A DNA stretch of 64,000 nt. It comes from Escherichia coli (GTDB taxonomy: Bacteria; Pseudomonadota; Gammaproteobacteria; Enterobacterales; Enterobacteriaceae). Numbering within the stretch: position 1 is the first letter of the stretch; every line of letters begins with the position of its first letter. The notes under the pieces were generated by a model. That model was not told the origin of the DNA. It did not search any database and was given only the letters and a program-made list of their open reading frames with translations. The stretch lies in the NCBI RefSeq assembly GCF_022846255.1, contig NZ_AP025682.1. The stretch is one strand, 5' to 3'. The translations under genes and the position numbers were made by a program. Below are positions 1-64,000 of this stretch, one piece after another.

Positions 1-1
1 C

Positions 2-652
2 GACTGGATGCCGAAACGTCTGGCGTCTTACGAGAAAGCGGCGCTGCAAAATACCATTCTGAAAGGTCGTTCCCAGGGCGTTGCCGCCTATGGCGCGAAA
101 GAGGCACTGGAGTGGGGCACCACTGGCGCGGGCCTGCGTGCTACCGGGATCGACTTCGACGTGCGTAAGGCGCGTCCGTATTCTGGCTATGAAAACTTCG
201 ACTTTGAAATCCCGGTGGGTGGTGGTGTTTCTGACTGCTACACCCGCGTAATGCTGAAAGTGGAAGAGCTGCGCCAGAGTCTGCGCATTCTTGAGCAGTG
301 CCTCAACAACATGCCGGAAGGCCCGTTCAAAGCGGATCATCCGCTGACTACGCCGCCGCCGAAAGAGCGCACGTTGCAACATATCGAAACCCTGATCACC
401 CACTTCCTGCAAGTGTCGTGGGGGCCGGTGATGCCAGCCAATGAATCTTTCCAGATGATTGAGGCGACCAAGGGGATCAACAGTTACTACCTGACCAGCG
501 ACGGTAGCACCATGAGTTATCGCACCCGTATCCGTACGCCGAGTTATGCGCATTTGCAGCAAATTCCGGCGGCGATCCGCGGCAGCCTGGTGTCTGACCT
601 GATTGTTTATCTGGGCAGTATCGATTTTGTTATGTCAGATGTGGACCGCTAA
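2..652 (+). CDS. nuoC: NADH-quinone oxidoreductase subunit C/D (fused NuoCD), C-terminal part; 5' end lies outside the window
   Basis: ORF 8..652 is open back to the window edge; translation ends ...[20 protein letters not shown] as I recall for NuoD; followed by nuoE-N in canonical order. Confidence 0.9.
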
Positions 653-654
653 TT

Positions 655-1155
655 ATGCACGAGAATCAACAACCACAAACCGAGGCTTTTGAGCTGAGTG
701 CGGCAGAGCGTGAAGCGATTGAGCACGAGATGCACCACTACGAAGACCCGCGTGCGGCGTCCATTGAAGCGCTGAAAATCGTTCAGAAGCAGCGTGGCTG
801 GGTGCCGGATGGCGCGATCCACGCGATCGCCGATGTGCTGGGTATTCCGGCGAGCGACGTCGAAGGCGTGGCAACGTTCTACAGCCAGATCTTCCGCCAG
901 CCGGTTGGCCGCCATGTGATCCGTTATTGCGACAGCGTGGTCTGTCATATCAACGGTTATCAGGGTATTCAGGCGGCGCTCGAGAAAAAGCTGAACATCA
1001 AACCAGGGCAAACGACATTTGATGGCCGCTTTACGCTGCTGCCAACTTGCTGCCTGGGGAACTGTGATAAAGGGCCAAACATGATGATCGATGAGGACAC
1101 TCACGCGCATCTGACCCCGGAAGCGATCCCTGAACTGCTGGAGCGGTATAAATGA
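655..1155 (+). CDS. nuoE: NADH-quinone oxidoreductase subunit E (2Fe-2S)
   Basis: 166 aa ORF with Cys motifs (CDSVVC, CCLGNC); position in nuo operon; stop overlaps nuoF start (ATGA). Confidence 0.93.
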
Positions 1156-2489
1156 AAAACATTATCCGTACTCCCGAAACGCATCCGCTGACCTGGCGTC
1201 TGCGCGATGACAAACAGCCAGTGTGGCTGGACGAATACCGCAGCAAAAACGGTTACGAAGGGGCGCGTAAGGCGCTGACCGGGTTGTCTCCGGACGAAAT
1301 CGTTAATCAGGTAAAAGACTCTGGTCTGAAAGGGCGCGGTGGCGCAGGCTTCTCGACTGGTCTGAAGTGGAGCCTGATGCCGAAAGACGAATCCATGAAT
1401 ATCCGTTACCTACTGTGTAACGCCGATGAAATGGAGCCGGGCACCTATAAAGACCGTCTGCTGATGGAGCAACTGCCGCACCTGCTGGTGGAAGGCATGC
1501 TCATCTCCGCGTTTGCGCTGAAAGCTTACCGTGGCTATATCTTCCTGCGCGGCGAATATATCGAAGCGGCAGTGAATCTGCGTCGTGCCATTGCCGAAGC
1601 CACCGAAGCGGGTCTGCTTGGCAAAAACATTATGGGAACAGGTTTTGATTTCGAACTGTTCGTCCATACCGGGGCAGGGCGCTACATCTGCGGTGAAGAA
1701 ACGGCGTTAATTAACTCCCTGGAAGGGCGCCGCGCTAACCCGCGCTCGAAGCCGCCATTCCCGGCAACCTCCGGTGCATGGGGTAAACCAACCTGCGTTA
1801 ACAACGTCGAAACCCTGTGTAACGTTCCGGCGATCCTCGCTAACGGCGTGGAGTGGTATCAGAACATCTCGAAAAGTAAAGATGCTGGCACCAAGCTGAT
1901 GGGCTTCTCTGGTCGGGTGAAAAATCCGGGTCTGTGGGAACTGCCGTTCGGCACCACCGCACGCGAGATCCTCGAAGACTACGCCGGTGGTATGCGTGAC
2001 GGTCTGAAATTCAAAGCCTGGCAGCCAGGCGGCGCGGGGACTGACTTCCTGACCGAAGCGCACCTTGACCTGCCGATGGAATTCGAAAGTATCGGTAAAG
2101 CGGGAAGCCGTCTGGGTACGGCGCTGGCGATGGCGGTTGACCATGAGATCAACATGGTGTCGCTGGTGCGTAACCTGGAAGAGTTTTTCGCCCGTGAGTC
2201 CTGCGGCTGGTGTACGCCATGCCGCGACGGTCTGCCGTGGAGCGTGAAAATTCTGCGTGCGCTGGAGCGTGGCGAAGGCCAGCCGGGCGATATCGAAACA
2301 CTTGAGCAACTGTGTCGATTCTTAGGCCCGGGTAAAACTTTCTGTGCCCACGCACCTGGTGCAGTGGAGCCGTTACAGAGCGCCATCAAATATTTCCGCG
2401 AAGAATTTGAGGCGGGAATCAAACAGCCGTTCAGCAATACCCATTTGATTAATGGGATTCAGCCGAACCTGCTGAAAGAGCGCTGGTAA
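1152..2489 (+). CDS. nuoF: NADH-quinone oxidoreductase subunit F (NADH/FMN binding, 4Fe-4S)
   Basis: 445 aa ORF, GxGxxG-type motifs ([10 protein letters not shown]), [10 protein letters not shown] cluster motif. Confidence 0.93.
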
Positions 2490-2541
2490 CCGAATTTCGA
2501 TTAACGCTCAGTCTCTGACTGAGAAAACTGGAAGCATGCTA

Positions 2542-5268
2542 ATGGCTACAATTCATGTAGACGGCAAAGAATACGAGGTCAACGGAGCGGACAACCTGCT
2601 GGAAGCTTGTCTGTCTCTGGGCCTTGATATTCCTTACTTTTGCTGGCATCCGGCGCTGGGAAGCGTCGGTGCTTGCCGCCAGTGTGCGGTGAAGCAATAC
2701 CAAAACGCGGAAGACACGCGTGGTCGCCTGGTGATGTCCTGTATGACACCGGCTTCCGATGGCACCTTTATTTCCATTGACGACGAAGAAGCGAAACAGT
2801 TCCGTGAAAGCGTGGTCGAGTGGTTAATGACCAACCACCCGCACGACTGTCCGGTATGTGAAGAGGGCGGTAACTGCCATCTTCAGGATATGACGGTGAT
2901 GACCGGACACAGCTTCCGTCGCTACCGTTTCACCAAACGTACCCACCGTAATCAGGATTTGGGGCCATTCATCTCTCACGAAATGAACCGCTGCATCGCC
3001 TGCTACCGCTGCGTGCGTTACTACAAAGATTACGCTGACGGCACGGATCTGGGCGTTTACGGTGCGCACGACAACGTCTACTTCGGTCGCCCGGAAGACG
3101 GTACGCTGGAAAGCGAATTTTCCGGTAACCTGGTCGAAATTTGCCCGACCGGCGTATTCACCGACAAAACGCACTCCGAGCGTTACAACCGTAAATGGGA
3201 TATGCAGTTTGCGCCGAGCATCTGCCAGCAATGTTCCATCGGCTGTAACATCAGCCCCGGCGAGCGTTATGGCGAACTGCGTCGAATCGAAAACCGTTAC
3301 AACGGTACAGTAAACCACTACTTCCTCTGCGACCGTGGTCGTTTCGGTTACGGTTACGTCAACCTGAAAGATCGTCCGCGTCAGCCAGTACAGCGTCGTG
3401 GCGATGATTTCATTACCCTCAATGCCGAACAGGCAATGCAGGGCGCAGCAGATATTCTGCGTCAGTCGAAGAAAGTGATCGGTATTGGTTCTCCGCGTGC
3501 CAGCGTGGAAAGCAACTTTGCGCTGCGTGAGCTGGTGGGCGAAGAAAACTTCTACACCGGTATCGCTCACGGTGAGCAGGAACGTCTGCAACTGGCGCTG
3601 AAAGTGCTGCGTGAAGGCGGCATTTATACGCCGGCACTGCGCGAAATCGAATCTTACGATGCGGTACTGGTGCTGGGCGAAGACGTTACCCAGACCGGTG
3701 CGCGCGTCGCGCTGGCAGTGCGTCAGGCGGTGAAAGGTAAAGCGCGCGAAATGGCGGCAGCACAGAAAGTGGCTGACTGGCAGATTGCGGCAATCCTCAA
3801 CATCGGTCAACGTGCGAAGCATCCGCTGTTTGTTACCAACGTTGATGACACCCGTCTGGATGATATCGCGGCGTGGACTTACCGCGCACCGGTTGAAGAT
3901 CAGGCGCGTTTAGGTTTTGCCATCGCCCATGCGCTGGATAACTCCGCGCCAGCGGTTGACGGGATCGAACCTGAGCTGCAAAGCAAAATCGACGTCATCG
4001 TGCAGGCACTGGCTGGTGCGAAGAAACCGTTGATTATCTCCGGGACGAACGCTGGTAGCGCTGAAGTGATTCAGGCTGCGGCTAACGTGGCGAAAGCCCT
4101 GAAAGGTCGCGGCGCTGACGTCGGTATCACCATGATTGCCCGTTCCGTCAACAGCATGGGGCTGGGCATTATGGGCGGTGGATCGCTTGAAGAAGCGTTA
4201 ACCGAACTGGAAACCGGACGCGCCGACGCGGTGGTGGTGCTGGAAAACGATCTGCATCGTCACGCTTCCGCTACCCGCGTGAATGCTGCGCTGGCTAAAG
4301 CGCCGCTGGTGATGGTGGTTGACCATCAACGCACAGCGATTATGGAAAACGCTCATCTGGTACTTTCCGCCGCCAGCTTTGCTGAAAGCGACGGTACGGT
4401 GATCAACAACGAAGGCCGCGCCCAACGTTTCTTCCAGGTTTACGATCCGGCTTATTACGACAGCCAAACTGTCATGCTGGAAAGCTGGCGCTGGCTGCAC
4501 TCGCTGCATAGCACCCTGCTGAGCCGTGAAGTGGACTGGACGCAGCTCGACCACGTGATTGACGCTGTTGTGGCGAAAATCCCGGAACTGGCAGGTATCA
4601 AAGATGCTGCGCCGGATGCGACATTCCGTATTCGTGGGCAGAAACTGGCCCGTGAACCGCATCGCTATAGTGGTCGTACCGCCATGCGCGCCAATATCAG
4701 CGTTCATGAGCCGCGTCAGCCGCAGGATATTGACACCATGTTCACCTTCTCGATGGAAGGTAACAACCAGCCGACCGCGCACCGTTCGCAAGTGCCGTTT
4801 GCCTGGGCACCAGGCTGGAACTCCCCGCAGGCGTGGAACAAATTCCAGGACGAAGTGGGCGGCAAACTGCGTTTTGGCGATCCGGGCGTGCGTCTGTTTG
4901 AAACCAGCGAAAACGGTCTGGATTACTTCACCAGCGTACCGGCACGCTTCCAGCCGCAGGACGGGAAATGGCGTATCGCGCCGTACTACCACCTGTTTGG
5001 CAGCGATGAATTGTCACAGCGTGCTCCGGTCTTCCAGAGCCGTATGCCGCAGCCGTACATCAAACTCAACCCAGCGGATGCCGCGAAGTTGGGTGTGAAC
5101 GCAGGTACACGCGTCTCCTTTAGTTACGATGGCAACACGGTCACGCTGCCGGTTGAAATCGCCGAAGGGCTGACAGCAGGGCAGGTGGGCTTGCCGATGG
5201 GTATGTCCGGCATTGCTCCGGTGCTGGCTGGCGCGCATCTTGAGGATCTCAAGGAGGCACAACAATGA
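2542..5268 (+). CDS. nuoG: NADH-quinone oxidoreductase subunit G
   Basis: ORF 2536..5268; second in-frame ATG at 2542 gives [13 protein letters not shown] and 908 aa; N-terminal ferredoxin-like Cys motifs; molybdopterin-oxidoreductase-like C-terminus. Confidence 0.92.
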
Positions 5269-6242
5269 GTTGGATATCACCGGAACTGATTGAGATCCTG
5301 CTGACCGTCCTTAAAGCGGTGGTGATCCTGCTGGTGGTAGTCACCTGTGGGGCATTCATGAGCTTTGGCGAACGTCGCCTGCTGGGTCTGTTCCAGAACC
5401 GTTATGGACCTAACCGTGTTGGCTGGGGCGGTTCGCTCCAGCTGGTTGCGGACATGATCAAAATGTTCTTTAAAGAAGACTGGATCCCGAAATTCTCGGA
5501 TCGCGTCATCTTTACCCTGGCACCGATGATTGCCTTTACCTCGCTGCTGCTGGCCTTTGCAATTGTGCCAGTCAGTCCGGGTTGGGTGGTTGCCGACCTG
5601 AACATCGGGATTTTGTTCTTCCTGATGATGGCAGGTCTGGCGGTTTACGCGGTGCTGTTTGCGGGCTGGTCAAGTAACAACAAATACTCGCTGCTGGGTG
5701 CGATGCGTGCTTCTGCGCAGACCCTGAGCTACGAAGTGTTCCTCGGGCTTTCCCTGATGGGCGTGGTGGCGCAGGCCGGTTCATTCAACATGACCGACAT
5801 CGTCAACAGCCAGGCGCATGTGTGGAACGTCATCCCGCAATTCTTTGGTTTTATTACCTTTGCCATCGCGGGCGTGGCGGTGTGTCACCGTCACCCGTTT
5901 GACCAGCCGGAAGCCGAGCAGGAACTGGCGGATGGTTACCACATTGAATATTCCGGTATGAAGTTCGGTCTGTTCTTCGTGGGCGAATACATCGGGATTG
6001 TGACCATCTCTGCACTGATGGTGACGCTGTTCTTCGGTGGCTGGCAAGGCCCGTTGTTACCGCCATTCATCTGGTTCGCGCTGAAAACCGCGTTCTTTAT
6101 GATGATGTTCATTTTGATTCGTGCGTCGTTACCGCGTCCGCGTTATGACCAGGTAATGTCCTTCGGCTGGAAAATCTGCCTGCCGCTGACGCTGATCAAC
6201 TTGCTGGTAACGGCGGCTGTCATTCTCTGGCAGGCGCAATAA
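5265..6242 (+). CDS. nuoH: NADH-quinone oxidoreductase subunit H (membrane)
   Basis: 325 aa hydrophobic ORF overlapping nuoG stop; operon position. Confidence 0.92.
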
Positions 6243-6256
6243 GGGGCAATAAGACC

Positions 6257-6799
6257 ATGACCTTAAAAGAATTGTTAGTAGGTTTCGGCACCCAGGTTCG
6301 TAGTATCTGGATGATCGGCCTGCACGCGTTCGCCAAACGCGAAACGCGAATGTACCCGGAAGAGCCGGTCTATCTGCCGCCCCGTTATCGTGGTCGTATC
6401 GTTCTGACCCGCGATCCGGACGGCGAAGAGCGTTGCGTAGCCTGTAACCTCTGCGCGGTAGCCTGCCCGGTCGGCTGTATCTCGCTGCAAAAAGCAGAAA
6501 CCAAAGACGGTCGCTGGTATCCGGAATTTTTCCGCATCAACTTCTCACGCTGCATTTTCTGTGGTCTGTGCGAAGAAGCCTGTCCGACCACGGCGATTCA
6601 GTTAACCCCGGATTTCGAAATGGGGGAATACAAGCGCCAGGATCTGGTTTACGAGAAAGAGGATCTGCTGATCTCCGGTCCGGGCAAATACCCGGAATAT
6701 AACTTCTACCGGATGGCAGGTATGGCAATCGACGGCAAAGATAAGGGCGAAGCAGAGAACGAAGCCAAGCCTATCGACGTCAAGAGCCTGTTACCGTAA
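6257..6799 (+). CDS. nuoI: NADH-quinone oxidoreductase subunit I (2x4Fe-4S ferredoxin)
   Basis: 180 aa ORF with two CxxCxxCxxxCP motifs ([24 protein letters not shown]). Confidence 0.93.
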
Positions 6800-6810
6800 G
6801 GAGAGGGGCA

Positions 6811-7365
6811 ATGGAGTTCGCTTTTTATATCTGTGGCCTGATAGCCATACTTGCGACCTTGCGAGTGATCACCCATACCAATCCGGTACACGCGCTGCTG
6901 TACCTGATTATTTCGCTGCTGGCGATCTCTGGGGTGTTCTTCTCACTGGGCGCTTACTTCGCCGGTGCGCTGGAAATTATCGTCTATGCGGGTGCCATTA
7001 TGGTGCTGTTCGTGTTCGTGGTGATGATGCTCAACCTGGGCGGTTCAGAAATCGAACAGGAACGCCAGTGGCTGAAACCGCAGGTGTGGATTGGTCCGGC
7101 AATTTTGTCAGCCATCATGCTGGTGGTGATTGTTTACGCCATTCTCGGTGTTAACGATCAAGGTATCGACGGTACGCCAATCAGTGCTAAAGCAGTGGGT
7201 ATTACGCTGTTCGGGCCTTACGTACTGGCGGTGGAACTGGCTTCTATGCTGCTGCTCGCGGGTCTGGTTGTGGCCTTCCACGTCGGTCGTGAAGAGCGTG
7301 CGGGTGAAGTGCTGAGCAATCGTAAAGACGACAGCGCGAAAAGAAAAACGGAGGAGCACGCATGA
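6811..7365 (+). CDS. nuoJ: NADH-quinone oxidoreductase subunit J
   Basis: 184 aa hydrophobic ORF; operon position. Confidence 0.9.
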
Positions 7366-7664
7366 TCCCCTTACAACATGGACTGATCCTCGCGGCAATC
7401 TTATTCGTTCTTGGCTTAACCGGTCTGGTTATCCGTCGCAATCTGCTGTTTATGCTGATTGGTCTGGAAATCATGATTAACGCCTCCGCGCTGGCCTTTG
7501 TGGTCGCCGGAAGCTACTGGGGCCAGACCGACGGTCAGGTGATGTACATTCTCGCCATCAGCCTCGCGGCGGCGGAAGCGAGTATCGGCCTTGCGCTGCT
7601 GCTGCAACTTCACCGTCGTCGCCAGAACCTGAACATCGATTCAGTAAGTGAGATGCGCGGATGA
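7362..7664 (+). CDS. nuoK: NADH-quinone oxidoreductase subunit K
   Basis: 100 aa hydrophobic ORF, overlapping starts/stops with nuoJ and nuoL. Confidence 0.9.
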
Positions 7665-9502
7665 ACATGCTTGCCTTAACCATTATTTTGCCATTGATTG
7701 GCTTCGTCCTGCTGGCGTTCTCCCGTGGGCGCTGGTCTGAAAACGTCTCGGCGATCGTCGGCGTTGGCTCTGTGGGCCTGGCGGCGCTGGTAACTGCCTT
7801 TATCGGCGTTGACTTCTTCGCTAACGGTGAGCAGGCATACAGCCAGCCGCTGTGGACGTGGATGTCGGTAGGCGACTTTAACATCGGTTTTAACCTGGTG
7901 CTGGACGGCCTGTCGCTGACCATGCTCTCGGTGGTCACTGGTGTGGGTTTCCTTATTCACATGTACGCCTCCTGGTATATGCGCGGTGAAGAGGGCTACT
8001 CTCGCTTCTTCGCTTACACCAACCTGTTCATCGCCAGCATGGTAGTTCTGGTGCTTGCCGACAACCTGCTGCTGATGTACCTCGGCTGGGAAGGCGTGGG
8101 CCTGTGCTCCTATCTGCTGATCGGTTTCTATTACACCGATCCGAAGAATGGCGCAGCGGCAATGAAAGCGTTCGTCGTGACCCGTGTGGGTGACGTGTTC
8201 CTCGCTTTCGCGCTGTTCATTCTTTACAACGAACTGGGCACCCTGAACTTCCGCGAAATGGTGGAACTGGCACCAGCGCACTTTGCTGACGGCAATAACA
8301 TGCTGATGTGGGCGACGCTGATGCTGCTGGGCGGTGCGGTCGGTAAATCTGCGCAGTTGCCGTTGCAGACATGGCTTGCCGACGCGATGGCGGGCCCGAC
8401 GCCTGTCTCCGCGCTGATCCACGCTGCAACAATGGTAACCGCGGGTGTCTACCTGATCGCCCGTACCCACGGCCTGTTCCTGATGACGCCGGAAGTTCTG
8501 CATCTGGTGGGCATTGTTGGGGCGGTTACGCTGCTGCTGGCCGGTTTTGCGGCGCTGGTACAGACCGACATCAAACGTGTTCTCGCTTACTCTACCATGA
8601 GCCAGATTGGCTACATGTTCCTCGCGCTTGGCGTGCAGGCATGGGATGCGGCGATTTTCCACTTGATGACCCACGCGTTCTTTAAAGCGCTGCTGTTCCT
8701 GGCATCCGGTTCCGTCATTCTGGCCTGCCATCACGAACAGAACATCTTTAAGATGGGTGGTCTGCGTAAATCTATTCCGCTGGTTTATCTCTGCTTCCTG
8801 GTGGGCGGCGCAGCACTGTCGGCACTGCCGCTGGTCACTGCGGGCTTCTTCAGTAAGGATGAGATCCTCGCGGGTGCGATGGCGAATGGACATATCAATC
8901 TGATGGTGGCAGGTCTGGTCGGTGCGTTTATGACCTCGCTTTACACCTTCCGTATGATTTTCATCGTCTTCCACGGAAAAGAACAAATTCACGCTCACGC
9001 CGTGAAAGGGGTAACTCACAGCCTGCCGCTGATTGTGCTGCTGATCCTTTCCACCTTCGTTGGCGCACTGATTGTACCGCCGCTGCAGGGCGTGCTTCCG
9101 CAAACGACGGAACTGGCGCACGGCAGCATGTTGACCCTGGAAATTACCTCTGGCGTGGTCGCGGTGGTCGGCATTCTGCTGGCTGCCTGGCTATGGCTGG
9201 GTAAACGTACTCTGGTGACCTCCATCGCCAACAGTGCGCCGGGCCGTCTGCTGGGTACCTGGTGGTACAACGCCTGGGGCTTTGACTGGCTGTACGACAA
9301 AGTGTTCGTCAAGCCGTTCCTGGGTATTGCCTGGTTGCTGAAACGCGATCCGCTGAACTCAATGATGAACATCCCGGCTGTCCTTTCCCGCTTTGCAGGT
9401 AAAGGTCTGCTGTTAAGCGAGAACGGTTATCTGCGCTGGTATGTGGCATCCATGAGCATCGGTGCGGTCGTGGTGCTGGCACTGTTGATGGTACTGCGTT
9501 GA
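7661..9502 (+). CDS. nuoL: NADH-quinone oxidoreductase subunit L (antiporter-like)
   Basis: 613 aa polytopic membrane ORF; operon position. Confidence 0.92.
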
Positions 9503-9540
9503 GTTAAGGATTGTGGGATTGCCCCTGGGCATATAAGAAC

Positions 9541-9578
9541 GTAGGTCGGATAAGCCGTCTTCGCGGCGCATCCGACAC
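9541..9578. repeat. REP (repetitive extragenic palindromic) element in nuoL-nuoM spacer
   Basis: gtaggtcggataagccgtcttcgcggcgcatccgac; reverse complement resembles the GCCGGATGCGGCG...CTTATCCGGCCTAC palindromic unit family. Confidence 0.7.
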
Positions 9579-9665
9579 TACCCCCAGTCCGAAGAGAATT
9601 TTCTGTCGTGAGAATTCGTTGAAAATCCGGTCCTGACGGGACTTTTACAAGGAATAAAGATCGCC

Positions 9666-11195
9666 ATGTTACTACCCTGGCTAATATTAATTCCCTTTAT
9701 CGGCGGCTTCCTGTGCTGGCAGACCGAACGCTTTGGCGTCAAGGTGCCGCGCTGGATCGCGCTGGTAACCATGGGATTGACGCTGGCGCTGTCGCTGCAA
9801 CTGTGGTTGCAGGGCGGTTATTCACTGACGCAATCCGCCGGAATTCCGCAGTGGCAGTCTGAATTCGACATGCCGTGGATCCCGCGTTTTGGTATCTCTA
9901 TCCATCTCGCCATTGACGGTCTGTCGTTGCTGATGGTCGTGCTGACCGGTCTGCTCGGTGTGCTGGCGGTACTCTGTTCGTGGAAAGAGATCGAAAAATA
10001 CCAGGGCTTCTTCCACCTCAACCTGATGTGGATCCTGGGCGGCGTTATCGGCGTGTTCCTTGCCATCGACATGTTCCTGTTCTTCTTCTTCTGGGAAATG
10101 ATGCTGGTGCCGATGTACTTCCTGATCGCACTGTGGGGGCATAAAGCCTCTGACGGTAAAACGCGTATCACGGCGGCAACCAAGTTCTTCATTTACACCC
10201 AGGCGAGTGGTCTGGTGATGTTGATCGCCATCCTGGCGCTGGTTTTCGTTCACTACAATGCGACCGGCGTCTGGACCTTCAACTATGAAGAGCTGCTGAA
10301 TACGCCGATGTCTAACGGCGTGGAATATCTGTTGATGCTGGGCTTCTTCATCGCCTTCGCGGTGAAAATGCCGGTGGTTCCGCTGCATGGCTGGTTACCG
10401 GATGCGCACTCCCAGGCACCGACCGCCGGTTCCGTTGACCTCGCGGGGATCTTGCTGAAAACCGCCGCTTACGGTCTGTTGCGTTTCTCCTTGCCGCTGT
10501 TCCCGAACGCGTCGGCAGAGTTTGCGCCAATCGCTATGTGGCTGGGTGTTATCGGCATCTTCTATGGTGCGTGGATGGCCTTCGCCCAGACCGATATCAA
10601 ACGTCTGATCGCCTACACCTCGGTTTCCCACATGGGCTTCGTGCTGATTGCTATCTACACCGGCAGCCAGTTGGCCTACCAGGGCGCGGTAATCCAGATG
10701 ATTGCGCACGGCTTGTCGGCGGCGGGTCTGTTTATTCTTTGTGGTCAGCTTTATGAACGTATCCATACCCGCGACATGCGCATGATGGGCGGTCTGTGGA
10801 GCAAAATGAAATGGCTGCCAGCACTGTCGCTGTTCTTTGCGGTGGCAACGCTTGGGATGCCTGGCACCGGTAACTTCGTCGGCGAATTTATGATTCTGTT
10901 CGGCAGCTTCCAGGTGGTCCCGGTGATTACCGTTATCTCTACCTTTGGGCTGGTCTTTGCATCTGTTTATTCGCTGGCGATGCTGCATCGCGCTTACTTC
11001 GGCAAAGCGAAAAGCCAGATTGCCAGCCAGGAACTGCCAGGGATGTCGCTGCGTGAGCTGTTTATGATCCTGTTGCTGGTGGTGCTGCTGGTACTGCTGG
11101 GCTTCTATCCGCAGCCGATTCTGGATACCTCGCACTCCGCGATTGGCAATATCCAGCAGTGGTTTGTTAATTCCGTTACTACTACAAGGCCGTAA
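9666..11195 (+). CDS. nuoM: NADH-quinone oxidoreductase subunit M (antiporter-like)
   Basis: 509 aa polytopic membrane ORF; operon position. Confidence 0.92.
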   Translation: MLLPWLILIPFIGGFLCWQTERFGVKVPRWIALVTMGLTLALSLQLWLQGGYSLTQSAGIPQWQSEFDMPWIPRFGISIHLAIDGLSLLMVVLTGLLGVLAVLCSWKEIEKYQGFFHLNLMWILGGVIGVFLAIDMFLFFFFWEMMLVPMYFLIALWGHKASDGKTRITAATKFFIYTQASGLVMLIAILALVFVHYNATGVWTFNYEELLNTPMSNGVEYLLMLGFFIAFAVKMPVVPLHGWLPDAHSQAPTAGSVDLAGILLKTAAYGLLRFSLPLFPNASAEFAPIAMWLGVIGIFYGAWMAFAQTDIKRLIAYTSVSHMGFVLIAIYTGSQLAYQGAVIQMIAHGLSAAGLFILCGQLYERIHTRDMRMMGGLWSKMKWLPALSLFFAVATLGMPGTGNFVGEFMILFGSFQVVPVITVISTFGLVFASVYSLAMLHRAYFGKAKSQIASQELPGMSLRELFMILLLVVLLVLLGFYPQPILDTSHSAIGNIQQWFVNSVTTTRP

Positions 11196-11201
11196 ATCGC
11201 C

Positions 11202-12659
11202 ATGACAATAACTCCACAAAACCTGATCGCACTGCTACCGTTGCTGATCGTCGGCTTGACGGTGGTGGTTGTGATGCTCTCCATTGCGTGGCGACGCAAT
11301 CATTTCCTCAACGCTACGCTCTCGGTTATTGGGCTTAACGCGGCGCTGGTTTCGCTCTGGTTTGTCGGCCAGGCGGGCGCTATGGACGTTACGCCGCTGA
11401 TGCGCGTTGATGGTTTCGCCATGCTTTACACCGGGCTGGTATTGTTGGCGAGCCTCGCCACCTGTACTTTCGCCTACCCGTGGCTTGAAGGCTATAACGA
11501 CAACAAGGATGAGTTCTACCTGTTGGTGTTAATTGCCGCGCTGGGCGGGATCCTGCTGGCGAATGCCAACCATCTGGCGTCTCTGTTCCTCGGTATCGAA
11601 CTGATCTCTTTGCCGCTGTTTGGCCTGGTCGGTTACGCTTTCCGCCAGAAACGTTCGCTGGAAGCCAGTATCAAATACACCATCCTTTCTGCCGCAGCGT
11701 CTTCTTTCCTGCTGTTCGGTATGGCGCTGGTGTATGCGCAGTCTGGCGACCTGTCGTTTGTCGCACTGGGTAAAAACCTCGGCGACGGTATGCTCAACGA
11801 GCCGCTGTTGCTGGCAGGTTTCGGCCTGATGATTGTTGGCCTCGGCTTCAAACTCTCTCTGGTGCCGTTCCACCTGTGGACGCCAGACGTATACCAGGGC
11901 GCGCCTGCGCCGGTTTCCACTTTCCTGGCGACGGCGAGCAAAATCGCTATCTTCGGCGTGGTGATGCGTTTGTTCCTTTACGCACCGGTGGGTGACAGTG
12001 AAGCGATTCGCGTAGTGCTGGCGATTATCGCCTTTGCCTCCATCATCTTCGGTAACCTGATGGCGCTGAGCCAGACCAATATCAAACGTCTGCTCGGTTA
12101 CTCATCTATCTCTCACCTCGGCTATCTGCTGGTGGCGCTGATTGCGCTGCAAACTGGCGAGATGTCGATGGAAGCGGTAGGGGTTTACCTGGCAGGTTAT
12201 CTGTTCAGCAGCCTCGGCGCGTTCGGCGTGGTCAGCCTGATGTCCAGCCCGTATCGTGGCCCGGATGCTGATTCCCTGTTCTCTTACCGCGGTCTGTTCT
12301 GGCATCGTCCGATCCTCGCGGCGGTGATGACGGTGATGATGCTGTCTCTGGCCGGTATCCCGATGACGCTGGGCTTTATCGGTAAGTTCTACGTGCTGGC
12401 GGTCGGTGTCCAGGCACACTTGTGGTGGCTGGTGGGTGCCGTGGTTGTCGGTTCGGCAATCGGCCTCTATTACTACCTGCGCGTGGCGGTGAGCCTGTAT
12501 CTTCACGCCCCGGAACAACCAGGTCGCGATGCACCATCAAACTGGCAGTACAGCGCGGGCGGTATCGTGGTGCTGATCTCTGCACTGTTGGTACTGGTGC
12601 TGGGTGTATGGCCACAACCGCTGATTAGCATTGTGCGGTTAGCAATGCCGCTGATGTAA
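11202..12659 (+). CDS. nuoN: NADH-quinone oxidoreductase subunit N (antiporter-like)
   Basis: 485 aa polytopic membrane ORF; last gene of nuo operon. Confidence 0.92.
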
Positions 12660-12679
12660 ACAGTCAGTTTGTAAGTCAG

Positions 12680-12712
12680 AAAGCCGCCGACATGTTCGGC
12701 GGTTTTTTTTGG
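12680..12712 (+). terminator. Rho-independent terminator after nuoN
   Basis: GC-rich hairpin ccgccga-catgt-tcggcgg followed by a run of eight T. Confidence 0.65.
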
Positions 12713-12725
12713 TGCCCTGACACCA

Positions 12726-24618: not shown

Positions 24619-26267
24619 TTGGGACGATACTGAATCAGCACCAGACGCTCCTGACGATCGATGGCATCTGCGGGCGGAATGGCGAGACTGTTGATATCTT
24701 CATTGCGGTCAACCGAAAGCACGAGTGTAATAATCCCCTCCTGACGATGTTGATTAAGCCAGTTTGCGAACTCATCACCGCTGACAAATCTCCCTTTCGC
24801 ATCCGGATAATTAAGGCCGTATTTCAACTCACCTGTCTGGCGATACATGATGATGTCATCGCGTTGCAGGCTCCATGCCAGACCTGCGGCAACACCGACG
24901 CTATCAGTAAGAATATAGCGGCTTGGCTGAAGTGATTCTTGTGTCATCTCGACAAAAAATTGCGGATGTTTTCCTTCCATGACTCTGTCAGGAATTGAAA
25001 ATCCTACCAGCAACGCCAGCCCCAGCGGGCAAAGCGCGGCAAAAGACCAGGTCTTTTCGACGTTTGTTAAGGTGTACCAGCCGAAAAATGCCCATAGCGA
25101 AAAAATCGACCAGGCACAAAAGACTTTATAGCTCTCGAAGGTTTGCCACACCGGCGTGTTCATTGCTCCCCAGGGGGAGACCACAAATGTGGCAATAATG
25201 CCAGTGACGCCAAAAGCGATGTTAATCCAGCCATTAATCCGCAACGCCAGAGGATTATTTTTTGCTGCCAGCAAAGCGTAATGCGCCATCAGCATTGCCA
25301 GAGGAGCAAAGCAAGAAAGAATATAGGTGGGCAATTTGCCTTTGGCGACGGAGAAAAACAACAGCGGCATTATCGTCCAGCTCAACAAATAGACGGTTGC
25401 GGAATGCTTGCGGTTTTTCCAGCCTGCGTACAGTGCTCCGGGGAGTAATCCCAGCCACGGCAGGCTACCGGCAATGATGACCGGCAAGTAGTACCAGAAC
25501 GGAGCTCTATGCTGAGCATCATCCATTGCAAAGCGTTGAATATGCTCAACCCAGAAAAAATAGTGCCAGAAGTCAGGCTCCCGCTGCGCTATCGCCAGTC
25601 CCCAGGGGAGAACCGTCAGTACGCAACTGATGACCGCCAGCCAGCCGTAAATAAAGAGATCTTTCCAGCGTTTTTGCGTTGTAACCCATGGAAGCACGCT
25701 TAATACCGGCACGGCAAGGGCGAGAAAACCTTTGGTCATCACCCCCATGCCGCAGGTGATTCCCAGCAGTAAAAATCCTGCGCTTTTGCCTTTCCACGTC
25801 TGTGCCTGCATTGCCAGCCAGAAGCTGCACATTCCCGCCACCAGCCAGAAGGCAATAAACGGATCGAGCACGGCATAAGTGCCGATGGCATAGACAATGA
25901 ACAATGAGAGGTAAATCACTGCGGCGAGTAATGCCAGACGTTTATCGCGCCATAAGCGCAGAGTAAACCAGGTCACCAGCGCGGCAGTTAACAGGGTCGC
26001 AAAGATAACGCCTGCCCGCACACCAAAGTTATTCGCGCCAAATAGCCATTGCCCAATGCTGTTAATCCAGTATCCGGCAATGGGTTTTTCGAAATAACGT
26101 AGTCCTAACAGATGGGGAACAATCCAGTCGCCGGATGCCAGCATTTCCCGACTGATTTCCGCATAACGCGTTTCATCGGGTTGCCAGAGCAGACGCGTGC
26201 TGATCGGTAACAGGTAATAGCAGGCAATAAATGCGAAGAGGCCGATAAGGTAACGTACCGATTTCAT
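24615..26267 (-). CDS. arnT: Undecaprenyl-phosphate-L-Ara4N:lipid A transferase ArnT
   Basis: 550 aa polytopic membrane ORF; operon position. Confidence 0.9.
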
Positions 26268-27157
26268 CAGTGACTACCCGCAATTTGTTGGCAACCCAGC
26301 CAGCCTTCACGTCCGGCAATATTTCCGCGAACAACTTGTCCGAGCGGCAACGTCCCTGATAACAGTTCGCTTAAAGGGCAAAATGTCACGCCTTCCTGAG
26401 CTGCGCGTTTCAGGAGATCCACAAAATTATGCTGATAAGCGCAGCCTTCAACTTCGGCATGAATGGTATAAACCGGCGTGCCTTTATCTCGCTGGATGCG
26501 GTTGAGTAACCAACCGTTAAAATCTTCTGCTTTCACATCCCGACCAATCACTTCATCCCAGGTGGGTAAGGTCACCGGAATTTGCGCAGTGCCAGGGGTT
26601 CCTGATTCGAGCAATGGACGAAACGGCATCGCCCCACGACAATCGCTGTTGTAGCGCAAATGGAACGCTTCTTTTGCTTCGATCACCTGTTGGTCAGCAC
26701 GCCAGCCAGCAGCGGCAGAACAGGTTACCGGTTGACCGATAATCTCTTCCAGGGTGCGAAGGCCGCGTGCAATATCGTCGATCATTGTTTGCCGATCCCA
26801 ATTACCGCTATGGGCTTGCCAGGCATGGTGATCCCAGGCGTGCAGGCCGACTTCGTGATGTTTAGCCGCTTCACGAATGATATCGGCATTGGCATGACCA
26901 ATCTCTTTACCTGGCCAGGCCGTACCTGCCAGTAAAATATCCCAGCCATAAAGCGATGCCGCGTTTGAGCGCAGCATCTTCCACAAAAACTGTGGCTTCA
27001 CCAGTCGCCAGAGATGGCGGCCCATATTGTCCGGGCCGACGCTGAAAAAAATGCTGGCCTGAATATTATGCTTACTCAAGATTTCCAGCAGACGCGGCAC
27101 GCCTTCACGGGTGCCACGAAAGGTATCGACATCAATGCGTAAGCCGACTTTGGTCAT
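26267..27157 (-). CDS. arnD: 4-deoxy-4-formamido-L-arabinose-phosphoundecaprenol deformylase ArnD
   Basis: 296 aa ORF, polysaccharide-deacetylase fold; operon position. Confidence 0.9.
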
Positions 27158-29135
27158 GATGGTTTATCCGTAAGATCAACGGTGCGCAGGAAGAAATCCA
27201 GCGTTTCGTCGATGGTTTCCTGCATATCAATTTTCGGTTCCCAGTCCAGGCAGCGGCGGGCATTGCGGATGCTCGGTTTACGATGCTCTACGTCCTGATA
27301 TCCTTTGCCGTAGTAGCTGCTACTTTCGACAACACGAAAGCCCGCAAACGGTGGGAAGTAATGGCGCAGCGGATGTTTTTCGAAGCTCGCCAGCAGCATC
27401 TCCCCCAGTTCTTCAATGCTCGCTTCGTTCTCAGGATTGCCAATGTTGATAATTTCGCCATCGCAGCGATTTCCCGCATTTTCGATAATGCGGTACAACG
27501 CCTCGATACCATCCCGGATATCAGTAAAGCAGCGTTTTTGTTTTCCGCCATCAATCAGCTTAATCGGTGAACCTTCTACCAGATTGAGAATGAGTTGCGT
27601 AATAGCGCGGGAGCTGCCAATTCGCGCTGCATTAAGGTTATCCAGTCGTGGCCCCATCCAGTTAAACGGGCGGAAGAGGGTGAACTGTAAACCTTCTTTT
27701 TCGCCATAGGCCCAGATCACCCGATCAAGTAATTGTTTAGACACCGAATAAATCCAGCGTGGTTTATTCACCGGGCCGACGATTAAATTAGAATGATCCT
27801 CATCGAAGTATTTATCGCTACACATCCCATAAACTTCTGAAGTCGACGGGAAGATGATTCGCTTACGGTACTTCACGCAGTAGCGGATAATGCGCAGATT
27901 CTCTTCGAAATCGAGTTCAAATACGCGCAGCGGGTTGCGGGTATATTCAATCGGCGTGGCTATCGCCACCAGCGGCAACACGACATCACATTTTTTGACG
28001 TGATACTCAATCCATTCGGAATGAATACTGATATCGCCTTCGACAAAGTGAAAATGCGGATGATTCAGAAAACGGCTTATCGCATCGCTGCCGATATCCA
28101 GACCGTAAACTTCATAATGATCTTCGCGCAGCAGGCGTTCTGTCAGATGGTTGCCAATAAAGCCATTCACCCCGAGGATGAGTACCCGCGTACGGCGTCG
28201 GGCGGTGCAGGCAGGCTGGCTATTCAAGCGTGAACCTTGCACCAGGCCCAGCGTCTGCGCCAATTGCGAGCCCTGCATAGTAATGCCGTCGCCCGCCTGT
28301 CCGGTGACGATTTCCAGCGCGCCATCGCCACAGGCAATCAGCAGCGGCGCAACAGAAATCACGCTCCCCGGCTGTGCTTTGCTGGCATGAGGATGAACAC
28401 GCGACGACCAGACGGTAAATTTCTGATTACCAACATAGCTGAAGGCACCCGGCCACGGATCGGCAACGGCACGCACCATGTTGTGCAGCATAGATGCCGG
28501 TTTATGCCATTCGAGGAAACTGTCATCCGGCGTTCTGCGACCAAAACAGGTGGCTTCGTTTTCGCGCTGGGCGATTTCCAGAATATTACCGTGTTTAATG
28601 GCGGGTAATGTCTGTTCCAGTAGCTGGCGCGCGGCATGACATAACTTATGATGCAGCGTAATGGCGATATCGTCTGGCGCAATGGCAATGCGCAGTTGCG
28701 CCACAATGGCCCCGGCATCGGCACGTTTCACCATTCGGTGCAATGTAACGCCAGTTTCCGTTTCACCGTTCACCAGCACCCAGTTCAGCGGCGCGCGACC
28801 ACGATATTTGGGTAACAGCGAACCATGCAGATTAAATGCACCTGCGGGAGCGAGCTGCAAAATTTCGTCGCAAATAAGATGGCGATAATAAAAAGAAAAA
28901 ATCACATCAGGTGATAGTTGGGCAATGCGTTCCACCCACAGCGGATGATTAACGTTATCTGGCGCATAAACCGGAATGCCTCTTTCCGCCGCCAGACGAG
29001 CTACCGAACCATAAAAGGCTTTTTCACCGGGATTATCAGTATGAGTAAAAATAGCGCTAATTTCGTAACCGGCATCCAGCAGGGCTTCAATACCGAGGCA
29101 TCCCATATCGTGGTAGGCAAAAACGACGGTTTTCA

Positions 29136-29136
<1 letters not shown>
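27154..29136 (-). CDS. arnA: Bifunctional UDP-GlcA decarboxylase / UDP-Ara4N formyltransferase ArnA
   Basis: 660 aa ORF; N-terminal formyltransferase, C-terminal SDR-type NAD domain ([10 protein letters not shown]). Confidence 0.92.
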
Positions 29137-30107
<971 letters not shown>

Positions 30108-31247
30108 TTATTGTCCTGCGAGTTGCTGAAGGGCTGTGATGACGCGGTCGGCATCGGCGGTAGTCATATCCGGGAACAGCGGCAACGAACAGATGCGTTC
30201 GCTATTCCATTCGGTATTCGGTAACGACAGCGTGGGAAAACGCTCGCGATAATATTTTTGTGTGTGAGCGGCGCGGAAATGTAACCCGGTACCAATACCT
30301 CTTTCTTTTAACGCTTCCATCAACGCATCGCGACTGATACCACAACGTTGTTCATCGACACGAATAATAAACAGATGCCAGGCGTGAACGTGCGGCCAGG
30401 CGGGAAGGCTTAATGGCTGAAAAGGGAGAGCTGCCAGTGCTTGTTGATATTGCAGAGCAATTTCGCGCCGACGGGTGTTGAGGTGCTCTAATTTGGCTAA
30501 CTGGGTCAGGGCAATCGCGGCGTTAATATCGGTCAGATTATACTTATAGCCCGGCGTTAAGACTTCAGCTTGCGGTGCACGGCCCCAGGTTTGTCTGTCA
30601 TAGGCATCGACACCCAGACCGTGAAATTTTAGCATCCGTAGCTGGCGGGCAAGGTTTTCATTATCTGTAACAATCAGGCCACCTTCCGCACAGGTAATAT
30701 TTTTGATGGCGTGAAACGAAAAAATAGCGGTACCTTTTGCACCAATATGTCGCCCTTTGTAATACGTACCGACGGCATGGGCAGCATCTTCGATAACTGC
30801 GATGCCGTAACGTTCGCCAATGGCGCGAATGGCGTCAATATCTGCTGGCGCACCGGCATAATGCACCGGAATGATGGCTTTAGTGCGTGGCGTAATGGCT
30901 GCTTCGATCGTTTCAGGAGTGACCATCAGCGTATCGCGGTCGACATCCACCATTACCGGCGTTGCACCCAACAAGGAGATCATATTGAGGGTTGAAACCC
31001 AGGTCAGGGAAGGCGTAATCACTTCATCGCCCTTGCCAATTTCCAACGCCATTAGCGTGATATGCATTCCGGCGGTGGCTGAACTGACCGCGATGGCATG
31101 CTGATTTCCCGTCAACTGGCAAAAGGCTTGTTCAAGCGCGTGATTCTTCGGACCGGTTGTGATCCAACCGGATTCGAGAACCTCTTTAACTGCAGCGAGT
31201 TCCTCCACGCCCATTGCTGGTCGCGAAAAAGGCAAAAATTCTGACAT
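30108..31247 (-). CDS. arnB: UDP-4-amino-4-deoxy-L-arabinose aminotransferase ArnB
   Basis: ORF 30108..31280; in-frame ATG at 31247 (MSEFLPF...) has a GGAAGG Shine-Dalgarno; 31265 is an alternative start. Confidence 0.88.
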
Positions 31248-31345
31248 TGCTTTTCCTTCCGCCATTGAATACCTGTCCACTTATATTTGCTATAAAGAGT
31301 GTTGTGTATATTTTGCCATTTGGAGCAAAATTTTAAGGATAGAAT

Positions 31346-31362
31346 ATTAACTTAACCTTAAG
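31346..31362 (-). promoter_or_regulatory. Candidate PmrA (BasR) box in the arnB-ais divergent promoter region
   Basis: minus-strand CTTAAGgttaaGTTAAT resembles the YTTAAK-N5-YTTAAK direct repeat, about 85-100 bp upstream of arnB. Confidence 0.45.
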
Positions 31363-31554
31363 AAACTAATATTAGACGTAAATATTGAAATTTTTATATT
31401 TTTTCTTATTTAGGCTTTGCATTTGGCAAAATTTTGAGGCATTTTGCCGGCATCGCAGGATTTTTAATATTACACCAACTGCTAATTATCGCCAGAAATG
31501 TCGCTCAATTTCACGGTAATTGTCTGGTTGCGCTTGTCTATAGGTGGAGTTTAC

Positions 31555-32157
31555 GTGTTAGCTTTTTGCCGCTCTTCGTTGAAGTCAAAAAAATATTTCA
31601 TCATTTTACTGGCGCTCGCTGCAATTGCCGGACTGGGTACTCATGCCGCCTGGAGTAGCAATGGTTTGCCACGTATCGACAATAAAACGCTGGCCAGACT
31701 GGCACAGCAGCATCCGGTTGTCGTTTTGTTTCGCCATGCTGAACGTTGCGATCGTTCAACCAACCAATGCTTGTCAGATAAAACAGGTATTACGGTTAAA
31801 GGTACCCAGGATGCCCGTGAACTGGGCAACGCTTTTAGTGCTGATATCCCTGATTTCGATCTTTATTCCAGTAATACCGTCCGGACCATTCAGTCGGCGA
31901 CCTGGTTTTCAGCGGGTAAAAAGCTGACGGTAGATAAACGACTTCTTCAGTGCGGTAATGAGATTTATAGTGCAATTAAGGACTTACAAAGCAAAGCGCC
32001 TGATAAAAATATCGTTATTTTCACCCATAATCATTGCCTGACATATATTGCTAAAGATAAGCGTGATGCGACATTTAAACCTGATTATCTGGATGGTTTA
32101 GTCATGCATGTGGAAAAAGGCAAAGTTTATCTGGATGGGGAATTCGTTAACCACTAA
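31555..32157 (+). CDS. ais: Ais / PmrG, putative lipopolysaccharide core heptose(II)-phosphate phosphatase (histidine-phosphatase family)
   Basis: ORF 31498..32157; GTG at 31555 with GGTGGAG Shine-Dalgarno gives 200 aa with signal peptide; RHAER motif. Confidence 0.85.
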
Positions 32158-32195
32158 ATTTTCAATCTGACAGCCAGTAATGGCTGTCATCATTG

Positions 32196-32621
32196 TTACA
32201 GAAGACCTTTCAAACGTAACGTTTTTCGGGTGGCGACATTCAAATCATAGTGCGCCAGATCTTCAGGTTTTACCCACGCGTAGTCCTGAAACTCTTCGTT
32301 TATTTTCACTTCTCGGTTGGCAGAAACGCAGTCAAAAATCAGGTAAATCATATAAATCTCTTCCTTGCGACCATCTGCATACGTCTTGGTGCGAATATCA
32401 TCGCTGAAGGTCCACGGCGTGATTTCTGTCAAAAGCAGCTGTTCTCCCAGTTCTTCGCGAATTTCGCGGCGTAGTGCCTCTTCAATTCGTTCGCCAGGCT
32501 CTACGCCGCCACCCGAAAGCGCCCATTGACCGGGGAAAACGCCGCGATCGTCGGCCATTTTACACAGCAAATAAGCACCATCATTTTGAATCAAAGGGCA
32601 TACAATAGTCCGTTGTCGCAC
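32196..32621 (-). CDS. nudI: Nudix nucleoside triphosphatase NudI
   Basis: 141 aa ORF with Nudix box [24 protein letters not shown]. Confidence 0.88.
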
Positions 32622-32899
32622 AGGGGTATTCCTTATAAATAAAAAGAAACCATGAGAATACGGTAACTCAGAAATATGTGAAAGTGACAGTAATCTCTTT
32701 TGCGATTATAACTGCACTTATTATTATTTTTGTGTGTATCGATAAAGTATGTTTATTTTTTCGGCGTTTAATTATTTAAGAAGTATTTAGTTACAATAAG
32801 TGACTAGATCCCTTTTTTCGCTCATTGAATCCTCTGTGCCAGGCAGTACAATCCCGCAGCTTTGGGAATTTTGATTTATTGCTTGTGGGAGAGGGGAAA

Positions 32900-33442
32900 A
32901 TGAAAAAAATTGCGCTAGCAGGTCTGGCCGGAATGCTGTTGGTTTCTGCATCGGTCAATGCAATGAGCATCAGCGGCCAGGCGGGTAAAGAATACACCAA
33001 TATTGGTGTCGGTTTTGGGACTGAATCAACGGGCCTGGCGTTAAGCGGTAACTGGACACATAACGACGACGACGGTGACGTCGCGGGCGTGGGGCTGGGG
33101 TTGAATCTGCCTCTCGGGCCGTTAATGGCGACCGTTGGCGGAAAAGGCGTTTACACCAACCCGAATTACGGCGATGAAGGTTATGCCGCAGCGGTAGGAG
33201 GTGGTTTGCAGTGGAAAATTGGCAACAGCTTCCGCTTGTTTGGTGAGTATTACTACTCTCCGGATTCGCTCTCCAGCGGAATTAAAAGTTATGAAGAAGC
33301 GAATGCTGGCGCGCGTTACACCATTATGCGTCCAGTCAGCATTGAGGCTGGCTACCGTTACCTGAACCTGGCAGGTAAAAATGGCAATCGTGATAACGCC
33401 ATTGCTGATGGTCCGTATGTTGGGGTAAATGCCAGCTTCTGA
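32900..33442 (+). CDS. yfaZ: YfaZ family outer-membrane protein
   Basis: ORF 32825..33442; ATG at 32900 with GAGGGGA Shine-Dalgarno gives 180 aa with signal peptide; ends in aromatic residue (ASF). Confidence 0.82.
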   Translation: MKKIALAGLAGMLLVSASVNAMSISGQAGKEYTNIGVGFGTESTGLALSGNWTHNDDDGDVAGVGLGLNLPLGPLMATVGGKGVYTNPNYGDEGYAAAVGGGLQWKIGNSFRLFGEYYYSPDSLSSGIKSYEEANAGARYTIMRPVSIEAGYRYLNLAGKNGNRDNAIADGPYVGVNASF

Positions 33443-33541
33443 CGCCTTCCGGCGCGGCGTTCTGTCGCGCCATTCAGTTTCTTACTACGCCCTGTCTCCC
33501 TTTGCGTTATAGTGATTCGATAACAAAAGCAGGAGATAACC

Positions 33542-34744
33542 ATGTTAAAAGTGGAAATGTTATCCACCGGGGATGAAGTGTTACACGGGCAAATCGTTGA
33601 CACTAACGCTGCCTGGCTGGCCGATTTTTTCTTTCATCAGGGGCTGCCATTATCTCGCCGCAATACGGTGGGGGATAACCTTGATGACTTAGTCACCATT
33701 CTTCGCGAACGTAGTCAGTACGCCGATGTGTTGATCGTTAACGGCGGGCTGGGACCGACCAGTGATGATTTAAGCGCACTCGCCGCTGCGACAGCAAAAG
33801 GTGAAGGCCTGGTGCTGCATGAAGCCTGGCTCAAAGAGATGGAACGCTATTTCCATGAACGGGGACGAGTAATGGCACCGAGCAACCGTAAACAAGCGGA
33901 GCTGCCTGCCAGTGCTGAATTTATCAATAACCCGGTAGGCACTGCCTGTGGTTTTGCCATACAGCTTAATCGTTGCCTGATGTTCTTTACCCCCGGCGTA
34001 CCGTCAGAATTTAAGGTGATGGTCGAGCACGAAATCCTGCCGCGCCTGCGCGAGCGTTTTTCTTTACCACAGCCGCCGGTTTGCCTGCGTTTGACTACCT
34101 TTGGTCGTTCGGAAAGCGATCTGGCACAAAGCCTGGACACTCTACAACTGCCGCCGGGCGTAACAATGGGCTATCGCTCCTCAATGCCGATTATCGAACT
34201 GAAACTCACCGGACCGGCAAGCGAGGAACAGGCGATGGAAAAACTGTGGCTGGACGTTAAACGTGTTGCCGGACAGAGCGTGATTTTCGAAGGCACCGAA
34301 GGACTGCCCGCGCAGATCAGTCGCGAATTGCAGAGCCGCCAGTTCAGCCTGACGCTGAGCGAGCAATTCACCGGTGGTTTATTGGCTTTGCAACTTTCTC
34401 GCGCAGATGCTCCATTGCTGGCGTGTGAAGTGGTTCCTTCACAGGAGGAAACCCTGGCGCAAACTGCGCACTGGATTACAGAACGGCGGGCGAACCATTT
34501 TGCTGGGTTGGCACTGGCTGTTTCTGGTCTGGAAGATGAGCATCTCAACTTTGCACTAGCCACGCCAGACGGCACTTTCGCTTTGCGTGTACATTTCAGT
34601 GCCACACGCTACAGTCTGGCTATTCGCCAGGAAGTCTGCGCAATGATGGCGCTTAATATGCTACGCCGTTGGTTAAACGGCCAGGACATCGCCAGCGAGC
34701 ATGGCTGGATTGAGGTTGTTGAGTCCATGACCTTATCTGTCTGA
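33542..34744 (+). CDS. yfaY: CinA-like protein YfaY (MoCF-binding domain)
   Basis: 400 aa ORF, CinA N-terminal motif LSTGDEVLHGQIVDTNAAWLA. Confidence 0.85.
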   Translation: MLKVEMLSTGDEVLHGQIVDTNAAWLADFFFHQGLPLSRRNTVGDNLDDLVTILRERSQYADVLIVNGGLGPTSDDLSALAAATAKGEGLVLHEAWLKEMERYFHERGRVMAPSNRKQAELPASAEFINNPVGTACGFAIQLNRCLMFFTPGVPSEFKVMVEHEILPRLRERFSLPQPPVCLRLTTFGRSESDLAQSLDTLQLPPGVTMGYRSSMPIIELKLTGPASEEQAMEKLWLDVKRVAGQSVIFEGTEGLPAQISRELQSRQFSLTLSEQFTGGLLALQLSRADAPLLACEVVPSQEETLAQTAHWITERRANHFAGLALAVSGLEDEHLNFALATPDGTFALRVHFSATRYSLAIRQEVCAMMALNMLRRWLNGQDIASEHGWIEVVESMTLSV

Positions 34745-34963
34745 TTCCGCCACTCTGTGCCGGTTTACTGCACCGGCACATTCCCCCTCCGGCAAAATTT
34801 GTCCAACCTGTTGTACTCAATAAGAAAAAATCCGTGCGCTGATTCACAAATTTGTGCGTAATTTCTCCAGTCCGCTGGACGAGAAACGGGATTTGATGCG
34901 CTTCACAATTTTACTCCCCCTGAGCAACGAGACTGATTCCAGTATCTAAGACTGGAGTCCAGT

Positions 34964-35746
34964 ATGTTGGAATCAAGCAAAGTTCCCGCCCTGACACGGG
35001 CTATTGATATTCTCAATTTGATTGCCCGGATTGGCCCCTGTAGTGCTGCGACGATCATTGACACATTGGGGATCCCTAAAAGCACAGCCTATTTGCTGCT
35101 TAATGAACTCAGGCGTCAGCGTTTTCTTAGCCTTGATCATCAGGAAAATTTTTGTTTGTGGACCAGGCTGGTGGAGCTTTCCGGTCATGCGTTAAGCAAG
35201 ATGGATCTCCGGGAACTGGCTCGACCGCGTTTGACGCAACTGATGGATACCACCGGGCTGTTATGTCACCTGGGGATTATTGATAACGGCAGCGCTTATT
35301 ACATTTTGAAAGTGGAGTCATCAGCCACTATCAGCGTGCGTTCCCATGAAGGAAAAAGCCTTTCGCTTTATCGCTCCGGAATAGGTAAATGCCTGCTTGC
35401 CTGGCAACCTGCAGCTGTACAGCAAAGCATTATCGAAGGGCTGGTCTGGGAACGGGCGACACCCACAACGATTACTCATCCACAGCAACTTCACGAAGAA
35501 CTGGCGCGTATTCGCCGCCAGGGCTGGAGCTATGACAACGGCGAAGATTACGCCGATGTCCGTTGTGTCGCTGCGCCGGTGTTTAACGCCAATAACGAGC
35601 TTACTGCTGCGATTTCGGTGGTCGGTACCCGCTTACAAATCAATGAAGAATACCGTGATTATCTGGCGGGCAAGGCCATTGCCTGCGCCAGGGATATTTC
35701 ACGTTTGTTGGGATGGAAAAGTCCCTTTGACTTACAGGCCTCATAA
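34964..35746 (+). CDS. rhmR: IclR-family transcriptional regulator of L-rhamnonate utilisation
   Basis: 260 aa ORF with N-terminal HTH; upstream of rhmD-rhmT-rhmA. Confidence 0.85.
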
Positions 35747-35760
35747 CAATGGAGAACATC

Positions 35761-36966
35761 ATGACCCTACCAAAAATCAAACAGGTTCGCGCCTGGTTTA
35801 CTGGCGGTGCGACAGCAGAAAAAGGCGCTGGCGGCGGTGATTATCACGACCAGGGGGCGAATCACTGGATTGATGATCATATTGCCACCCCGATGAGTAA
35901 ATACCGCGAATACGAGCAGTCCCGCCAGTCATTTGGCATTAACGTTCTTGGCACGTTGATTGTTGAAGTTGAAGCAGAAAACGGCCAGACCGGATTCGCC
36001 GTTTCGACAGCCGGTGAAATGGGTTGTTTTATTGTCGAAAAACATCTTAACCGTTTCATTGAGGGTAAATGCGTCAGTGATATCAAACTGATCCACGATC
36101 AAATGCTCAATGCCACCCTGTATTACTCCGGCTCTGGTGGCCTGGTGATGAATACGATTTCCTGTGTCGATCTGGCTCTGTGGGATCTGTTCGGCAAAGT
36201 GGTCGGGCTTCCGGTTTATAAACTTTTAGGCGGCGCAGTTCGTGATGAGATTCAGTTCTACGCCACAGGTGCGCGTCCGGATCTGGCAAAAGAGATGGGC
36301 TTTATCGGTGGCAAAATGCCGACGCACTGGGGGCCACATGATGGCGATGCGGGGATCCGCAAAGATGCCGCTATGGTCGCGGATATGCGTGAAAAATGCG
36401 GTGAGGATTTCTGGTTAATGCTCGACTGCTGGATGAGTCAGGACGTGAACTATGCCATCAAACTGGCCCACGCTTGCGCGCCCTATAACCTGAAATGGAT
36501 CGAAGAGTGCCTGCCGCCACAGCAGTATGAAGGTTATCGCGAACTGAAACACAACGCACCAGCGGGGATGATGGTCACCAGCGGTGAGCACCACGGCACA
36601 CTGCAATCTTTCCGTACGCTTTCAGAAACCGGTATCGACATTATGCAGCCGGATGTTGGCTGGTGCGGTGGCTTAACCACGCTGGTGGAAATTGCCGCAA
36701 TCGCCAAATCCAGGGGGCAACTGGTGGTGCCGCACGGTTCGTCTGTTTACTCCCACCATGCGGTGATCACCTTCACCAATACGCCATTCAGCGAATTCCT
36801 GATGACCAGCCCGGATTGTTCAACGATGCGTCCGCAATTTGATCCGATTCTGCTTAATGAGCCAGTGCCGGTGAATGGTCGTATTCATAAATCAGTGCTT
36901 GATAAACCCGGTTTCGGCGTCGAACTCAATCGTGACTGCAATTTGAAACGCCCCTACAGCCACTAA
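35761..36966 (+). CDS. rhmD: L-rhamnonate dehydratase (enolase superfamily)
   Basis: ORF 35749..36966; [13 protein letters not shown]... from 35761; start ambiguous by four codons. Confidence 0.88.
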
Positions 36967-37022
36967 TCATTCCGGGCGTTGCTGTGACAACGGTAACGCC
37001 CACATATTCTAAGGAGCTTTTT

Positions 37023-38312
37023 ATGAGCACCGCTTTGCTTGACGCCGTGGTGAAGAAAAACCGTGCGCGTTTAATTCCGTTTATGTTGGCGCTGTATGTG
37101 CTGGCGTTTCTCGACCGTTCGAATATCGGTTTTGCCAAACAGACCTACCAGATTGATACCGGGCTGAGTAATGAAGCTTATGCGCTGGGAGCAGGCATTT
37201 TCTTTGTGGTATATGCGTTTCTGGGTGTTCCGGCGAATCTTTTGATGCGCAAACTGGGGGCAAGAACCTGGATTGGTACGACAACACTGCTGTGGGGATT
37301 TCTTTCGGCAGCCATGGCATGGGCCGATACTGAAGCGAAATTTCTGATCGTTCGTACTCTGCTTGGTGCTGCGGAGGCCGGGTTCTTCCCTGGTATGATT
37401 TATCTCACCTCGCAATGGTTTCCGCAGCGTAATCGCGCCAGCATTATGGGGCTGTTCTATATGGGCGCACCGTTGGCGTTAACACTGGGATCACCGCTTT
37501 CCGGCGCGCTGCTGGAGATGCATGGATTTATGGGGCATCCCGGCTGGTTCTGGATGTTTGTGATTGAAGGATTGCTGGCAGTCGGCGCTGGGGTATTCAC
37601 ATTCTTTTGGCTTGATGACACGCCGGAGCAGGCACGTTTTCTGAGTAAAGAAGAAAAAACGTTGCTTATCAACCAACTGGCAAGTGAAGAACAACAGAAA
37701 GTGACTTCTCGATTGAGCGATGCGCTGCGTAATGGCCGAGTCTGGCAACTGGCGATTATCTACCTGACCATTCAGGTGGCGGTTTACGGATTAATTTTCT
37801 TCCTGCCGACGCAGGTTGCTGCATTGTTGGGGACAAAAGTGGGCTTTACGGCGTCGGTGGTCACCGCCATTCCGTGGGTCGCGGCCTTGTTTGGGACCTG
37901 GCTTATTCCGCGCTATTCCGATAAAACCGGCGAGCGGCGTAATGTCGCGGCGCTGACATTACTGGCGGCAGGCATTGGTATTGGTCTCTCCGGGCTGCTT
38001 TCTCCAGTACTGGCGATCGTTGCGCTGTGTGTTGCAGCCATCGGGTTTATTGCCGTACAGCCAGTGTTCTGGACGATGCCGACACAGCTTCTTTCCGGTA
38101 CGGCGCTGGCTGCGGGGATTGGTTTTATAAACCTGTTTGGTGCAGTGGGCGGGTTTATTGCCCCGATCCTGCGCGTGAAAGCAGAAACGTTATTTTCCAG
38201 CGATGCGGCGGGATTACTGACGCTGGCAGCGGTGGCGGTCATCGGTTCGCTGATTATTTTCACTCTGCGTGTAAATCGCACTGTTGCGCAGACCGACGTG
38301 GCACATCATTAA
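37023..38312 (+). CDS. rhmT: MFS transporter, putative L-rhamnonate transporter
   Basis: ORF 36984..38312; ATG at 37023 gives 429 aa with 12 predicted TM segments. Confidence 0.85.
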   Translation: MSTALLDAVVKKNRARLIPFMLALYVLAFLDRSNIGFAKQTYQIDTGLSNEAYALGAGIFFVVYAFLGVPANLLMRKLGARTWIGTTTLLWGFLSAAMAWADTEAKFLIVRTLLGAAEAGFFPGMIYLTSQWFPQRNRASIMGLFYMGAPLALTLGSPLSGALLEMHGFMGHPGWFWMFVIEGLLAVGAGVFTFFWLDDTPEQARFLSKEEKTLLINQLASEEQQKVTSRLSDALRNGRVWQLAIIYLTIQVAVYGLIFFLPTQVAALLGTKVGFTASVVTAIPWVAALFGTWLIPRYSDKTGERRNVAALTLLAAGIGIGLSGLLSPVLAIVALCVAAIGFIAVQPVFWTMPTQLLSGTALAAGIGFINLFGAVGGFIAPILRVKAETLFSSDAAGLLTLAAVAVIGSLIIFTLRVNRTVAQTDVAHH

Positions 38313-38328
38313 ATAGTTAAGGAACACG

Positions 38329-39132
38329 ATGAACGCATTATTAACCAATCCCTTTAAAGAACGTTTACGCAAGGGCGAAGTGCAAATTGGTCTGTGGTTA
38401 AGCTCAACGACTGCCTATATGGCAGAAATTGCCGCCACTTCCGGTTATGACTGGTTGCTGATTGACGGGGAGCATGCGCCAAACACCATTCAGGATCTTT
38501 ATCACCAGCTACAGGCGGTAGCGCCCTATGCCAGCCACCCCGTGATCCGTCCGGTGGAAGGCAGTAAGCCGCTGATTAAACAAGTCCTGGATATTGGCGC
38601 GCAAACTCTACTGATCCCAATGGTCGATACTGCCGATCAGGCACGTCAGGTGGTGTCTGCCACGCGCTATCCTCCCTACGGTGAGCGTGGTGTTGGGGCC
38701 AGTGTGGCACGGGCTGCGCGCTGGGGACGCATTGAGAATTACATGGCGCAAGTCAACGATTCGCTTTGTCTGTTGGTGCAGGTGGAAAGTAAAACGGCAC
38801 TGGATAACCTGGACGAAATCCTCGATGTTGAAGGGATTGATGGCGTGTTTATTGGACCTGCGGATCTTTCTGCGTCGTTGGGCTACCCGGATAACGCCGG
38901 GCACCCGGAAGTGCAGCGAATTATTGAAACCAGCATTCGGCGGATCCGTGCTGCGGGTAAAGCGGCTGGTTTTCTGGCTGTGGCTCCTGATATGGCGCAG
39001 CAATGCCTGGCGTGGGGAGCGAACTTTGTCGCTGTTGGCGTTGACACGATGCTCTACAGCGATGCCCTGGATCAACGACTGGCGATGTTTAAATCAGGCA
39101 AAAATGGGCCACGCGTAAAAGGTAGTTATTGA
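38329..39132 (+). CDS. rhmA: 2-keto-3-deoxy-L-rhamnonate aldolase (HpcH/HpaI family)
   Basis: 267 aa ORF; cluster context. Confidence 0.88.
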
Positions 39133-39172
39133 TATCAAAGGCCCATGGGGATCGGCTGTGGGCCTGTGTTAA

Positions 39173-39346
39173 TTAGTGGTTATTCGCTGCCAGATCGGCT
39201 TCGCTTAGCTGAGTGGCCGCGAGCACCTGATCACGATCAATGCCCTGCTCCAGCATGCGCAAAGCAATTTTAATGGCTTGTTCATGCATGCCTTCCTGCC
39301 AGCCAATTTGATGTCCTTCCTGCCGTAGCCGTTCAGCAATAGTCAT
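39173..39346 (-). CDS. ypaA: ypaA: free-standing 57-codon ORF that duplicates the C-terminal tail of RpnE/YfaD (annotated as a pseudogene fragment in K-12, as I recall)
   Basis: 39173..39358 is a direct repeat of the yfaD 3' end (39359..39601 minus the WQEGKLEG repeat); retains AAAAGGAGAG Shine-Dalgarno and ATG at 39346; below the size cutoff of the ORF track. Confidence 0.6.
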   Translation of the reverse strand: MTIAERLRQEGHQIGWQEGMHEQAIKIALRMLEQGIDRDQVLAATQLSEADLAANNH

Positions 39347-39358
39347 TAATCTCTCCTT

Positions 39359-40318
39359 TTAATGACCGTTCGGAATATCAGCATCAGTGAGTTGGGTTGT
39401 CGCCAGCACAATCTCACGTTCAAAGCCCTGTTCCAGCATGCGCAAGGCAATTTTAATGGCTTGTTCATGCATACCTTCTACTTTGCCTTTCTGCAAACCC
39501 TCCAATTTCCCCTCCTGCCAGCCTTCTAATTTACCTTCCTGCCAGCCAATTTGATGTCCTTCCTGCCGCAGCCGTTCAGCAATAGTCATTAATCTCTCCT
39601 TTTGTAGTGGTGAACGTTCGGCAATCTCCTCAATAAAACGGGTGAAACGGGAGGTATCGCCGCATTGCAGCAGATAATTAAACAGCGTTTGTAGCTGGCT
39701 GTCATTAGTGAAGCCTCTAACCAAAAGCGTGGTAATCCTGTCGACCATACCGATTAAATCGCGGTCGCGAATATGCTTTTGAATCAGTTCCAGCAGAGCT
39801 ATACGCCGATGTTGCATGATCTCATCGTCAGGTACGATGGTGATATCCACCAACGGAAAAGCTTCGGTGTACAACTGCCGGGCAAGTTGCGGATCGTCAA
39901 ACTCATCCAGCCAGTTGAGTGAGTACGGGTAGGGCGAGGTTTCGCCATGATAAAACAGCAATGGTACCACCAGCGGAACTCTGTCATAGCCTTTATCCAG
40001 GTGACGTTGCATGGCGGCAGTGGCATAGCGCATTAGTCGAAAAGCCATATTCTTTTCTGCAGAACTTTGATGTTCAATCACGCAGTAGATATAGCCGTCA
40101 CCGTCGCTGGTTTCCACCGACCACAAAACATCCGAGTAGTAAGCGCGTAAACTTTTTTCAATAAAGCTGGTGGGTTCCAGGCGTAAGGTTTGCAGGTTGC
40201 AAAGCTTGCGCAGCGGCTCTGGCAGATGTATTTCGAGAAAATCTCGCGCCGTATCGGGCGAGAACATAAAGGTTTTAAATACCGCATCATGCGGGGAGGA
40301 GGTTGTTGATTCGGTCAT
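39359..40318 (-). CDS. yfaD: Rpn-family recombination-promoting nuclease (YhgA-like, PD-(D/E)XK) RpnE/YfaD
   Basis: 319 aa [25 protein letters not shown]...; C-terminal WQEGKLEG tandem repeat; start may be a downstream Met. Confidence 0.85.
39489..39560 (-). repeat. Intragenic tandem repeat in rpnE encoding [16 protein letters not shown]
   Basis: repeated cctgccagcc / ttcctgccagcc units on the + strand. Confidence 0.7.
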
Positions 40319-40511
40319 GGTTGTCCGTCACCTGATGTTTATGATGACGCGACATTACGGTTATCCCAGGCCTTTGACATCTGCCAGTTTCAGCCTTTGC
40401 GAGACGTTTTCAGAGGAATTTTCACTGCGTTGCAACGTATACATTGAGCGCGGAATCGTGGACGCAAAAATGCCCGGTAACAACATGCTTACCGGGCATC
40501 AGATGGGAGTT

Positions 40512-44576
<4,065 letters not shown>

Positions 44577-44672
44577 TGTTATCCCTCTGAAGTTCGTTTT
44601 TTACCATTTAGCCATAGTAAAAACATGAATTGTTTGATTTCGCGCATATTCGCTCATAATTCGAAAGTGAAA

Positions 44673-44738
44673 CGTGATTTCATGCGTCATTTTGAACATT
44701 CTGTAAATCTTATTTAATAATGTGTGCGGTAATTCACA
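44673..44738. promoter_or_regulatory. CRP-like sites in the glpACB/glpTQ divergent control region
   Basis: TGTGCggtaatTCACA at 44723..44738 is a near-consensus CRP site; weaker cGTGAtttcatgCGTCA at 44673..44689. Confidence 0.5.
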
Positions 44739-44848
44739 TTTAATTTCTGAATGTTTTCTTAACATCGCGGCAACTCAAGAAACGGCAGGTTCTCCCACTG
44801 AATCAGGCTGTTAATCATAAATAAGACCACGGGCCACGGAGGCTTTCA

Positions 44849-46207
44849 ATGTTGAGTATTTTTAAACCAGCGCCACACAAAGCGCGCTTACCTGCCGCGG
44901 AGATCGATCCGACTTATCGTCGATTGCGCTGGCAAATTTTCCTGGGGATATTCTTTGGCTATGCTGCTTACTATTTGGTTCGTAAGAACTTTGCGCTTGC
45001 TATGCCTTACCTGGTCGAGCAGGGATTCTCACGCGGTGATTTAGGTTTCGCGCTTTCTGGGATCTCGATCGCTTATGGATTTTCGAAATTCATCATGGGC
45101 TCGGTGTCGGATCGCTCGAATCCGCGCGTTTTCCTGCCCGCAGGTTTGATTCTGGCGGCGGCAGTGATGTTGTTTATGGGCTTTGTGCCGTGGGCGACGT
45201 CGAGCATTGCGGTGATGTTTGTACTGTTGTTCCTCTGCGGTTGGTTCCAGGGGATGGGGTGGCCGCCGTGTGGTCGTACTATGGTGCACTGGTGGTCGCA
45301 GAAAGAACGTGGCGGCATTGTGTCAGTGTGGAACTGTGCGCACAACGTCGGTGGTGGTATTCCGCCGCTGCTGTTCCTGCTGGGGATGGCCTGGTTCAAT
45401 GACTGGCACGCGGCGCTCTATATGCCCGCTTTCTGCGCCATTCTGGTGGCACTGTTCGCCTTTGCGATGATGCGCGATACCCCGCAATCTTGTGGCCTGC
45501 CGCCGATCGAAGAGTACAAAAATGATTATCCGGACGACTATAACGAAAAAGCGGAACAGGAACTGACTGCGAAGCAAATCTTCATGCAGTACGTGCTGCC
45601 GAACAAATTGCTGTGGTACATCGCTATCGCCAACGTGTTCGTTTATCTGCTGCGTTACGGCATCCTCGACTGGTCACCGACTTATCTGAAAGAGGTGAAA
45701 CACTTCGCGCTGGATAAATCCTCCTGGGCCTACTTCTTCTATGAGTATGCGGGCATTCCGGGCACCCTGCTGTGCGGCTGGATGTCGGATAAAGTCTTCC
45801 GTGGCAACCGTGGGGCCACCGGCGTCTTCTTTATGACACTGGTGACCATCGCGACTATCGTTTACTGGATGAACCCGGCAGGTAACCCAACCGTAGATAT
45901 GATTTGTATGATTGTTATCGGCTTCCTGATCTACGGCCCTGTGATGCTGATCGGTCTGCATGCGCTGGAACTGGCACCGAAAAAAGCGGCAGGTACGGCA
46001 GCGGGCTTTACCGGGCTGTTTGGTTACCTCGGCGGTTCGGTGGCGGCGAGCGCGATTGTTGGCTACACCGTGGACTTCTTCGGCTGGGATGGCGGCTTTA
46101 TGGTAATGATTGGCGGCAGCATTCTCGCGGTTATCTTGTTGATTGTTGTGATGATTGGCGAAAAACGTCGCCATCAGGAATTACTGCAAAAACGCAACGG
46201 AGGCTAA
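44849..46207 (+). CDS. glpT: Glycerol-3-phosphate:phosphate antiporter (MFS)
   Basis: 452 aa polytopic ORF; divergent from glpA. Confidence 0.92.
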
Positions 46208-46211
46208 TGGC

Positions 46212-47288
46212 ATGAAATTGACGCTGAAAAACCTTAGCATGGCGATCATGATGAGCACTATGGTCATGGGAAGTAGTGCAATGGCGGCGGACAGCAACGA
46301 AAAAATAGTCATCGCCCATCGCGGTGCCAGTGGATATTTGCCGGAGCATACGCTGCCAGCAAAAGCGATGGCTTATGCGCAGGGAGCGGATTATCTGGAA
46401 CAGGATTTGGTGATGACGAAGGACGACCATCTGGTTGTCCTGCATGACCATTATCTCGATCGTGTTACTGATGTTGCCGATCGTTTCCCGGATCGGGCGC
46501 GCAAAGACGGTCGTTACTACGCGATAGATTTCACGCTCGATGAAATTAAGTCACTGAAATTTACCGAAGGTTTCGATATTGAAAACGGTAAGAAAGTACA
46601 GACTTATCCGGGGCGTTTCCCGATGGGTAAATCTGACTTCCGGGTACACACTTTCGAAGAAGAGATTGAATTTGTTCAGGGGTTAAATCACTCTACCGGG
46701 AAAAATATCGGTATCTATCCAGAAATTAAAGCGCCGTGGTTCCATCATCAGGAAGGGAAGGATATTGCGGCAAAAACGCTGGAAGTGCTGAAGAAATATG
46801 GTTACACCGGTAAGGACGACAAAGTTTATTTGCAATGTTTTGATGCTGATGAGCTGAAGCGTATTAAGAATGTGCTGGAACCCAAAATGGGTATGGATCT
46901 CAATCTGGTACAGCTGATTGCCTATACCGACTGGAATGAAACGCAGCAGAAACAGCCGGACGGAAGCTGGGTTAATTACAACTACGACTGGATGTTTAAG
47001 CCGGGGGCCATGAAACAGGTGGCGGAATATGCTGATGGTATTGGTCCGGATTACCATATGTTGATTGAGGAGACATCGCAGCCGGGTAATATCAAACTCA
47101 CTGGCATGGTGCAAGATGCTCAGCAGAACAAGCTGGTAGTGCATCCTTATACCGTGCGGTCAGATAAACTGCCTGAATACACTACTGATGTGAATCAGTT
47201 ATATGATGCTCTGTATAACAAAGCGGGTGTAAATGGGCTATTTACTGATTTCCCTGATAAGGCAGTAAAATTCCTTAATAAAGAGTAA
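46212..47288 (+). CDS. glpQ: Periplasmic glycerophosphodiester phosphodiesterase
   Basis: ORF 46155..47288; ATG at 46212 with GGAGG Shine-Dalgarno gives 358 aa with signal peptide (MKLTLKNLSMAIMMSTMVMGSSAMA). Confidence 0.9.
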   Translation: MKLTLKNLSMAIMMSTMVMGSSAMAADSNEKIVIAHRGASGYLPEHTLPAKAMAYAQGADYLEQDLVMTKDDHLVVLHDHYLDRVTDVADRFPDRARKDGRYYAIDFTLDEIKSLKFTEGFDIENGKKVQTYPGRFPMGKSDFRVHTFEEEIEFVQGLNHSTGKNIGIYPEIKAPWFHHQEGKDIAAKTLEVLKKYGYTGKDDKVYLQCFDADELKRIKNVLEPKMGMDLNLVQLIAYTDWNETQQKQPDGSWVNYNYDWMFKPGAMKQVAEYADGIGPDYHMLIEETSQPGNIKLTGMVQDAQQNKLVVHPYTVRSDKLPEYTTDVNQLYDALYNKAGVNGLFTDFPDKAVKFLNKE

Positions 47289-47490
47289 ATTAACTACCGG
47301 ATGGCACTTATGTGCTATCCGATACCACTCTTCATTAAAGTCTGTGGGTTATCCTTAATTGCAATTATTTTGAGCGAGATGACTTGTTCCCGGCATAAGA
47401 TACTCGTCAATACAACACGTATTATTAAGATTTTCCTCAGCTAAACATCTATAGTCATTGTCGTTAATAAAAAACGACAGGCGATAGGGT

Positions 47491-48141
47491 ATGGCAGTTT
47501 CAGCAAAGCACGACGAATTTAATCACTGGTGGGCAACAGAGGGCGACTGGGTTGAAGAGCCTAACTATCGCCGTAATGGTATGAGCGGGGTGCAATGCGT
47601 CGAGCGCAACGGCAAAAAGCTGTATGTAAAGCGCATGACGCATCATCTGTTTCATTCCGTACGTTATCCGTTCGGCCGACCAACGATTGTCCGTGAGGTT
47701 GCGGTAATTAAAGAACTGGAACGGGCCGGTGTCATCGTGCCGAAGATCGTTTTTGGTGAAGCGGTGAAAATTGAGGGTGAATGGCGCGCGTTGCTGGTGA
47801 CTGAAGATATGGCGGGGTTCATCAGCATTGCTGACTGGTATGCCCGGCATGCAGTATCGCCTTATTCTGACGAAGTACGGCAAGCCATGTTGAAAGCAGT
47901 GGCGCTGGCGTTTAAGAAAATGCATAGCGTTAATCGTCAGCATGGCTGTTGTTATGTTCGCCATATCTATGTGAAAACAGAAGGTAAGGCAGAAGCTGGA
48001 TTTCTTGACCTGGAGAAAAGTCGTCGCCGCTTGCGTCGTGATAAAGCGATTAATCATGACTTCCGCCAGCTGGAAAAATATCTGGAGCCGATCCCCAAAG
48101 CGGACTGGGAGCAGGTGAAAGCATATTACTACGCTATGTAA
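47491..48141 (+). CDS. inaA: InaA, acid-inducible putative lipopolysaccharide kinase-family protein
   Basis: 216 aa ORF MAVSAKHDEFNHWWATEGDW... Confidence 0.82.
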   Translation: MAVSAKHDEFNHWWATEGDWVEEPNYRRNGMSGVQCVERNGKKLYVKRMTHHLFHSVRYPFGRPTIVREVAVIKELERAGVIVPKIVFGEAVKIEGEWRALLVTEDMAGFISIADWYARHAVSPYSDEVRQAMLKAVALAFKKMHSVNRQHGCCYVRHIYVKTEGKAEAGFLDLEKSRRRLRRDKAINHDFRQLEKYLEPIPKADWEQVKAYYYAM

Positions 48142-48145
48142 TCGT

Positions 48146-48183
48146 TGTAGGCCAGATAAGACGTATAAGCGTCGTATCTGGCG
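48146..48183. repeat. REP-like element between inaA and yfaE
   Basis: tgtaggccagataagacgtataagcgtcgtatctggcg, degenerate REP palindrome. Confidence 0.55.
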
Positions 48184-48194
48184 TTAAAACCAAT

Positions 48195-48449
48195 TCACAT
48201 CTCGATTTCAATATCGCCTTTTGCCCGGCAACAACAGGGCAAAATTTCCCCCGGCTGAATAAAAGCTAACGGTTCGGCAATCCAGTCCACCTGGCCTGCG
48301 ACCAGTCGGGTGCGACAGGAGCCGCAGTAACCTTCGCGGCACTGGTACTCAACCGCCACATTGTGGGATTCCAGCGCCGCCAGAAGGGAAGGGTGTTCAT
48401 CCTGGCACAGCAGTTGTGTGCCAGTAATGCGCAGGGTAACGCGGGCCAT
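48195..48449 (-). CDS. yfaE: 2Fe-2S ferredoxin YfaE (NrdB diferric-tyrosyl radical cofactor maintenance)
   Basis: 84 aa ORF with Cys motif CREGYCGSC...C; immediately downstream of nrdB. Confidence 0.88.
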   Translation of the reverse strand: MARVTLRITGTQLLCQDEHPSLLAALESHNVAVEYQCREGYCGSCRTRLVAGQVDWIAEPLAFIQPGEILPCCCRAKGDIEIEM

Positions 48450-49579
48450 CAGAGCTGGAAGTTACTCAAATCGTCGGTGTCCACTTCCGCGTCAATCTGC
48501 CCGACCAGATAAGAACTGACTTCCACTTCCTGCGGAGCAACCTGCACGTTATCAGACACCAGCCAGGTGTTGATCCACGGGATCGGGTTGGAACGCGTCT
48601 GGAACGGCAGATCCAAACCGACTGCCTGCATACGGATATTGGTGATGTATTCAACGTACTGGCAGAGGATGTCTTTATTCAGACCAATCATCGAACCATC
48701 ACGGAACAGATAATCCGCCCAGTCTTTCTCTTGCTGTGCCGCCTGGACAAACAGGTCATAGCACTCCTGCTTACATTCTTCGGCAATTTCCGCCATCTCC
48801 GGATCATCCGCGCCGCTGCGCAGCAGATTCAGCATATGCTGGGTGCCGGTCAGGTGCAGGGCTTCGTCACGGGCAATCAGGCGAATAATCTTGGCGTTGC
48901 CTTCCATCAATTCGCGTTCTGCAAAGGCAAAGGAACAAGCAAAGCTGACGTAGAAACGAATCGCTTCCAGCGCGTTAACGCTCATCAGGCAGAGATACAG
49001 TTTTTTCTTCAGCTCGCGCAGGCTGACGGTCACGGTTTTACCGTTGACGGTGTGGGTGCCTTCGCCCAGCAAATGCCAGTAGCTGGTCATCTCGATCAGT
49101 TCATCGTAATAGCGGGAAATGCCTTCTGCGCGTTTCTGGATCTGCTCGTTAGTGACGATATCGTCAAACACAACCGACGGATCGTTAACGATATTACGAA
49201 TGATATGAGTATAGGAACGGGAATGAATCGTTTCTGAGAACGCCCAGGTTTCTACCCAGGTTTCCAGTTCCGGGATCGAGATCAGCGGCAGCAGTGCCAC
49301 GTTCGGACTGCGACCCTGAATGGAATCCAGCAGCGTCTGATATTTCAGGTTGCTGATAAAGATGTGTTTTTCGTGTTCAGGCAGTGCCTGGTAATCGATA
49401 CGGTCGCGGGAGACGTCAACTTCTTCCGGACGCCAGAAGAAAGAGAGCTGCTTTTCGATCAGCTTTTCGAAGATGTCATATTTTTGCTGATCGTAGCGAG
49501 CCACGTTGACCGGCTGACCAAAGAACATCGGTTCTTTGAGCTGATCATTTTTCGTCTGTGAAAAGGTGGTATATGCCAT
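48449..49579 (-). CDS. nrdB: Ribonucleoside-diphosphate reductase 1 beta subunit
   Basis: ORF 48449..49723; ATG at 49579 gives [14 protein letters not shown]..., 376 aa. Confidence 0.92.
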
Positions 49580-49602
49580 GAATGTGTCCTGTTGGGAGTT
49601 TA

Positions 49603-49716
49603 ATGCCGGATAAGGCATTTTACGCCGCATCCTGTGCCTGATGCGACGCTGGCGCATCTTATCAGGCCTACAAAACCGAGCCGTAGGCCGGATAAGGCGT
49701 TCACGCCGCATCCTGC
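49603..49716. repeat. BIME/REP cluster within the nrdA-nrdB intercistronic spacer
   Basis: two or more gccggataaggc...gcatc palindromic units in opposite orientations. Confidence 0.75.
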
Positions 49717-49725
49717 ATCTCAATA

Positions 49726-52011
49726 TCAGATCTTACATGCGCCGCTTTCGCAGCCATCGTCCTGGATTGACGGCACCAGATCGTCTTGTGCGTCTTCAGC
49801 ACCGTCACGGGTGTTCTGATAATACAGCGTTTTGACCCCGAATTTGTAGGCGGTGAGCAGGTCTTTCAGCAGTTGCTGCATCGGCACTTTTCCTGACGGG
49901 AAGCGTGACGGATCGTAGTTGGTGTTAGCAGAGATCGACTGATCGATAAATTTCTGCATGATACCCACCAGTTGCAGGTAGCCATCGTTACCCGGCATTT
50001 CCCACAGCAGTTCATAGGCGTCGTGCAGATGCTCGTAGTCCGGCACCACCTGGCGCAGAATACCGTCTTTCGACGCTTTGATGCTGACGTAACCACGCGG
50101 CGGTTCAATACCGTTAGTGGCGTTAGAGATCTGCGAAGAGGTCTCGGACGGCATCAGGGCAGAAAGCGTGGAGTTACGCAGGCCGTGCGTTTTGATTGAC
50201 TCACGCAGTGCTTCCCAGTCGTAATGCAGCGGCTCATTAGCGATGGCATCCAGATCTTTCTTATAGGTATCGATCGGCAGGATCCCTTTCGCGTAAGTGG
50301 TTTCGTTAAACCACGGGCACGCCCCTTGCTCTTTCGCCAGCTCATTAGACGCTTTCAGCAGGTAATACTGAATGGCTTCGAAGGTTTTATGCGTCAGGTT
50401 GTTGGCGCTGCCGTCGGAGTAGCGTTTACCATGCTTCGCCAGGTAGTAAGCGAAGTTGATCACACCAATACCCAGCGTACGACGACCCATCGCTCCACGT
50501 TTGGCGGCCGGGATCGGGTAATCCTGATAATCCAGCAGCGCGTCGAGTGCGCGTACTGCCAGAATTGCCAGCTCTTCCAGTTCATCCAGGCTGTTAATTG
50601 CGCCCAGGTTGAAAGCAGACAGCGTACACAGCGCGATTTCACCGTTCTCGTCGTTGACGTCGTTCAGCGGTTTGGTCGGCAGGGCGATTTCCAGGCACAG
50701 GTTAGACTGGCGCACTGGCGCGATGGCCGGATCAAACGGGCTATGGGTATTGCAGTGGTCAACGTTCTGAATATAGATACGACCGGTAGATGCACGTTCC
50801 TGCATCATCAGCGAGAACAGCTCAACGGCTTTCACACGCTGCTTGCGGATGCTGTCGTCTTTCTCATATTTGGTGTACAGGCGTTCAAACTCTTCCTGAT
50901 CGGCGAAGAACGCGTCGTACAGCCCCGGTACGTCGGACGGGCTGAATAGGGTGATATCTTCACCTTTCAGCAGACGGGTATACATCAGTTTGTTGATTTG
51001 TACCCCGTAGTCCATATGACGCACGCGGTTGCCTTCCACCCCACGGTTGTTTTTCAACACCAGCAGGCTTTCCACTTCCAGATGCCACATCGGGTAGAAC
51101 AGTGTTGCCGCACCGCCACGCACACCGCCCTGAGAGCAGGATTTCACCGCTGTCTGGAAATGTTTGTAGAACGGAATACAACCGGTATGGAACGCTTCGC
51201 CACCGCGAATCGGGCTACCCAGCGCACGAATACGCCCGGCGTTGATGCCGATCCCGGCACGCTGGGAAACGTATTTAACAATCGCGCTGGAGGTGGCGTT
51301 AATGGAATCCAGGCTGTCGCCGCACTCGATCAGCACGCATGAGCTGAACTGACGAGTCGGGGTACGCACGCCGGACATGATTGGCGTCGGCAGCGAAATT
51401 TTAAATGTGGAAACCGCGTCGTAAAAACGCTTCACGTATTGCAGGCGCGTTTCACGCGGGTAGTTCGAGAACAGGCACGCGGCAACCAGAATATAAAGGA
51501 ACTGGGCGCTTTCGTAGATTTCGCCGGTCACGCGGTTCTGTACCAGATATTTGCCTTCCAGCTGCTTAACGGCAGCATAAGAGAAGGTCATATCACGGTC
51601 GTGATCGATAAACGTGTCCATCTGCTTGAACTCTTCTTCCGTGTAGTCTTCCAGCAGATGATTATCGTATTTGCCCATCTCGACCATTTTCACCACATGG
51701 TCGTACAGTGCAGGCGGCTCAAACTGACCGTAGGCTTTTTTACGCAGGTGGAAGATCGCCAGACGTGCGGCGAGATACTGATAATCCGGCGCATCACGGG
51801 AGATCAGGTCTGCGGCAGCCTTGATAATGGTTTCGTGGATGTCAGAGGTCTTGATACCGTCATAAAACTGAATGTGGGAGCGCAGCTCGACCTGGGAAAT
51901 CGAAACGTTATGCAGTCCTTCTGCCGCCCAATCCAGAACGCGATGGATTTTGTCGAGATTGATGCGCTCTGTGCTACCGTCGCGCTTTGTCACCAGCAGA
52001 TTCTGATTCAT
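49726..52011 (-). CDS. nrdA: Ribonucleoside-diphosphate reductase 1 alpha subunit
   Basis: 761 aa [29 protein letters not shown]..., ATP-cone N-terminus. Confidence 0.93.
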
Positions 52012-52074
52012 GTATGTCGTACCTGTTTTTCAATAGCTTCATGCAGACTACCTGTAGTGAGGGAAGCTGCTAAG

Positions 52075-52120
52075 AACACTATATATAGGGGGTATGTTTG
52101 GGATTCACTGCAAGATAGTG
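52075..52120 (-). promoter_or_regulatory. Candidate tandem NrdR boxes in the nrdA promoter
   Basis: two 16-bp imperfect palindromes acactatatatagggg and cactgcaagatagtgt, 64-110 bp upstream of the nrdA ATG. Confidence 0.45.
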
Positions 52121-52152
52121 TGAAACTGGCCCTCTTGCAAGTGCATAACTTT

Positions 52153-52161
52153 GTGGATAAC
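52153..52161 (-). promoter_or_regulatory. DnaA box upstream of nrdA
   Basis: + strand tgtggataa = reverse complement TTATCCACA, exact 9-mer consensus. Confidence 0.6.
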
Positions 52162-52686
52162 TCAGGAAGGAAAAAGTGGCTTCCGCGCACCTTAGGTCAG
52201 ACAAGGTGTCCGGGAAAGTCAATGGGAAGAGAAAAATTTGTTAAAAATAACCGTTCGGTGAATTCTTGAACGGTAAAATAGGATAGGTAAATTGATATAG
52301 ATGGTTTATTAATCTTGTTGCTAATGATTGCCAAAATTGATCTAGGCACAAGTCGTCACATAATCTGATGTATCAGTTGTGGTCAATATATAAGCGAGTG
52401 TAAGCGATTGTTGAGTCGGAAATGGTTGTTTTATATTCGGTTATTGTTAAATACTAAGCCAATTTGTTACTTTTGTATTTATTATAAGAATATTATTTAT
52501 TGCTTTAATTCAGTTTAAATATAACCGATTTACCTTAAAGTTATTAATTTGAATTGTGATGCATCTAAATTAATTATCAGATAATAACAAAATAGTTATT
52601 ACATCAGGGGCAGAATTTACAAAAGAAAAATACCCTATATCGCATAATGCGATTAAATACGCCATCTTATAGAAAATGATGGTTAG

Positions 52687-64000: not shown

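Follow-up and report, generated by a model that had tools for sequence, protein, structure and literature searches.

In the stretch of Escherichia coli DNA analysed here (the window, 64,000 nucleotides in all), nuoN is followed directly by yfbM. A sequence-only reading of the window stated that in K-12 three further genes, yfbP, yfbO and yfbN, lie between these two, and took their absence as the mark of an indel. The question raised by this locus is whether genes were lost from the genome under study or whether it is K-12 that departs from the usual arrangement.

The nuoN-yfbM spacer and the K-12 cassette

The features on which the comparison is based are the following:

11202 to 12659, plus strand: nuoN, a 485-aa open reading frame, with which the nuo operon (NADH:quinone oxidoreductase I) ends; its stop codon, TAA, occupies 12657-12659.
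12660 to 12725: the convergent intergenic spacer of 66 bp, i.e., the cassette slot between nuoN and yfbM in its empty form.
12683 to 12710, plus strand: the predicted terminator hairpin and T-run of the nuo operon, from fold and conservation.
12711 to 12725: the junction segment GGTGCCCTGACACCA, from the comparison of junctions across alleles.
12726 to 13229, minus strand: yfbM, intact and convergent to nuoN, a 167-aa open reading frame; its stop codon, TGA (TCA on the plus strand), occupies 12726-12728.

The name nuoN is that of the RefSeq annotation beneath the genome matches, and the gene of the window is 98.6% identical to K-12 nuoN over 1458 nt. Its convergent neighbour matches Pfam DUF1877 (E 3.7e-35) and the PDB entry 1RYL, 'hypothetical protein yfbM' (E 1.4e-107).

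The 66 bp between the two stop codons had been described as essentially one hairpin plus a T-run, and this description is borne out to the exact coordinates, with one strong hairpin followed by T8. The hairpin starts 24 nt past the nuoN stop codon, and its arms, GCCGCCGA and TCGGCGGT (12683-12690 and 12696-12703), flank a CATGT loop (12691-12695) and are followed by the T-run at 12703-12710. The stem is made of seven Watson-Crick pairs, six of them G-C, and one G-U pair. A 76-nt stretch containing the hairpin folds at -27.1 kcal/mol (z = -4.3), a stability reached by none of 200 shuffles, and hairpin and T-run are kept in E. coli, E. whittamii, E. fergusonii and Superficieibacter, as well as in every occupied allele. 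The characters by which intrinsic terminators are recognised are found here, i.e., a G+C-rich stem-loop with 5 bp or more in the stem and 3-8 nt in the loop, a 3' T-run, a position after the last gene and conservation. The nuoN hairpin was not listed by a simple consensus terminator scan, so that fold and conservation were relied on instead; our guess is that the scan perhaps extended the stem through AAAG/TTTT pairs, consuming the T-run.

As in Rho-independent terminators of convergent genes, the predicted hairpin of the window stands where its operon ends and has a G+C-rich stem of 8 bp, a loop of 5 nt and a T8 tract. It is preceded by an A-tract and, when the minus strand is read, followed by a CTTTCT tract; unlike in those terminators, this reverse-strand T-tract is weak, and the hairpin may also terminate yfbM on that strand. 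An Rfam scan of the spacer returned sub-threshold chance matches only, with no family at threshold. Thus, a structured RNA was rejected as an explanation of the spacer, the candidates being sroD (19 bits, cut-off 50), ryfA (18, cut-off 80) and the fluoride riboswitch (16, cut-off 34).

The layout given in that reading is the one seen in K-12 (strain RV308, locus L001; loci fetched for comparison are cited by such numbers), where the order is nuoN, yfbP (-), yfbO (-), yfbN (+), yfbM (-), yfbL, yfbK, elaD, and the distance from the nuoN stop to the yfbM stop is 2610 bp, against 66 bp in the window. The absence of yfbN, yfbO and yfbP from the window was likewise confirmed, since a blastn comparison of the K-12 genes with positions 11001-15000 found no counterparts of the three, with matches to nuoN, the terminator, yfbM and yfbL only. 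The window shares with the K-12 MG1655 layout (yfbM-yfbN-yfbO-yfbP-nuoN) its homologous flanks and the hairpin (97.5% identity over the latter), and differs from it in that the T-run of K-12 is shortened to T5 and is then divergent. Homology extends through the hairpin up to GGCGGTTTTT and is found again from ATCACCCAAC, in the region of the yfbM stop; between these flanks the window has TTTGGTGCCCTGACACC and K-12 about 2.57 kb, with a G+C content of approximately 32-46%, compared with 55-60% in nuoN. Within the junction segment, the first four bases (GGTG) are common to most occupied alleles, and the remaining 11 nt or so stand in the place of 1.5-2.6 kb in other alleles.

When the K-12 cassette was searched together with its flanks, no pair of direct or inverted repeats was found at the two junctions, and inspection of the junction alignments by eye showed no target-site duplication and no convincing deletion scar or microhomology. 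The direct repeats that were looked for at the suggestion of the sequence-only reading were thus not found in any convincing form. The candidates were ATGGTG/ATTGTG, ATGGT/ATGGGT and CCCTGACACC against CCCAGACATC (8 of 10 positions matching); at such lengths they carry no significance, so that nothing about a deletion mechanism can be concluded from the scar. The K-12 cassette encodes YfbP, YfbO and YfbN alone, with no integrase, transposase or recombinase among them, and an ARAGORN search of all 64 kb of the window was negative for tRNA and tmRNA genes. The cassette therefore shows none of the marks by which a genomic island or mobile element was sought, namely a recombinase gene, terminal repeats and adjacency to a tRNA or tmRNA gene. 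PADLOC (E<=0.01) and PHROGs both gave zero matches for YfbP, YfbO, YfbN, YfbM and a 191-aa protein that occupies the slot in other genomes, and an origin of the cassette from a defence island or a prophage was rejected on these grounds.

Distribution of the empty junction and occupants of the slot

The frequency of the junction was determined in 5426 complete RefSeq E. coli genomes with a 151-bp probe (12620-12770) that would be interrupted by an insertion as small as an IS200. The probe is uninterrupted in 4212 of the 5426 genomes (77.6%) and 100% identical in several, a count which, like all those given here, is inflated by laboratory derivatives of K-12 and B and is no measure of natural frequencies. 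Its carriers include O157:H7 and O55:H7 strains. A longer junction-spanning query, of 1070 bp, is contiguous in 4309/5426 genomes, and this span is also found in O104:H4 and O26 strains. The K-12 cassette is present at a coverage of at least 80% in 946 genomes (17%), and it is at least 99% identical in 985, many of which are laboratory K-12 derivatives.

The window carries the majority, empty allele, and K-12 is the minority reference at this locus. The layout of the window had been taken as the odd one, to be explained by reference to K-12; it is instead the majority state, most E. coli genomes showing the same succession of nuoN, terminator and yfbM, the outcome that the sequence-only reading had itself named as its refutation. 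It is the standard non-K-12 arrangement, annotated as such in thousands of RefSeq genomes, and belongs to ordinary pan-genome variation, at an accessory-gene slot of a known kind; nothing peculiar occurred at this site in the window's own genome. From their absence in about 78% of the complete genomes examined it follows that yfbN, yfbO and yfbP are dispensable. The lesson for method is that K-12 is a minority reference here, so that an absence relative to K-12 does not signal an event in the genome that is being read.

The same counts bear on two explanations that would place the cause in this genome. The wording of the sequence-only reading implied a recent deletion, specific to the genome or its lineage, through short direct repeats. 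The one argument for it is the absence of the genes relative to K-12, but unrelated complete genomes have the junction at 100% identity, it occurs in 4212 genomes and in two other species, and the ends of the K-12 cassette carry no direct repeats; this explanation is very improbable and in effect refuted by the census. An artefact of assembly or scaffolding that collapsed the region is scarcely credible, taking into account that the same contiguous sequence appears in thousands of independently finished genomes and that both flanking genes are intact, with a conserved terminator between them.

When positions 9000-17000 and 30000-50000 of the window were compared with the 5426 complete genomes, the best match was only 98.4-98.9% identical, which indicates that the lineage of the window, perhaps a Shigella or a divergent clade of E. 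coli, is poorly represented in the complete-genome collection.

At least seven occupancy states of the nuoN/yfbM slot were found. The arrangements seen, other than the empty allele and the K-12 cassette, include:

yfbO' and yfbN' without yfbP, 93% and 85% identical to K-12 at the nucleotide level: VTB96929v (L005), about 29 genomes.
yfbN' and the gene of the 191-aa SMI1/KNR4-like protein: WL297 (L003), 14 E. coli genomes.
A 409-aa gene in the position of yfbP: Escherichia sp. E2748 (L022).
An IS200 directly past the T-run: L012 and L013.
ISEcB1, an IS3-family element, in the hairpin loop, with a CATG duplication: a B-strain derivative (L011).
An IS66-family element within yfbM: L002.
An IS5-associated deletion from the terminator to elaD: L004.

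The 409-aa protein of Escherichia sp. E2748 was considered as a full-length YfbP and discarded; BLASTP similarity is absent and the gene is unrelated. The allele of the B strain is the empty allele with ISEcB1 in the hairpin loop. As a separate observation, the nuoN terminator is a target of insertion sequences, both in its loop (ISEcB1) and directly past its T-run (IS200), and in the B-strain derivative NEBExpress (L011:3500-5060) the native nuo terminator hairpin is split by ISEcB1.

Within E. coli, YfbN proteins are 70-100% identical, compared with 100% for the flanking NuoN and 97-99% for YfbM. The 66-bp spacer is the common null allele of a small, fast-evolving accessory-gene slot situated between the predicted nuo terminator and the 3' end of yfbM; in this allele, found in about 78% of E. 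coli, the terminator directly abuts yfbM. The further suggestion that the interval between nuoN and rbn is a hotspot of gene-content variation is upheld by the number of slot states and by the neighbouring genes, yfbK and elaD being both present, as in K-12, in just 1597/5426 genomes.

Several observations concern this neighbouring stretch in its own right. The yfbL gene of the window (M28 metallopeptidase; 13332-14286, minus strand) is a pseudogene; it lacks 8 bp that are present in K-12, and the resulting frameshift leaves open reading frames of 124 and 199 aa; yfbL is likewise annotated as a pseudogene in EC12, the closest complete genome. Between yfbL and rbn (14287-14649) yfbK is missing, and a short 5' remnant of elaD is expected at about 14361-14471, by transfer of coordinates from EC12, where a 111-bp 'deubiquitinase' fragment is annotated. 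The whole arrangement of yfbL pseudogene, elaD remnant and missing yfbK is collinear with that strain. The loss of elaD from the window fits its reported absence from phylogroup B2 (PMC12575377). In E. fergusonii (L014:10984-11967) and Superficieibacter (L017:11772-12773), a gene with CheW and response-regulator domains lies between yfbK and rbn, in the position of K-12 elaD, and is another alternative occupant of the nuoN-rbn interval.

Polarity and origin of the empty allele

E. coli, E. whittamii (L009) and a divergent Escherichia genome that is a separate GTDB species representative (L008) share one form of the empty junction, TGGTGC(C/T)CTGA(C/T)ACC-ATCACCC; over the segment at 12711-12725, the latter two differ from the window by 1-3 substitutions. 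That all three have this junction in common points to the empty allele having arisen once.

Homologues of YfbN are nearly confined to Escherichia. Wherever the context sufficed, the yfbN-like gene comes immediately after the nuoN terminator, on its 3' side, and has the orientation of nuo. The relatives compared are:

E. fergusonii (L014): nuoN, yfbN' (71% aa identity), SMI1/KNR4-like gene, yfbM, yfbK, CheW/response-regulator gene, rbn.
Escherichia sp. E2748 (L022): yfbN-like gene (87% aa), directly 3' of the nuoN terminator.
Superficieibacter (L017): yfbN-like gene (46% aa), directly 3' of the nuoN terminator.
Klebsiella-like contig (L020): nuoN, yfbN' (46% aa), rbn.
MOD1-EC7003 (L007): yfbN adjoining yfbM; the stretch ends within yfbN, and the nuoN side lies outside it.

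The polarity drawn from them rests on synteny in this handful of genomes, E. albertii having been left out of the comparison since its contig ends 14 nt past yfbM. The motif TTTTTTTATGGT past the terminator is common to empty and occupied alleles across genera. The simplest reading of the synteny and of this shared motif is that the occupied site is most likely ancestral and that the empty allele would be one old deletion. Against this polarity it counts that the Klebsiella-like homologue of yfbN is rare, its cluster having a single member, and could itself have been acquired.

K-12 does not appear to preserve the ancestral state either. Its 272-bp yfbN-yfbM spacer (L001:9839-10110) aligns at 75% nucleotide identity with the 3' portion of the gene for the 191-aa SMI1/KNR4-like protein, as it occurs in E. 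fergusonii and E. coli WL297, and it looks like an unannotated, decayed remnant of such a gene; the K-12 allele would itself be derived, because it holds this remnant. In WL297, the segment from the 3' end of nuoN into yfbM (L003:6000-9686) is 97.7% identical in nucleotide sequence, over 3.7 kb, to that of E. fergusonii (L014:5359-9045), which suggests that a whole allele was imported between species by homologous recombination.

Taking these comparisons together, the empty state is probably one old deletion allele that persists beside divergent occupied alleles and is exchanged with them through the flanking core genes. The ancestral Escherichia chromosome would have carried a yfbN-like gene and at least one partner gene immediately past the terminator. 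A single old deletion would have removed the sequence from just past the T-run (...TTTTTTTATGGTG) to about 10 nt short of the yfbM stop codon, and the resulting allele would since have coexisted with several highly divergent occupied ones. Homologous recombination in nuoN on one side and in yfbM and yfbL on the other would carry these alleles from one lineage to another, and also across the boundaries of Escherichia species. K-12 would then carry a derived occupied allele, with yfbP and yfbO between the terminator and yfbN and the putative SMI1/KNR4-like remnant between yfbN and yfbM. The lack of junction scars is explained in the same way, because homologous recombination in conserved flanks would leave none.

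The low G+C content of the cassette and its identity of at least 99% in 985 genomes would also be expected of a cassette that was acquired recently and has spread through a part of E. coli, which weighs against the deletion. In the corresponding explanation, E. coli started out with the empty site and yfbP-yfbO-yfbN reached the K-12 group by horizontal transfer, i.e., there was an insertion in K-12 and no deletion in the window. The empty allele, found in 78% of the genomes, in many pathotypes and in two other Escherichia species, accords with such a gain, but yfbN-like genes stand at the same position in E. fergusonii, unclassified Escherichia isolates, Superficieibacter and the Klebsiella-like contig. 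A gain is also in keeping with the modular, lineage-dependent content of the cassette, and with WL297, according to which whole alleles may be imported from another species; however, a target-site duplication, inverted repeats, an integrase and a tRNA gene are all lacking at the ends of the K-12 cassette, and the SMI1/KNR4-like remnant argues for descent from an occupied ancestor. An acquisition by the K-12 group is, on this evidence, the less probable alternative, though a conceivable one for E. coli itself. It is also possible that an occupied allele was re-imported by recombination into an E. coli lineage with an empty site, which would blend gain and deletion. The old deletion, maintained alongside the occupied alleles, is the reading retained here.

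The absent genes and known systems

For the window itself the finding matters little, and the uncharacterised yfbN, yfbO and yfbP genes of K-12 are of modest side interest. YfbP gave only weak, sub-threshold TPR matches; YfbO had no match in the Pfam copy used, and precomputed annotation assigns it to PF27222 (YfbO). In the literature, the four gene names were found in lists or incidental mentions only, with the functions called unknown, and no paper on the slot was found. Since the slot alleles are far more divergent than their flanks, this divergence is a possible guide to assigning functions to yfbN, yfbO and yfbP.

The N-terminus of YfbN shows weak, sub-threshold UBA-like matches (UBA_4, HYPK UBA and the UBA part of NAC). 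Such signals recur in three divergent homologues, those of K-12 (L001:9122-9838), WL297 (L003:7643-8359) and the Klebsiella-like contig (L020:7001-7738). They are curious in view of the nearby elaD, which encodes a deubiquitinase, and they may be due to chance.

The 191-aa protein of E. fergusonii and 14 E. coli genomes is named SMI1/KNR4 family protein by NCBI, and it scores 22.2 bits (E 2.4e-4) against SMI1_KNR4, for which the gathering cut-off is 25.4. It has been considered that the slot might be an ancient polymorphism of presence/absence and of alleles across Escherichia, kept under balancing or diversifying selection, in which YfbN and its swappable partners (YfbO, YfbP, the 409-aa protein and the SMI1/KNR4-like protein) would form a small module of the conflict or immunity type; the null allele of the window would then have been selected rather than left by neutral loss. 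We regard this proposal as unlikely.

Among the known systems that come near the slot are the arrays of SUKH (SMI1/KNR4) immunity genes which, as Zhang, Iyer and Aravind reportedly described in 2011, belong to polymorphic toxin systems. The slot differs from these arrays in that the 191-aa protein falls below the Pfam cut-off, and that neither a toxin gene nor a remnant of a toxin domain was found beside the SMI1/KNR4-like gene in the loci fetched. Moreover, YfbN, YfbO, YfbP and YfbM match no immunity or defence model, and the window itself has no SMI1/KNR4-like gene. It resembles them in an occupant with a weak SMI1_KNR4 match and in the unusual divergence of its alleles.

A second comparison is with the chromosomal hotspots of E. 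coli, sites between core genes at which accessory genes are reportedly turned over, a concept that is said to go back to Touchon et al. in 2009 and Oliveira et al. in 2017. The nuoN/yfbM slot is unlike them in being very small (0-2.6 kb), in having no integrase, tRNA, prophage or recognised defence genes, and in that yfbN, one of its occupants, seems to be long established and not newly acquired. As in those hotspots, it holds alternative gene sets and IS elements in different genomes, its cassettes are low in G+C, it has an empty allele, and its contents would be exchanged through homologous flanks.

What the first reader, a model, noticed from the sequence alone, without database searches (positions are those of the whole stretch)
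31248..31554. Divergent arnB/ais control region with a candidate PmrA box
The spacer between arnB (minus) and ais (plus) contains CTTAAGgttaaGTTAAT on the arnB strand (31346..31362), matching the PmrA/BasR direct-repeat half-site pattern at a position suited to activating arnB. ais is also a known PmrA-regulated gene, so a single site or adjacent sites could coordinate both lipopolysaccharide-modification units.
Basis: partly seen in the sequence, partly recalled or inferred. Interest (0 to 1): 0.3.

Follow-up and report, generated by a model that had tools for sequence, protein, structure and literature searches.

The report
Known PmrA/BasR box of arnB promoter
The motif is real and is the well-known binding site through which the E. 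coli regulator BasR (PmrA) switches on the arn lipid A modification operon, so the finding is correct but ordinary; whether the same site also drives the neighbouring gene ais is plausible but untested here.

Summary
The window is E. coli chromosome. The spacer between arnB (minus strand, ATG 31247) and ais (plus strand, GTG 31555) carries CTTAAG-GTTAA-GTTAAT on the arnB strand at 31362..31346, as reported.

The loose YTTAAK-N5-YTTAAK pattern is no rarer than chance. Stricter tests are decisive:
- The Salmonella-verified form (CTTAAG-N5-NTTAAT) occurs once in 64 kb.
- A weight matrix built only from non-Escherichia arnB promoters ranks this site first (22.2 bits; next best 14.2).
- Only 4 of 20,000 shuffles of the spacer reach that score.

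The box lies exactly 10 nt upstream of a -10 hexamer (TAAAAT, 31335..31330). This box / 10 nt / TANNNT composite occurs upstream of arnB in 69 of 80 Enterobacterales loci and nowhere in 1.03 Mb of control sequence. That is the published PmrA promoter architecture, in which the box replaces the -35 element. The box is invariant in about 99.6% of complete E. coli genomes, and a 2023 paper already marks it.

No second significant box exists for ais. Sixteen ais-bearing loci share the box and a promoter-like TTGCNT-17-CATTTT element. The gaps between them are mostly 54, 44 or 33 bp, and the box persists where arn has been lost. Shared control is therefore plausible but inferred.

Verdict: already known, low interest.

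The parts
31346..31362 (-). PmrA/BasR box, CTTAAG-GTTAA-GTTAAT. Half-site 1 is 31362..31357, the spacer 31356..31352, and half-site 2 31351..31346.
   Evidence: Sequence read. The strict pattern is unique in the window. Weight-matrix score is 22.2 bits, rank 1 in 64 kb, with shuffle p about 2e-4. A 37-mer around it is 100% identical in 5,374 of 5,398 E. coli genomes. It is orthologous to the Salmonella and Klebsiella boxes.
31336..31345 (-). Fixed 10-nt spacer (ATTCTATCCT) between the box and the arnB -10 hexamer.
   Evidence: The spacer is exactly 10 nt in all 69 loci that carry the composite, although 9-11 nt was allowed.
31330..31335 (-). Predicted arnB -10 hexamer, TAAAAT. The transcription start is predicted at about 31319-31323; it was not measured.
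   Evidence: TANNNT occupies this position in 69 of 80 loci. The natural E. coli variant M114 has TAGAAT here with the box unchanged.
31245..31247 (-). arnB start codon (379-aa form), preceded by an AAGGA Shine-Dalgarno-like sequence. The upstream in-frame ATG at 31263-31265 is the K-12 annotated start.
31363..31416 (.). 54-bp linker between the box and the candidate ais promoter. It is 17% G+C and carries A/T tracts.
   Evidence: One search gives composition. One search shows that its sequence is the least conserved part while its length is fixed at 54 bp in 6 taxa and 44 bp in 7 loci.
31417..31445 (+). Candidate ais promoter (inferred): -35-like TTGCAT (31417-31422), a 17-nt spacer, and -10-like CATTTT (31440-31445). 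The start is predicted at about 31452.
   Evidence: TTGCNN-17-CATTTT is present in 16 of 16 ais-bearing loci, and CATTTT is 100% conserved. The core is identical in 5,382 of 5,394 E. coli genomes, against 2,918 of 3,903 for a control 37-mer in the ais leader. No transcription start data were available.
31555..31557 (+). ais start codon (GTG; 200-aa Ais, a lipopolysaccharide core heptose(II)-phosphate phosphatase).
31324..31383 (.). Stretch identical to the 60-mer that a published gel-shift assay showed to be bound by phosphorylated QseB. It contains the PmrA box.
   Evidence: The oligonucleotide sequence in PMC10729948 matches the window exactly at 31324-31383.

Best explanation
The 17-bp element at 31346-31362 is the BasR (PmrA) box of the E. 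coli arnBCADTEF promoter.

Mechanism for arnB. A phosphorylated BasR dimer binds the two tandem half-sites head-to-tail. The box occupies the place of a -35 hexamer, exactly 10 bp upstream of the -10 hexamer TAAAAT. From there the dimer contacts sigma-70 RNA polymerase and activates leftward transcription of arnB. This is activation at the -35 position, in the PhoB/OmpR-family manner. The sequence, the geometry, the orthology and the conservation are shown here. Binding and activation are taken from published work on the Salmonella and Klebsiella orthologues and on E. coli arnB reporters.

Second, inferred layer for ais. The same single box also serves ais. It lies 54 bp upstream of a conserved weak sigma-70-type promoter (TTGCAT-17-CATTTT). 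Its centre is at about -98 from the predicted ais start, in reverse orientation, across an AT-rich linker. I put about 0.5 probability on this direct shared-site action. The 0.93 confidence below refers to the arnB role.
For: Statistics:
- Exact match to the verified Salmonella form CTTAAG-N5-XTTAAT (PMC3973317).
- Best weight-matrix site in 64 kb at 22.2 bits, reached by 4 of 20,000 shuffles.

Geometry and orthology:
- The composite box + 10 nt + TANNNT lies upstream of arnB on the coding strand in 69 of 80 Enterobacterales loci and occurs 0 times in 1.03 Mb of control sequence. Six of the 11 misses carry near-consensus versions.
- Same position as the Salmonella box CTTAATGTTAATTTAAT.
- Klebsiella and Raoultella loci carry CTTAATATTATCCTAAG. 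This is the box that was footprinted (PMC2565834) and solved with PmrA and RNA polymerase, described as replacing the -35 element (PMC10570014).

Conservation within E. coli:
- The box plus 10 nt on each side is identical in 5,374 of 5,398 genomes, while the surrounding 801 bp is 95-99% identical in most genomes.
- A variant strain changes the flanks but not the box.

Regulation, from the literature:
- arnB-lacZ is constitutively on in basS/basR suppressor mutants (PMC8151780).
- The same motif is marked in the arn promoter of an enteropathogenic E. coli strain (PMC10729948).

For ais:
- Published papers treat ais/pmrG as PmrA-activated and show it co-regulated with arn.
- Only one significant box exists in the spacer.
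- All 16 ais loci carry the box and TTGCNN-17-CATTTT. The gaps are 54 (6 loci), 44 (7), 33, 41 and 46 bp.
- The box is kept upstream of ais in 5 loci that lost arnBCADTEF and in 1 locus where a different gene faces ais.
Against: - No binding or transcription start data for E. coli could be retrieved here. The arnB start is predicted from geometry only.
- PMC10729948 proposes that PmrA blocks RNA polymerase at this promoter, and shows QseB~P, not PmrA, shifting the 60-mer.
- For ais, the -35/-10 assignment is an inference from conservation, and CATTTT and TTGCAT are weak matches to consensus.
- Two of the five gap classes (41 and 46 bp) are 2-3 bp out of phase.
- A box at -77 to -98 in reverse orientation is an unusual place for an OmpR-family activator.
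- In the arn-less loci the leftward -10 is retained too. Retention of the box there therefore cannot be credited to ais alone.
Confidence: 0.93

Rival explanations
1. The box controls only arnB. ais is PmrA-dependent through something else: an unrecognised weak or half site near its own promoter, an indirect route, or relief of silencing of the AT-rich spacer without any stereospecific contact.
For: - The box centre is 77-98 bp from the predicted ais start and in the opposite orientation.
- Gaps of 41 and 46 bp break strict helical phasing.
- The box predates ais: it is present in almost all arnB loci, most of which have no ais.
- The spacer is 28-33% G+C, typical of silenced DNA.
Against: - No second site beats chance. 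The best other site in the spacer scores 10.9 bits at 31463-31479, a score reached in 14% of shuffles, and it is not conserved outside Escherichia.
- The conserved TTTAAG next to CATTTT has no partner half-site.
- The linker length is held at exactly 54 or 44 bp across divergent taxa although its sequence drifts.
- The box stays with ais after loss of arn.
Confidence: 0.4
2. The element is mainly a QseB site, or a shared QseB/PmrA site. Physiologically relevant arn control in E. coli would then come from QseB, with PmrA occluding the promoter, as modelled in PMC10729948.
For: - The 60-mer at 31324-31383 is shifted by QseB~P.
- arnB and eptA are up in a pmrA qseC double mutant.
- QseB and BasR are both listed in the OmpR family; that they are close paralogues is from my own knowledge.
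Against: - The 10-bp box-to--10 geometry is conserved in 69 of 80 loci. It is identical to that of the PmrA transcription activation complex. That is the signature of an activator that replaces the -35 element, not of an occluding repressor.
- arnB-lacZ is activated by constitutive basS/basR alleles.
- The gel shift did not separate the PmrA box from the proposed QseB motif on the same oligonucleotide.
Confidence: 0.1
3. Chance occurrence of TTAA-rich sequence in an AT-rich intergenic region, with no regulatory role.
For: The loose consensus with one mismatch occurs 3 times in the window against 2.5 expected. The spacer is AT-rich and full of TTAA/ATATT repeats.
Against: - Weight-matrix rank 1 in the window, with shuffle p about 2e-4.
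- Conserved position and spacing in 69 of 80 loci against 0 hits in 1.03 Mb of control.
- Near-invariance in 5,374 of 5,398 E. coli genomes.
Confidence: 0.01

Closest known systems
Salmonella enterica pbgP (pmrH/arnB) PmrA box in the pmrG-pbgP intergenic region
   Same: - Same two genes in the same divergent arrangement.
- The box is on the arnB strand, 10 nt from a TANNNT hexamer (TAGGGT in Salmonella).
- Same 5-bp spacer sequence, GTTAA.
- Same downstream ais-side element, TTGCTT-17-CATTTT.
   Different: - The half-site letters differ: CTTAAT/TTTAAT in Salmonella against CTTAAG/GTTAAT here.
- The gap from box to ais-side promoter is 44 bp in Salmonella and 54 bp in E. coli.
- The primary footprinting paper (Wosten & Groisman 1999, recalled from memory) could not be read here.
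Klebsiella pneumoniae pbgP pmra-box (box1; crystal structure 4S05 and the cryo-EM PmrA transcription activation complex)
   Same: Two hexamers 5 bp apart, bound head-to-tail by a PmrA dimer that recognises the TAA cores. The box overlaps or replaces the -35 element. The 10-nt distance to the -10 is seen in the Klebsiella and Raoultella loci (PMC3973317, PMC10570014).
   Different: - Half-site 2 is CCTAAG in Klebsiella and GTTAAT here.
- Klebsiella has an additional PhoP box and a second promoter (PMC2565834), and no ais next to arnB.
- In E. coli the low-Mg2+ input has to pass through PmrD.
PhoB pho box and other OmpR/PhoB-family promoters activated from the -35 position
   Same: Tandem direct repeats with 11-bp periodicity take the place of the -35 hexamer, roughly 10 bp upstream of the -10. 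The activator contacts sigma-70 region 4 (comparison made in PMC10570014).
   Different: The recognition sequence differs. The PmrA box sits about 4 bp closer to the -10 than the pstS pho box, according to PMC10570014.
Activation from upstream sites that depends on the face of the helix (class I type, e.g. CRP at -61.5/-72.5/-82.5/-92.5); analogy for the ais side only
   Same: The box-to-promoter distance changes mostly in steps of 10-11 bp (33, 44, 54) across taxa.
   Different: This is not shown for PmrA. The box is reversed relative to ais. Gaps of 41 and 46 bp also exist. The comparison rests on my own knowledge of CRP, not on a test.

Membership tests
PmrA/BasR box (pmra-box) | Two hexameric half-sites of the YTTAAK type (verified Salmonella form: CTTAAG and XTTAAT) as a direct repeat separated by 5 bp | tested here: met
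   CTTAAG-GTTAA-GTTAAT at 31362..31346. The definition is as quoted in PMC3973317 and PMC10729948.
PmrA/BasR box (pmra-box) | TAA cores in both half-sites, the bases contacted by the PmrA DNA-binding domains | tested here: met
   Both half-sites carry TTAA. The contact description comes from PMC10570014.
PmrA/BasR box (pmra-box) | The box overlaps or replaces the -35 element of the activated promoter, on the strand of the activated gene | tested here: met
   The box ends 10 nt upstream of TAAAAT on the arnB strand, with no separate -35. The same geometry is found in 69 of 80 orthologous loci and 0 times in 1.03 Mb of control. The transcription start itself is predicted, not measured.
PmrA/BasR box (pmra-box) | Positional orthology to an experimentally footprinted PmrA site | tested here: met
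   Klebsiella-type loci carry CTTAATATTATCCTAAG at the same position. This equals the footprinted K. pneumoniae box TCTTAATATTATCCTAAGC. The Salmonella locus L081 has CTTAATGTTAATTTAAT at the same position.
PmrA/BasR box (pmra-box) | Binding by phosphorylated PmrA/BasR in vitro or in vivo at this E. coli sequence | not testable with these tools
   No footprint or ChIP data for E. coli could be retrieved. Only QseB~P binding to the 60-mer is documented.
PmrA/BasR box (pmra-box) | BasS/BasR-dependent expression of the downstream gene | not testable with these tools
   Literature only. arnB-lacZ is constitutively active in basS/basR suppressor mutants (PMC8151780). The arn operon is listed under BasR control (PMC4145685).
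Single shared (bidirectional) activator site for divergent genes arnB and ais | Both genes depend on the same regulator | not testable with these tools
   Literature: pmrG (ais) is called PmrA-activated in E. coli (PMC3140997). ais moves together with arn, eptA, ugd and basRS in transcriptomes.
Single shared (bidirectional) activator site for divergent genes arnB and ais | Only one regulator site in the spacer | tested here: met
   In the weight-matrix scan the second-best site in the spacer scores 10.9 bits. That score is reached in 14% of shuffles, and the site is not conserved.
Single shared (bidirectional) activator site for divergent genes arnB and ais | A promoter for the second gene at a constrained distance and helical phase from the site | tested here: inconclusive
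   The conserved TTGCNN-17-CATTTT occurs in 16 of 16 loci. Gaps are 54 (6 loci), 44 (7) and 33 bp, but also 41 and 46 bp. The promoter assignment has no transcription start data behind it.
Single shared (bidirectional) activator site for divergent genes arnB and ais | Loss of the site abolishes regulation of both genes | not testable with these tools
   Requires reporter fusions with box mutations.

The most novel reading that the evidence does not exclude
One PmrA box works as a two-way switch. It replaces the -35 element for arnB. Across a bent, AT-rich linker whose length changes mostly by whole helical turns (33, 44 or 54 bp), it also acts as a remote, reverse-oriented upstream activator (centre at -77, -88 or -98) of a weak conserved promoter for ais. 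ais would have captured a pre-existing arnB box when it inserted between nudI and arnB. The box-plus-ais module, with its leftward -10 still intact, then survived as a unit in Citrobacter rodentium-like and Intestinirhabdus genomes that deleted the whole arn operon.
Probability: 0.4. Interest if true: 0.3.

Novelty: already known. Interest (0 to 1): 0.12.

Why it matters
The arn operon adds 4-amino-arabinose to lipid A and is a main route to polymyxin and colistin resistance, so its switch is medically relevant. That switch is already well characterised. This analysis adds three things:
- It confirms that the E. coli site follows the same strict box / 10 bp / -10 rule as 69 of 80 Enterobacterales arnB promoters.
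- It argues against the repressor model put forward for this promoter in 2023.
- It gives a concrete, testable proposal for how the heptose phosphatase gene ais is tied to the same site.

None of this opens a long-standing question.

Tried and rejected
- **Loose consensus scan** (YTTAAK-N5-YTTAAK, one mismatch). It is uninformative, with 3 hits against 2.5 expected. I replaced it with the strict form and a weight matrix.
- **Second PmrA site for ais.** The best candidate, TTTAATATTACACCAAC at 31463-31479 (10.9 bits), is at chance level and is Escherichia-only. The conserved TTTAAG next to CATTTT has no partner hexamer 11 bp away on either strand.
- **An ais promoter immediately beside the box.** The TAGACG-16-TATATT match at 31373..31400 is not conserved in other ais loci. 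No TANNNT lies 10 nt from the box on the ais side.
- **An alternative ais promoter** using TTTGCC/TAATAT downstream of CATTTT. Its spacing varies from 14 to 16 nt between taxa, so it is less likely than the fixed 17-nt element.
- **Known RNA families in the spacer.** None found.
- **Measured transcription start sites.** The Cappable-seq supplement held here is truncated and has no entries near the locus.
- **Primary papers.** Wosten & Groisman 1999, Marchal 2004, Aguirre 2000, Tamayo 2002 and Nishino 2006 are not held. No paper in the library mentions an ais or pmrG promoter.
- **The small gene pmrR as the reason the leftward promoter survives in arn-less genomes.** Rejected: pmrR is not annotated at this locus in K-12, and no such ORF is found.
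- **E. coli-only repeats in the spacer.** These are GCAAAATTTTAAGG / GCAAAATTTTGAGG and the inverted repeat GGCAAAAT / ATTTTGCC. They are not conserved beyond close relatives.

Full report
**What is there.** The window is E. coli chromosome. The stretch 31000-31800 matches 5,418 of 5,426 complete E. coli genomes, and the annotated features under it are arnB and ais. arnB lies on the minus strand. Its ATG is at 31247 for the 379-aa form. An upstream in-frame ATG at 31265 is the K-12 annotated start. ais lies on the plus strand and starts with GTG at 31555. The spacer is AT-rich, 28-33% G+C.

**Is it more than chance?** Written loosely (YTTAAK-N5-YTTAAK, one mismatch), the motif is not: 3 hits in 64 kb against 2.54 expected. 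The sequence does, however, fit without mismatch the narrower description of the experimentally verified Salmonella boxes quoted in PMC3973317. That description is half-site 1 CTTAAG, half-site 2 XTTAAT, 5 bp apart. This form occurs once in the window against 0.00 expected.

I then built a weight matrix from 36 distinct boxes found upstream of arnB in non-Escherichia genomes only. The site scores 22.2 bits, rank 1 of about 128,000 positions. The next best scores 14.2 bits. Only 4 of 20,000 dinucleotide-preserving shuffles of the spacer reach 22.2 bits.

**Anatomy on the arnB side.** Immediately downstream of the box on the arnB strand come 10 nt (ATTCTATCCT) and then TAAAAT (31335..31330). There is no separate -35 hexamer.

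I fetched 80 arnB loci across Enterobacterales. I scanned the 500 bp upstream of arnB on the coding strand for [YTTAAK-N5-NYTAAN] + 9-11 nt + TANNNT.
- 69 of 80 loci have the composite, always with exactly 10 nt.
- The remaining 1.03 Mb of those loci, both strands, has none.
- Six of the 11 misses carry near-consensus versions with the same spacing. Most of the rest are endosymbionts, metagenome-assembled genomes, or loci with too little upstream DNA.

The box varies by lineage: CTTAAGGTTAAGTTAA[T/C] in Escherichia, CTTAAGGATAAATTAAC in many Citrobacter, and CTTAAT-N5-CCTAAG in Klebsiella and Enterobacter. The Klebsiella and Raoultella version, CTTAATATTATCCTAAG, is the sequence footprinted by PmrA (PMC2565834; PMC3973317). 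It was also used for the PmrA-DNA crystal structure and the cryo-EM transcription activation complex. Those authors describe the pmra-box as replacing the -35 element (PMC10570014). The Salmonella locus has CTTAATGTTAATTTAAT at the same position, followed by 10 nt and TAGGGT.

The E. coli element is therefore the positional orthologue of characterised PmrA sites and has their geometry. With the -10 at 31335..31330, the arnB start is predicted at about 31319-31323 and the box spans roughly -39 to -23. This is a prediction; I could not obtain start-site data.

**Constraint within E. coli.** A 37-mer centred on the box is 100% identical in 5,374 of 5,398 complete genomes. The surrounding 801 bp is only 95-99% identical in 4,501 of 5,418. 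A control 37-mer in the ais leader is found in only 3,903 genomes and is identical in 2,918. One variant strain (M114) changes the -10 to TAGAAT and alters the upstream flank, but leaves the 17-bp box untouched.

**Prior knowledge.** The motif has already been pointed out in the E. coli arn promoter. PMC10729948 marks the PmrA consensus 'with a slight modification'. Its gel-shift 60-mer is identical to window 31324-31383. PMC2565834 surveys PmrA boxes in pbgP promoters of enteric species including E. coli. arnB-lacZ is constitutively active in basS/basR suppressor mutants (PMC8151780).

PMC10729948 shows QseB~P, not PmrA, shifting the oligonucleotide, and proposes that PmrA occludes RNA polymerase. 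The strictly conserved 10-bp box-to--10 geometry argues instead for the canonical activator role. QseB may well share the site.

**The ais side.** The literature treats ais/pmrG as PmrA-activated in E. coli (PMC3140997). ais falls and rises together with arn, eptA, ugd and basRS (PMC4145685; PMC13405929).

In the spacer I find no second significant box. The next best site, TTTAATATTACACCAAC at 31463-31479, scores 10.9 bits. That score is reached in 14% of shuffles, and the site is confined to Escherichia.

ais has a narrow distribution: Escherichia, Salmonella, some Citrobacter, and Intestinirhabdus. Most arnB loci have the box but no ais. In many Citrobacter, nudI directly precedes arnB. The box is therefore ancestral to arnB, and ais arrived next to it later.

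I assembled 16 ais-bearing loci. Apart from the box, one element between the box and ais is common to all 16: TTGCNN, exactly 17 nt, then CATTTT. In the window these are TTGCAT at 31417-31422 and CATTTT at 31440-31445. The core of this element is identical in 5,382 of 5,394 E. coli genomes. I read it as a weak sigma-70 promoter with a start near 31452. This is an inference.

The gap between the box and the -35-like hexamer is 54 bp in 6 loci, 44 bp in 7, and 33 bp in 1. It is 41 and 46 bp in one locus each. The linker sequence itself drifts, with a majority-base fraction of about 0.7 against 0.92-0.96 for the box and 1.0 for CATTTT. The linker is 17% G+C with recurring A5 and T4-5 tracts. Length steps of 10 and 21 bp suggest a face-of-the-helix constraint, with the box centre at -98, -88 or -77. 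The 41- and 46-bp cases weaken this, and the number of independent length changes is small.

**Natural deletions.** In five loci the whole arnBCADTEF operon is absent and ais follows menE or pmrD. These are Intestinirhabdus alba, Citrobacter rodentium, a contig labelled C. freundii, and two assembly contigs. In C. tructae, ais faces a 486-aa PMT-family gene instead of arnB. All six keep a full box at the usual distance from TTGCNN-17-CATTTT. That fits a role of the box for ais. These loci also keep a TANNNT hexamer exactly 10 nt from the box on the leftward side, with different sequences in each. So the leftward promoter is conserved too, and I cannot attribute retention of the box to ais alone.

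**Conclusion.** It is the known BasR/PmrA box of the arn promoter, acting from the -35 position in the PhoB/OmpR-family manner. The suggestion that one site coordinates both genes is consistent with everything I could compute, but it rests on a predicted ais promoter and suggestive spacing. I put it at about even odds against a separate or indirect route. Novelty: already known. Interest: low.

Noticed in passing
L084 2334-2350, L085 2381-2397, L086 2332-2348, L092 2347-2363, L093 2337-2353: Five genomes have lost the whole arnBCADTEF operon: Intestinirhabdus alba, Citrobacter rodentium, a C. freundii-labelled contig and two assembly contigs. All keep the PmrA box and also a leftward TANNNT hexamer exactly 10 nt from it (TAGAAT, TAATAT, TATATT, TAGTTT, TAATAT). 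The leftward transcript would run only about 70-100 nt into the menE/pmrD terminator hairpin, and the sequence in between is not conserved. Why the leftward promoter is kept is unexplained.
   Followed up: partly
L087 820-2350: In Citrobacter tructae, ais is divergent from a 486-aa PMT-family (ArnT-like) glycosyltransferase gene, not from arnB. The same box followed by 10 nt and TACTCT faces that gene, so the PmrA-controlled promoter appears to have been re-used for a different gene.
   Followed up: no
L004 about 2680-2990 (between the box and arnB): Citrobacter amalonaticus has an insertion of about 200 bp between the arnB promoter and the arnB start codon, which puts the box 327 nt from the ATG. 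From memory of the ERIC consensus, it resembles an ERIC/IRU repeat (GTGACTGGGGTGAGCG ... CTTGAAGTATGACGAGTATAGCC); no comparison was run.
   Followed up: no
window 44747-44763 (+): The second-best PmrA-matrix hit in the 64 kb is CTGAATGTTTTCTTAAC (14.2 bits). It lies in the glpA-glpT divergent spacer on the glpT strand, just downstream of a CRP-like TGTGC-N6-TCACA. It could be chance, since about one such hit is expected per window. PMC13405929 does report glpA/glpC/glpD down when the BasR regulon is up.
   Followed up: partly
window 31325-31338 and 31426-31439; 31425-31432 and 31441-31448: A 14-nt direct repeat, GCAAAATTTTAAGG / GCAAAATTTTGAGG, lies 101 bp apart: one copy at the arnB -10/start region and one inside the candidate ais promoter. 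An 8-bp inverted repeat, GGCAAAAT / ATTTTGCC, spans the spacer and -10-like hexamer of the candidate ais promoter. Both are confined to Escherichia and close relatives.
   Followed up: partly
window 31363-31416 and the equivalent linkers in L002-L093: The linker between the box and the candidate ais promoter is 17% G+C. In most taxa it carries an A5 tract followed a few bases later by a T4-5 tract (for example GTAAAAAT...TTTT). This may be an intrinsic bend or a binding site for a nucleoid protein.
   Followed up: no
window 31498-31554: An in-frame ATG at 31498 extends the ais reading frame to 219 aa, and some database entries annotate 203-222 aa forms. The GTG at 31555 (200 aa) matches the K-12 annotation.
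   Followed up: no
window 32775-32791 (+): Another one-mismatch match to the loose PmrA pattern, TTTAAGAAGTATTTAGT, lies in the nudI-yfaZ spacer. It scores low with the weight matrix and is probably chance.
   Followed up: partly

Follow-up and report, generated by a model that had tools for sequence, protein, structure and literature searches.

The stand-alone gene ypaA of Escherichia coli is a conserved tandem copy of the rpnE internal small-protein cassette, with a repeat number unmatched to that of its neighbor in the loci sampled

Organization of the rpnE-ypaA locus

The locus described here is flanked by glpC and yfaU within a 64,000-nucleotide stretch of an Escherichia coli genome (RefSeq assembly GCF_022846255.1, contig NZ_AP025682.1; hereafter, the window), and comprises rpnE (yfaD), a smaller ORF nested in frame inside it (RpnE-S), and ypaA, a separate ORF with its own Shine-Dalgarno (SD) sequence directly downstream of rpnE, as found for RpnSs genes (Table 1). 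The internal ATG corresponds to rpnE codon 244, the sole in-frame ATG of the gene with a strong SD; it follows AAAAGGAGAG after a 6-nt spacer, and its predicted product of 76 residues ends in IPNGH. The ATG of ypaA lies 12 nt past the rpnE stop, with both ORFs in the same frame, and the TAA stop of rpnE (39359..39361) is embedded in the SD of the copy, the first two A's of the ypaA AAAAGGAGAG belonging to the stop codon. An original prediction, made from the sequence alone, had located both starts and their identical SD sequences, the lengths of the two small products and the stop inside the second SD; all of these were confirmed.

The two cassettes share a 70-nt direct repeat and a further 102 nt of copy-versus-copy similarity at 81% identity, and the repeat search also returned 24-nt tandem units inside rpnE. 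The duplication had been described as spanning the final ~130 bp of the RpnE-S region; the duplication itself stands, but its extent does not, as the cassette is copied in its entirety, from SD and 57-nt head through tail to stop. Likewise, YpaA does lack the repeat, although what is missing is not one WQEGKLEG element but five 4-aa units (20 residues, 60 nt); in addition, YpaA carries one extra residue and differs from RpnE-S at 10 of 56 aligned residues, the remaining 46 (82%) being identical. Counting both strands, the 64-kb window contains the sequence AAGGAGAG only four times, two of these at rpnE-ypaA, and the arrangement of repeats and SD sequences at the locus is far beyond chance. By these features, ypaA is a tandem copy of an SD-plus-ORF cassette, and an old one, given the divergence of the tails and the two-copy layout in other Escherichia described below.

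No match was returned by an Rfam search of positions 37500-42000, and no sigma-70-like internal promoter was found at the locus by a simple consensus scan; an internal promoter has been reported there from dRNA-seq data (Zhong et al., 2023; PNAS, PMC10400941). Because the only terminator-like site found near the locus by consensus scanning, the hairpin at 39139..39165, is situated downstream of ypaA, this gene is probably co-transcribed with rpnE/rpnE-S.

Table 1. Features of the rpnE-ypaA locus in the window (positions of the 64,000-nt stretch)
Feature	Position	Strand	Basis or remark
rpnE (yfaD) CDS, RpnE-L, predicted full-length Rpn-family nuclease	39359..40318	minus	319 aa; ORF list, NCBIfam NF007418
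PD-(D/E)XK / Transposase_31 N-terminal domain, aa 8-209	39692..40297	minus	Pfam PF04754, E=1e-87
rpnE-internal Shine-Dalgarno AAAAGGAGAG for in-frame ATG 39589 (Met244)	39594..39603	minus	sequence
RpnE-S ORF, in frame within rpnE, 76 aa plus stop	39359..39589	minus	ORF list
RpnE-S head	39533-39589	minus	
RpnE-S repeat array, five 4-aa units (12 nt each), hypervariable	39473..39532	minus	repeat search, tandem 24-nt families
RpnE-S S-type tail	39359-39472	minus	
ypaA Shine-Dalgarno AAAAGGAGAG	39351..39360	minus	overlaps last two bases of rpnE TAA stop
ypaA (= rpnE-Ss) ORF, 57 aa, zero repeat units	39173..39346	minus	ORF list
ypaA head	39290-39346	minus	
ypaA Y-type tail	39173-39289	minus	
70-nt direct repeat, downstream arm	39291..39360	minus	99% identity, spacing 243 nt
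70-nt direct repeat, upstream arm (SD + RpnE-S head)	39534..39603	minus	repeat search
GC-rich terminator-like hairpin between convergent ypaA and yfaU	39139..39165	none	consensus scan only

RpnE-L as a predicted Rpn-family nuclease

Full-length RpnE (RpnE-L) scored 707 bits against the RpnE equivalog model of NCBIfam (NF007418; cutoff 583). Its residues D11, D63, E82, Q84, R94 and D165 are collinear with functionally tested positions of RpnA, whose active-site residues were defined by Kingston et al. (2017); thus, equivalents of RpnA D11, D63, E82, Q84 and the PDDE residue D165 are all present, and Met244 coincides with the internal start of RpnA. PADLOC 2023, a set containing no Rpn model, gave only a weak "putative invertase" match, and a phmmer search of full-length RpnE against the PDB returned nothing relevant. 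On the domain and equivalog scores and the collinear residues, rpnE is predicted to encode a Rpn-family PD-(D/E)XK nuclease. Full-length RpnE may be toxic, by analogy with its paralogues. Among the paralogues, however, only K-12 RpnE gave no activity on overexpression when assayed for recombination, toxicity and SOS induction (Kingston et al., 2017). In those assays, K-12 RpnE was co-expressed with RpnE-S.

Fold and family of YpaA and RpnE-S

The internal start of RpnE-S, at Met244 and behind its own SD, is of the kind that defines RpnS proteins. A profile built from 36 tails matched the RpnA-S entry of the PDB (7TH0; E=3e-6), and these tails share an identical N-terminal start with RpnA-S. 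The AlphaFold2 model of the window YpaA (pLDDT 79) contains helices at residues 3-33, 38-45 and 49-54, and its best Foldseek match in the PDB was again 7TH0 (probability 1.0, TM 0.76, 45% identity); the weaker neighbors below it were HTH repressors at E>1. The RpnA-S-like fold was recovered for YpaA, the protein on which the comparison was made, and RpnE-S is 82% identical to it over aligned residues.

Furthermore, YpaA aligned to the C-terminal positions 244-308 of the NCBIfam RpnE model and to positions 244-291 of the RpnA model (E=3e-8). Our Pfam-A scan of YpaA gave no significant match, DUF4351 included, with a library without PF27070; precomputed Pfam assignments place this family (PF27070, HTH_Rpn_C) on both YpaA and the RpnE C-terminus. 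The ypaA product is modeled as having the fold seen in the RpnA-S crystal structure.

Correspondence with the published locus

The locus is the published E. coli rpnE-ypaA in a non-K-12 allele, and the internal start, its small protein and the status of ypaA as a second copy are already known from papers of 2019 and 2023. In all five rpn genes, in-frame internal starts were marked by Ribo-RET peaks, and the rpnE internal product was noted to resemble the independent gene ypaA (Meydan et al., 2019; bioRxiv 10.1101/520783). Subsequently, peaks with both Onc112 and retapamulin were described at the K-12 rpnE and ypaA starts, RpnE-S and YpaA were both detected as SPA-tagged proteins in K-12, and YpaA was renamed RpnE-Ss, with an inferred origin from RpnE (Zhong et al., 2023; PMC10400941). 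Start mapping by these two inhibitors and epitope tagging, which the original prediction had proposed as checks, had thus already been carried out in K-12 with positive results. The same study solved the RpnA-S structure, reported HHpred similarity to HTH motifs, and named deletion and fusion, in one sentence, as routes to the loss of downstream copies (Zhong et al., 2023; PMC10400941). Our literature search found no paper on ypaA later than this one.

Regarding the paralogues, RpnS proteins block the toxicity, SOS induction and DNA cleavage of RpnL by complex formation, as reported for RpnA, RpnB, RpnC and the plasmid-borne RpnP2, the last of which protects against T-even phages (Zhong et al., 2023; PMC10400941). 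The background given in the original prediction, that Rpn proteins are PD-(D/E)XK nucleases, antagonized by small C-terminal proteins made from internal starts, agrees with these published cases. In the paralogues, RpnS binds to the matching RpnL tail, and specificity depends on how many 4-aa repeats helix 1 contains: RpnC-S with one extra repeat inhibits RpnC-L only if RpnC-L carries the same extra repeat, and RpnA-S and RpnB-S display no cross-inhibition (Zhong et al., 2023; PMC10400941).

The window and K-12 agree in the position of the locus, with glpC and yfaU as its neighbors, and in its layout of a gene within a gene plus a downstream small gene, with identical SD sequences, start codons and Met244; the alleles differ in length, K-12 having 299, 56 and 61 aa for RpnE, RpnE-S and YpaA (0 and 1 repeat units in the two small proteins), versus 319, 76 and 57 aa in the window (5 and 0 units). 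The closest relative of the window was strain 2017.09.02CC (99.8% identity). To the published work we add the intactness of ypaA, the selection acting on it, its presence in outgroups and the 7TH0 match; otherwise, the locus mainly confirms that gene-within-gene biology is recoverable from raw sequence.

Distribution and conservation of ypaA

The rpnE locus was matched in 5,420 of 5,426 complete E. coli genomes. For the analysis of alleles, 18 loci were taken from an even spread of these matches, with 14 two-copy loci constituting the unbiased set, and further loci were gathered by exact-protein look-up of YpaA alleles, a route that admits only loci in which the queried YpaA allele is intact. 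Outside E. coli, the two-copy layout was found adjoining glpC in E. fergusonii and in a cryptic Escherichia clade, with RpnE of 319 aa and YpaA of 65 aa in the former, and 299 and 73 aa in the latter.

The ORF, SD and ATG of ypaA were intact in all 14 unbiased two-copy loci, with no stop or frameshift, the gene was likewise intact in the other two-copy loci of the sample, and its SD was conserved in every locus sampled; at the internal start, the 15 upstream nucleotides were kept in 48 of 50 loci, the rest showing one spacer variant. No stops occurred among stand-alone ypaA alleles, whose polymorphisms (19 synonymous, 15 nonsynonymous) correspond to a pN/pS of 0.23 (binomial P=2.7e-5 versus neutrality), a signal to which gene flow from genomes carrying this tail inside RpnE could contribute in part; for RpnE-S, the value was tighter (0.06). 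Against E. fergusonii and the cryptic clade, the dN/dS of ypaA ranged from 0.06 to 0.22. Taken together, these values indicate purifying selection on ypaA, in E. coli as well as in E. fergusonii and the cryptic Escherichia clade.

RefSeq gives the orthologous gene the name rpnE, and PGAP calls ypaA "incomplete; missing N-terminus" in most genomes, the resulting RefSeq label being that of a pseudogene fragment. Since ypaA passes the selection test, this label is misleading. Public annotation of the locus, with ypaA as a pseudogene fragment and rpnE as a transposase, is outdated.

Repeat numbers and mosaic structure of the two copies

The number of 4-aa units varied from strain to strain, as in RpnS proteins, with 0, 2, 5, 6 or 8 units in RpnE-S and 0-8 in YpaA-type sequences. 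The combinations observed (RpnE-S, YpaA) were (0,1), (0,4), (0,5), (2,5), (5,0), (5,1), (5,2), (6,2), (6,4), (6,5), (8,1) and (8,4). Repeat numbers were matched in none of the 50 two-copy loci and in none of these 12 haplotypes, in a sample that is partly biased, some loci having been chosen because they encode an intact copy of a particular YpaA allele; the window (5,0) and K-12 (0,1) are two instances, and the mismatch of 0 versus 5 units in the former amounts to 20 aa of helix. YpaA does not, therefore, carry the repeat number of its resident RpnE that the RpnC rule asks of a cognate inhibitor, and the repeat numbers of RpnE-S and YpaA clearly do not co-vary as this rule predicts, bearing in mind that it was established for RpnC with a one-unit change only and may not apply to RpnE. 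Selection against matched numbers was also considered and dropped as unproven, 12 unmatched haplotypes of 12 having a non-significant probability of about 0.29 under independent marginals. A neutral explanation of the missing matches is available, as with matched arrays the copies would share a longer unbroken stretch of homology, and the duplication would be less stable.

Comparison of the copies revealed a mosaic. From the SD through the 57-nt head to nucleotide 51 of the tail, the copies have synonymous polymorphisms in common and no fixed differences, whereas the last ~60 nt of the tails are deeply diverged (tail dS 0.45-0.78 between copies, dN/dS about 0.2). In the corresponding last ~20 residues, differences are fixed and paralogue-specific, each type being conserved from E. 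coli to E. fergusonii. This pattern would indicate two maintained specificities, not redundancy. Ongoing gene conversion of the heads within genomes was rejected, as within-genome distances were not below between-genome distances (permutation P=0.97); homogenization of the heads is thus a population-level process, or reflects constraint, and recent concerted evolution is undetectable. The Y-type arrays of some alleles are identical to S-type arrays found elsewhere, as is the case for P0029 and the RpnE-S of the window.

Single-copy loci with a fused tail

The Y-type tail was present at ≥90% identity in 5,396 of 5,426 genomes (99%), and a full-length S-type tail in 3,144 of 5,426 (about 58%). 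Among 30 evenly spaced matches, 12 were single-copy, and these fall short by exactly 243 nt, apart from differences in repeat units, a length equal to the spacing of the 70-nt repeat. In about 40% of E. coli genomes, then, a deletion between the identical heads has fused RpnE to the YpaA-type tail. Every single-copy allele that was read encodes an intact RpnE with a Y-type tail and 0, 2 or 4 units, and the fused alleles include those of O157:H7, an O6 strain, an APEC O78 strain and a goat isolate. Given the two copies in E. fergusonii and the cryptic clade, the simplest reading of the fused state is that it is derived, by head-to-head deletion. In APEC strain L067, the small ORF inside rpnE has 100% identity to the 57-aa YpaA of the window. 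The fused state shows that a YpaA sequence can serve as both RpnE C-terminal domain and intragenic small protein.

Discussion

The rpnE-ypaA locus poses a puzzle, in that ypaA is conserved and expressed, yet never matches the repeat number of its neighbor. The original prediction proposed that YpaA is a functional extra dose of cognate antitoxin, which would bind RpnE-L as RpnE-S does and raise the level of inhibitor. That ypaA is functional, and not dead, is favored by the selection check across genomes (pN/pS 0.23, intact in 14/14). Translation of YpaA in K-12, its RpnS fold and purifying selection would all suit an extra dose, as would the near identity of its first 19 residues and of the next 17 tail residues to RpnE-S, and K-12 RpnE, accompanied by two small proteins, is the only paralogue that is non-toxic on overexpression, as extra inhibition predicts. 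The cognate part of the proposal runs against the evidence, since no match was found among the 50 loci (0 versus 5 units in the window), RpnC inhibition was lost when the repeats differed by one unit, the fixed differences of the last ~20 residues predate the split of E. coli and E. fergusonii, and a single copy is all that about 40% of genomes have; a simple extra dose is consequently unlikely. The RefSeq view, according to which ypaA is the dead fragment of a partial duplication and has no function, can point to the PGAP label in most genomes and to the unmatched YpaA in the Pfam-A library used, but it is largely refuted by the intact ORF, SD and ATG in 14/14 unbiased two-copy loci and in other Escherichia species, by the selection signal (pN/pS 0.23, P=3e-5), and by detection of the K-12 protein through SPA tagging and initiation profiling, and we regard it as extremely improbable.

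Two other readings accept that ypaA is maintained, and differ in what is maintained. If ypaA mattered as DNA only, as a spare tail cassette for the RpnE C-terminus whose free protein has no role, the deletion product with a Y-type tail in RpnE in about 40% of E. coli genomes, the homogenized heads, and the identity of Y-type arrays with S-type arrays of other strains (P0029, window RpnE-S) would be expected; second-order selection alone, however, would not keep the SD, the start and a low dN/dS over Escherichia divergence, and YpaA protein is made, so that this reading seems quite unlikely. Alternatively, YpaA may have diverged to a separate job, for instance as a small regulator of the locus that binds DNA in HTH-like fashion, or by inhibiting another (foreign or recombinant) Rpn nuclease. 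Its paralogue-specific and conserved C-terminal helices are consistent with this possibility, as are the HTH repressors among the weak fold neighbors below 7TH0 and the HTH similarity obtained with HHpred by Zhong et al.; the HTH fold matches lie at E>1, though, and RpnA-S and RpnB-S do not cross-inhibit, which leaves a separate job very unlikely.

We lean, at slightly better than even chances, towards a YpaA whose specificity differs from that of RpnE-S, in preference to the unlikely extra dose, because its repeat number varies independently and is never matched, and because its last ~20 residues are paralogue-specific. Under this preferred reading, RpnE-S would be the cognate inhibitor of RpnE-L, pairing with it through helix 1, and YpaA would be an RpnS-type helical dimerization protein of another specificity, not the same antitoxin. 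In the tandem layout, a single deletion between the ~70-nt identical heads would also replace the RpnE tail, the repeat number and the intragenic small protein by their YpaA versions, all at once. The head-to-head deletion event itself is well supported; that the tandem copy is selected for permitting this one-step tail replacement is a tentative and rather doubtful proposal, and it is with similar reserve that we picture ypaA as a second-specificity small protein that doubles as a pre-assembled replacement tail. If true, an antiphage-type system would gain a one-step change of toxin-antitoxin specificity, and the presence of the YpaA-type tail in 99% of genomes versus an in-gene S-type tail in about 58% would be explained. 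The role of the stand-alone copy and the replacement of a tail by its duplicate both bear on how Rpn systems diversify their specificity.

Several known systems share traits with this locus. RpnA-L/RpnA-S (7TH0) has the identical N-terminus of the small protein, a long helix followed by two short helices, the internal start at Met244, and conserved D11, D63, E82 and Q84; conversely, RpnA-S lacks repeat units and is not followed by a stand-alone copy, and RpnA displays toxicity and in vitro DNA cleavage, in contrast to RpnE, for which published assays have so far revealed no activity. The rpnC gene is followed in some E. coli by rpnC-Ss, also an independent stand-alone copy of the small gene with 4-aa repeat variation; this copy arose separately, from RpnC, and is found in some strains only, in contrast to the Y-type tail of the rpnE locus in 99%. 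Finally, by analogy, type II toxin-antitoxin systems with an extra or orphan antitoxin also have a small helical protein that neutralizes a co-transcribed toxic enzyme by direct binding, which YpaA or RpnE-S may resemble, and a further shared trait is that in some lineages the toxin decays while the small gene survives. They differ in that the Rpn antitoxin is the C-terminal domain of the toxin itself, produced from an internal start, and for this reason Rpn toxin and antitoxin co-vary by construction; an extra copy of the Rpn small gene escapes this coupling.

Small ORF conservation and annotation

In several strains the small ORF was found intact although rpnE had decayed (L017, and the rpnE region of loci L024, L025, L027 and L041): rpnE was interrupted by IS2, frameshifted, split into parts of 61+252 aa, or had lost an internal segment. 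Loss of the toxin with retention of the antitoxin is the typical pattern of toxin-antitoxin loci. Across the evenly spread E. coli loci L001-L018, RefSeq/PGAP treats ypaA in most genomes as the fragment of a pseudogene, tagged 'incomplete; missing N-terminus', and labels rpnE 'ISNCY family transposase'. Both labels are at odds with published evidence, according to which the YpaA protein is expressed and Rpn genes are not transposases.

Coordinates of features at the rpnE-ypaA locus
Feature	Locus	Position
rpnE	window, minus strand	39359-40318
ypaA region	window, minus strand	39173-39358
RpnE-S 5-unit array	window	39473-39532
FliH-model and Yae1_N matches	window	39473-39567
GC-rich hairpin between convergent ypaA and yfaU	window	39139-39165
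Decayed rpnE with intact small ORF	L017	1500-2132
yfaU/yfaV absence or truncation (window ~38329-39132)	L061/L062	2740-3300
	L063/L064	2937-3320
	L024	1715-2240
	L067 (APEC strain)	765-1226

Divergence and repeat arrays of the two copies

Meydan et al. (bioRxiv 10.1101/520783) described YpaA as 98% identical to the RpnE internal product, whereas in the sequences extracted from K-12 (L001) 46 of 56 aligned residues were identical, with a further difference of one 4-aa unit plus one more residue. In some Y-type (ypaA) alleles (P0029, P0045 and P0047) there is a 5-unit array identical at the protein level to the RpnE-S array of the window. Since the RpnE alleles adjoining them have 0, 2 or 6 units, these sequences imply that arrays pass from copy to copy or from strain to strain. 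A length change of another kind was observed in P0014, a 76-aa YpaA variant from a 5.1-Mb E. coli genome, in which the same 11 residues occur twice as an internal duplication rather than as 4-aa units.

Downstream boundary of ypaA

The rhamnonate genes yfaU/yfaV, direct neighbours of ypaA, are missing or truncated in E. fergusonii, in a cryptic Escherichia clade and in some E. coli, and thus the 3' side of ypaA constitutes an indel boundary. A consensus scan identified the hairpin on this side as the sole terminator-like site near the rpnE-ypaA locus, and this predicted terminator could act in both directions. Regarding the repeat region itself, profile searches returned weak matches to FliH models and Yae1_N, which seem to reflect the composition of (hydrophobic)-x-E/K-G helical repeats and not homology.

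Follow-up and report, generated by a model that had tools for sequence, protein, structure and literature searches.

CRP, GlpR, FNR-like and putative IHF sites in the divergent glpTQ-glpACB control region of an Escherichia coli genome

Introduction

How are the regulatory sites between the divergent glpACB and glpTQ operons of Escherichia coli shared between the two promoters, and how many of them can be placed on the letters of a single genome? The architecture of this region has been known since 1992, and few promoters in RegulonDB are annotated as densely; release 8.5 assigns 21 binding sites of five transcription factors to glpTQ (PMC4280137). The role of each CRP site at each promoter has been called unsettled (PMC3105977).

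We analysed a 64-kb stretch of E. coli DNA (hereafter the window), in which a sequence-only reading had proposed a control region between divergent glp operons, with one near-consensus CRP site, a second and weaker one, and half-sites of the GlpR type. Here, we compare these proposals with gene models, published footprints, and conservation across the Enterobacteriaceae, and weigh how the weaker CRP site and a conserved FNR-like site are best read.

Results

The spacer is the glpA-glpT intergenic region and closely matches that of K-12

According to the list of open reading frames, positions 44577..44848 are exactly the 272-bp non-coding gap from the start codon of glpA to that of glpT. The gene for the anaerobic glycerol-3-phosphate dehydrogenase subunit A, glpA (42948..44576, minus strand), matched NCBIfam model NF008313 with 1107 bits, in agreement with RefSeq, and the gene for the glycerol-3-phosphate:phosphate antiporter, glpT (44849..46207, plus strand), matched NF008433 with 976 bits. 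Downstream of glpA and on the same strand lie glpB and glpC, both matched by NCBIfam models, and glpQ (NF008354) is found downstream of glpT. All five genes are named by equivalog models with concordant RefSeq annotation, which, together with the exact gap, establishes the region as the proposed divergent glpACB/glpTQ spacer. An 801-bp query spanning the gap matched 5419 of the 5426 complete E. coli genomes, with 100% identity to one strain and ~98.5% to most, and every match was annotated glpA/glpT. The spacer has a lower G+C content than the window (37% versus 52%). It ends in the ribosome-binding block of glpT, CCACGGAGGCTTT (44834..44846, plus strand; conservation 0.84), whose Shine-Dalgarno sequence GGAGG occupies 44838..44842. 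A search of 44300..45100 against Rfam revealed no credible RNA family.

In E. coli K-12 MG1655, the spacer is also 272 bp long, and the ungapped alignment (K-12 coordinate = 2397223 minus window coordinate) showed 267 of 272 identical positions, five substitutions and no indels. The substitutions (window/K-12) are 44701 C/T, 44730 T/C, 44747 C/A, 44795 C/T, and 44845 T/A. None of them affects the core halves of the CRP sites, the quoted GlpR operators, or either -10 hexamer; position 44730 falls into the N6 spacer of the stronger CRP site and one of the five lies within the IHF-protected leader. The window thus has the same flanking genes and spacer length as the glpTQ-glpACB region described for K-12 (Larson, Cantwell & van Loo-Bhattacharya 1992; Yang, Gerhardt & Larson 1997), and shares with it the CRP-footprinted sequence and the relative spacing of the GlpR operators. 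Conservation values given below for the Enterobacteriaceae are from an alignment of 37 sequences, namely the window and 36 spacers of other Enterobacteriaceae species.

A footprinted CRP site lies at class II distance from the glpT -10 hexamer

The near-consensus CRP site of the sequence-only reading, TGTGCGGTAATTCACA (44723..44738, centre 44730.5; hereafter site 1), has a single core mismatch. A search for TGTGA-N6-TCACA with at most one mismatch returned three matches in 64 kb compared to 1.76 expected, so that site 1 is unremarkable at the scale of the window. The match is meaningful only because of its position within the spacer, where the chance of finding such a match in 272 bp is ~0.007. 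Both core halves are conserved at 0.92 among the 37 Enterobacteriaceae, compared to 0.46-0.56 for the flanking segments. In K-12, DNase I footprinting showed that cAMP-CRP protects ~25 bp with the K-12 version of the site, AATGTGTGCGGCAATTCACATT, at about -30..-52 of the glpT start and over the -35 position, and glpT promoter activity was undetectable in crp and cyaA mutants (Kurabayashi et al. 2017, PMC5352689). The footprinted sequence, AATGTGTGCGG(C)AATTCACATT, is present at 44719..44740 of the window with one spacer substitution; when the published site sequences were searched in literature text, PMC5352689 was the sole match. The proposed site is therefore borne out by its single core mismatch, its footprint, and its conservation.

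Downstream of site 1, the glpT -10 hexamer TAACAT (44760..44765, plus strand) is conserved as TAnnAT at 0.88 in the 37 Enterobacteriaceae. Its first base is 29.5 bp from the centre of site 1, a spacing typical of class II activators. At CRP-dependent promoters of this class, such as galP1 and melR, CRP is centred near -41.5. The glpT promoter resembles them in the 29.5 bp between the CRP centre and the -10 hexamer, in having no recognisable -35, and in its absolute CRP dependence (PMC5352689); it differs from them in that each CRP site of the spacer is promoter-proximal for one promoter and located at about -90 for the other. The glpT start is at about 44770..44772, with an uncertainty of 2 bp (geometry gives ~44772, the numbering of PMC5352689 gives 44770), which places site 1 at approximately -41.5 of glpT and -90.5 of glpA. 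We infer the exact start sites of both genes in this map: they would lie back to back, ~132 bp apart, with glpT starting near 44770..44772 (plus strand) and glpA near 44640 (minus strand). According to this arrangement, cAMP-CRP at site 1 would overlap the -35 position of glpT, activate it by a class II mechanism, and be essential for its expression.

A simple sigma-70 scan recovered neither the glpT nor the glpA promoter, as expected for activator-dependent promoters. Its sole report in the spacer, TTGAAC-18-AATAAT (44692..44721), lies inside CRP and GlpR sites and was regarded as an A+T-rich chance match. We also rejected an inverted repeat around site 1 (44695..44706 and 44744..44755) as a GlpR operator pair: it is unconserved, and its half-sites are not spaced as in a 20-bp operator.

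Published GlpR operator positions cover the probable glpA promoter

The whole 64-kb window was scanned with the 20-bp GlpR consensus WATGTTCGWTAWCGAACATW, which we take to be that of Zhao et al. 1994, and matches within the spacer were listed from 11/20 upwards. Eighty 20-mers in 64 kb reached at least 13/20, four of them in the spacer compared to 0.34 expected. Of these, the match at 44721..44740 is CRP site 1 itself. The other three start at 44589, 44629, and 44681 and are 40 and 52 bp apart, which is exactly the operator spacing in a passage of PMC3050690 that quotes Larson 1992 and gives GlpR sites at -60..-41, -28..-9, -8..+12, and +33..+52 of glpACB. On the basis of this agreement, the published +1 of glpA corresponds to 44640 and the -28..-9 operator to 44649..44668. 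A start at ~44600 as the reference for the operator numbers was rejected, since it matched ~35 of 80 consensus positions compared to ~52 of 80 for 44640 (hand count); only the 44640 start puts the three strongest 20-mers into published slots.

With this register, and with operator coordinates that are second-hand through the quoting passage of PMC3050690, the -60..-41 operator is CATGCGTCATTTTGAACATT (44681..44700; 13/20) and the -28..-9 operator is TTCGCTCATAATTCGAAAGT (44649..44668; conservation 0.77). The latter overlaps the glpA -10 and is a weak consensus match (~10/20 by hand count), under the listing threshold. The -8..+12 operator, ATTGTTTGATTTCGCGCATA (44629..44648), is the best match in the spacer (15/20; conservation 0.88), and the +33..+52 operator, GAAGTTCGTTTTTTACCATT (44589..44608), scored 14/20. 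The glpA -10 hexamer would be GAATAT on the minus strand (44646..44651), with the start at ~44640 derived from the fit of the four published operators to the scan; among the Enterobacteriaceae it varies between GAATAT, GATTAT, and GAATTT.

The half-site singled out by the sequence-only reading, TTTTGAACATT (44690..44700), forms the right half of the -60..-41 operator known from the literature. Its wider suggestion of ATGTTC/GAACAT half-sites stands for this example, whereas only one exact hexamer of this type exists within the spacer. The pentamer ATGTT/AACAT occurs four times compared to 0.5 expected, an expectation that ignores the 37% G+C of the spacer. The AATGTT and TAACAT words at 44750..44765 are part of the glpT -10 region and lie outside the traceable published operators. 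The reading had overlooked the bulk of the operators, which cluster over the glpA promoter (44589..44668), as well as the FNR-like site at 44634..44647.

Bound to the four 20-bp operators between 44589 and 44700, GlpR would cover the -10, the start, and the early leader of glpA and so repress it directly. Repression of glpT would act at a distance, probably by looping and with the help of IHF bending in the glpT leader. Glycerol-3-phosphate relieves GlpR repression (PMC4790336), and in this scheme it would release GlpR from its operators. The layout resembles glpD and glpFK, which are likewise controlled by the DeoR-family regulator GlpR, in its multiple 20-bp operators, some of them contiguous, that match WATGTTCGWTAWCGAACATW at 13-15/20, and in additional remote operators acting at a distance. 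In contrast to glpD and glpFK, the operators here crowd the glpA side, glpT is repressed from ~100 bp, and one operator doubles as an FNR-like site.

An IHF match lies in the glpT leader

Quoting Yang 1997, the passage of PMC3050690 places IHF sites at +15..+51 and +193..+227 of glpT. The first of these corresponds to 44786..44822 and contains the IHF consensus match AATCAGGCTGTTA (44801..44813), which agrees with eight of the nine specified positions of WATCAANNNNTTR. This match is poorly conserved outside Escherichia (0.36). Stimulation by Fis has also been reported in the literature.

Distant orthologous spacers keep an FNR-like site and a near-invariant block

The FNR-like site TTGAT-TTCG-CGCAT (44634..44647, centre 44640.5) is nested in the -8..+12 GlpR operator. 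Kurabayashi et al. named this sequence as the FNR motif and found that FNR(D154A) protects ~70 bp (~44617..44686 in window coordinates), starting at a distance of 32 bp on the upstream side of the CRP footprint; they also reported FNR binding upstream together with anaerobic enhancement (PMC5352689). FNR would bind in this area, including TTGATTTCGCGCAT, and raise anaerobic expression. Compared to TTGAT-N4-ATCAA, the site in the window has three mismatches, and such a motif is common by chance, as 47 matches with at most two mismatches were counted in 64 kb. The corresponding site has one mismatch (TTGATAAGGAACAA, TTGATAAAGAGCAA, and similar sequences) in 24 of 54 other loci in which glpA lies beside glpT, and its TTGAT half is near-invariant. 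In a comparative-genomics study, an FNR site was assigned to glpABC in most of the gamma-proteobacterial genomes compared.

Towards glpA, the block CATTTAGCCA (44605..44614; TGGCTAAATG on the minus strand) is near-invariant, with the highest conservation of the spacer (0.96). On the glpA strand its broader form is TGTGGCTnAAT, and in most of the 54 loci the gap between it and the FNR-like site is fixed at 19 nt, with varying sequence but constant length. Conservation within the spacer is thus highest not in the CRP sites but in the pair formed by the FNR-like site and TGGCTAAAT, whose 19-nt separation is kept across Enterobacterales.

This pair recurs in Yersinia, Serratia, Dickeya, Pectobacterium, Edwardsiella, and Providencia, where an FNR-like/GlpR block of the form ...TTGnTCnnnnATCAAACA... 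and TGTGGCTnAAT keep the same mutual distance and, as in the window, a TG(T/C)GC-N6-TCACA site lies upstream of glpT. Their spacers differ from the window in length (303-594 bp versus 272 bp), in an upstream CRP site that is a near-perfect palindrome and lies 60 bp instead of 40 bp from the FNR-like site, and in an FNR-like site with one mismatch instead of three.

Alternative readings of the weaker CRP site and of the conserved pair

The motif matches could be chance products of A+T-rich intergenic DNA with no regulatory meaning. The low G+C content of the spacer, the 1.76 CRP cores expected per 64 kb, and the failure of the sigma-70 scan to recover either promoter speak for this. However, it is already refuted, and we give it practically no credence: published footprints fall on the same bases (PMC5352689; the quoted part of PMC3050690), conservation is block-wise, with 0.88-0.96 in sites and 0.36-0.56 between them across the 37 genomes, and the published operator spacing is reproduced exactly. 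The weaker CRP site of the sequence-only reading, CGTGATTTCATGCGTCA (44673..44689), is a closer case. Read with N6 spacing as CGTGATTTCATGCGTC (44673..44688, centre 44680.5; hereafter site 2), it becomes CGTGA/GCGTC with five of ten core positions mismatched; it was absent from the CRP core scan at up to two mismatches and, judged by its own letters, is indistinguishable from chance. If site 2 does not work in E. coli, site 1 alone would give catabolite control of both operons, and the conservation of site 2 would reflect the overlapping GlpR operator at 44681..44700, FNR binding, or the -35 region of glpA. This would fit the single region, site 1, that CRP protected at 20 pmol, with no second region seen, and the FNR(D154A) protection, which reaches to ~44686 and so over most of site 2 (both PMC5352689). 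It would also fit the right half of the site, which overlaps the -60..-41 operator and is conserved at only 0.66. In contrast, the left half is conserved at 0.81 as CGTGA or TGTGA, and its GTGA is of the CRP type and not the TTGA of FNR. Exactly 50 bp separate the centres of the two CRP sites, and the centre of site 2 lies 29.5 bp from GAATAT on the minus strand (44651..44646), at about -40.5 of glpA and -91.5 of glpT. Tandem CRP sites are reportedly located at about -41.5 and -91.5 of glpT and -40.5 and -90.5 of glpA, in work attributed to Larson 1992 and in RegulonDB, which fits this map. In addition, an upstream CRP palindrome with no or one mismatch (for example TGTGATCAAAGTCACA) is found in Yersinia, Serratia, Dickeya, Pectobacterium, Brenneria, Edwardsiella, Providencia, Moellerella, and Limnobaculum, with Serratia marcescens as the one exception (two mismatches), and reviews and a genomic SELEX study describe several or multiple CRP sites in the glpA-glpT spacer (PMC3105977, PMC4790336). 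We therefore consider a non-working site 2 unlikely. The claim of a weaker CRP site is upheld by position, by left-half conservation, and by the orthologues, but not by the sequence of the site itself or by the single-region footprint of 2017. A working site 2 would hold for glpA the position equivalent to that of site 1 for glpT, and may activate glpA by a class II mechanism.

The map leaves FNR activation of glpA unexplained, because with transcription starting at 44640 the centre of the FNR-like site coincides with +1, a non-activating position. This makes a second, FNR-dependent class II promoter of glpA attractive, with a start near 44599, ~40 bp downstream of the mapped one. FNR at 44634..44647 would then be located at -41.5, TGGCTAAAT (44614..44606, minus strand) would be a candidate extended -10, and the GlpR operator at 44589..44608 would cover the start. 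Several of the comparative data suggest such a promoter, namely the single mismatch of the FNR-like site in the 24 loci, the constant 19-nt gap to the TGTGGCTnAAT block, the spacer-wide maximum in conservation of that block, and the FNR regulation of glpABC predicted in most gamma-proteobacterial genomes compared. The area also lies within the FNR(D154A) protection (PMC5352689), and the distance from the centre of the FNR-like site (44640.5) to the first base of the hexamer CTAAAT, which follows TG-n, is again the 29.5 bp of class II promoters. On the other hand, this hexamer (CTAAAT, CTCAAT, or CCCAAT) does not have the near-universal A at position 2. The 20 bp around the FNR-like site are also a footprinted GlpR operator, and, since the GlpR consensus overlaps that of FNR, GlpR alone could explain why the site is conserved. 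The block may instead act at the RNA level or bind another protein in the glpA leader. The start-site and ChIP data of Ettwiller 2016, Kim 2012, and Federowicz 2014 contain no entry for these coordinates or genes, and thus no start-site record near 44599. Myers 2013 and Park 2013 do not mention glpA or glpT in their main text, and the Myers 2013 data show a ChIP peak of FNR at glpT/glpA in the hns stpA mutant alone. Taken together, the conserved pair points to a second glpA promoter as a tentative reading, which we hold to be possible but on balance doubtful.

Discussion

Our analyses show that the 272-bp spacer is very probably the classical E. coli glpTQ-glpACB divergent control region, with two activator-dependent sigma-70 promoters, sites for CRP and GlpR, an FNR-like site, and a putative IHF site. 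The feature is real and already known as a textbook control region. Our own observations are the identity of the genes, the distances from site to -10 hexamer, and the sites themselves, with their register and conservation. The footprints of CRP and FNR, the coordinates of the operators and of IHF, and the finding that glpT depends on CRP are derived from the literature.

The interpretation given in the sequence-only reading is supported. All three strings that it quoted are present at their positions, and its own proposed check, a comparison with published footprints, placed neither the operators nor the CRP footprint at different coordinates (PMC5352689; PMC3050690 for the part that quotes the operators). 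The principal GlpR and FNR elements, however, lie to the left of the features that it had highlighted. Its confirmation serves chiefly as a positive control, in which a CRP site and a GlpR half-site, both of them real, were read off the raw sequence.

If the second glpA promoter is real, FNR-dependent transcription would begin downstream of ~44640, the CRP-dependent start, and the GlpR operators would have a second role as elements that compete with FNR and cover the start. For the biology of E. coli, the region matters because it sets the amount of the GlpT transporter and, in turn, glycerol-3-phosphate uptake and fosfomycin susceptibility (PMC4790336, PMC5352689).

Conserved elements within the glpA-glpT spacer

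The highest conservation in the spacer between glpA and glpT was found at 44605..44614 (0.96 across 37 Enterobacteriaceae), a block that reads TGGCTAAATG on the minus strand. In most of the 54 loci in which glpA lies beside glpT, the FNR-like site (44634..44647 in the window) precedes this block, read in the direction of glpA, at a constant distance of 19 nt. The block is a candidate for the extended -10 element of an FNR-dependent promoter or else for a leader element.

A conserved TTGTCAT-N6-TGTAACAAT segment lies immediately upstream of the glpT CRP site (44723..44738) in most species outside Escherichia, for example in Citrobacter (L005) and Yersinia (L050), at the position corresponding to 44701..44722. 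This segment forms a direct repeat, TGTCAT/TGTAAC, with a spacing of 11 bp, and resembles an ArcA- or CpxR-type response-regulator site. The corresponding Escherichia sequence is divergent and reads CTGTAAATCTTATTTAATAA, including GTAAA-N5-TTTAA.

The same CRP site is flanked by a 12-nt inverted repeat (44695..44706 and 44744..44755; 10 of 12 positions complementary). Two of the five differences from the K-12 spacer, at 44701 and 44747, both extend this repeat, raising the number of matched positions from six to ten. No conservation of the inverted repeat was observed in other species, and it may have arisen by chance. Scanning for the sigma-70 consensus returned TTGAAC-18-AATAAT as its sole match (44692..44721, plus strand, 9/12), directed toward glpT with a start that would fall within the CRP site; this is probably a chance match in A+T-rich sequence.

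GlpR-like sequences in the coding regions and lineage of the window

GlpR-consensus 20-mers were also detected inside glpT, at 45054 (12/20) and 45078 (13/20), and inside glpA, at 44183..44202 (13/20). Those in glpT together span 45054..45097, approximately +283..+326 of glpT, and the second quoted IHF site (+193..+227 of glpT) ends shortly before them. If GlpR exerts 'action at a distance', which implies remote operators, the coding-region 20-mers may be those operators; GlpR-consensus matches of this strength are common, with 80 per 64 kb.

The source of the window is an uncommon E. coli lineage: of 5426 complete E. coli genomes, only 3 match the segment 44300..45100 at 99% identity or more, and the rest match it at 95-99%. 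Its GlpT protein is identical to those of the GTDB representatives of E. coli and E. whittamii (L002, L003).

Promoter layout and gene arrangement in other genera

A near-consensus version of the upstream CRP site (44673..44688 in the window) is present in Dickeya, Providencia, Edwardsiella, Pectobacterium, Yersinia, Serratia, Brenneria, Moellerella, and Limnobaculum (L031, L036, L037, and L047-L078). In these genera, spacers measure 303-594 bp and the upstream CRP site is separated from the FNR-like site by 60 bp instead of 40 bp; the extra 20 bp is as long as a single GlpR operator. Their promoter architecture is remodelled, with retention of the FNR-like/TGGCTnAAT module.

Approximately 25 of the 80 glpT loci lack glpA within 2.5 kb upstream (L029, L030, L035, L038, L041-L044, L049, L052, L053, L055, L056, L060, L065, L067, L069, L071, L072, L074, L075, L077, and L079-L081), including loci from Pantoea, Erwinia, Xenorhabdus, Photorhabdus, Rahnella, Hafnia, and Arsenophonus; L063, which ends 61 bp upstream of glpT, is uninformative on the presence of glpA. 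Enterobacterales therefore do not all share the divergent arrangement of glpT and glpA.

Follow-up and report, generated by a model that had tools for sequence, protein, structure and literature searches.

The window, that is, the whole 64-kb stretch of DNA that was analysed, is 98.5% identical to E. coli at best, measured over 6 kb, and carries the genes for the class Ia ribonucleotide reductase on its minus strand. The alpha subunit (761 aa) is encoded by nrdA (49726..52011, minus strand), which was identified from the list of open reading frames and by a full-length match to NCBIfam NF006578 (1644 bits), and which ends with a TGA stop codon at 49726-49728. The beta subunit (376 aa) is encoded by nrdB (48449..49579, minus strand; NCBIfam NF006576, 807 bits, full length), whose ATG lies at 49577-49579 and whose product is 100% identical to the NrdB of E. 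albertii. This identity raised E. albertii as a candidate species for the window, but it was rejected on account of the 98.5% match to E. coli DNA. None of the complete genomes in the collection matched the window exactly. The third gene, yfaE (48195-48449, minus strand), was recognised by NCBIfam with 134 bits. Between nrdA and nrdB lies a spacer of exactly 146 bp (49580-49725). Because all three genes are on the minus strand, the spacer element is read as the reverse complement. Inside 49580-49725 we found neither a sigma-70-like promoter on the coding strand nor an intrinsic-terminator-like site on the minus strand, and the REP stems described below are not trailed by U-rich sequence. Thus, nrdB is expected to be read from the same transcript as nrdA, from the nrdA promoter, and the spacer is predicted to be transcribed as part of the nrdA-nrdB-yfaE mRNA. 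According to the literature, nrdB is essential in aerobic growth; in CRISPRi papers, nrdA appears only for its essentiality or its promoter. At the 3' end of the operon and outside the spacer, a single REP was observed 12 nt past the yfaE stop codon (48147-48185, minus strand). In K-12, a Rho-dependent termination region is located ~310 nt further downstream of this REP, antisense to inaA (Adams 2021).

The spacer contains three REP units: in the direction of the mRNA, a y REP comes first, then, after 11 nt of linker, a z1 REP in inverted orientation, and last a REP whose tail is degenerate. Starting from the nrdA stop codon, a left flank of 9 nt (UAUUGAGAU, 49717..49725) leads to the foot of the REP1 stem. 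REP1 itself (y type, 34 nt, GCAGGATGCGGCGTGAACGCCTTATCCGGCCTAC, 49683..49716) carries its CTAC tail at the 3' end in the mRNA sense (CCUAC) and is joined tail-to-tail to REP2 by the 11-nt linker (GGCTCGGTTTT, in RNA GGCUCGGUUUU, 49672..49682), which is S-like by the linker classes of PMC3333891. REP2 (z1 type, 37 nt, GTAGGCCTGATAAGATGCGCCAGCGTCGCATCAGGCA, 49635..49671) is inverted with respect to REP1, with GTAG at its 5' end in the mRNA sense (GUAGG). It meets REP3 (y-like, 33 nt, 49601..49633) head-to-head, with 1 nt between them. REP3 has the orientation of REP1 and ends in GGCATTA instead of GGCCTAC, such that the GTAG/CTAC tetranucleotide at the foot is present in REP1 (CTAC) and REP2 (GTAG) and absent from REP3 (ATTA). 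The right flank of 21 nt (AACUCCCAACAGGACACAUUC, 49580..49600) holds the ribosome-binding site of nrdB, with the Shine-Dalgarno motif AGGA at 49587-49590, 7 nt before the AUG. All these features are on the minus strand, and the REP cluster is wholly extragenic, between the stop codon of nrdA and the start codon of nrdB.

The assignment of the REPs is well founded, in that REP1 had no mismatch to the 30-nt y consensus and REP2 a single mismatch to the 36-nt z1 consensus, with 0.00 such matches expected from shuffled sequences in either case. At 33, 34 and 37 nt, the three units also have the size of E. coli REPs, which are imperfect palindromes of 30-40 nt. A repeat finder recovered both the inverted REP1/REP2 pair and the direct repeat of REP1 and REP3, which are 93-94% identical across their two arms. 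An earlier interpretation of this DNA (the sequence-only reading) had placed a BIME/REP cluster with at least two inverted REP units in a 146-bp gap within the nrdAB operon. The coordinates and size of the gap were exact, and the location within the operon is borne out by the consensus matches and by the lack of promoter- or terminator-like sites in the spacer. REPs are indeed present and REP1 and REP2 form an inverted pair, but the actual count is three. These three are among five REP units in the whole window, and a query that included the spacer element matched E. coli genomes at 30 places each in the median.

We compared the cluster with the described classes of BIME, that is, elements of at least two alternating REPs with linkers, an arrangement that is found in the spacer. 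In the definitions of Ton-Hoang et al. 2012 (PMC3333891), BIME-1 joins y and z1 through a long, IHF-binding linker and occurs in single copy, and BIME-2 joins y and z2 through a short one and occurs in tandem arrays of variable number; atypical BIMEs mix parts of these two classes and vary in copy number. The spacer element shares with both main classes the REPs in alternating orientation separated by linkers, but has z1 as the partner of y, a short linker between the two and a copy number that varies. We rejected BIME-1 because the linker is 11 nt long, the IHF consensus WATCAANNNNTTR has no match in the spacer, and K-12 has the unit in tandem copies, and we rejected BIME-2 because the partner REP is z1 and not z2. 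Since a short linker joins its y and z1 REPs, since it lacks the IHF consensus, and since strains have three or five REPs, the spacer element is classed, from its sequence, as an atypical BIME. An Rfam scan of 48000-52500 returned only sub-threshold matches to naRNA4 (RF02564), the best with 48 bits and the others with 31-32, against a gathering threshold of 59.5, and this identity was also rejected. The naRNA4 model derives from REP325, and hence the sub-threshold matches reflect generic similarity of one REP to another.

These results bear on a possible role of the element at the level of DNA, as a site where gyrase or nucleoid proteins bind or cleave and thereby relieve supercoiling behind a strongly transcribed operon. 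As reviewed in PMC3333891, gyrase, IHF and Pol I all bind to BIMEs, and the resemblance to the REP325-derived naRNA4, though below threshold, points in the same direction. However, the spacer lacks the IHF consensus, the naRNA4 scores of at most 48 bits do not go beyond REP-to-REP similarity, and the site is absent from 31% of genomes, which have a BoxC-like allele instead (see below). We therefore regard a DNA-level role as very improbable.

The element has a known counterpart in K-12 MG1655, where the nrdA-nrdB spacer is 233 bp long and contains five REPs, catalogued as REP164a-e (PMC10100675). By alignment, the window spacer is best described as a shorter, 3-REP allele of this BIME. The two share the locus, its flanks, the REP types, the terminal degenerate REP, the 9-nt distance to the stop codon and the nrdB ribosome-binding site, but the window has three REPs in 146 bp and thus one y-S-z1 unit fewer: one such unit plus the terminal degenerate REP, compared to two units in K-12. 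The same difference was seen more widely, as the 5-REP alleles of K-12, O157 and E. albertii correspond to the 3-REP alleles with one additional y-S-z1 unit of 80-87 bp. The 3-REP alleles in this alignment came from the window, E. coli E200086 and locus L007, and their flanks were identical to those of the 5-REP alleles. The window further differs from K-12 by two substitutions in the stems, C-to-A in REP1 and C-to-T in REP2. The element is therefore an ordinary and already known one, being a catalogued BIME in a transcript, nrdAB, that has already been named as REP-regulated.

RNA structure prediction, which the sequence-only reading had named as a check, supported a structured spacer: the RNA folded to -63.6 kcal/mol, with z = -3.4 relative to shuffles. 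The predicted fold consists either of three stem-loops or of one long y/z1 duplex and one hairpin. Folded alone, the hairpins of REP1, REP2 and REP3 reached -15.1, -20.1 and -11.8 kcal/mol, respectively. In the alternative pairing, REP1 and REP2 would form a single duplex of -46.4 kcal/mol; in this ability to fold as one long hairpin the y/z1 pair resembles REPIN doublets. The C-to-A change in window REP1 creates an A.G mismatch at the third pair of the stem, and the hairpin is 6 kcal/mol weaker than REP1 of K-12, which folds to -21.3 kcal/mol. In REP2, the pairing is kept as G.U after the C-to-U change. The foot of the REP1 stem lies 9 nt after the nrdA UGA and the uninterrupted stem 12 nt after it, and the 9-nt distance is common to the K-12, O157, y/z2, E. 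albertii and L007 alleles and is preserved throughout the BIME-type alleles. At the other end of the spacer, the paired stem of REP3 ends 29 nt before the nrdB AUG and its tail CCGGC 25 nt before, which places the stem just outside a ribosome-binding footprint.

The short distance between the stop codon and REP1 can be set against published work. As summarised in RepRanger 2025 (PMC12306157), which cites Liang, Rudd and Deutscher 2015, REPs stall ribosomes and lower the translation of the upstream gene, and do so only at less than 16 nt from its stop codon. The mechanism given in that summary (PMC12306157) comprises ribosome stalling, mRNA cleavage and trans-translation, and nrdAB is named there among the transcripts with REPs that were 'previously reported' by Liang and co-workers in 2015. 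REP1 of the window is within the 15-nt range, whether measured to the foot of the stem (9 nt) or to the uninterrupted stem (12 nt). The window element is therefore like the translation-regulating REPs of Liang 2015, as far as these are summarised in PMC12306157, both in its distance from the stop codon and in that nrdAB is among the reported transcripts. It differs in that its REP1 is weaker than the K-12 copy.

A mechanism can be proposed that follows the published model of stalling. A REP near the stop codon would have to be unwound before the ribosome could place the stop codon in the A site. The terminating ribosome would then stall, the mRNA would be cleaved and tmRNA recruited, and the output of NrdA would go down relative to that of NrdB. 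REP hairpins would also be expected to block 3'-to-5' exonucleases, such that the upstream nrdA segment would be prolonged once the mRNA had been cut downstream. The two effects, stalling and exonuclease barrier, are compatible and could act together, yet they push NrdA in opposite directions. As to its origin, the element would be selfish REP/BIME DNA whose copy number shifts by the gain or loss of a whole y-S-z1 unit. Liang and co-workers are said to have taken nrdAB as an example of how cistrons of one mRNA can be translated to different extents. On balance, we think it probable that the spacer BIME is a post-transcriptional intercistronic element, with stalling at termination, which we infer from the geometry, as its best-documented effect. 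This agrees in part with the sequence-only reading, which had suggested that the REPs tune the alpha:beta subunit ratio after transcription by stabilising the upstream mRNA or modulating translation of the downstream cistron. Post-transcriptional tuning is reasonable and has already been published, but the effect reported in the summary of PMC12306157 is on nrdA and not on translation of the downstream cistron. Counted against stalling at the nrdA stop codon are the REP-free spacers in 31% of genomes, the free variation in REP number, the weaker REP1 of the window, and the absence of a 3' end in the data of Adams 2021.

The other part of the mechanism could also operate by itself. If the BIME were a barrier to mRNA decay only, a stable nrdA-only 3' fragment would accumulate and NrdA would be in excess over NrdB, with no effect on termination. 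This is the classical function of REPs, as it is presented in connection with Newbury 1987 and Khemici and Carpousis 2004, and mRNAs that contain REPs gain stability in a way that depends on RNase E and ATP (PMC10100675). The arrangement also resembles the intercistronic REPs of malE-malF and hisJ-hisQ (Higgins 1982; Newbury 1987), in that the REPs lie between cistrons and would be expected to block exonucleases in favour of the upstream cistron. Unlike for these stabilisers, however, neither a processed 3' end nor a half-life difference was found for nrdAB in the Adams 2021 tables and the literature, respectively. The Term-seq tables of Adams 2021, which cover three growth conditions and list prominent curated ends only, contain no 3' end in the K-12 spacer, and the supplements have no entry for nrdA, nrdB, yfaE or K-12 2347xxx-2348xxx. 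The processed nrdA 3' ends that had been suggested as a further check were thus not seen in K-12, which, given the restriction of the tables to prominent ends, speaks weakly against a dominant 3' end produced by nrdA processing. The literature search found no data on nrdA versus nrdB half-lives. A decay barrier as the sole function is conceivable, and we hold it as a tentative second reading.

We next consider how far the element is conserved within the species. A survey of 5,426 complete E. coli genomes revealed at least four forms of the spacer, with some BIME in ~3,720 genomes (69%). The 3-REP form seen in the window made up about 20%, the 5-REP form about 44% and a 4-REP y/z2 form about 5%, these shares being estimates from 39 evenly spaced chromosomal rows. 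The remaining form, BoxC-like and with no REP, was counted exactly: an 88-bp REP-free spacer was present in 1,684 of the 5,426 genomes (31%). This spacer (L005 406-493) contains a GC-rich palindrome of 52 nt, CCCCTCTCCCC...GGGAGAGGGTTAGGGTGAGGGG, which is presumably similar to the 'Box C' family. The palindrome is dispersed over the genome, at 14 places in the median, and its right half and the junction with the nrdB leader were also found in the spacers of Pseudocitrobacter (L009, L011). The BoxC-like hairpin begins ~19-29 nt from the nrdA stop codon and thus beyond the 15-nt range. REP3 was kept in all BIME-type alleles, and the portion with the nrdB ribosome-binding site was conserved even in the REP-free BoxC-type allele. 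REP number (3, 4 or 5) varied without obvious constraint. Since REPs are absent from 31% of genomes, any control or tuning mediated by them must be dispensable.

Such polymorphism could mean that the spacer has no selected function and is merely a tolerant landing site for selfish palindromic repeats, with incidental effects on expression. The agents would be REP/BIME elements spread by the TnpA-REP/RAYT transposase, together with BoxC-type elements, which insert, amplify and get lost. At least four allele classes segregate in E. coli, REPs are missing from 31% of genomes, and the BoxC-like insert is dispersed in its own right, all as expected for a landing site, and in Citrobacter, Klebsiella and related genera this position is occupied by other REP types of their own. 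On the other hand, REPs so close to a stop codon have a published effect, as summarised in PMC12306157, and the comparison with other species described below also argues against a lack of function. We consider this explanation rather doubtful.

A scan for NrdB with one genome per species gave 80 Enterobacterales loci, and the spacer could be extracted from 79 of these. Its length across the 79 species ranged from 12 to 322 nt. In all 71 spacers of at least 25 nt (71/79 species), a hairpin with a folding energy of -12 kcal/mol or lower was present. It started no more than 15 nt after nrdA in 58 of these 71 (82%), counted from the stop codon, compared to 17% of mononucleotide shuffles; the species are phylogenetically related and the hairpin caller is crude, and the figures are to be read accordingly. 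Bacteria in general often have hairpins close to stop codons. Photorhabdus, Xenorhabdus and Providencia had spacers of 12-23 nt without a hairpin. Like the window, most other Enterobacterales have a stable stem-loop just after nrdA, but with sequences unrelated to that of the window spacer, and the spacer hairpins are non-homologous between lineages. Escherichia-type REPs were found in E. albertii and L007, and one or more different REP types in Citrobacter, Klebsiella, Enterobacter and relatives. Pseudocitrobacter and Phytobacter had BoxC-like palindromes, and Kosakonia, Cedecea, Buttiauxella and Rahnella a plain GC stem with a U run that looks like an intrinsic terminator.

This comparison affects the alternatives in different ways. 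A hairpin was present in 71/71 spacers of at least 25 nt whatever its distance from the stop codon, including the BoxC allele and Rahnella, in which it begins 28 nt from the stop codon. Since the hairpin is present irrespective of this distance, a role as a decay barrier fits better here than a distance-dependent stall. The finding of some hairpin in every spacer of at least 25 nt among the 79 species also speaks against a site without function, as do the plain GC stems with a U run in Kosakonia, Cedecea, Buttiauxella and Rahnella, which are not mobile repeats. The pattern suggests that a structure may be favoured here.

The terminator-like spacers raise the further question of transcription attenuation, in which the BIME would cause partial Rho-dependent termination and lower the transcription of nrdB and yfaE relative to nrdA. 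BIME-associated attenuation has been described (Espeli, Moulin and Boccard 2001). Terminator-like hairpins occupy the same spacer in other Enterobacterales, one of which (L032) passes a consensus terminator scan, and a spacer of ~50 nt is too short to accommodate a new promoter, so that a leaky stop may be ancestral. In the window, however, none of the three REPs is followed by a U run, and the coding strand gave no terminator-like match. In K-12, none of the Rho-termination regions of Adams 2021 is in the spacer, the nearest being at 2349082, downstream of yfaE. As nrdB is essential aerobically, any stop would also have to be weak. Attenuation by the BIME therefore appears improbable to us. 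The terminator-like arrangement of a GC hairpin and a U run between nrdA and nrdB was observed at ~1430-1500 in each of 12 loci (L017, L019, L023, L025, L029, L030, L032, L035, L069, L071, L077 and L083). These spacers are ~50-70 nt long and too short for a new promoter, which implies a leaky stop inside the operon in these lineages.

A broader view would be that the spacer is selected for a stable stem-loop right after the nrdA stop codon and that lineages use unrelated sequences to this end. In that case, mobile repeats would time and again have taken the place of an attenuator or stabiliser present in the ancestor, and the E. coli alleles would set different NrdA:NrdB ratios. We regard this as speculative and unlikely, though if it were true, the BoxC, 3-, 4- and 5-REP alleles would lead to different NrdA:NrdB ratios and to differences in dNTP supply between lineages. 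In E. albertii NBRC 107761 (L006 1261-1500), we observed that REP1 carries a paired change in its stem relative to K-12, from GGCG/CGCC to GGTG/CACC, such that the hairpin persists. Selection on structure could account for such a change, and so could gene conversion among REPs.

What the present analysis adds to the known BIME is the comparison of genomes, which reveals the spacer as a hot spot: ~31% of E. coli have a different palindromic repeat in it, and nearly all Enterobacterales have some hairpin. Ribonucleotide reductase sets the dNTP pools and thereby affects replication fidelity. Given this role, the natural alleles with 0, 3, 4 and 5 REPs are a ready-made series for the question of whether intercistronic REPs tune subunit stoichiometry.

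Several further features were observed around the spacer and elsewhere in the window. On the plus strand, an 11-codon ORF (49578..49613) runs antisense to the start of nrdB and differs by one residue from YoaM of K-12 (b4779), the translation of which was demonstrated by a lacZ fusion (Weaver 2019). Its final 13 nt and the stop codon lie within REP3, and hence the repeat supplies the end of the ORF; in strains with the BoxC allele, the yoaM-like reading frame would extend much further. A terminator-like hairpin followed by TTTTT is also present on the plus strand (49527-49555), antisense to nrdB codons 12-18 and between a reported antisense transcription start and yoaM. Kosakonia and an Enterobacteriaceae MAG have it at the corresponding position (L017 and L032, 1535-1553, minus strand), and it may merely reflect the coding constraint on nrdB. 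Finally, a second BIME at 56485-56560 has a y REP and, beyond a linker of 11 nt, a REP in inverted orientation. It lies between two convergent genes, one for a yfaL-like autotransporter of 1258 aa (52687-56463, plus strand) and the other an ORF of 256 aa (56603-57373, minus strand).

Follow-up and report, generated by a model that had tools for sequence, protein, structure and literature searches.

Upstream of nrdA, within the 64,000-nucleotide stretch of DNA analysed here (the window), an earlier note had read a promoter region holding an exact DnaA box and two AT-centred palindromes of the kind bound by NrdR, and the question raised by this locus is which of these motifs, and in which combination, control the class Ia ribonucleotide reductase genes. 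The explanation that we favour, with a probability of about 0.85, is that nrdAp is a weak sigma-70 promoter carrying a double DnaA box at its -35 hexamer, that NrdR acts at two boxes lying beyond the transcription start (box 1 and box 2), and that the historical upstream NrdR box (box 0) is promoter sequence. For this we established here how far the sequences are identical and conserved, where the motifs lie and at what spacing, and how often they would arise by chance; DnaA occupancy, NrdR affinities and the transcription start site (TSS) come from publications concerning E. coli K-12. The control elements of E. coli nrdAB are already known and serve as a textbook example, so that nothing below adds to what is known of E. 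coli; what may be new is confined to a contrast between two promoter layouts across the Enterobacterales.

The nrdAB promoter and leader in a phylogroup B2 allele

Sequence comparison identified the window as E. coli phylogroup B2 DNA. A 901-bp query across the region matched E. coli CFT073, Nissle 1917 and ABU 83972 at 100% identity, and the region was found in 5,425 of 5,426 complete E. coli genomes. The nrdA coding sequence (49726..52011, minus strand), encoding the 761-aa alpha subunit of class Ia ribonucleotide reductase, was assigned from the open reading frame list together with 100% identity to the annotated nrdA-nrdB-yfaE of CFT073; nrdB and then yfaE follow downstream, and the CFT073 neighbourhood reads gyrA, ubiG, yfaL (divergent), nrdA, nrdB, yfaE. 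Given this gene order and the identity to CFT073 and Nissle 1917, positions 52012..52200 are the regulatory region of nrdAB-yfaE (promoter plus 5' leader) in its B2 allele, divergent from yfaL, and the designation of nrdA promoter region made in the earlier note is borne out by the 100% match to CFT073 and Nissle 1917 with their nrdA and yfaL annotations. The nrdR gene does not lie within the 64-kb window; E. coli possesses nrdR. Whole-window Rfam and tRNA scans returned no match near the nrdA promoter locus. The sole Rfam match in the window above its gathering score was the nuoG RNA motif (RF01748, 50.3 bits) at 2492..2534 on the plus strand.

The nrdAp of K-12 is the same locus with the same order of elements, and it shares with the window, without any base change, the DnaA boxes, both promoter hexamers, box 0, box 1 and positions 3-16 of box 2. 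Over the promoter core the two are 96% identical, and all five differences fall outside the DnaA boxes, the -35/-10 hexamers, box 0, box 1 and the box 2 core. Among them, two SNPs fall in the -35/-10 spacer and one in the linker that joins box 1 to box 2; in addition, box 2 begins (positions 1-2) with TC in the window versus GT in K-12, which brings the window one position nearer to consensus. Across the intergenic region the alignment identity to K-12 is 94%. In an alignment of nine Escherichia-type sequences (seven from E. coli, E. albertii, and one related metagenome-assembled genome, L014) the DnaA boxes, the -35 hexamer, the -10 hexamer with box 0, and box 1 were invariant, whereas the -35/-10 spacer, the box 1-box 2 linker and the sequence past box 2 varied freely.

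A genome-wide table of K-12 transcription starts (Kim 2012) places the nrdA TSS at 2342780, on the final A of the promoter string ...TATCTTGCAGTGA and 107 nt upstream of the ATG, giving a 107-nt leader. Since this start aligns onto an A at 52105 and 13 bp are missing here, we infer that transcription in the window begins at 52105 and that the leader (52012..52105, minus strand) measures 94 nt. The missing 13 bp (CGGAAAGAATTCC) are present in K-12, in five other E. coli sequences and in E. albertii, and partially so in L014; alignments put the junction of the deletion at 52030..52031 (minus strand; leader +74/+75), and it is this deletion that cuts the leader from 107 to 94 nt.

The -35 hexamer TTGCAA (52135..52140, minus strand; -35..-30) follows from the K-12 TSS mapping, and the -10 hexamer TATCTT (52112..52117, minus strand; -12..-7) from its place relative to the start and its 17-bp spacing to TTGCAA; both are invariant in the nine sequences. 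The start lies 7 nt past the -10 hexamer, and both distances are within what is expected of a sigma-70 promoter (16-18 bp and 6-8 nt). Read in the direction of transcription, nrdAp would be a weak sigma-70 promoter running from the -35 at 52140..52135 through the spacer to the -10 at 52117..52112. Together the two hexamers agree with consensus at 8 of 12 positions, which fits an activator-dependent promoter and which, being under the threshold of 9/12, is why a generic promoter scan did not list nrdAp. The same generic promoter and terminator scan gave four matches in the AT-rich spacer that separates nrdA from the divergent yfaL (52222..52686, neither strand; 28% G+C; delimited by composition and the yfaL annotation) versus 3.6 expected, which is chance level.

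Two further observations concern transcripts and reading frames around this promoter. In K-12 a small open reading frame, ypaB (b4605, 47 aa), runs on the opposite strand over the nrdA promoter; its ATG is CTG in the window (about 52126 onward, plus strand), it is without RefSeq annotation in the B2 genomes listed, and its homologue in phage P7 is ORF Upf91.6, beginning MALLQVHNFVDNSGRKKW. This frame may be a by-product of conserved promoter DNA. The K-12 TSS table also holds a separate start 32 nt upstream of nrdB (35 reads; the nrdA-nrdB spacer is at about 49724..49915 in the window), which suggests an internal promoter or a processing site.

Beyond the DnaA boxes, an inverted-repeat search found an imperfect repeat (CTTTCCCGGACACCTT ... 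AAGGTGCGCGGAAG) at 52177..52221 (minus strand), which is probably the 45-bp inverted repeat already published. The literature places Fis and IciA sites and an AT-rich timing element, at the level of the region, within the nrdA-yfaL spacer. In the stretch from the inverted repeat to the DnaA box lie two conserved sequences, at 52163..52178 and 52198..52213, that correspond to CAGACAAGGTGTCCGG and CACTTTTTCCTTCCTG, reported in 2026 from gSELEX for the LysR-type regulator HusR (YnfL); the second interval is inside the repeat, and the first is just downstream and overlaps it by two bases.

A double DnaA box against the -35 hexamer

The exact consensus DnaA box that had been noted at 52153..52161 does exist as TTATCCACA, but its true place is 52152..52160 (minus strand; -55..-47), the former interval reading GTTATCCAC. 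It is invariant in E. coli, E. albertii and L014, and has support from K-12 ChIP-seq. Three bp downstream of it on the same strand we found a second box, TTATGCACT (52140..52148, minus strand; -43..-35), with two mismatches to consensus, which shares its last base with the start of the -35 hexamer. The pair therefore has the form of a double box, in which the second member stands 2-3 bp away in the same orientation, and occupies -55..-35 relative to the TSS transferred from K-12.

A lone 9-mer would carry little weight. The window holds a single exact copy of TTATCCACA, 0.30 copies being expected, and 28 of 100 shuffles contained at least one, while the relaxed pattern TTWTNCACA was found 8 times versus 5.3 expected, which is not above chance. 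It is only the pairing, position and conservation of the site that lift it above chance. By a loose rule just one other double box occurs in the window, inside yfaL (53322..53342), where two copies of TTATCCGTA lie 12 bp apart start to start in coding sequence; this pair may reflect a coding repeat.

In K-12, DnaA ChIP-seq detected a peak upstream of nrdA with 14-fold enrichment over the double box gTTATCCACAaagTTATGCACTt, to which DnaA binds cooperatively and where mutating either box disrupts binding. The 23-nt double box of the window is identical to this string. The DnaA box proposed in the earlier note is thus a documented in vivo target of DnaA in K-12, at identical sequence, and from that identity DnaA occupancy would be expected to hold for the window allele as well. 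The cell-cycle control that the same note had attributed to this box fares less well, as a review of the literature holds that DnaA sets the level of nrdAB expression and apparently not its timing.

Sitting directly against the -35 hexamer, the double box TTATCCACA-aag-TTATGCACT (-55..-35) would be placed to act on RNA polymerase, which bound DnaA-ADP, or low DnaA-ATP, is reported to stabilise, whereas high DnaA-ATP is reported to repress (review). Ribonucleotide reductase would in this way be made in an amount coupled to the state of the initiator of replication, DnaA. Double DnaA boxes at polA, purH, mioC, DARS1/2 and datA resemble that of nrdA in combining a consensus 9-mer with a weaker one at a distance of 2-3 bp in the same orientation. 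In the nrdA pair, however, the consensus box stands upstream of the weaker one, which runs into the -35 hexamer, whereas at most of the other sites listed by ChIP-seq the consensus box is downstream.

Box 1 and its partner in the NrdR operator

NrdR boxes were scored against the 16-bp consensus acaCwAtATaTwGtgt, the key positions (C4, A6, A8, T9, T11 and G13) being those of a 2026 preprint; the same preprint reports that NrdR needs two boxes and that the linker between them matters by length alone, and the operator rule applied here was two boxes with a linker of 15-16 bp. The boxes described below lie upstream of nrdA-nrdB-yfaE. Box 1 (52076..52091, minus strand; +15..+30; ACACTATATATAGGGG on the plus strand and CCCCTATATATAGTGT on the minus strand) agrees with consensus at 14/16 positions, the six key ones (6/6) among them, is AT-centred and 12/16 self-complementary, and is the only 14/16 match in 64 kb, where chance alone would supply 0.48 boxes with up to 3 mismatches to consensus. 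A palindrome previously noted at 52075..52090 is therefore a genuine NrdR box, but in that register only 8/16 positions are self-complementary, and the true register is the one given above. An equivalent box 1 with 6/6 key positions was present in 77 of the 80 upstream regions scored (these are described below), and two of the other three were one key position short. In gel shifts, mutating box 1 abolishes NrdR binding, as restated by Rozman Grinberg et al. (FEBS J 2025).

Two boxes compete to be the partner of box 1. The first is the historical upstream NrdR box, TCACACTATCTTGCAG (52108..52123, minus strand; -18..-3), which together with box 1 makes up the pair annotated in 2005-2007 and which Rozman Grinberg et al. 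(2025) renamed 'box 0'. In the register of the literature it is AT-centred, matches consensus at 10/16 positions and 5/6 key positions (position 6 being C), and overlaps the -10 hexamer; 27 positions in the window score as well. A second palindrome had earlier been placed at 52105..52120, and an NrdR-like box is indeed present there, but as a 16-mer this interval is not AT-centred and is only 2/16 self-complementary, the symmetric element being a 15-mer, CACT-N7-AGTG, at 52106..52120. Taken as an NrdR site it is box 0, which the K-12 binding data given below reject. As noted, the two palindromes would be 30 bp apart centre to centre with a 14-bp linker, outside the 15-16-bp rule; in the literature register the linker between box 0 and box 1 is 16 bp (32 bp centre to centre).

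The second candidate, missed by the earlier note, is box 2, TCACTACAGGTAGTCT (52045..52060, minus strand; +46..+61), which matches consensus at 11/16 positions and 5/6 key positions (position 9 being G) and lies 15 bp from box 1, a linker that agrees with the 15-16-bp rule; only 7 window positions score as well. The background per position is 1.1e-4 for the score of box 2 and 4.2e-4 for that of box 0, so that over the four allowed partner positions around box 1 the chance of such a match is about 4 x 1.1e-4 and 4 x 4.2e-4, respectively. Either partner is unlikely by chance, and sequence alone does not decide between them.

Comparison of genomes provides box 2 with a modest conservation footprint. 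E. coli, E. albertii and L014 share its core ACTAC..GT.G in spite of a divergent linker, and within the alignment the core ACTAC, T11 and G13 are constant and positions 1-2 and the centre variable; in E. albertii the central AG has become TT and the box still holds 5/6 key positions. This comparative support extends over Escherichia and one metagenome-assembled genome, Hafnia keeping only the half-site ACACTAC.

What separates the two candidates is binding. In microscale thermophoresis on K-12 fragments with ATP and dATP, E. coli NrdR bound a fragment carrying box 1 and box 2 with a KD of 113 nM, and one carrying box 0 and box 1 with a KD above 6000 nM (> 6 uM), and earlier gel shifts, restated in the same work, were unaffected by mutation of box 0 (Rozman Grinberg et al. 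2025). On the strength of these affinities and of the gel-shift result, and as part of the explanation favoured above, the functional NrdR operator is very probably box 1 plus box 2, box 0 not being its working half. The window differs from the tested K-12 57-mer at three positions, all of them non-key (one in the linker, and box 2 positions 1-2), and NrdR is likely, by this comparison, to bind the window allele also. The operators of nrdHIEF and nrdDG resemble that of nrdAB in having two 16-bp boxes with a 15-bp linker and in their affinities (KD 138 and 160 nM versus 113 nM for nrdAB). They differ from it in that box 2 of nrdAB has a non-canonical AG centre and that no part of the nrdAB operator lies upstream of the transcription start.

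Both boxes would thereby be situated in the initially transcribed region, and NrdR binding there would lower transcription when dATP is plentiful. A protein bound past +1 would be expected to block promoter escape or elongation and not the binding of polymerase. Box 0 would be part of the promoter with a likeness to NrdR boxes, and may be what is left of an ancestral one.

The alternative with the best claim to attention, unlikely as we consider it, is the classical arrangement, in which box 0 (over the -10 hexamer) and box 1 form the operator and NrdR occludes RNA polymerase. To the acceptable 16-bp linker and above-chance score of box 0 can be added that it is invariant in the nine Escherichia-type sequences, its conservation within Escherichia being as strong as that of box 1, that an equivalent box is near-invariant in 73 other species (see below), that mutating the box at this position raised nrdAB expression in a Salmonella study, and that in 2025 the preprint of a different group went on counting the classical pair for nrdAB. 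On the other hand, the measured KD makes this pair 40-50 times weaker than the other E. coli ribonucleotide reductase operators, and gel shifts that box 1 mutation abolishes are indifferent to mutation of box 0. Its key position 6 is C and not A, and the 2026 preprint found that restoring A (C6A) raises affinity tenfold, this one base explaining much of the weakness of box 0. The 14-bp linker of the register first noted breaks the spacing rule, and because box 0 contains the -10 hexamer and abuts the TSS its conservation is inseparable from a promoter role. Nevertheless, an in vivo role for box 0 is possible in view of its conservation in Escherichia, its equivalent in the 73 species and the effect of the Salmonella mutation.

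It is highly improbable that the palindromes act at the level of RNA, the transcribed box 1 and box 2 forming leader hairpins that control translation or mRNA stability. Both boxes do lie inside the 94-nt leader, but direct binding of NrdR to DNA is documented; this candidate was rejected because the leader fold is no better than that of shuffled sequences (-15.1 kcal/mol versus a shuffled mean of -14.4, z = -0.25) and an Rfam search of the leader at E-values up to 1 gave no match. That the motifs are functionless chance matches is hardly credible at all, for while one TTATCCACA in 64 kb and one NrdR box within three mismatches are unremarkable at the expected rates given above, the double DnaA box abuts the -35 hexamer and has the same sequence as a site bound in ChIP-seq, Escherichia sequences keep the motifs unchanged although the linkers beside them vary, conservation of box 1 reaches about 80 species, and published binding measurements contradict this reading.

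Two nrdA promoter layouts and copies on mobile DNA

We compared 80 loci with close NrdA relatives from species-representative genomes, anchoring their upstream regions on box 1. Box 1 was found in essentially all 80, and the remainder of the upstream region follows one of two designs. Among these loci the E. coli design, with DnaA boxes upstream of the -35 hexamer and a partner box 2 downstream of box 1, is seen only in E. coli, E. albertii, the metagenome-assembled L014 and Hafnia (L082), the last of which belongs to a distant family and yet has the E. coli-type layout. The other design was present in 73 of the 80 upstream regions, including those of Salmonella (L007), Citrobacter, Klebsiella (L039), Enterobacter, Kosakonia, Buttiauxella, Pantoea and Erwinia (loci within L005-L081, about 130 to 40 nt upstream of nrdA, comparable to window positions 52040..52165). 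It consists, in order, of a conserved CTTGTA...TAGAAT promoter (whose start is predicted), directly after it a near-invariant ACTCACCATATAGCGT at the position of box 0, a 16-bp linker and box 1; in the leader, TTATCCACA-nnn-TTAGTCACA comes right after box 1, followed a few bases on by an inverted TGTGGATAA.

From its sequence and place, ACTCACCATATAGCGT is the likely NrdR partner of box 1 in these 73 species. Their promoters differ from that of E. coli in the -35 and -10 elements, which lie about 12 bp further upstream relative to box 1, and their upstream regions showed no DnaA box upstream of the -35 hexamer and no E. coli-like box 2. At most of these loci ubiG is the gene upstream of nrdA, versus yfaL in E. 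coli. A strict link of the E. coli-type promoter to the yfaL insertion was ruled out, as two loci with a yfaL-like gene (L052 and L058) keep the other design. In the published literature that we searched no description of this two-layout contrast was found, and a figure of the Salmonella study mentioned above marks DnaA boxes.

The upstream half of the E. coli promoter, about -159..-10, is also found on P1-family phages. Searching with the promoter core gave partial matches on 217 E. coli plasmid records, P1-like phage-plasmids, and in all 217-245 phage-plasmid records carry the copy. In P7 (L084, 1440..1560) and SJ46 the copy extends over 150 bp at 91% identity to window positions 52264..52115, and in P1 (L085) over 115 bp at 83% identity to this stretch; plasmid pAPSLC-111K (L083) has a copy at 2501..2542. 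The phage copy shares with the window the inverted repeat, the double DnaA box, the -35 hexamer and the spacer. Its similarity to the window stops near the -10 hexamer and TSS, it is without NrdR boxes 1 and 2 and without nrdA, and it adjoins hot and small open reading frames of unknown function. In GenBank (M95666, NC_005856) it is annotated as an 'nrdA-like promoter' with a 'dnaA box'. A separate case is PLSDB record NZ_CP051662.1 (148 kb, labelled plasmid), which at 80585..80785 has a 100% full-length copy of a 201-bp nrdA promoter query and could be explained by a piece of chromosome carried on a plasmid, or by an error of assembly or labelling.

Although speculative, and to us more doubtful than probable, it is conceivable that the nrdAB region of E. 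coli is a lineage-restricted mosaic and not the usual enterobacterial arrangement, recombination, possibly with mobile DNA, having replaced the ancestral promoter half. DnaA, which had repressed from a downstream site, would thereby have come to activate from upstream, the old box 0 would have become a -10 element, and NrdR would have been forced onto a new box 2.

For annotation, these results amount to two corrections: the DnaA site of nrdA should be entered as a double box, and the NrdR operator of nrdAB at +15..+61 (box 1 plus box 2) and not over the -10 hexamer. The contrast in layout cautions against carrying the E. coli model of DnaA at nrdAB over to Salmonella or Klebsiella. In E. coli, the nrdAB region couples the supply of DNA precursors both to the initiator DnaA and to the balance of dATP and ATP, which NrdR senses.
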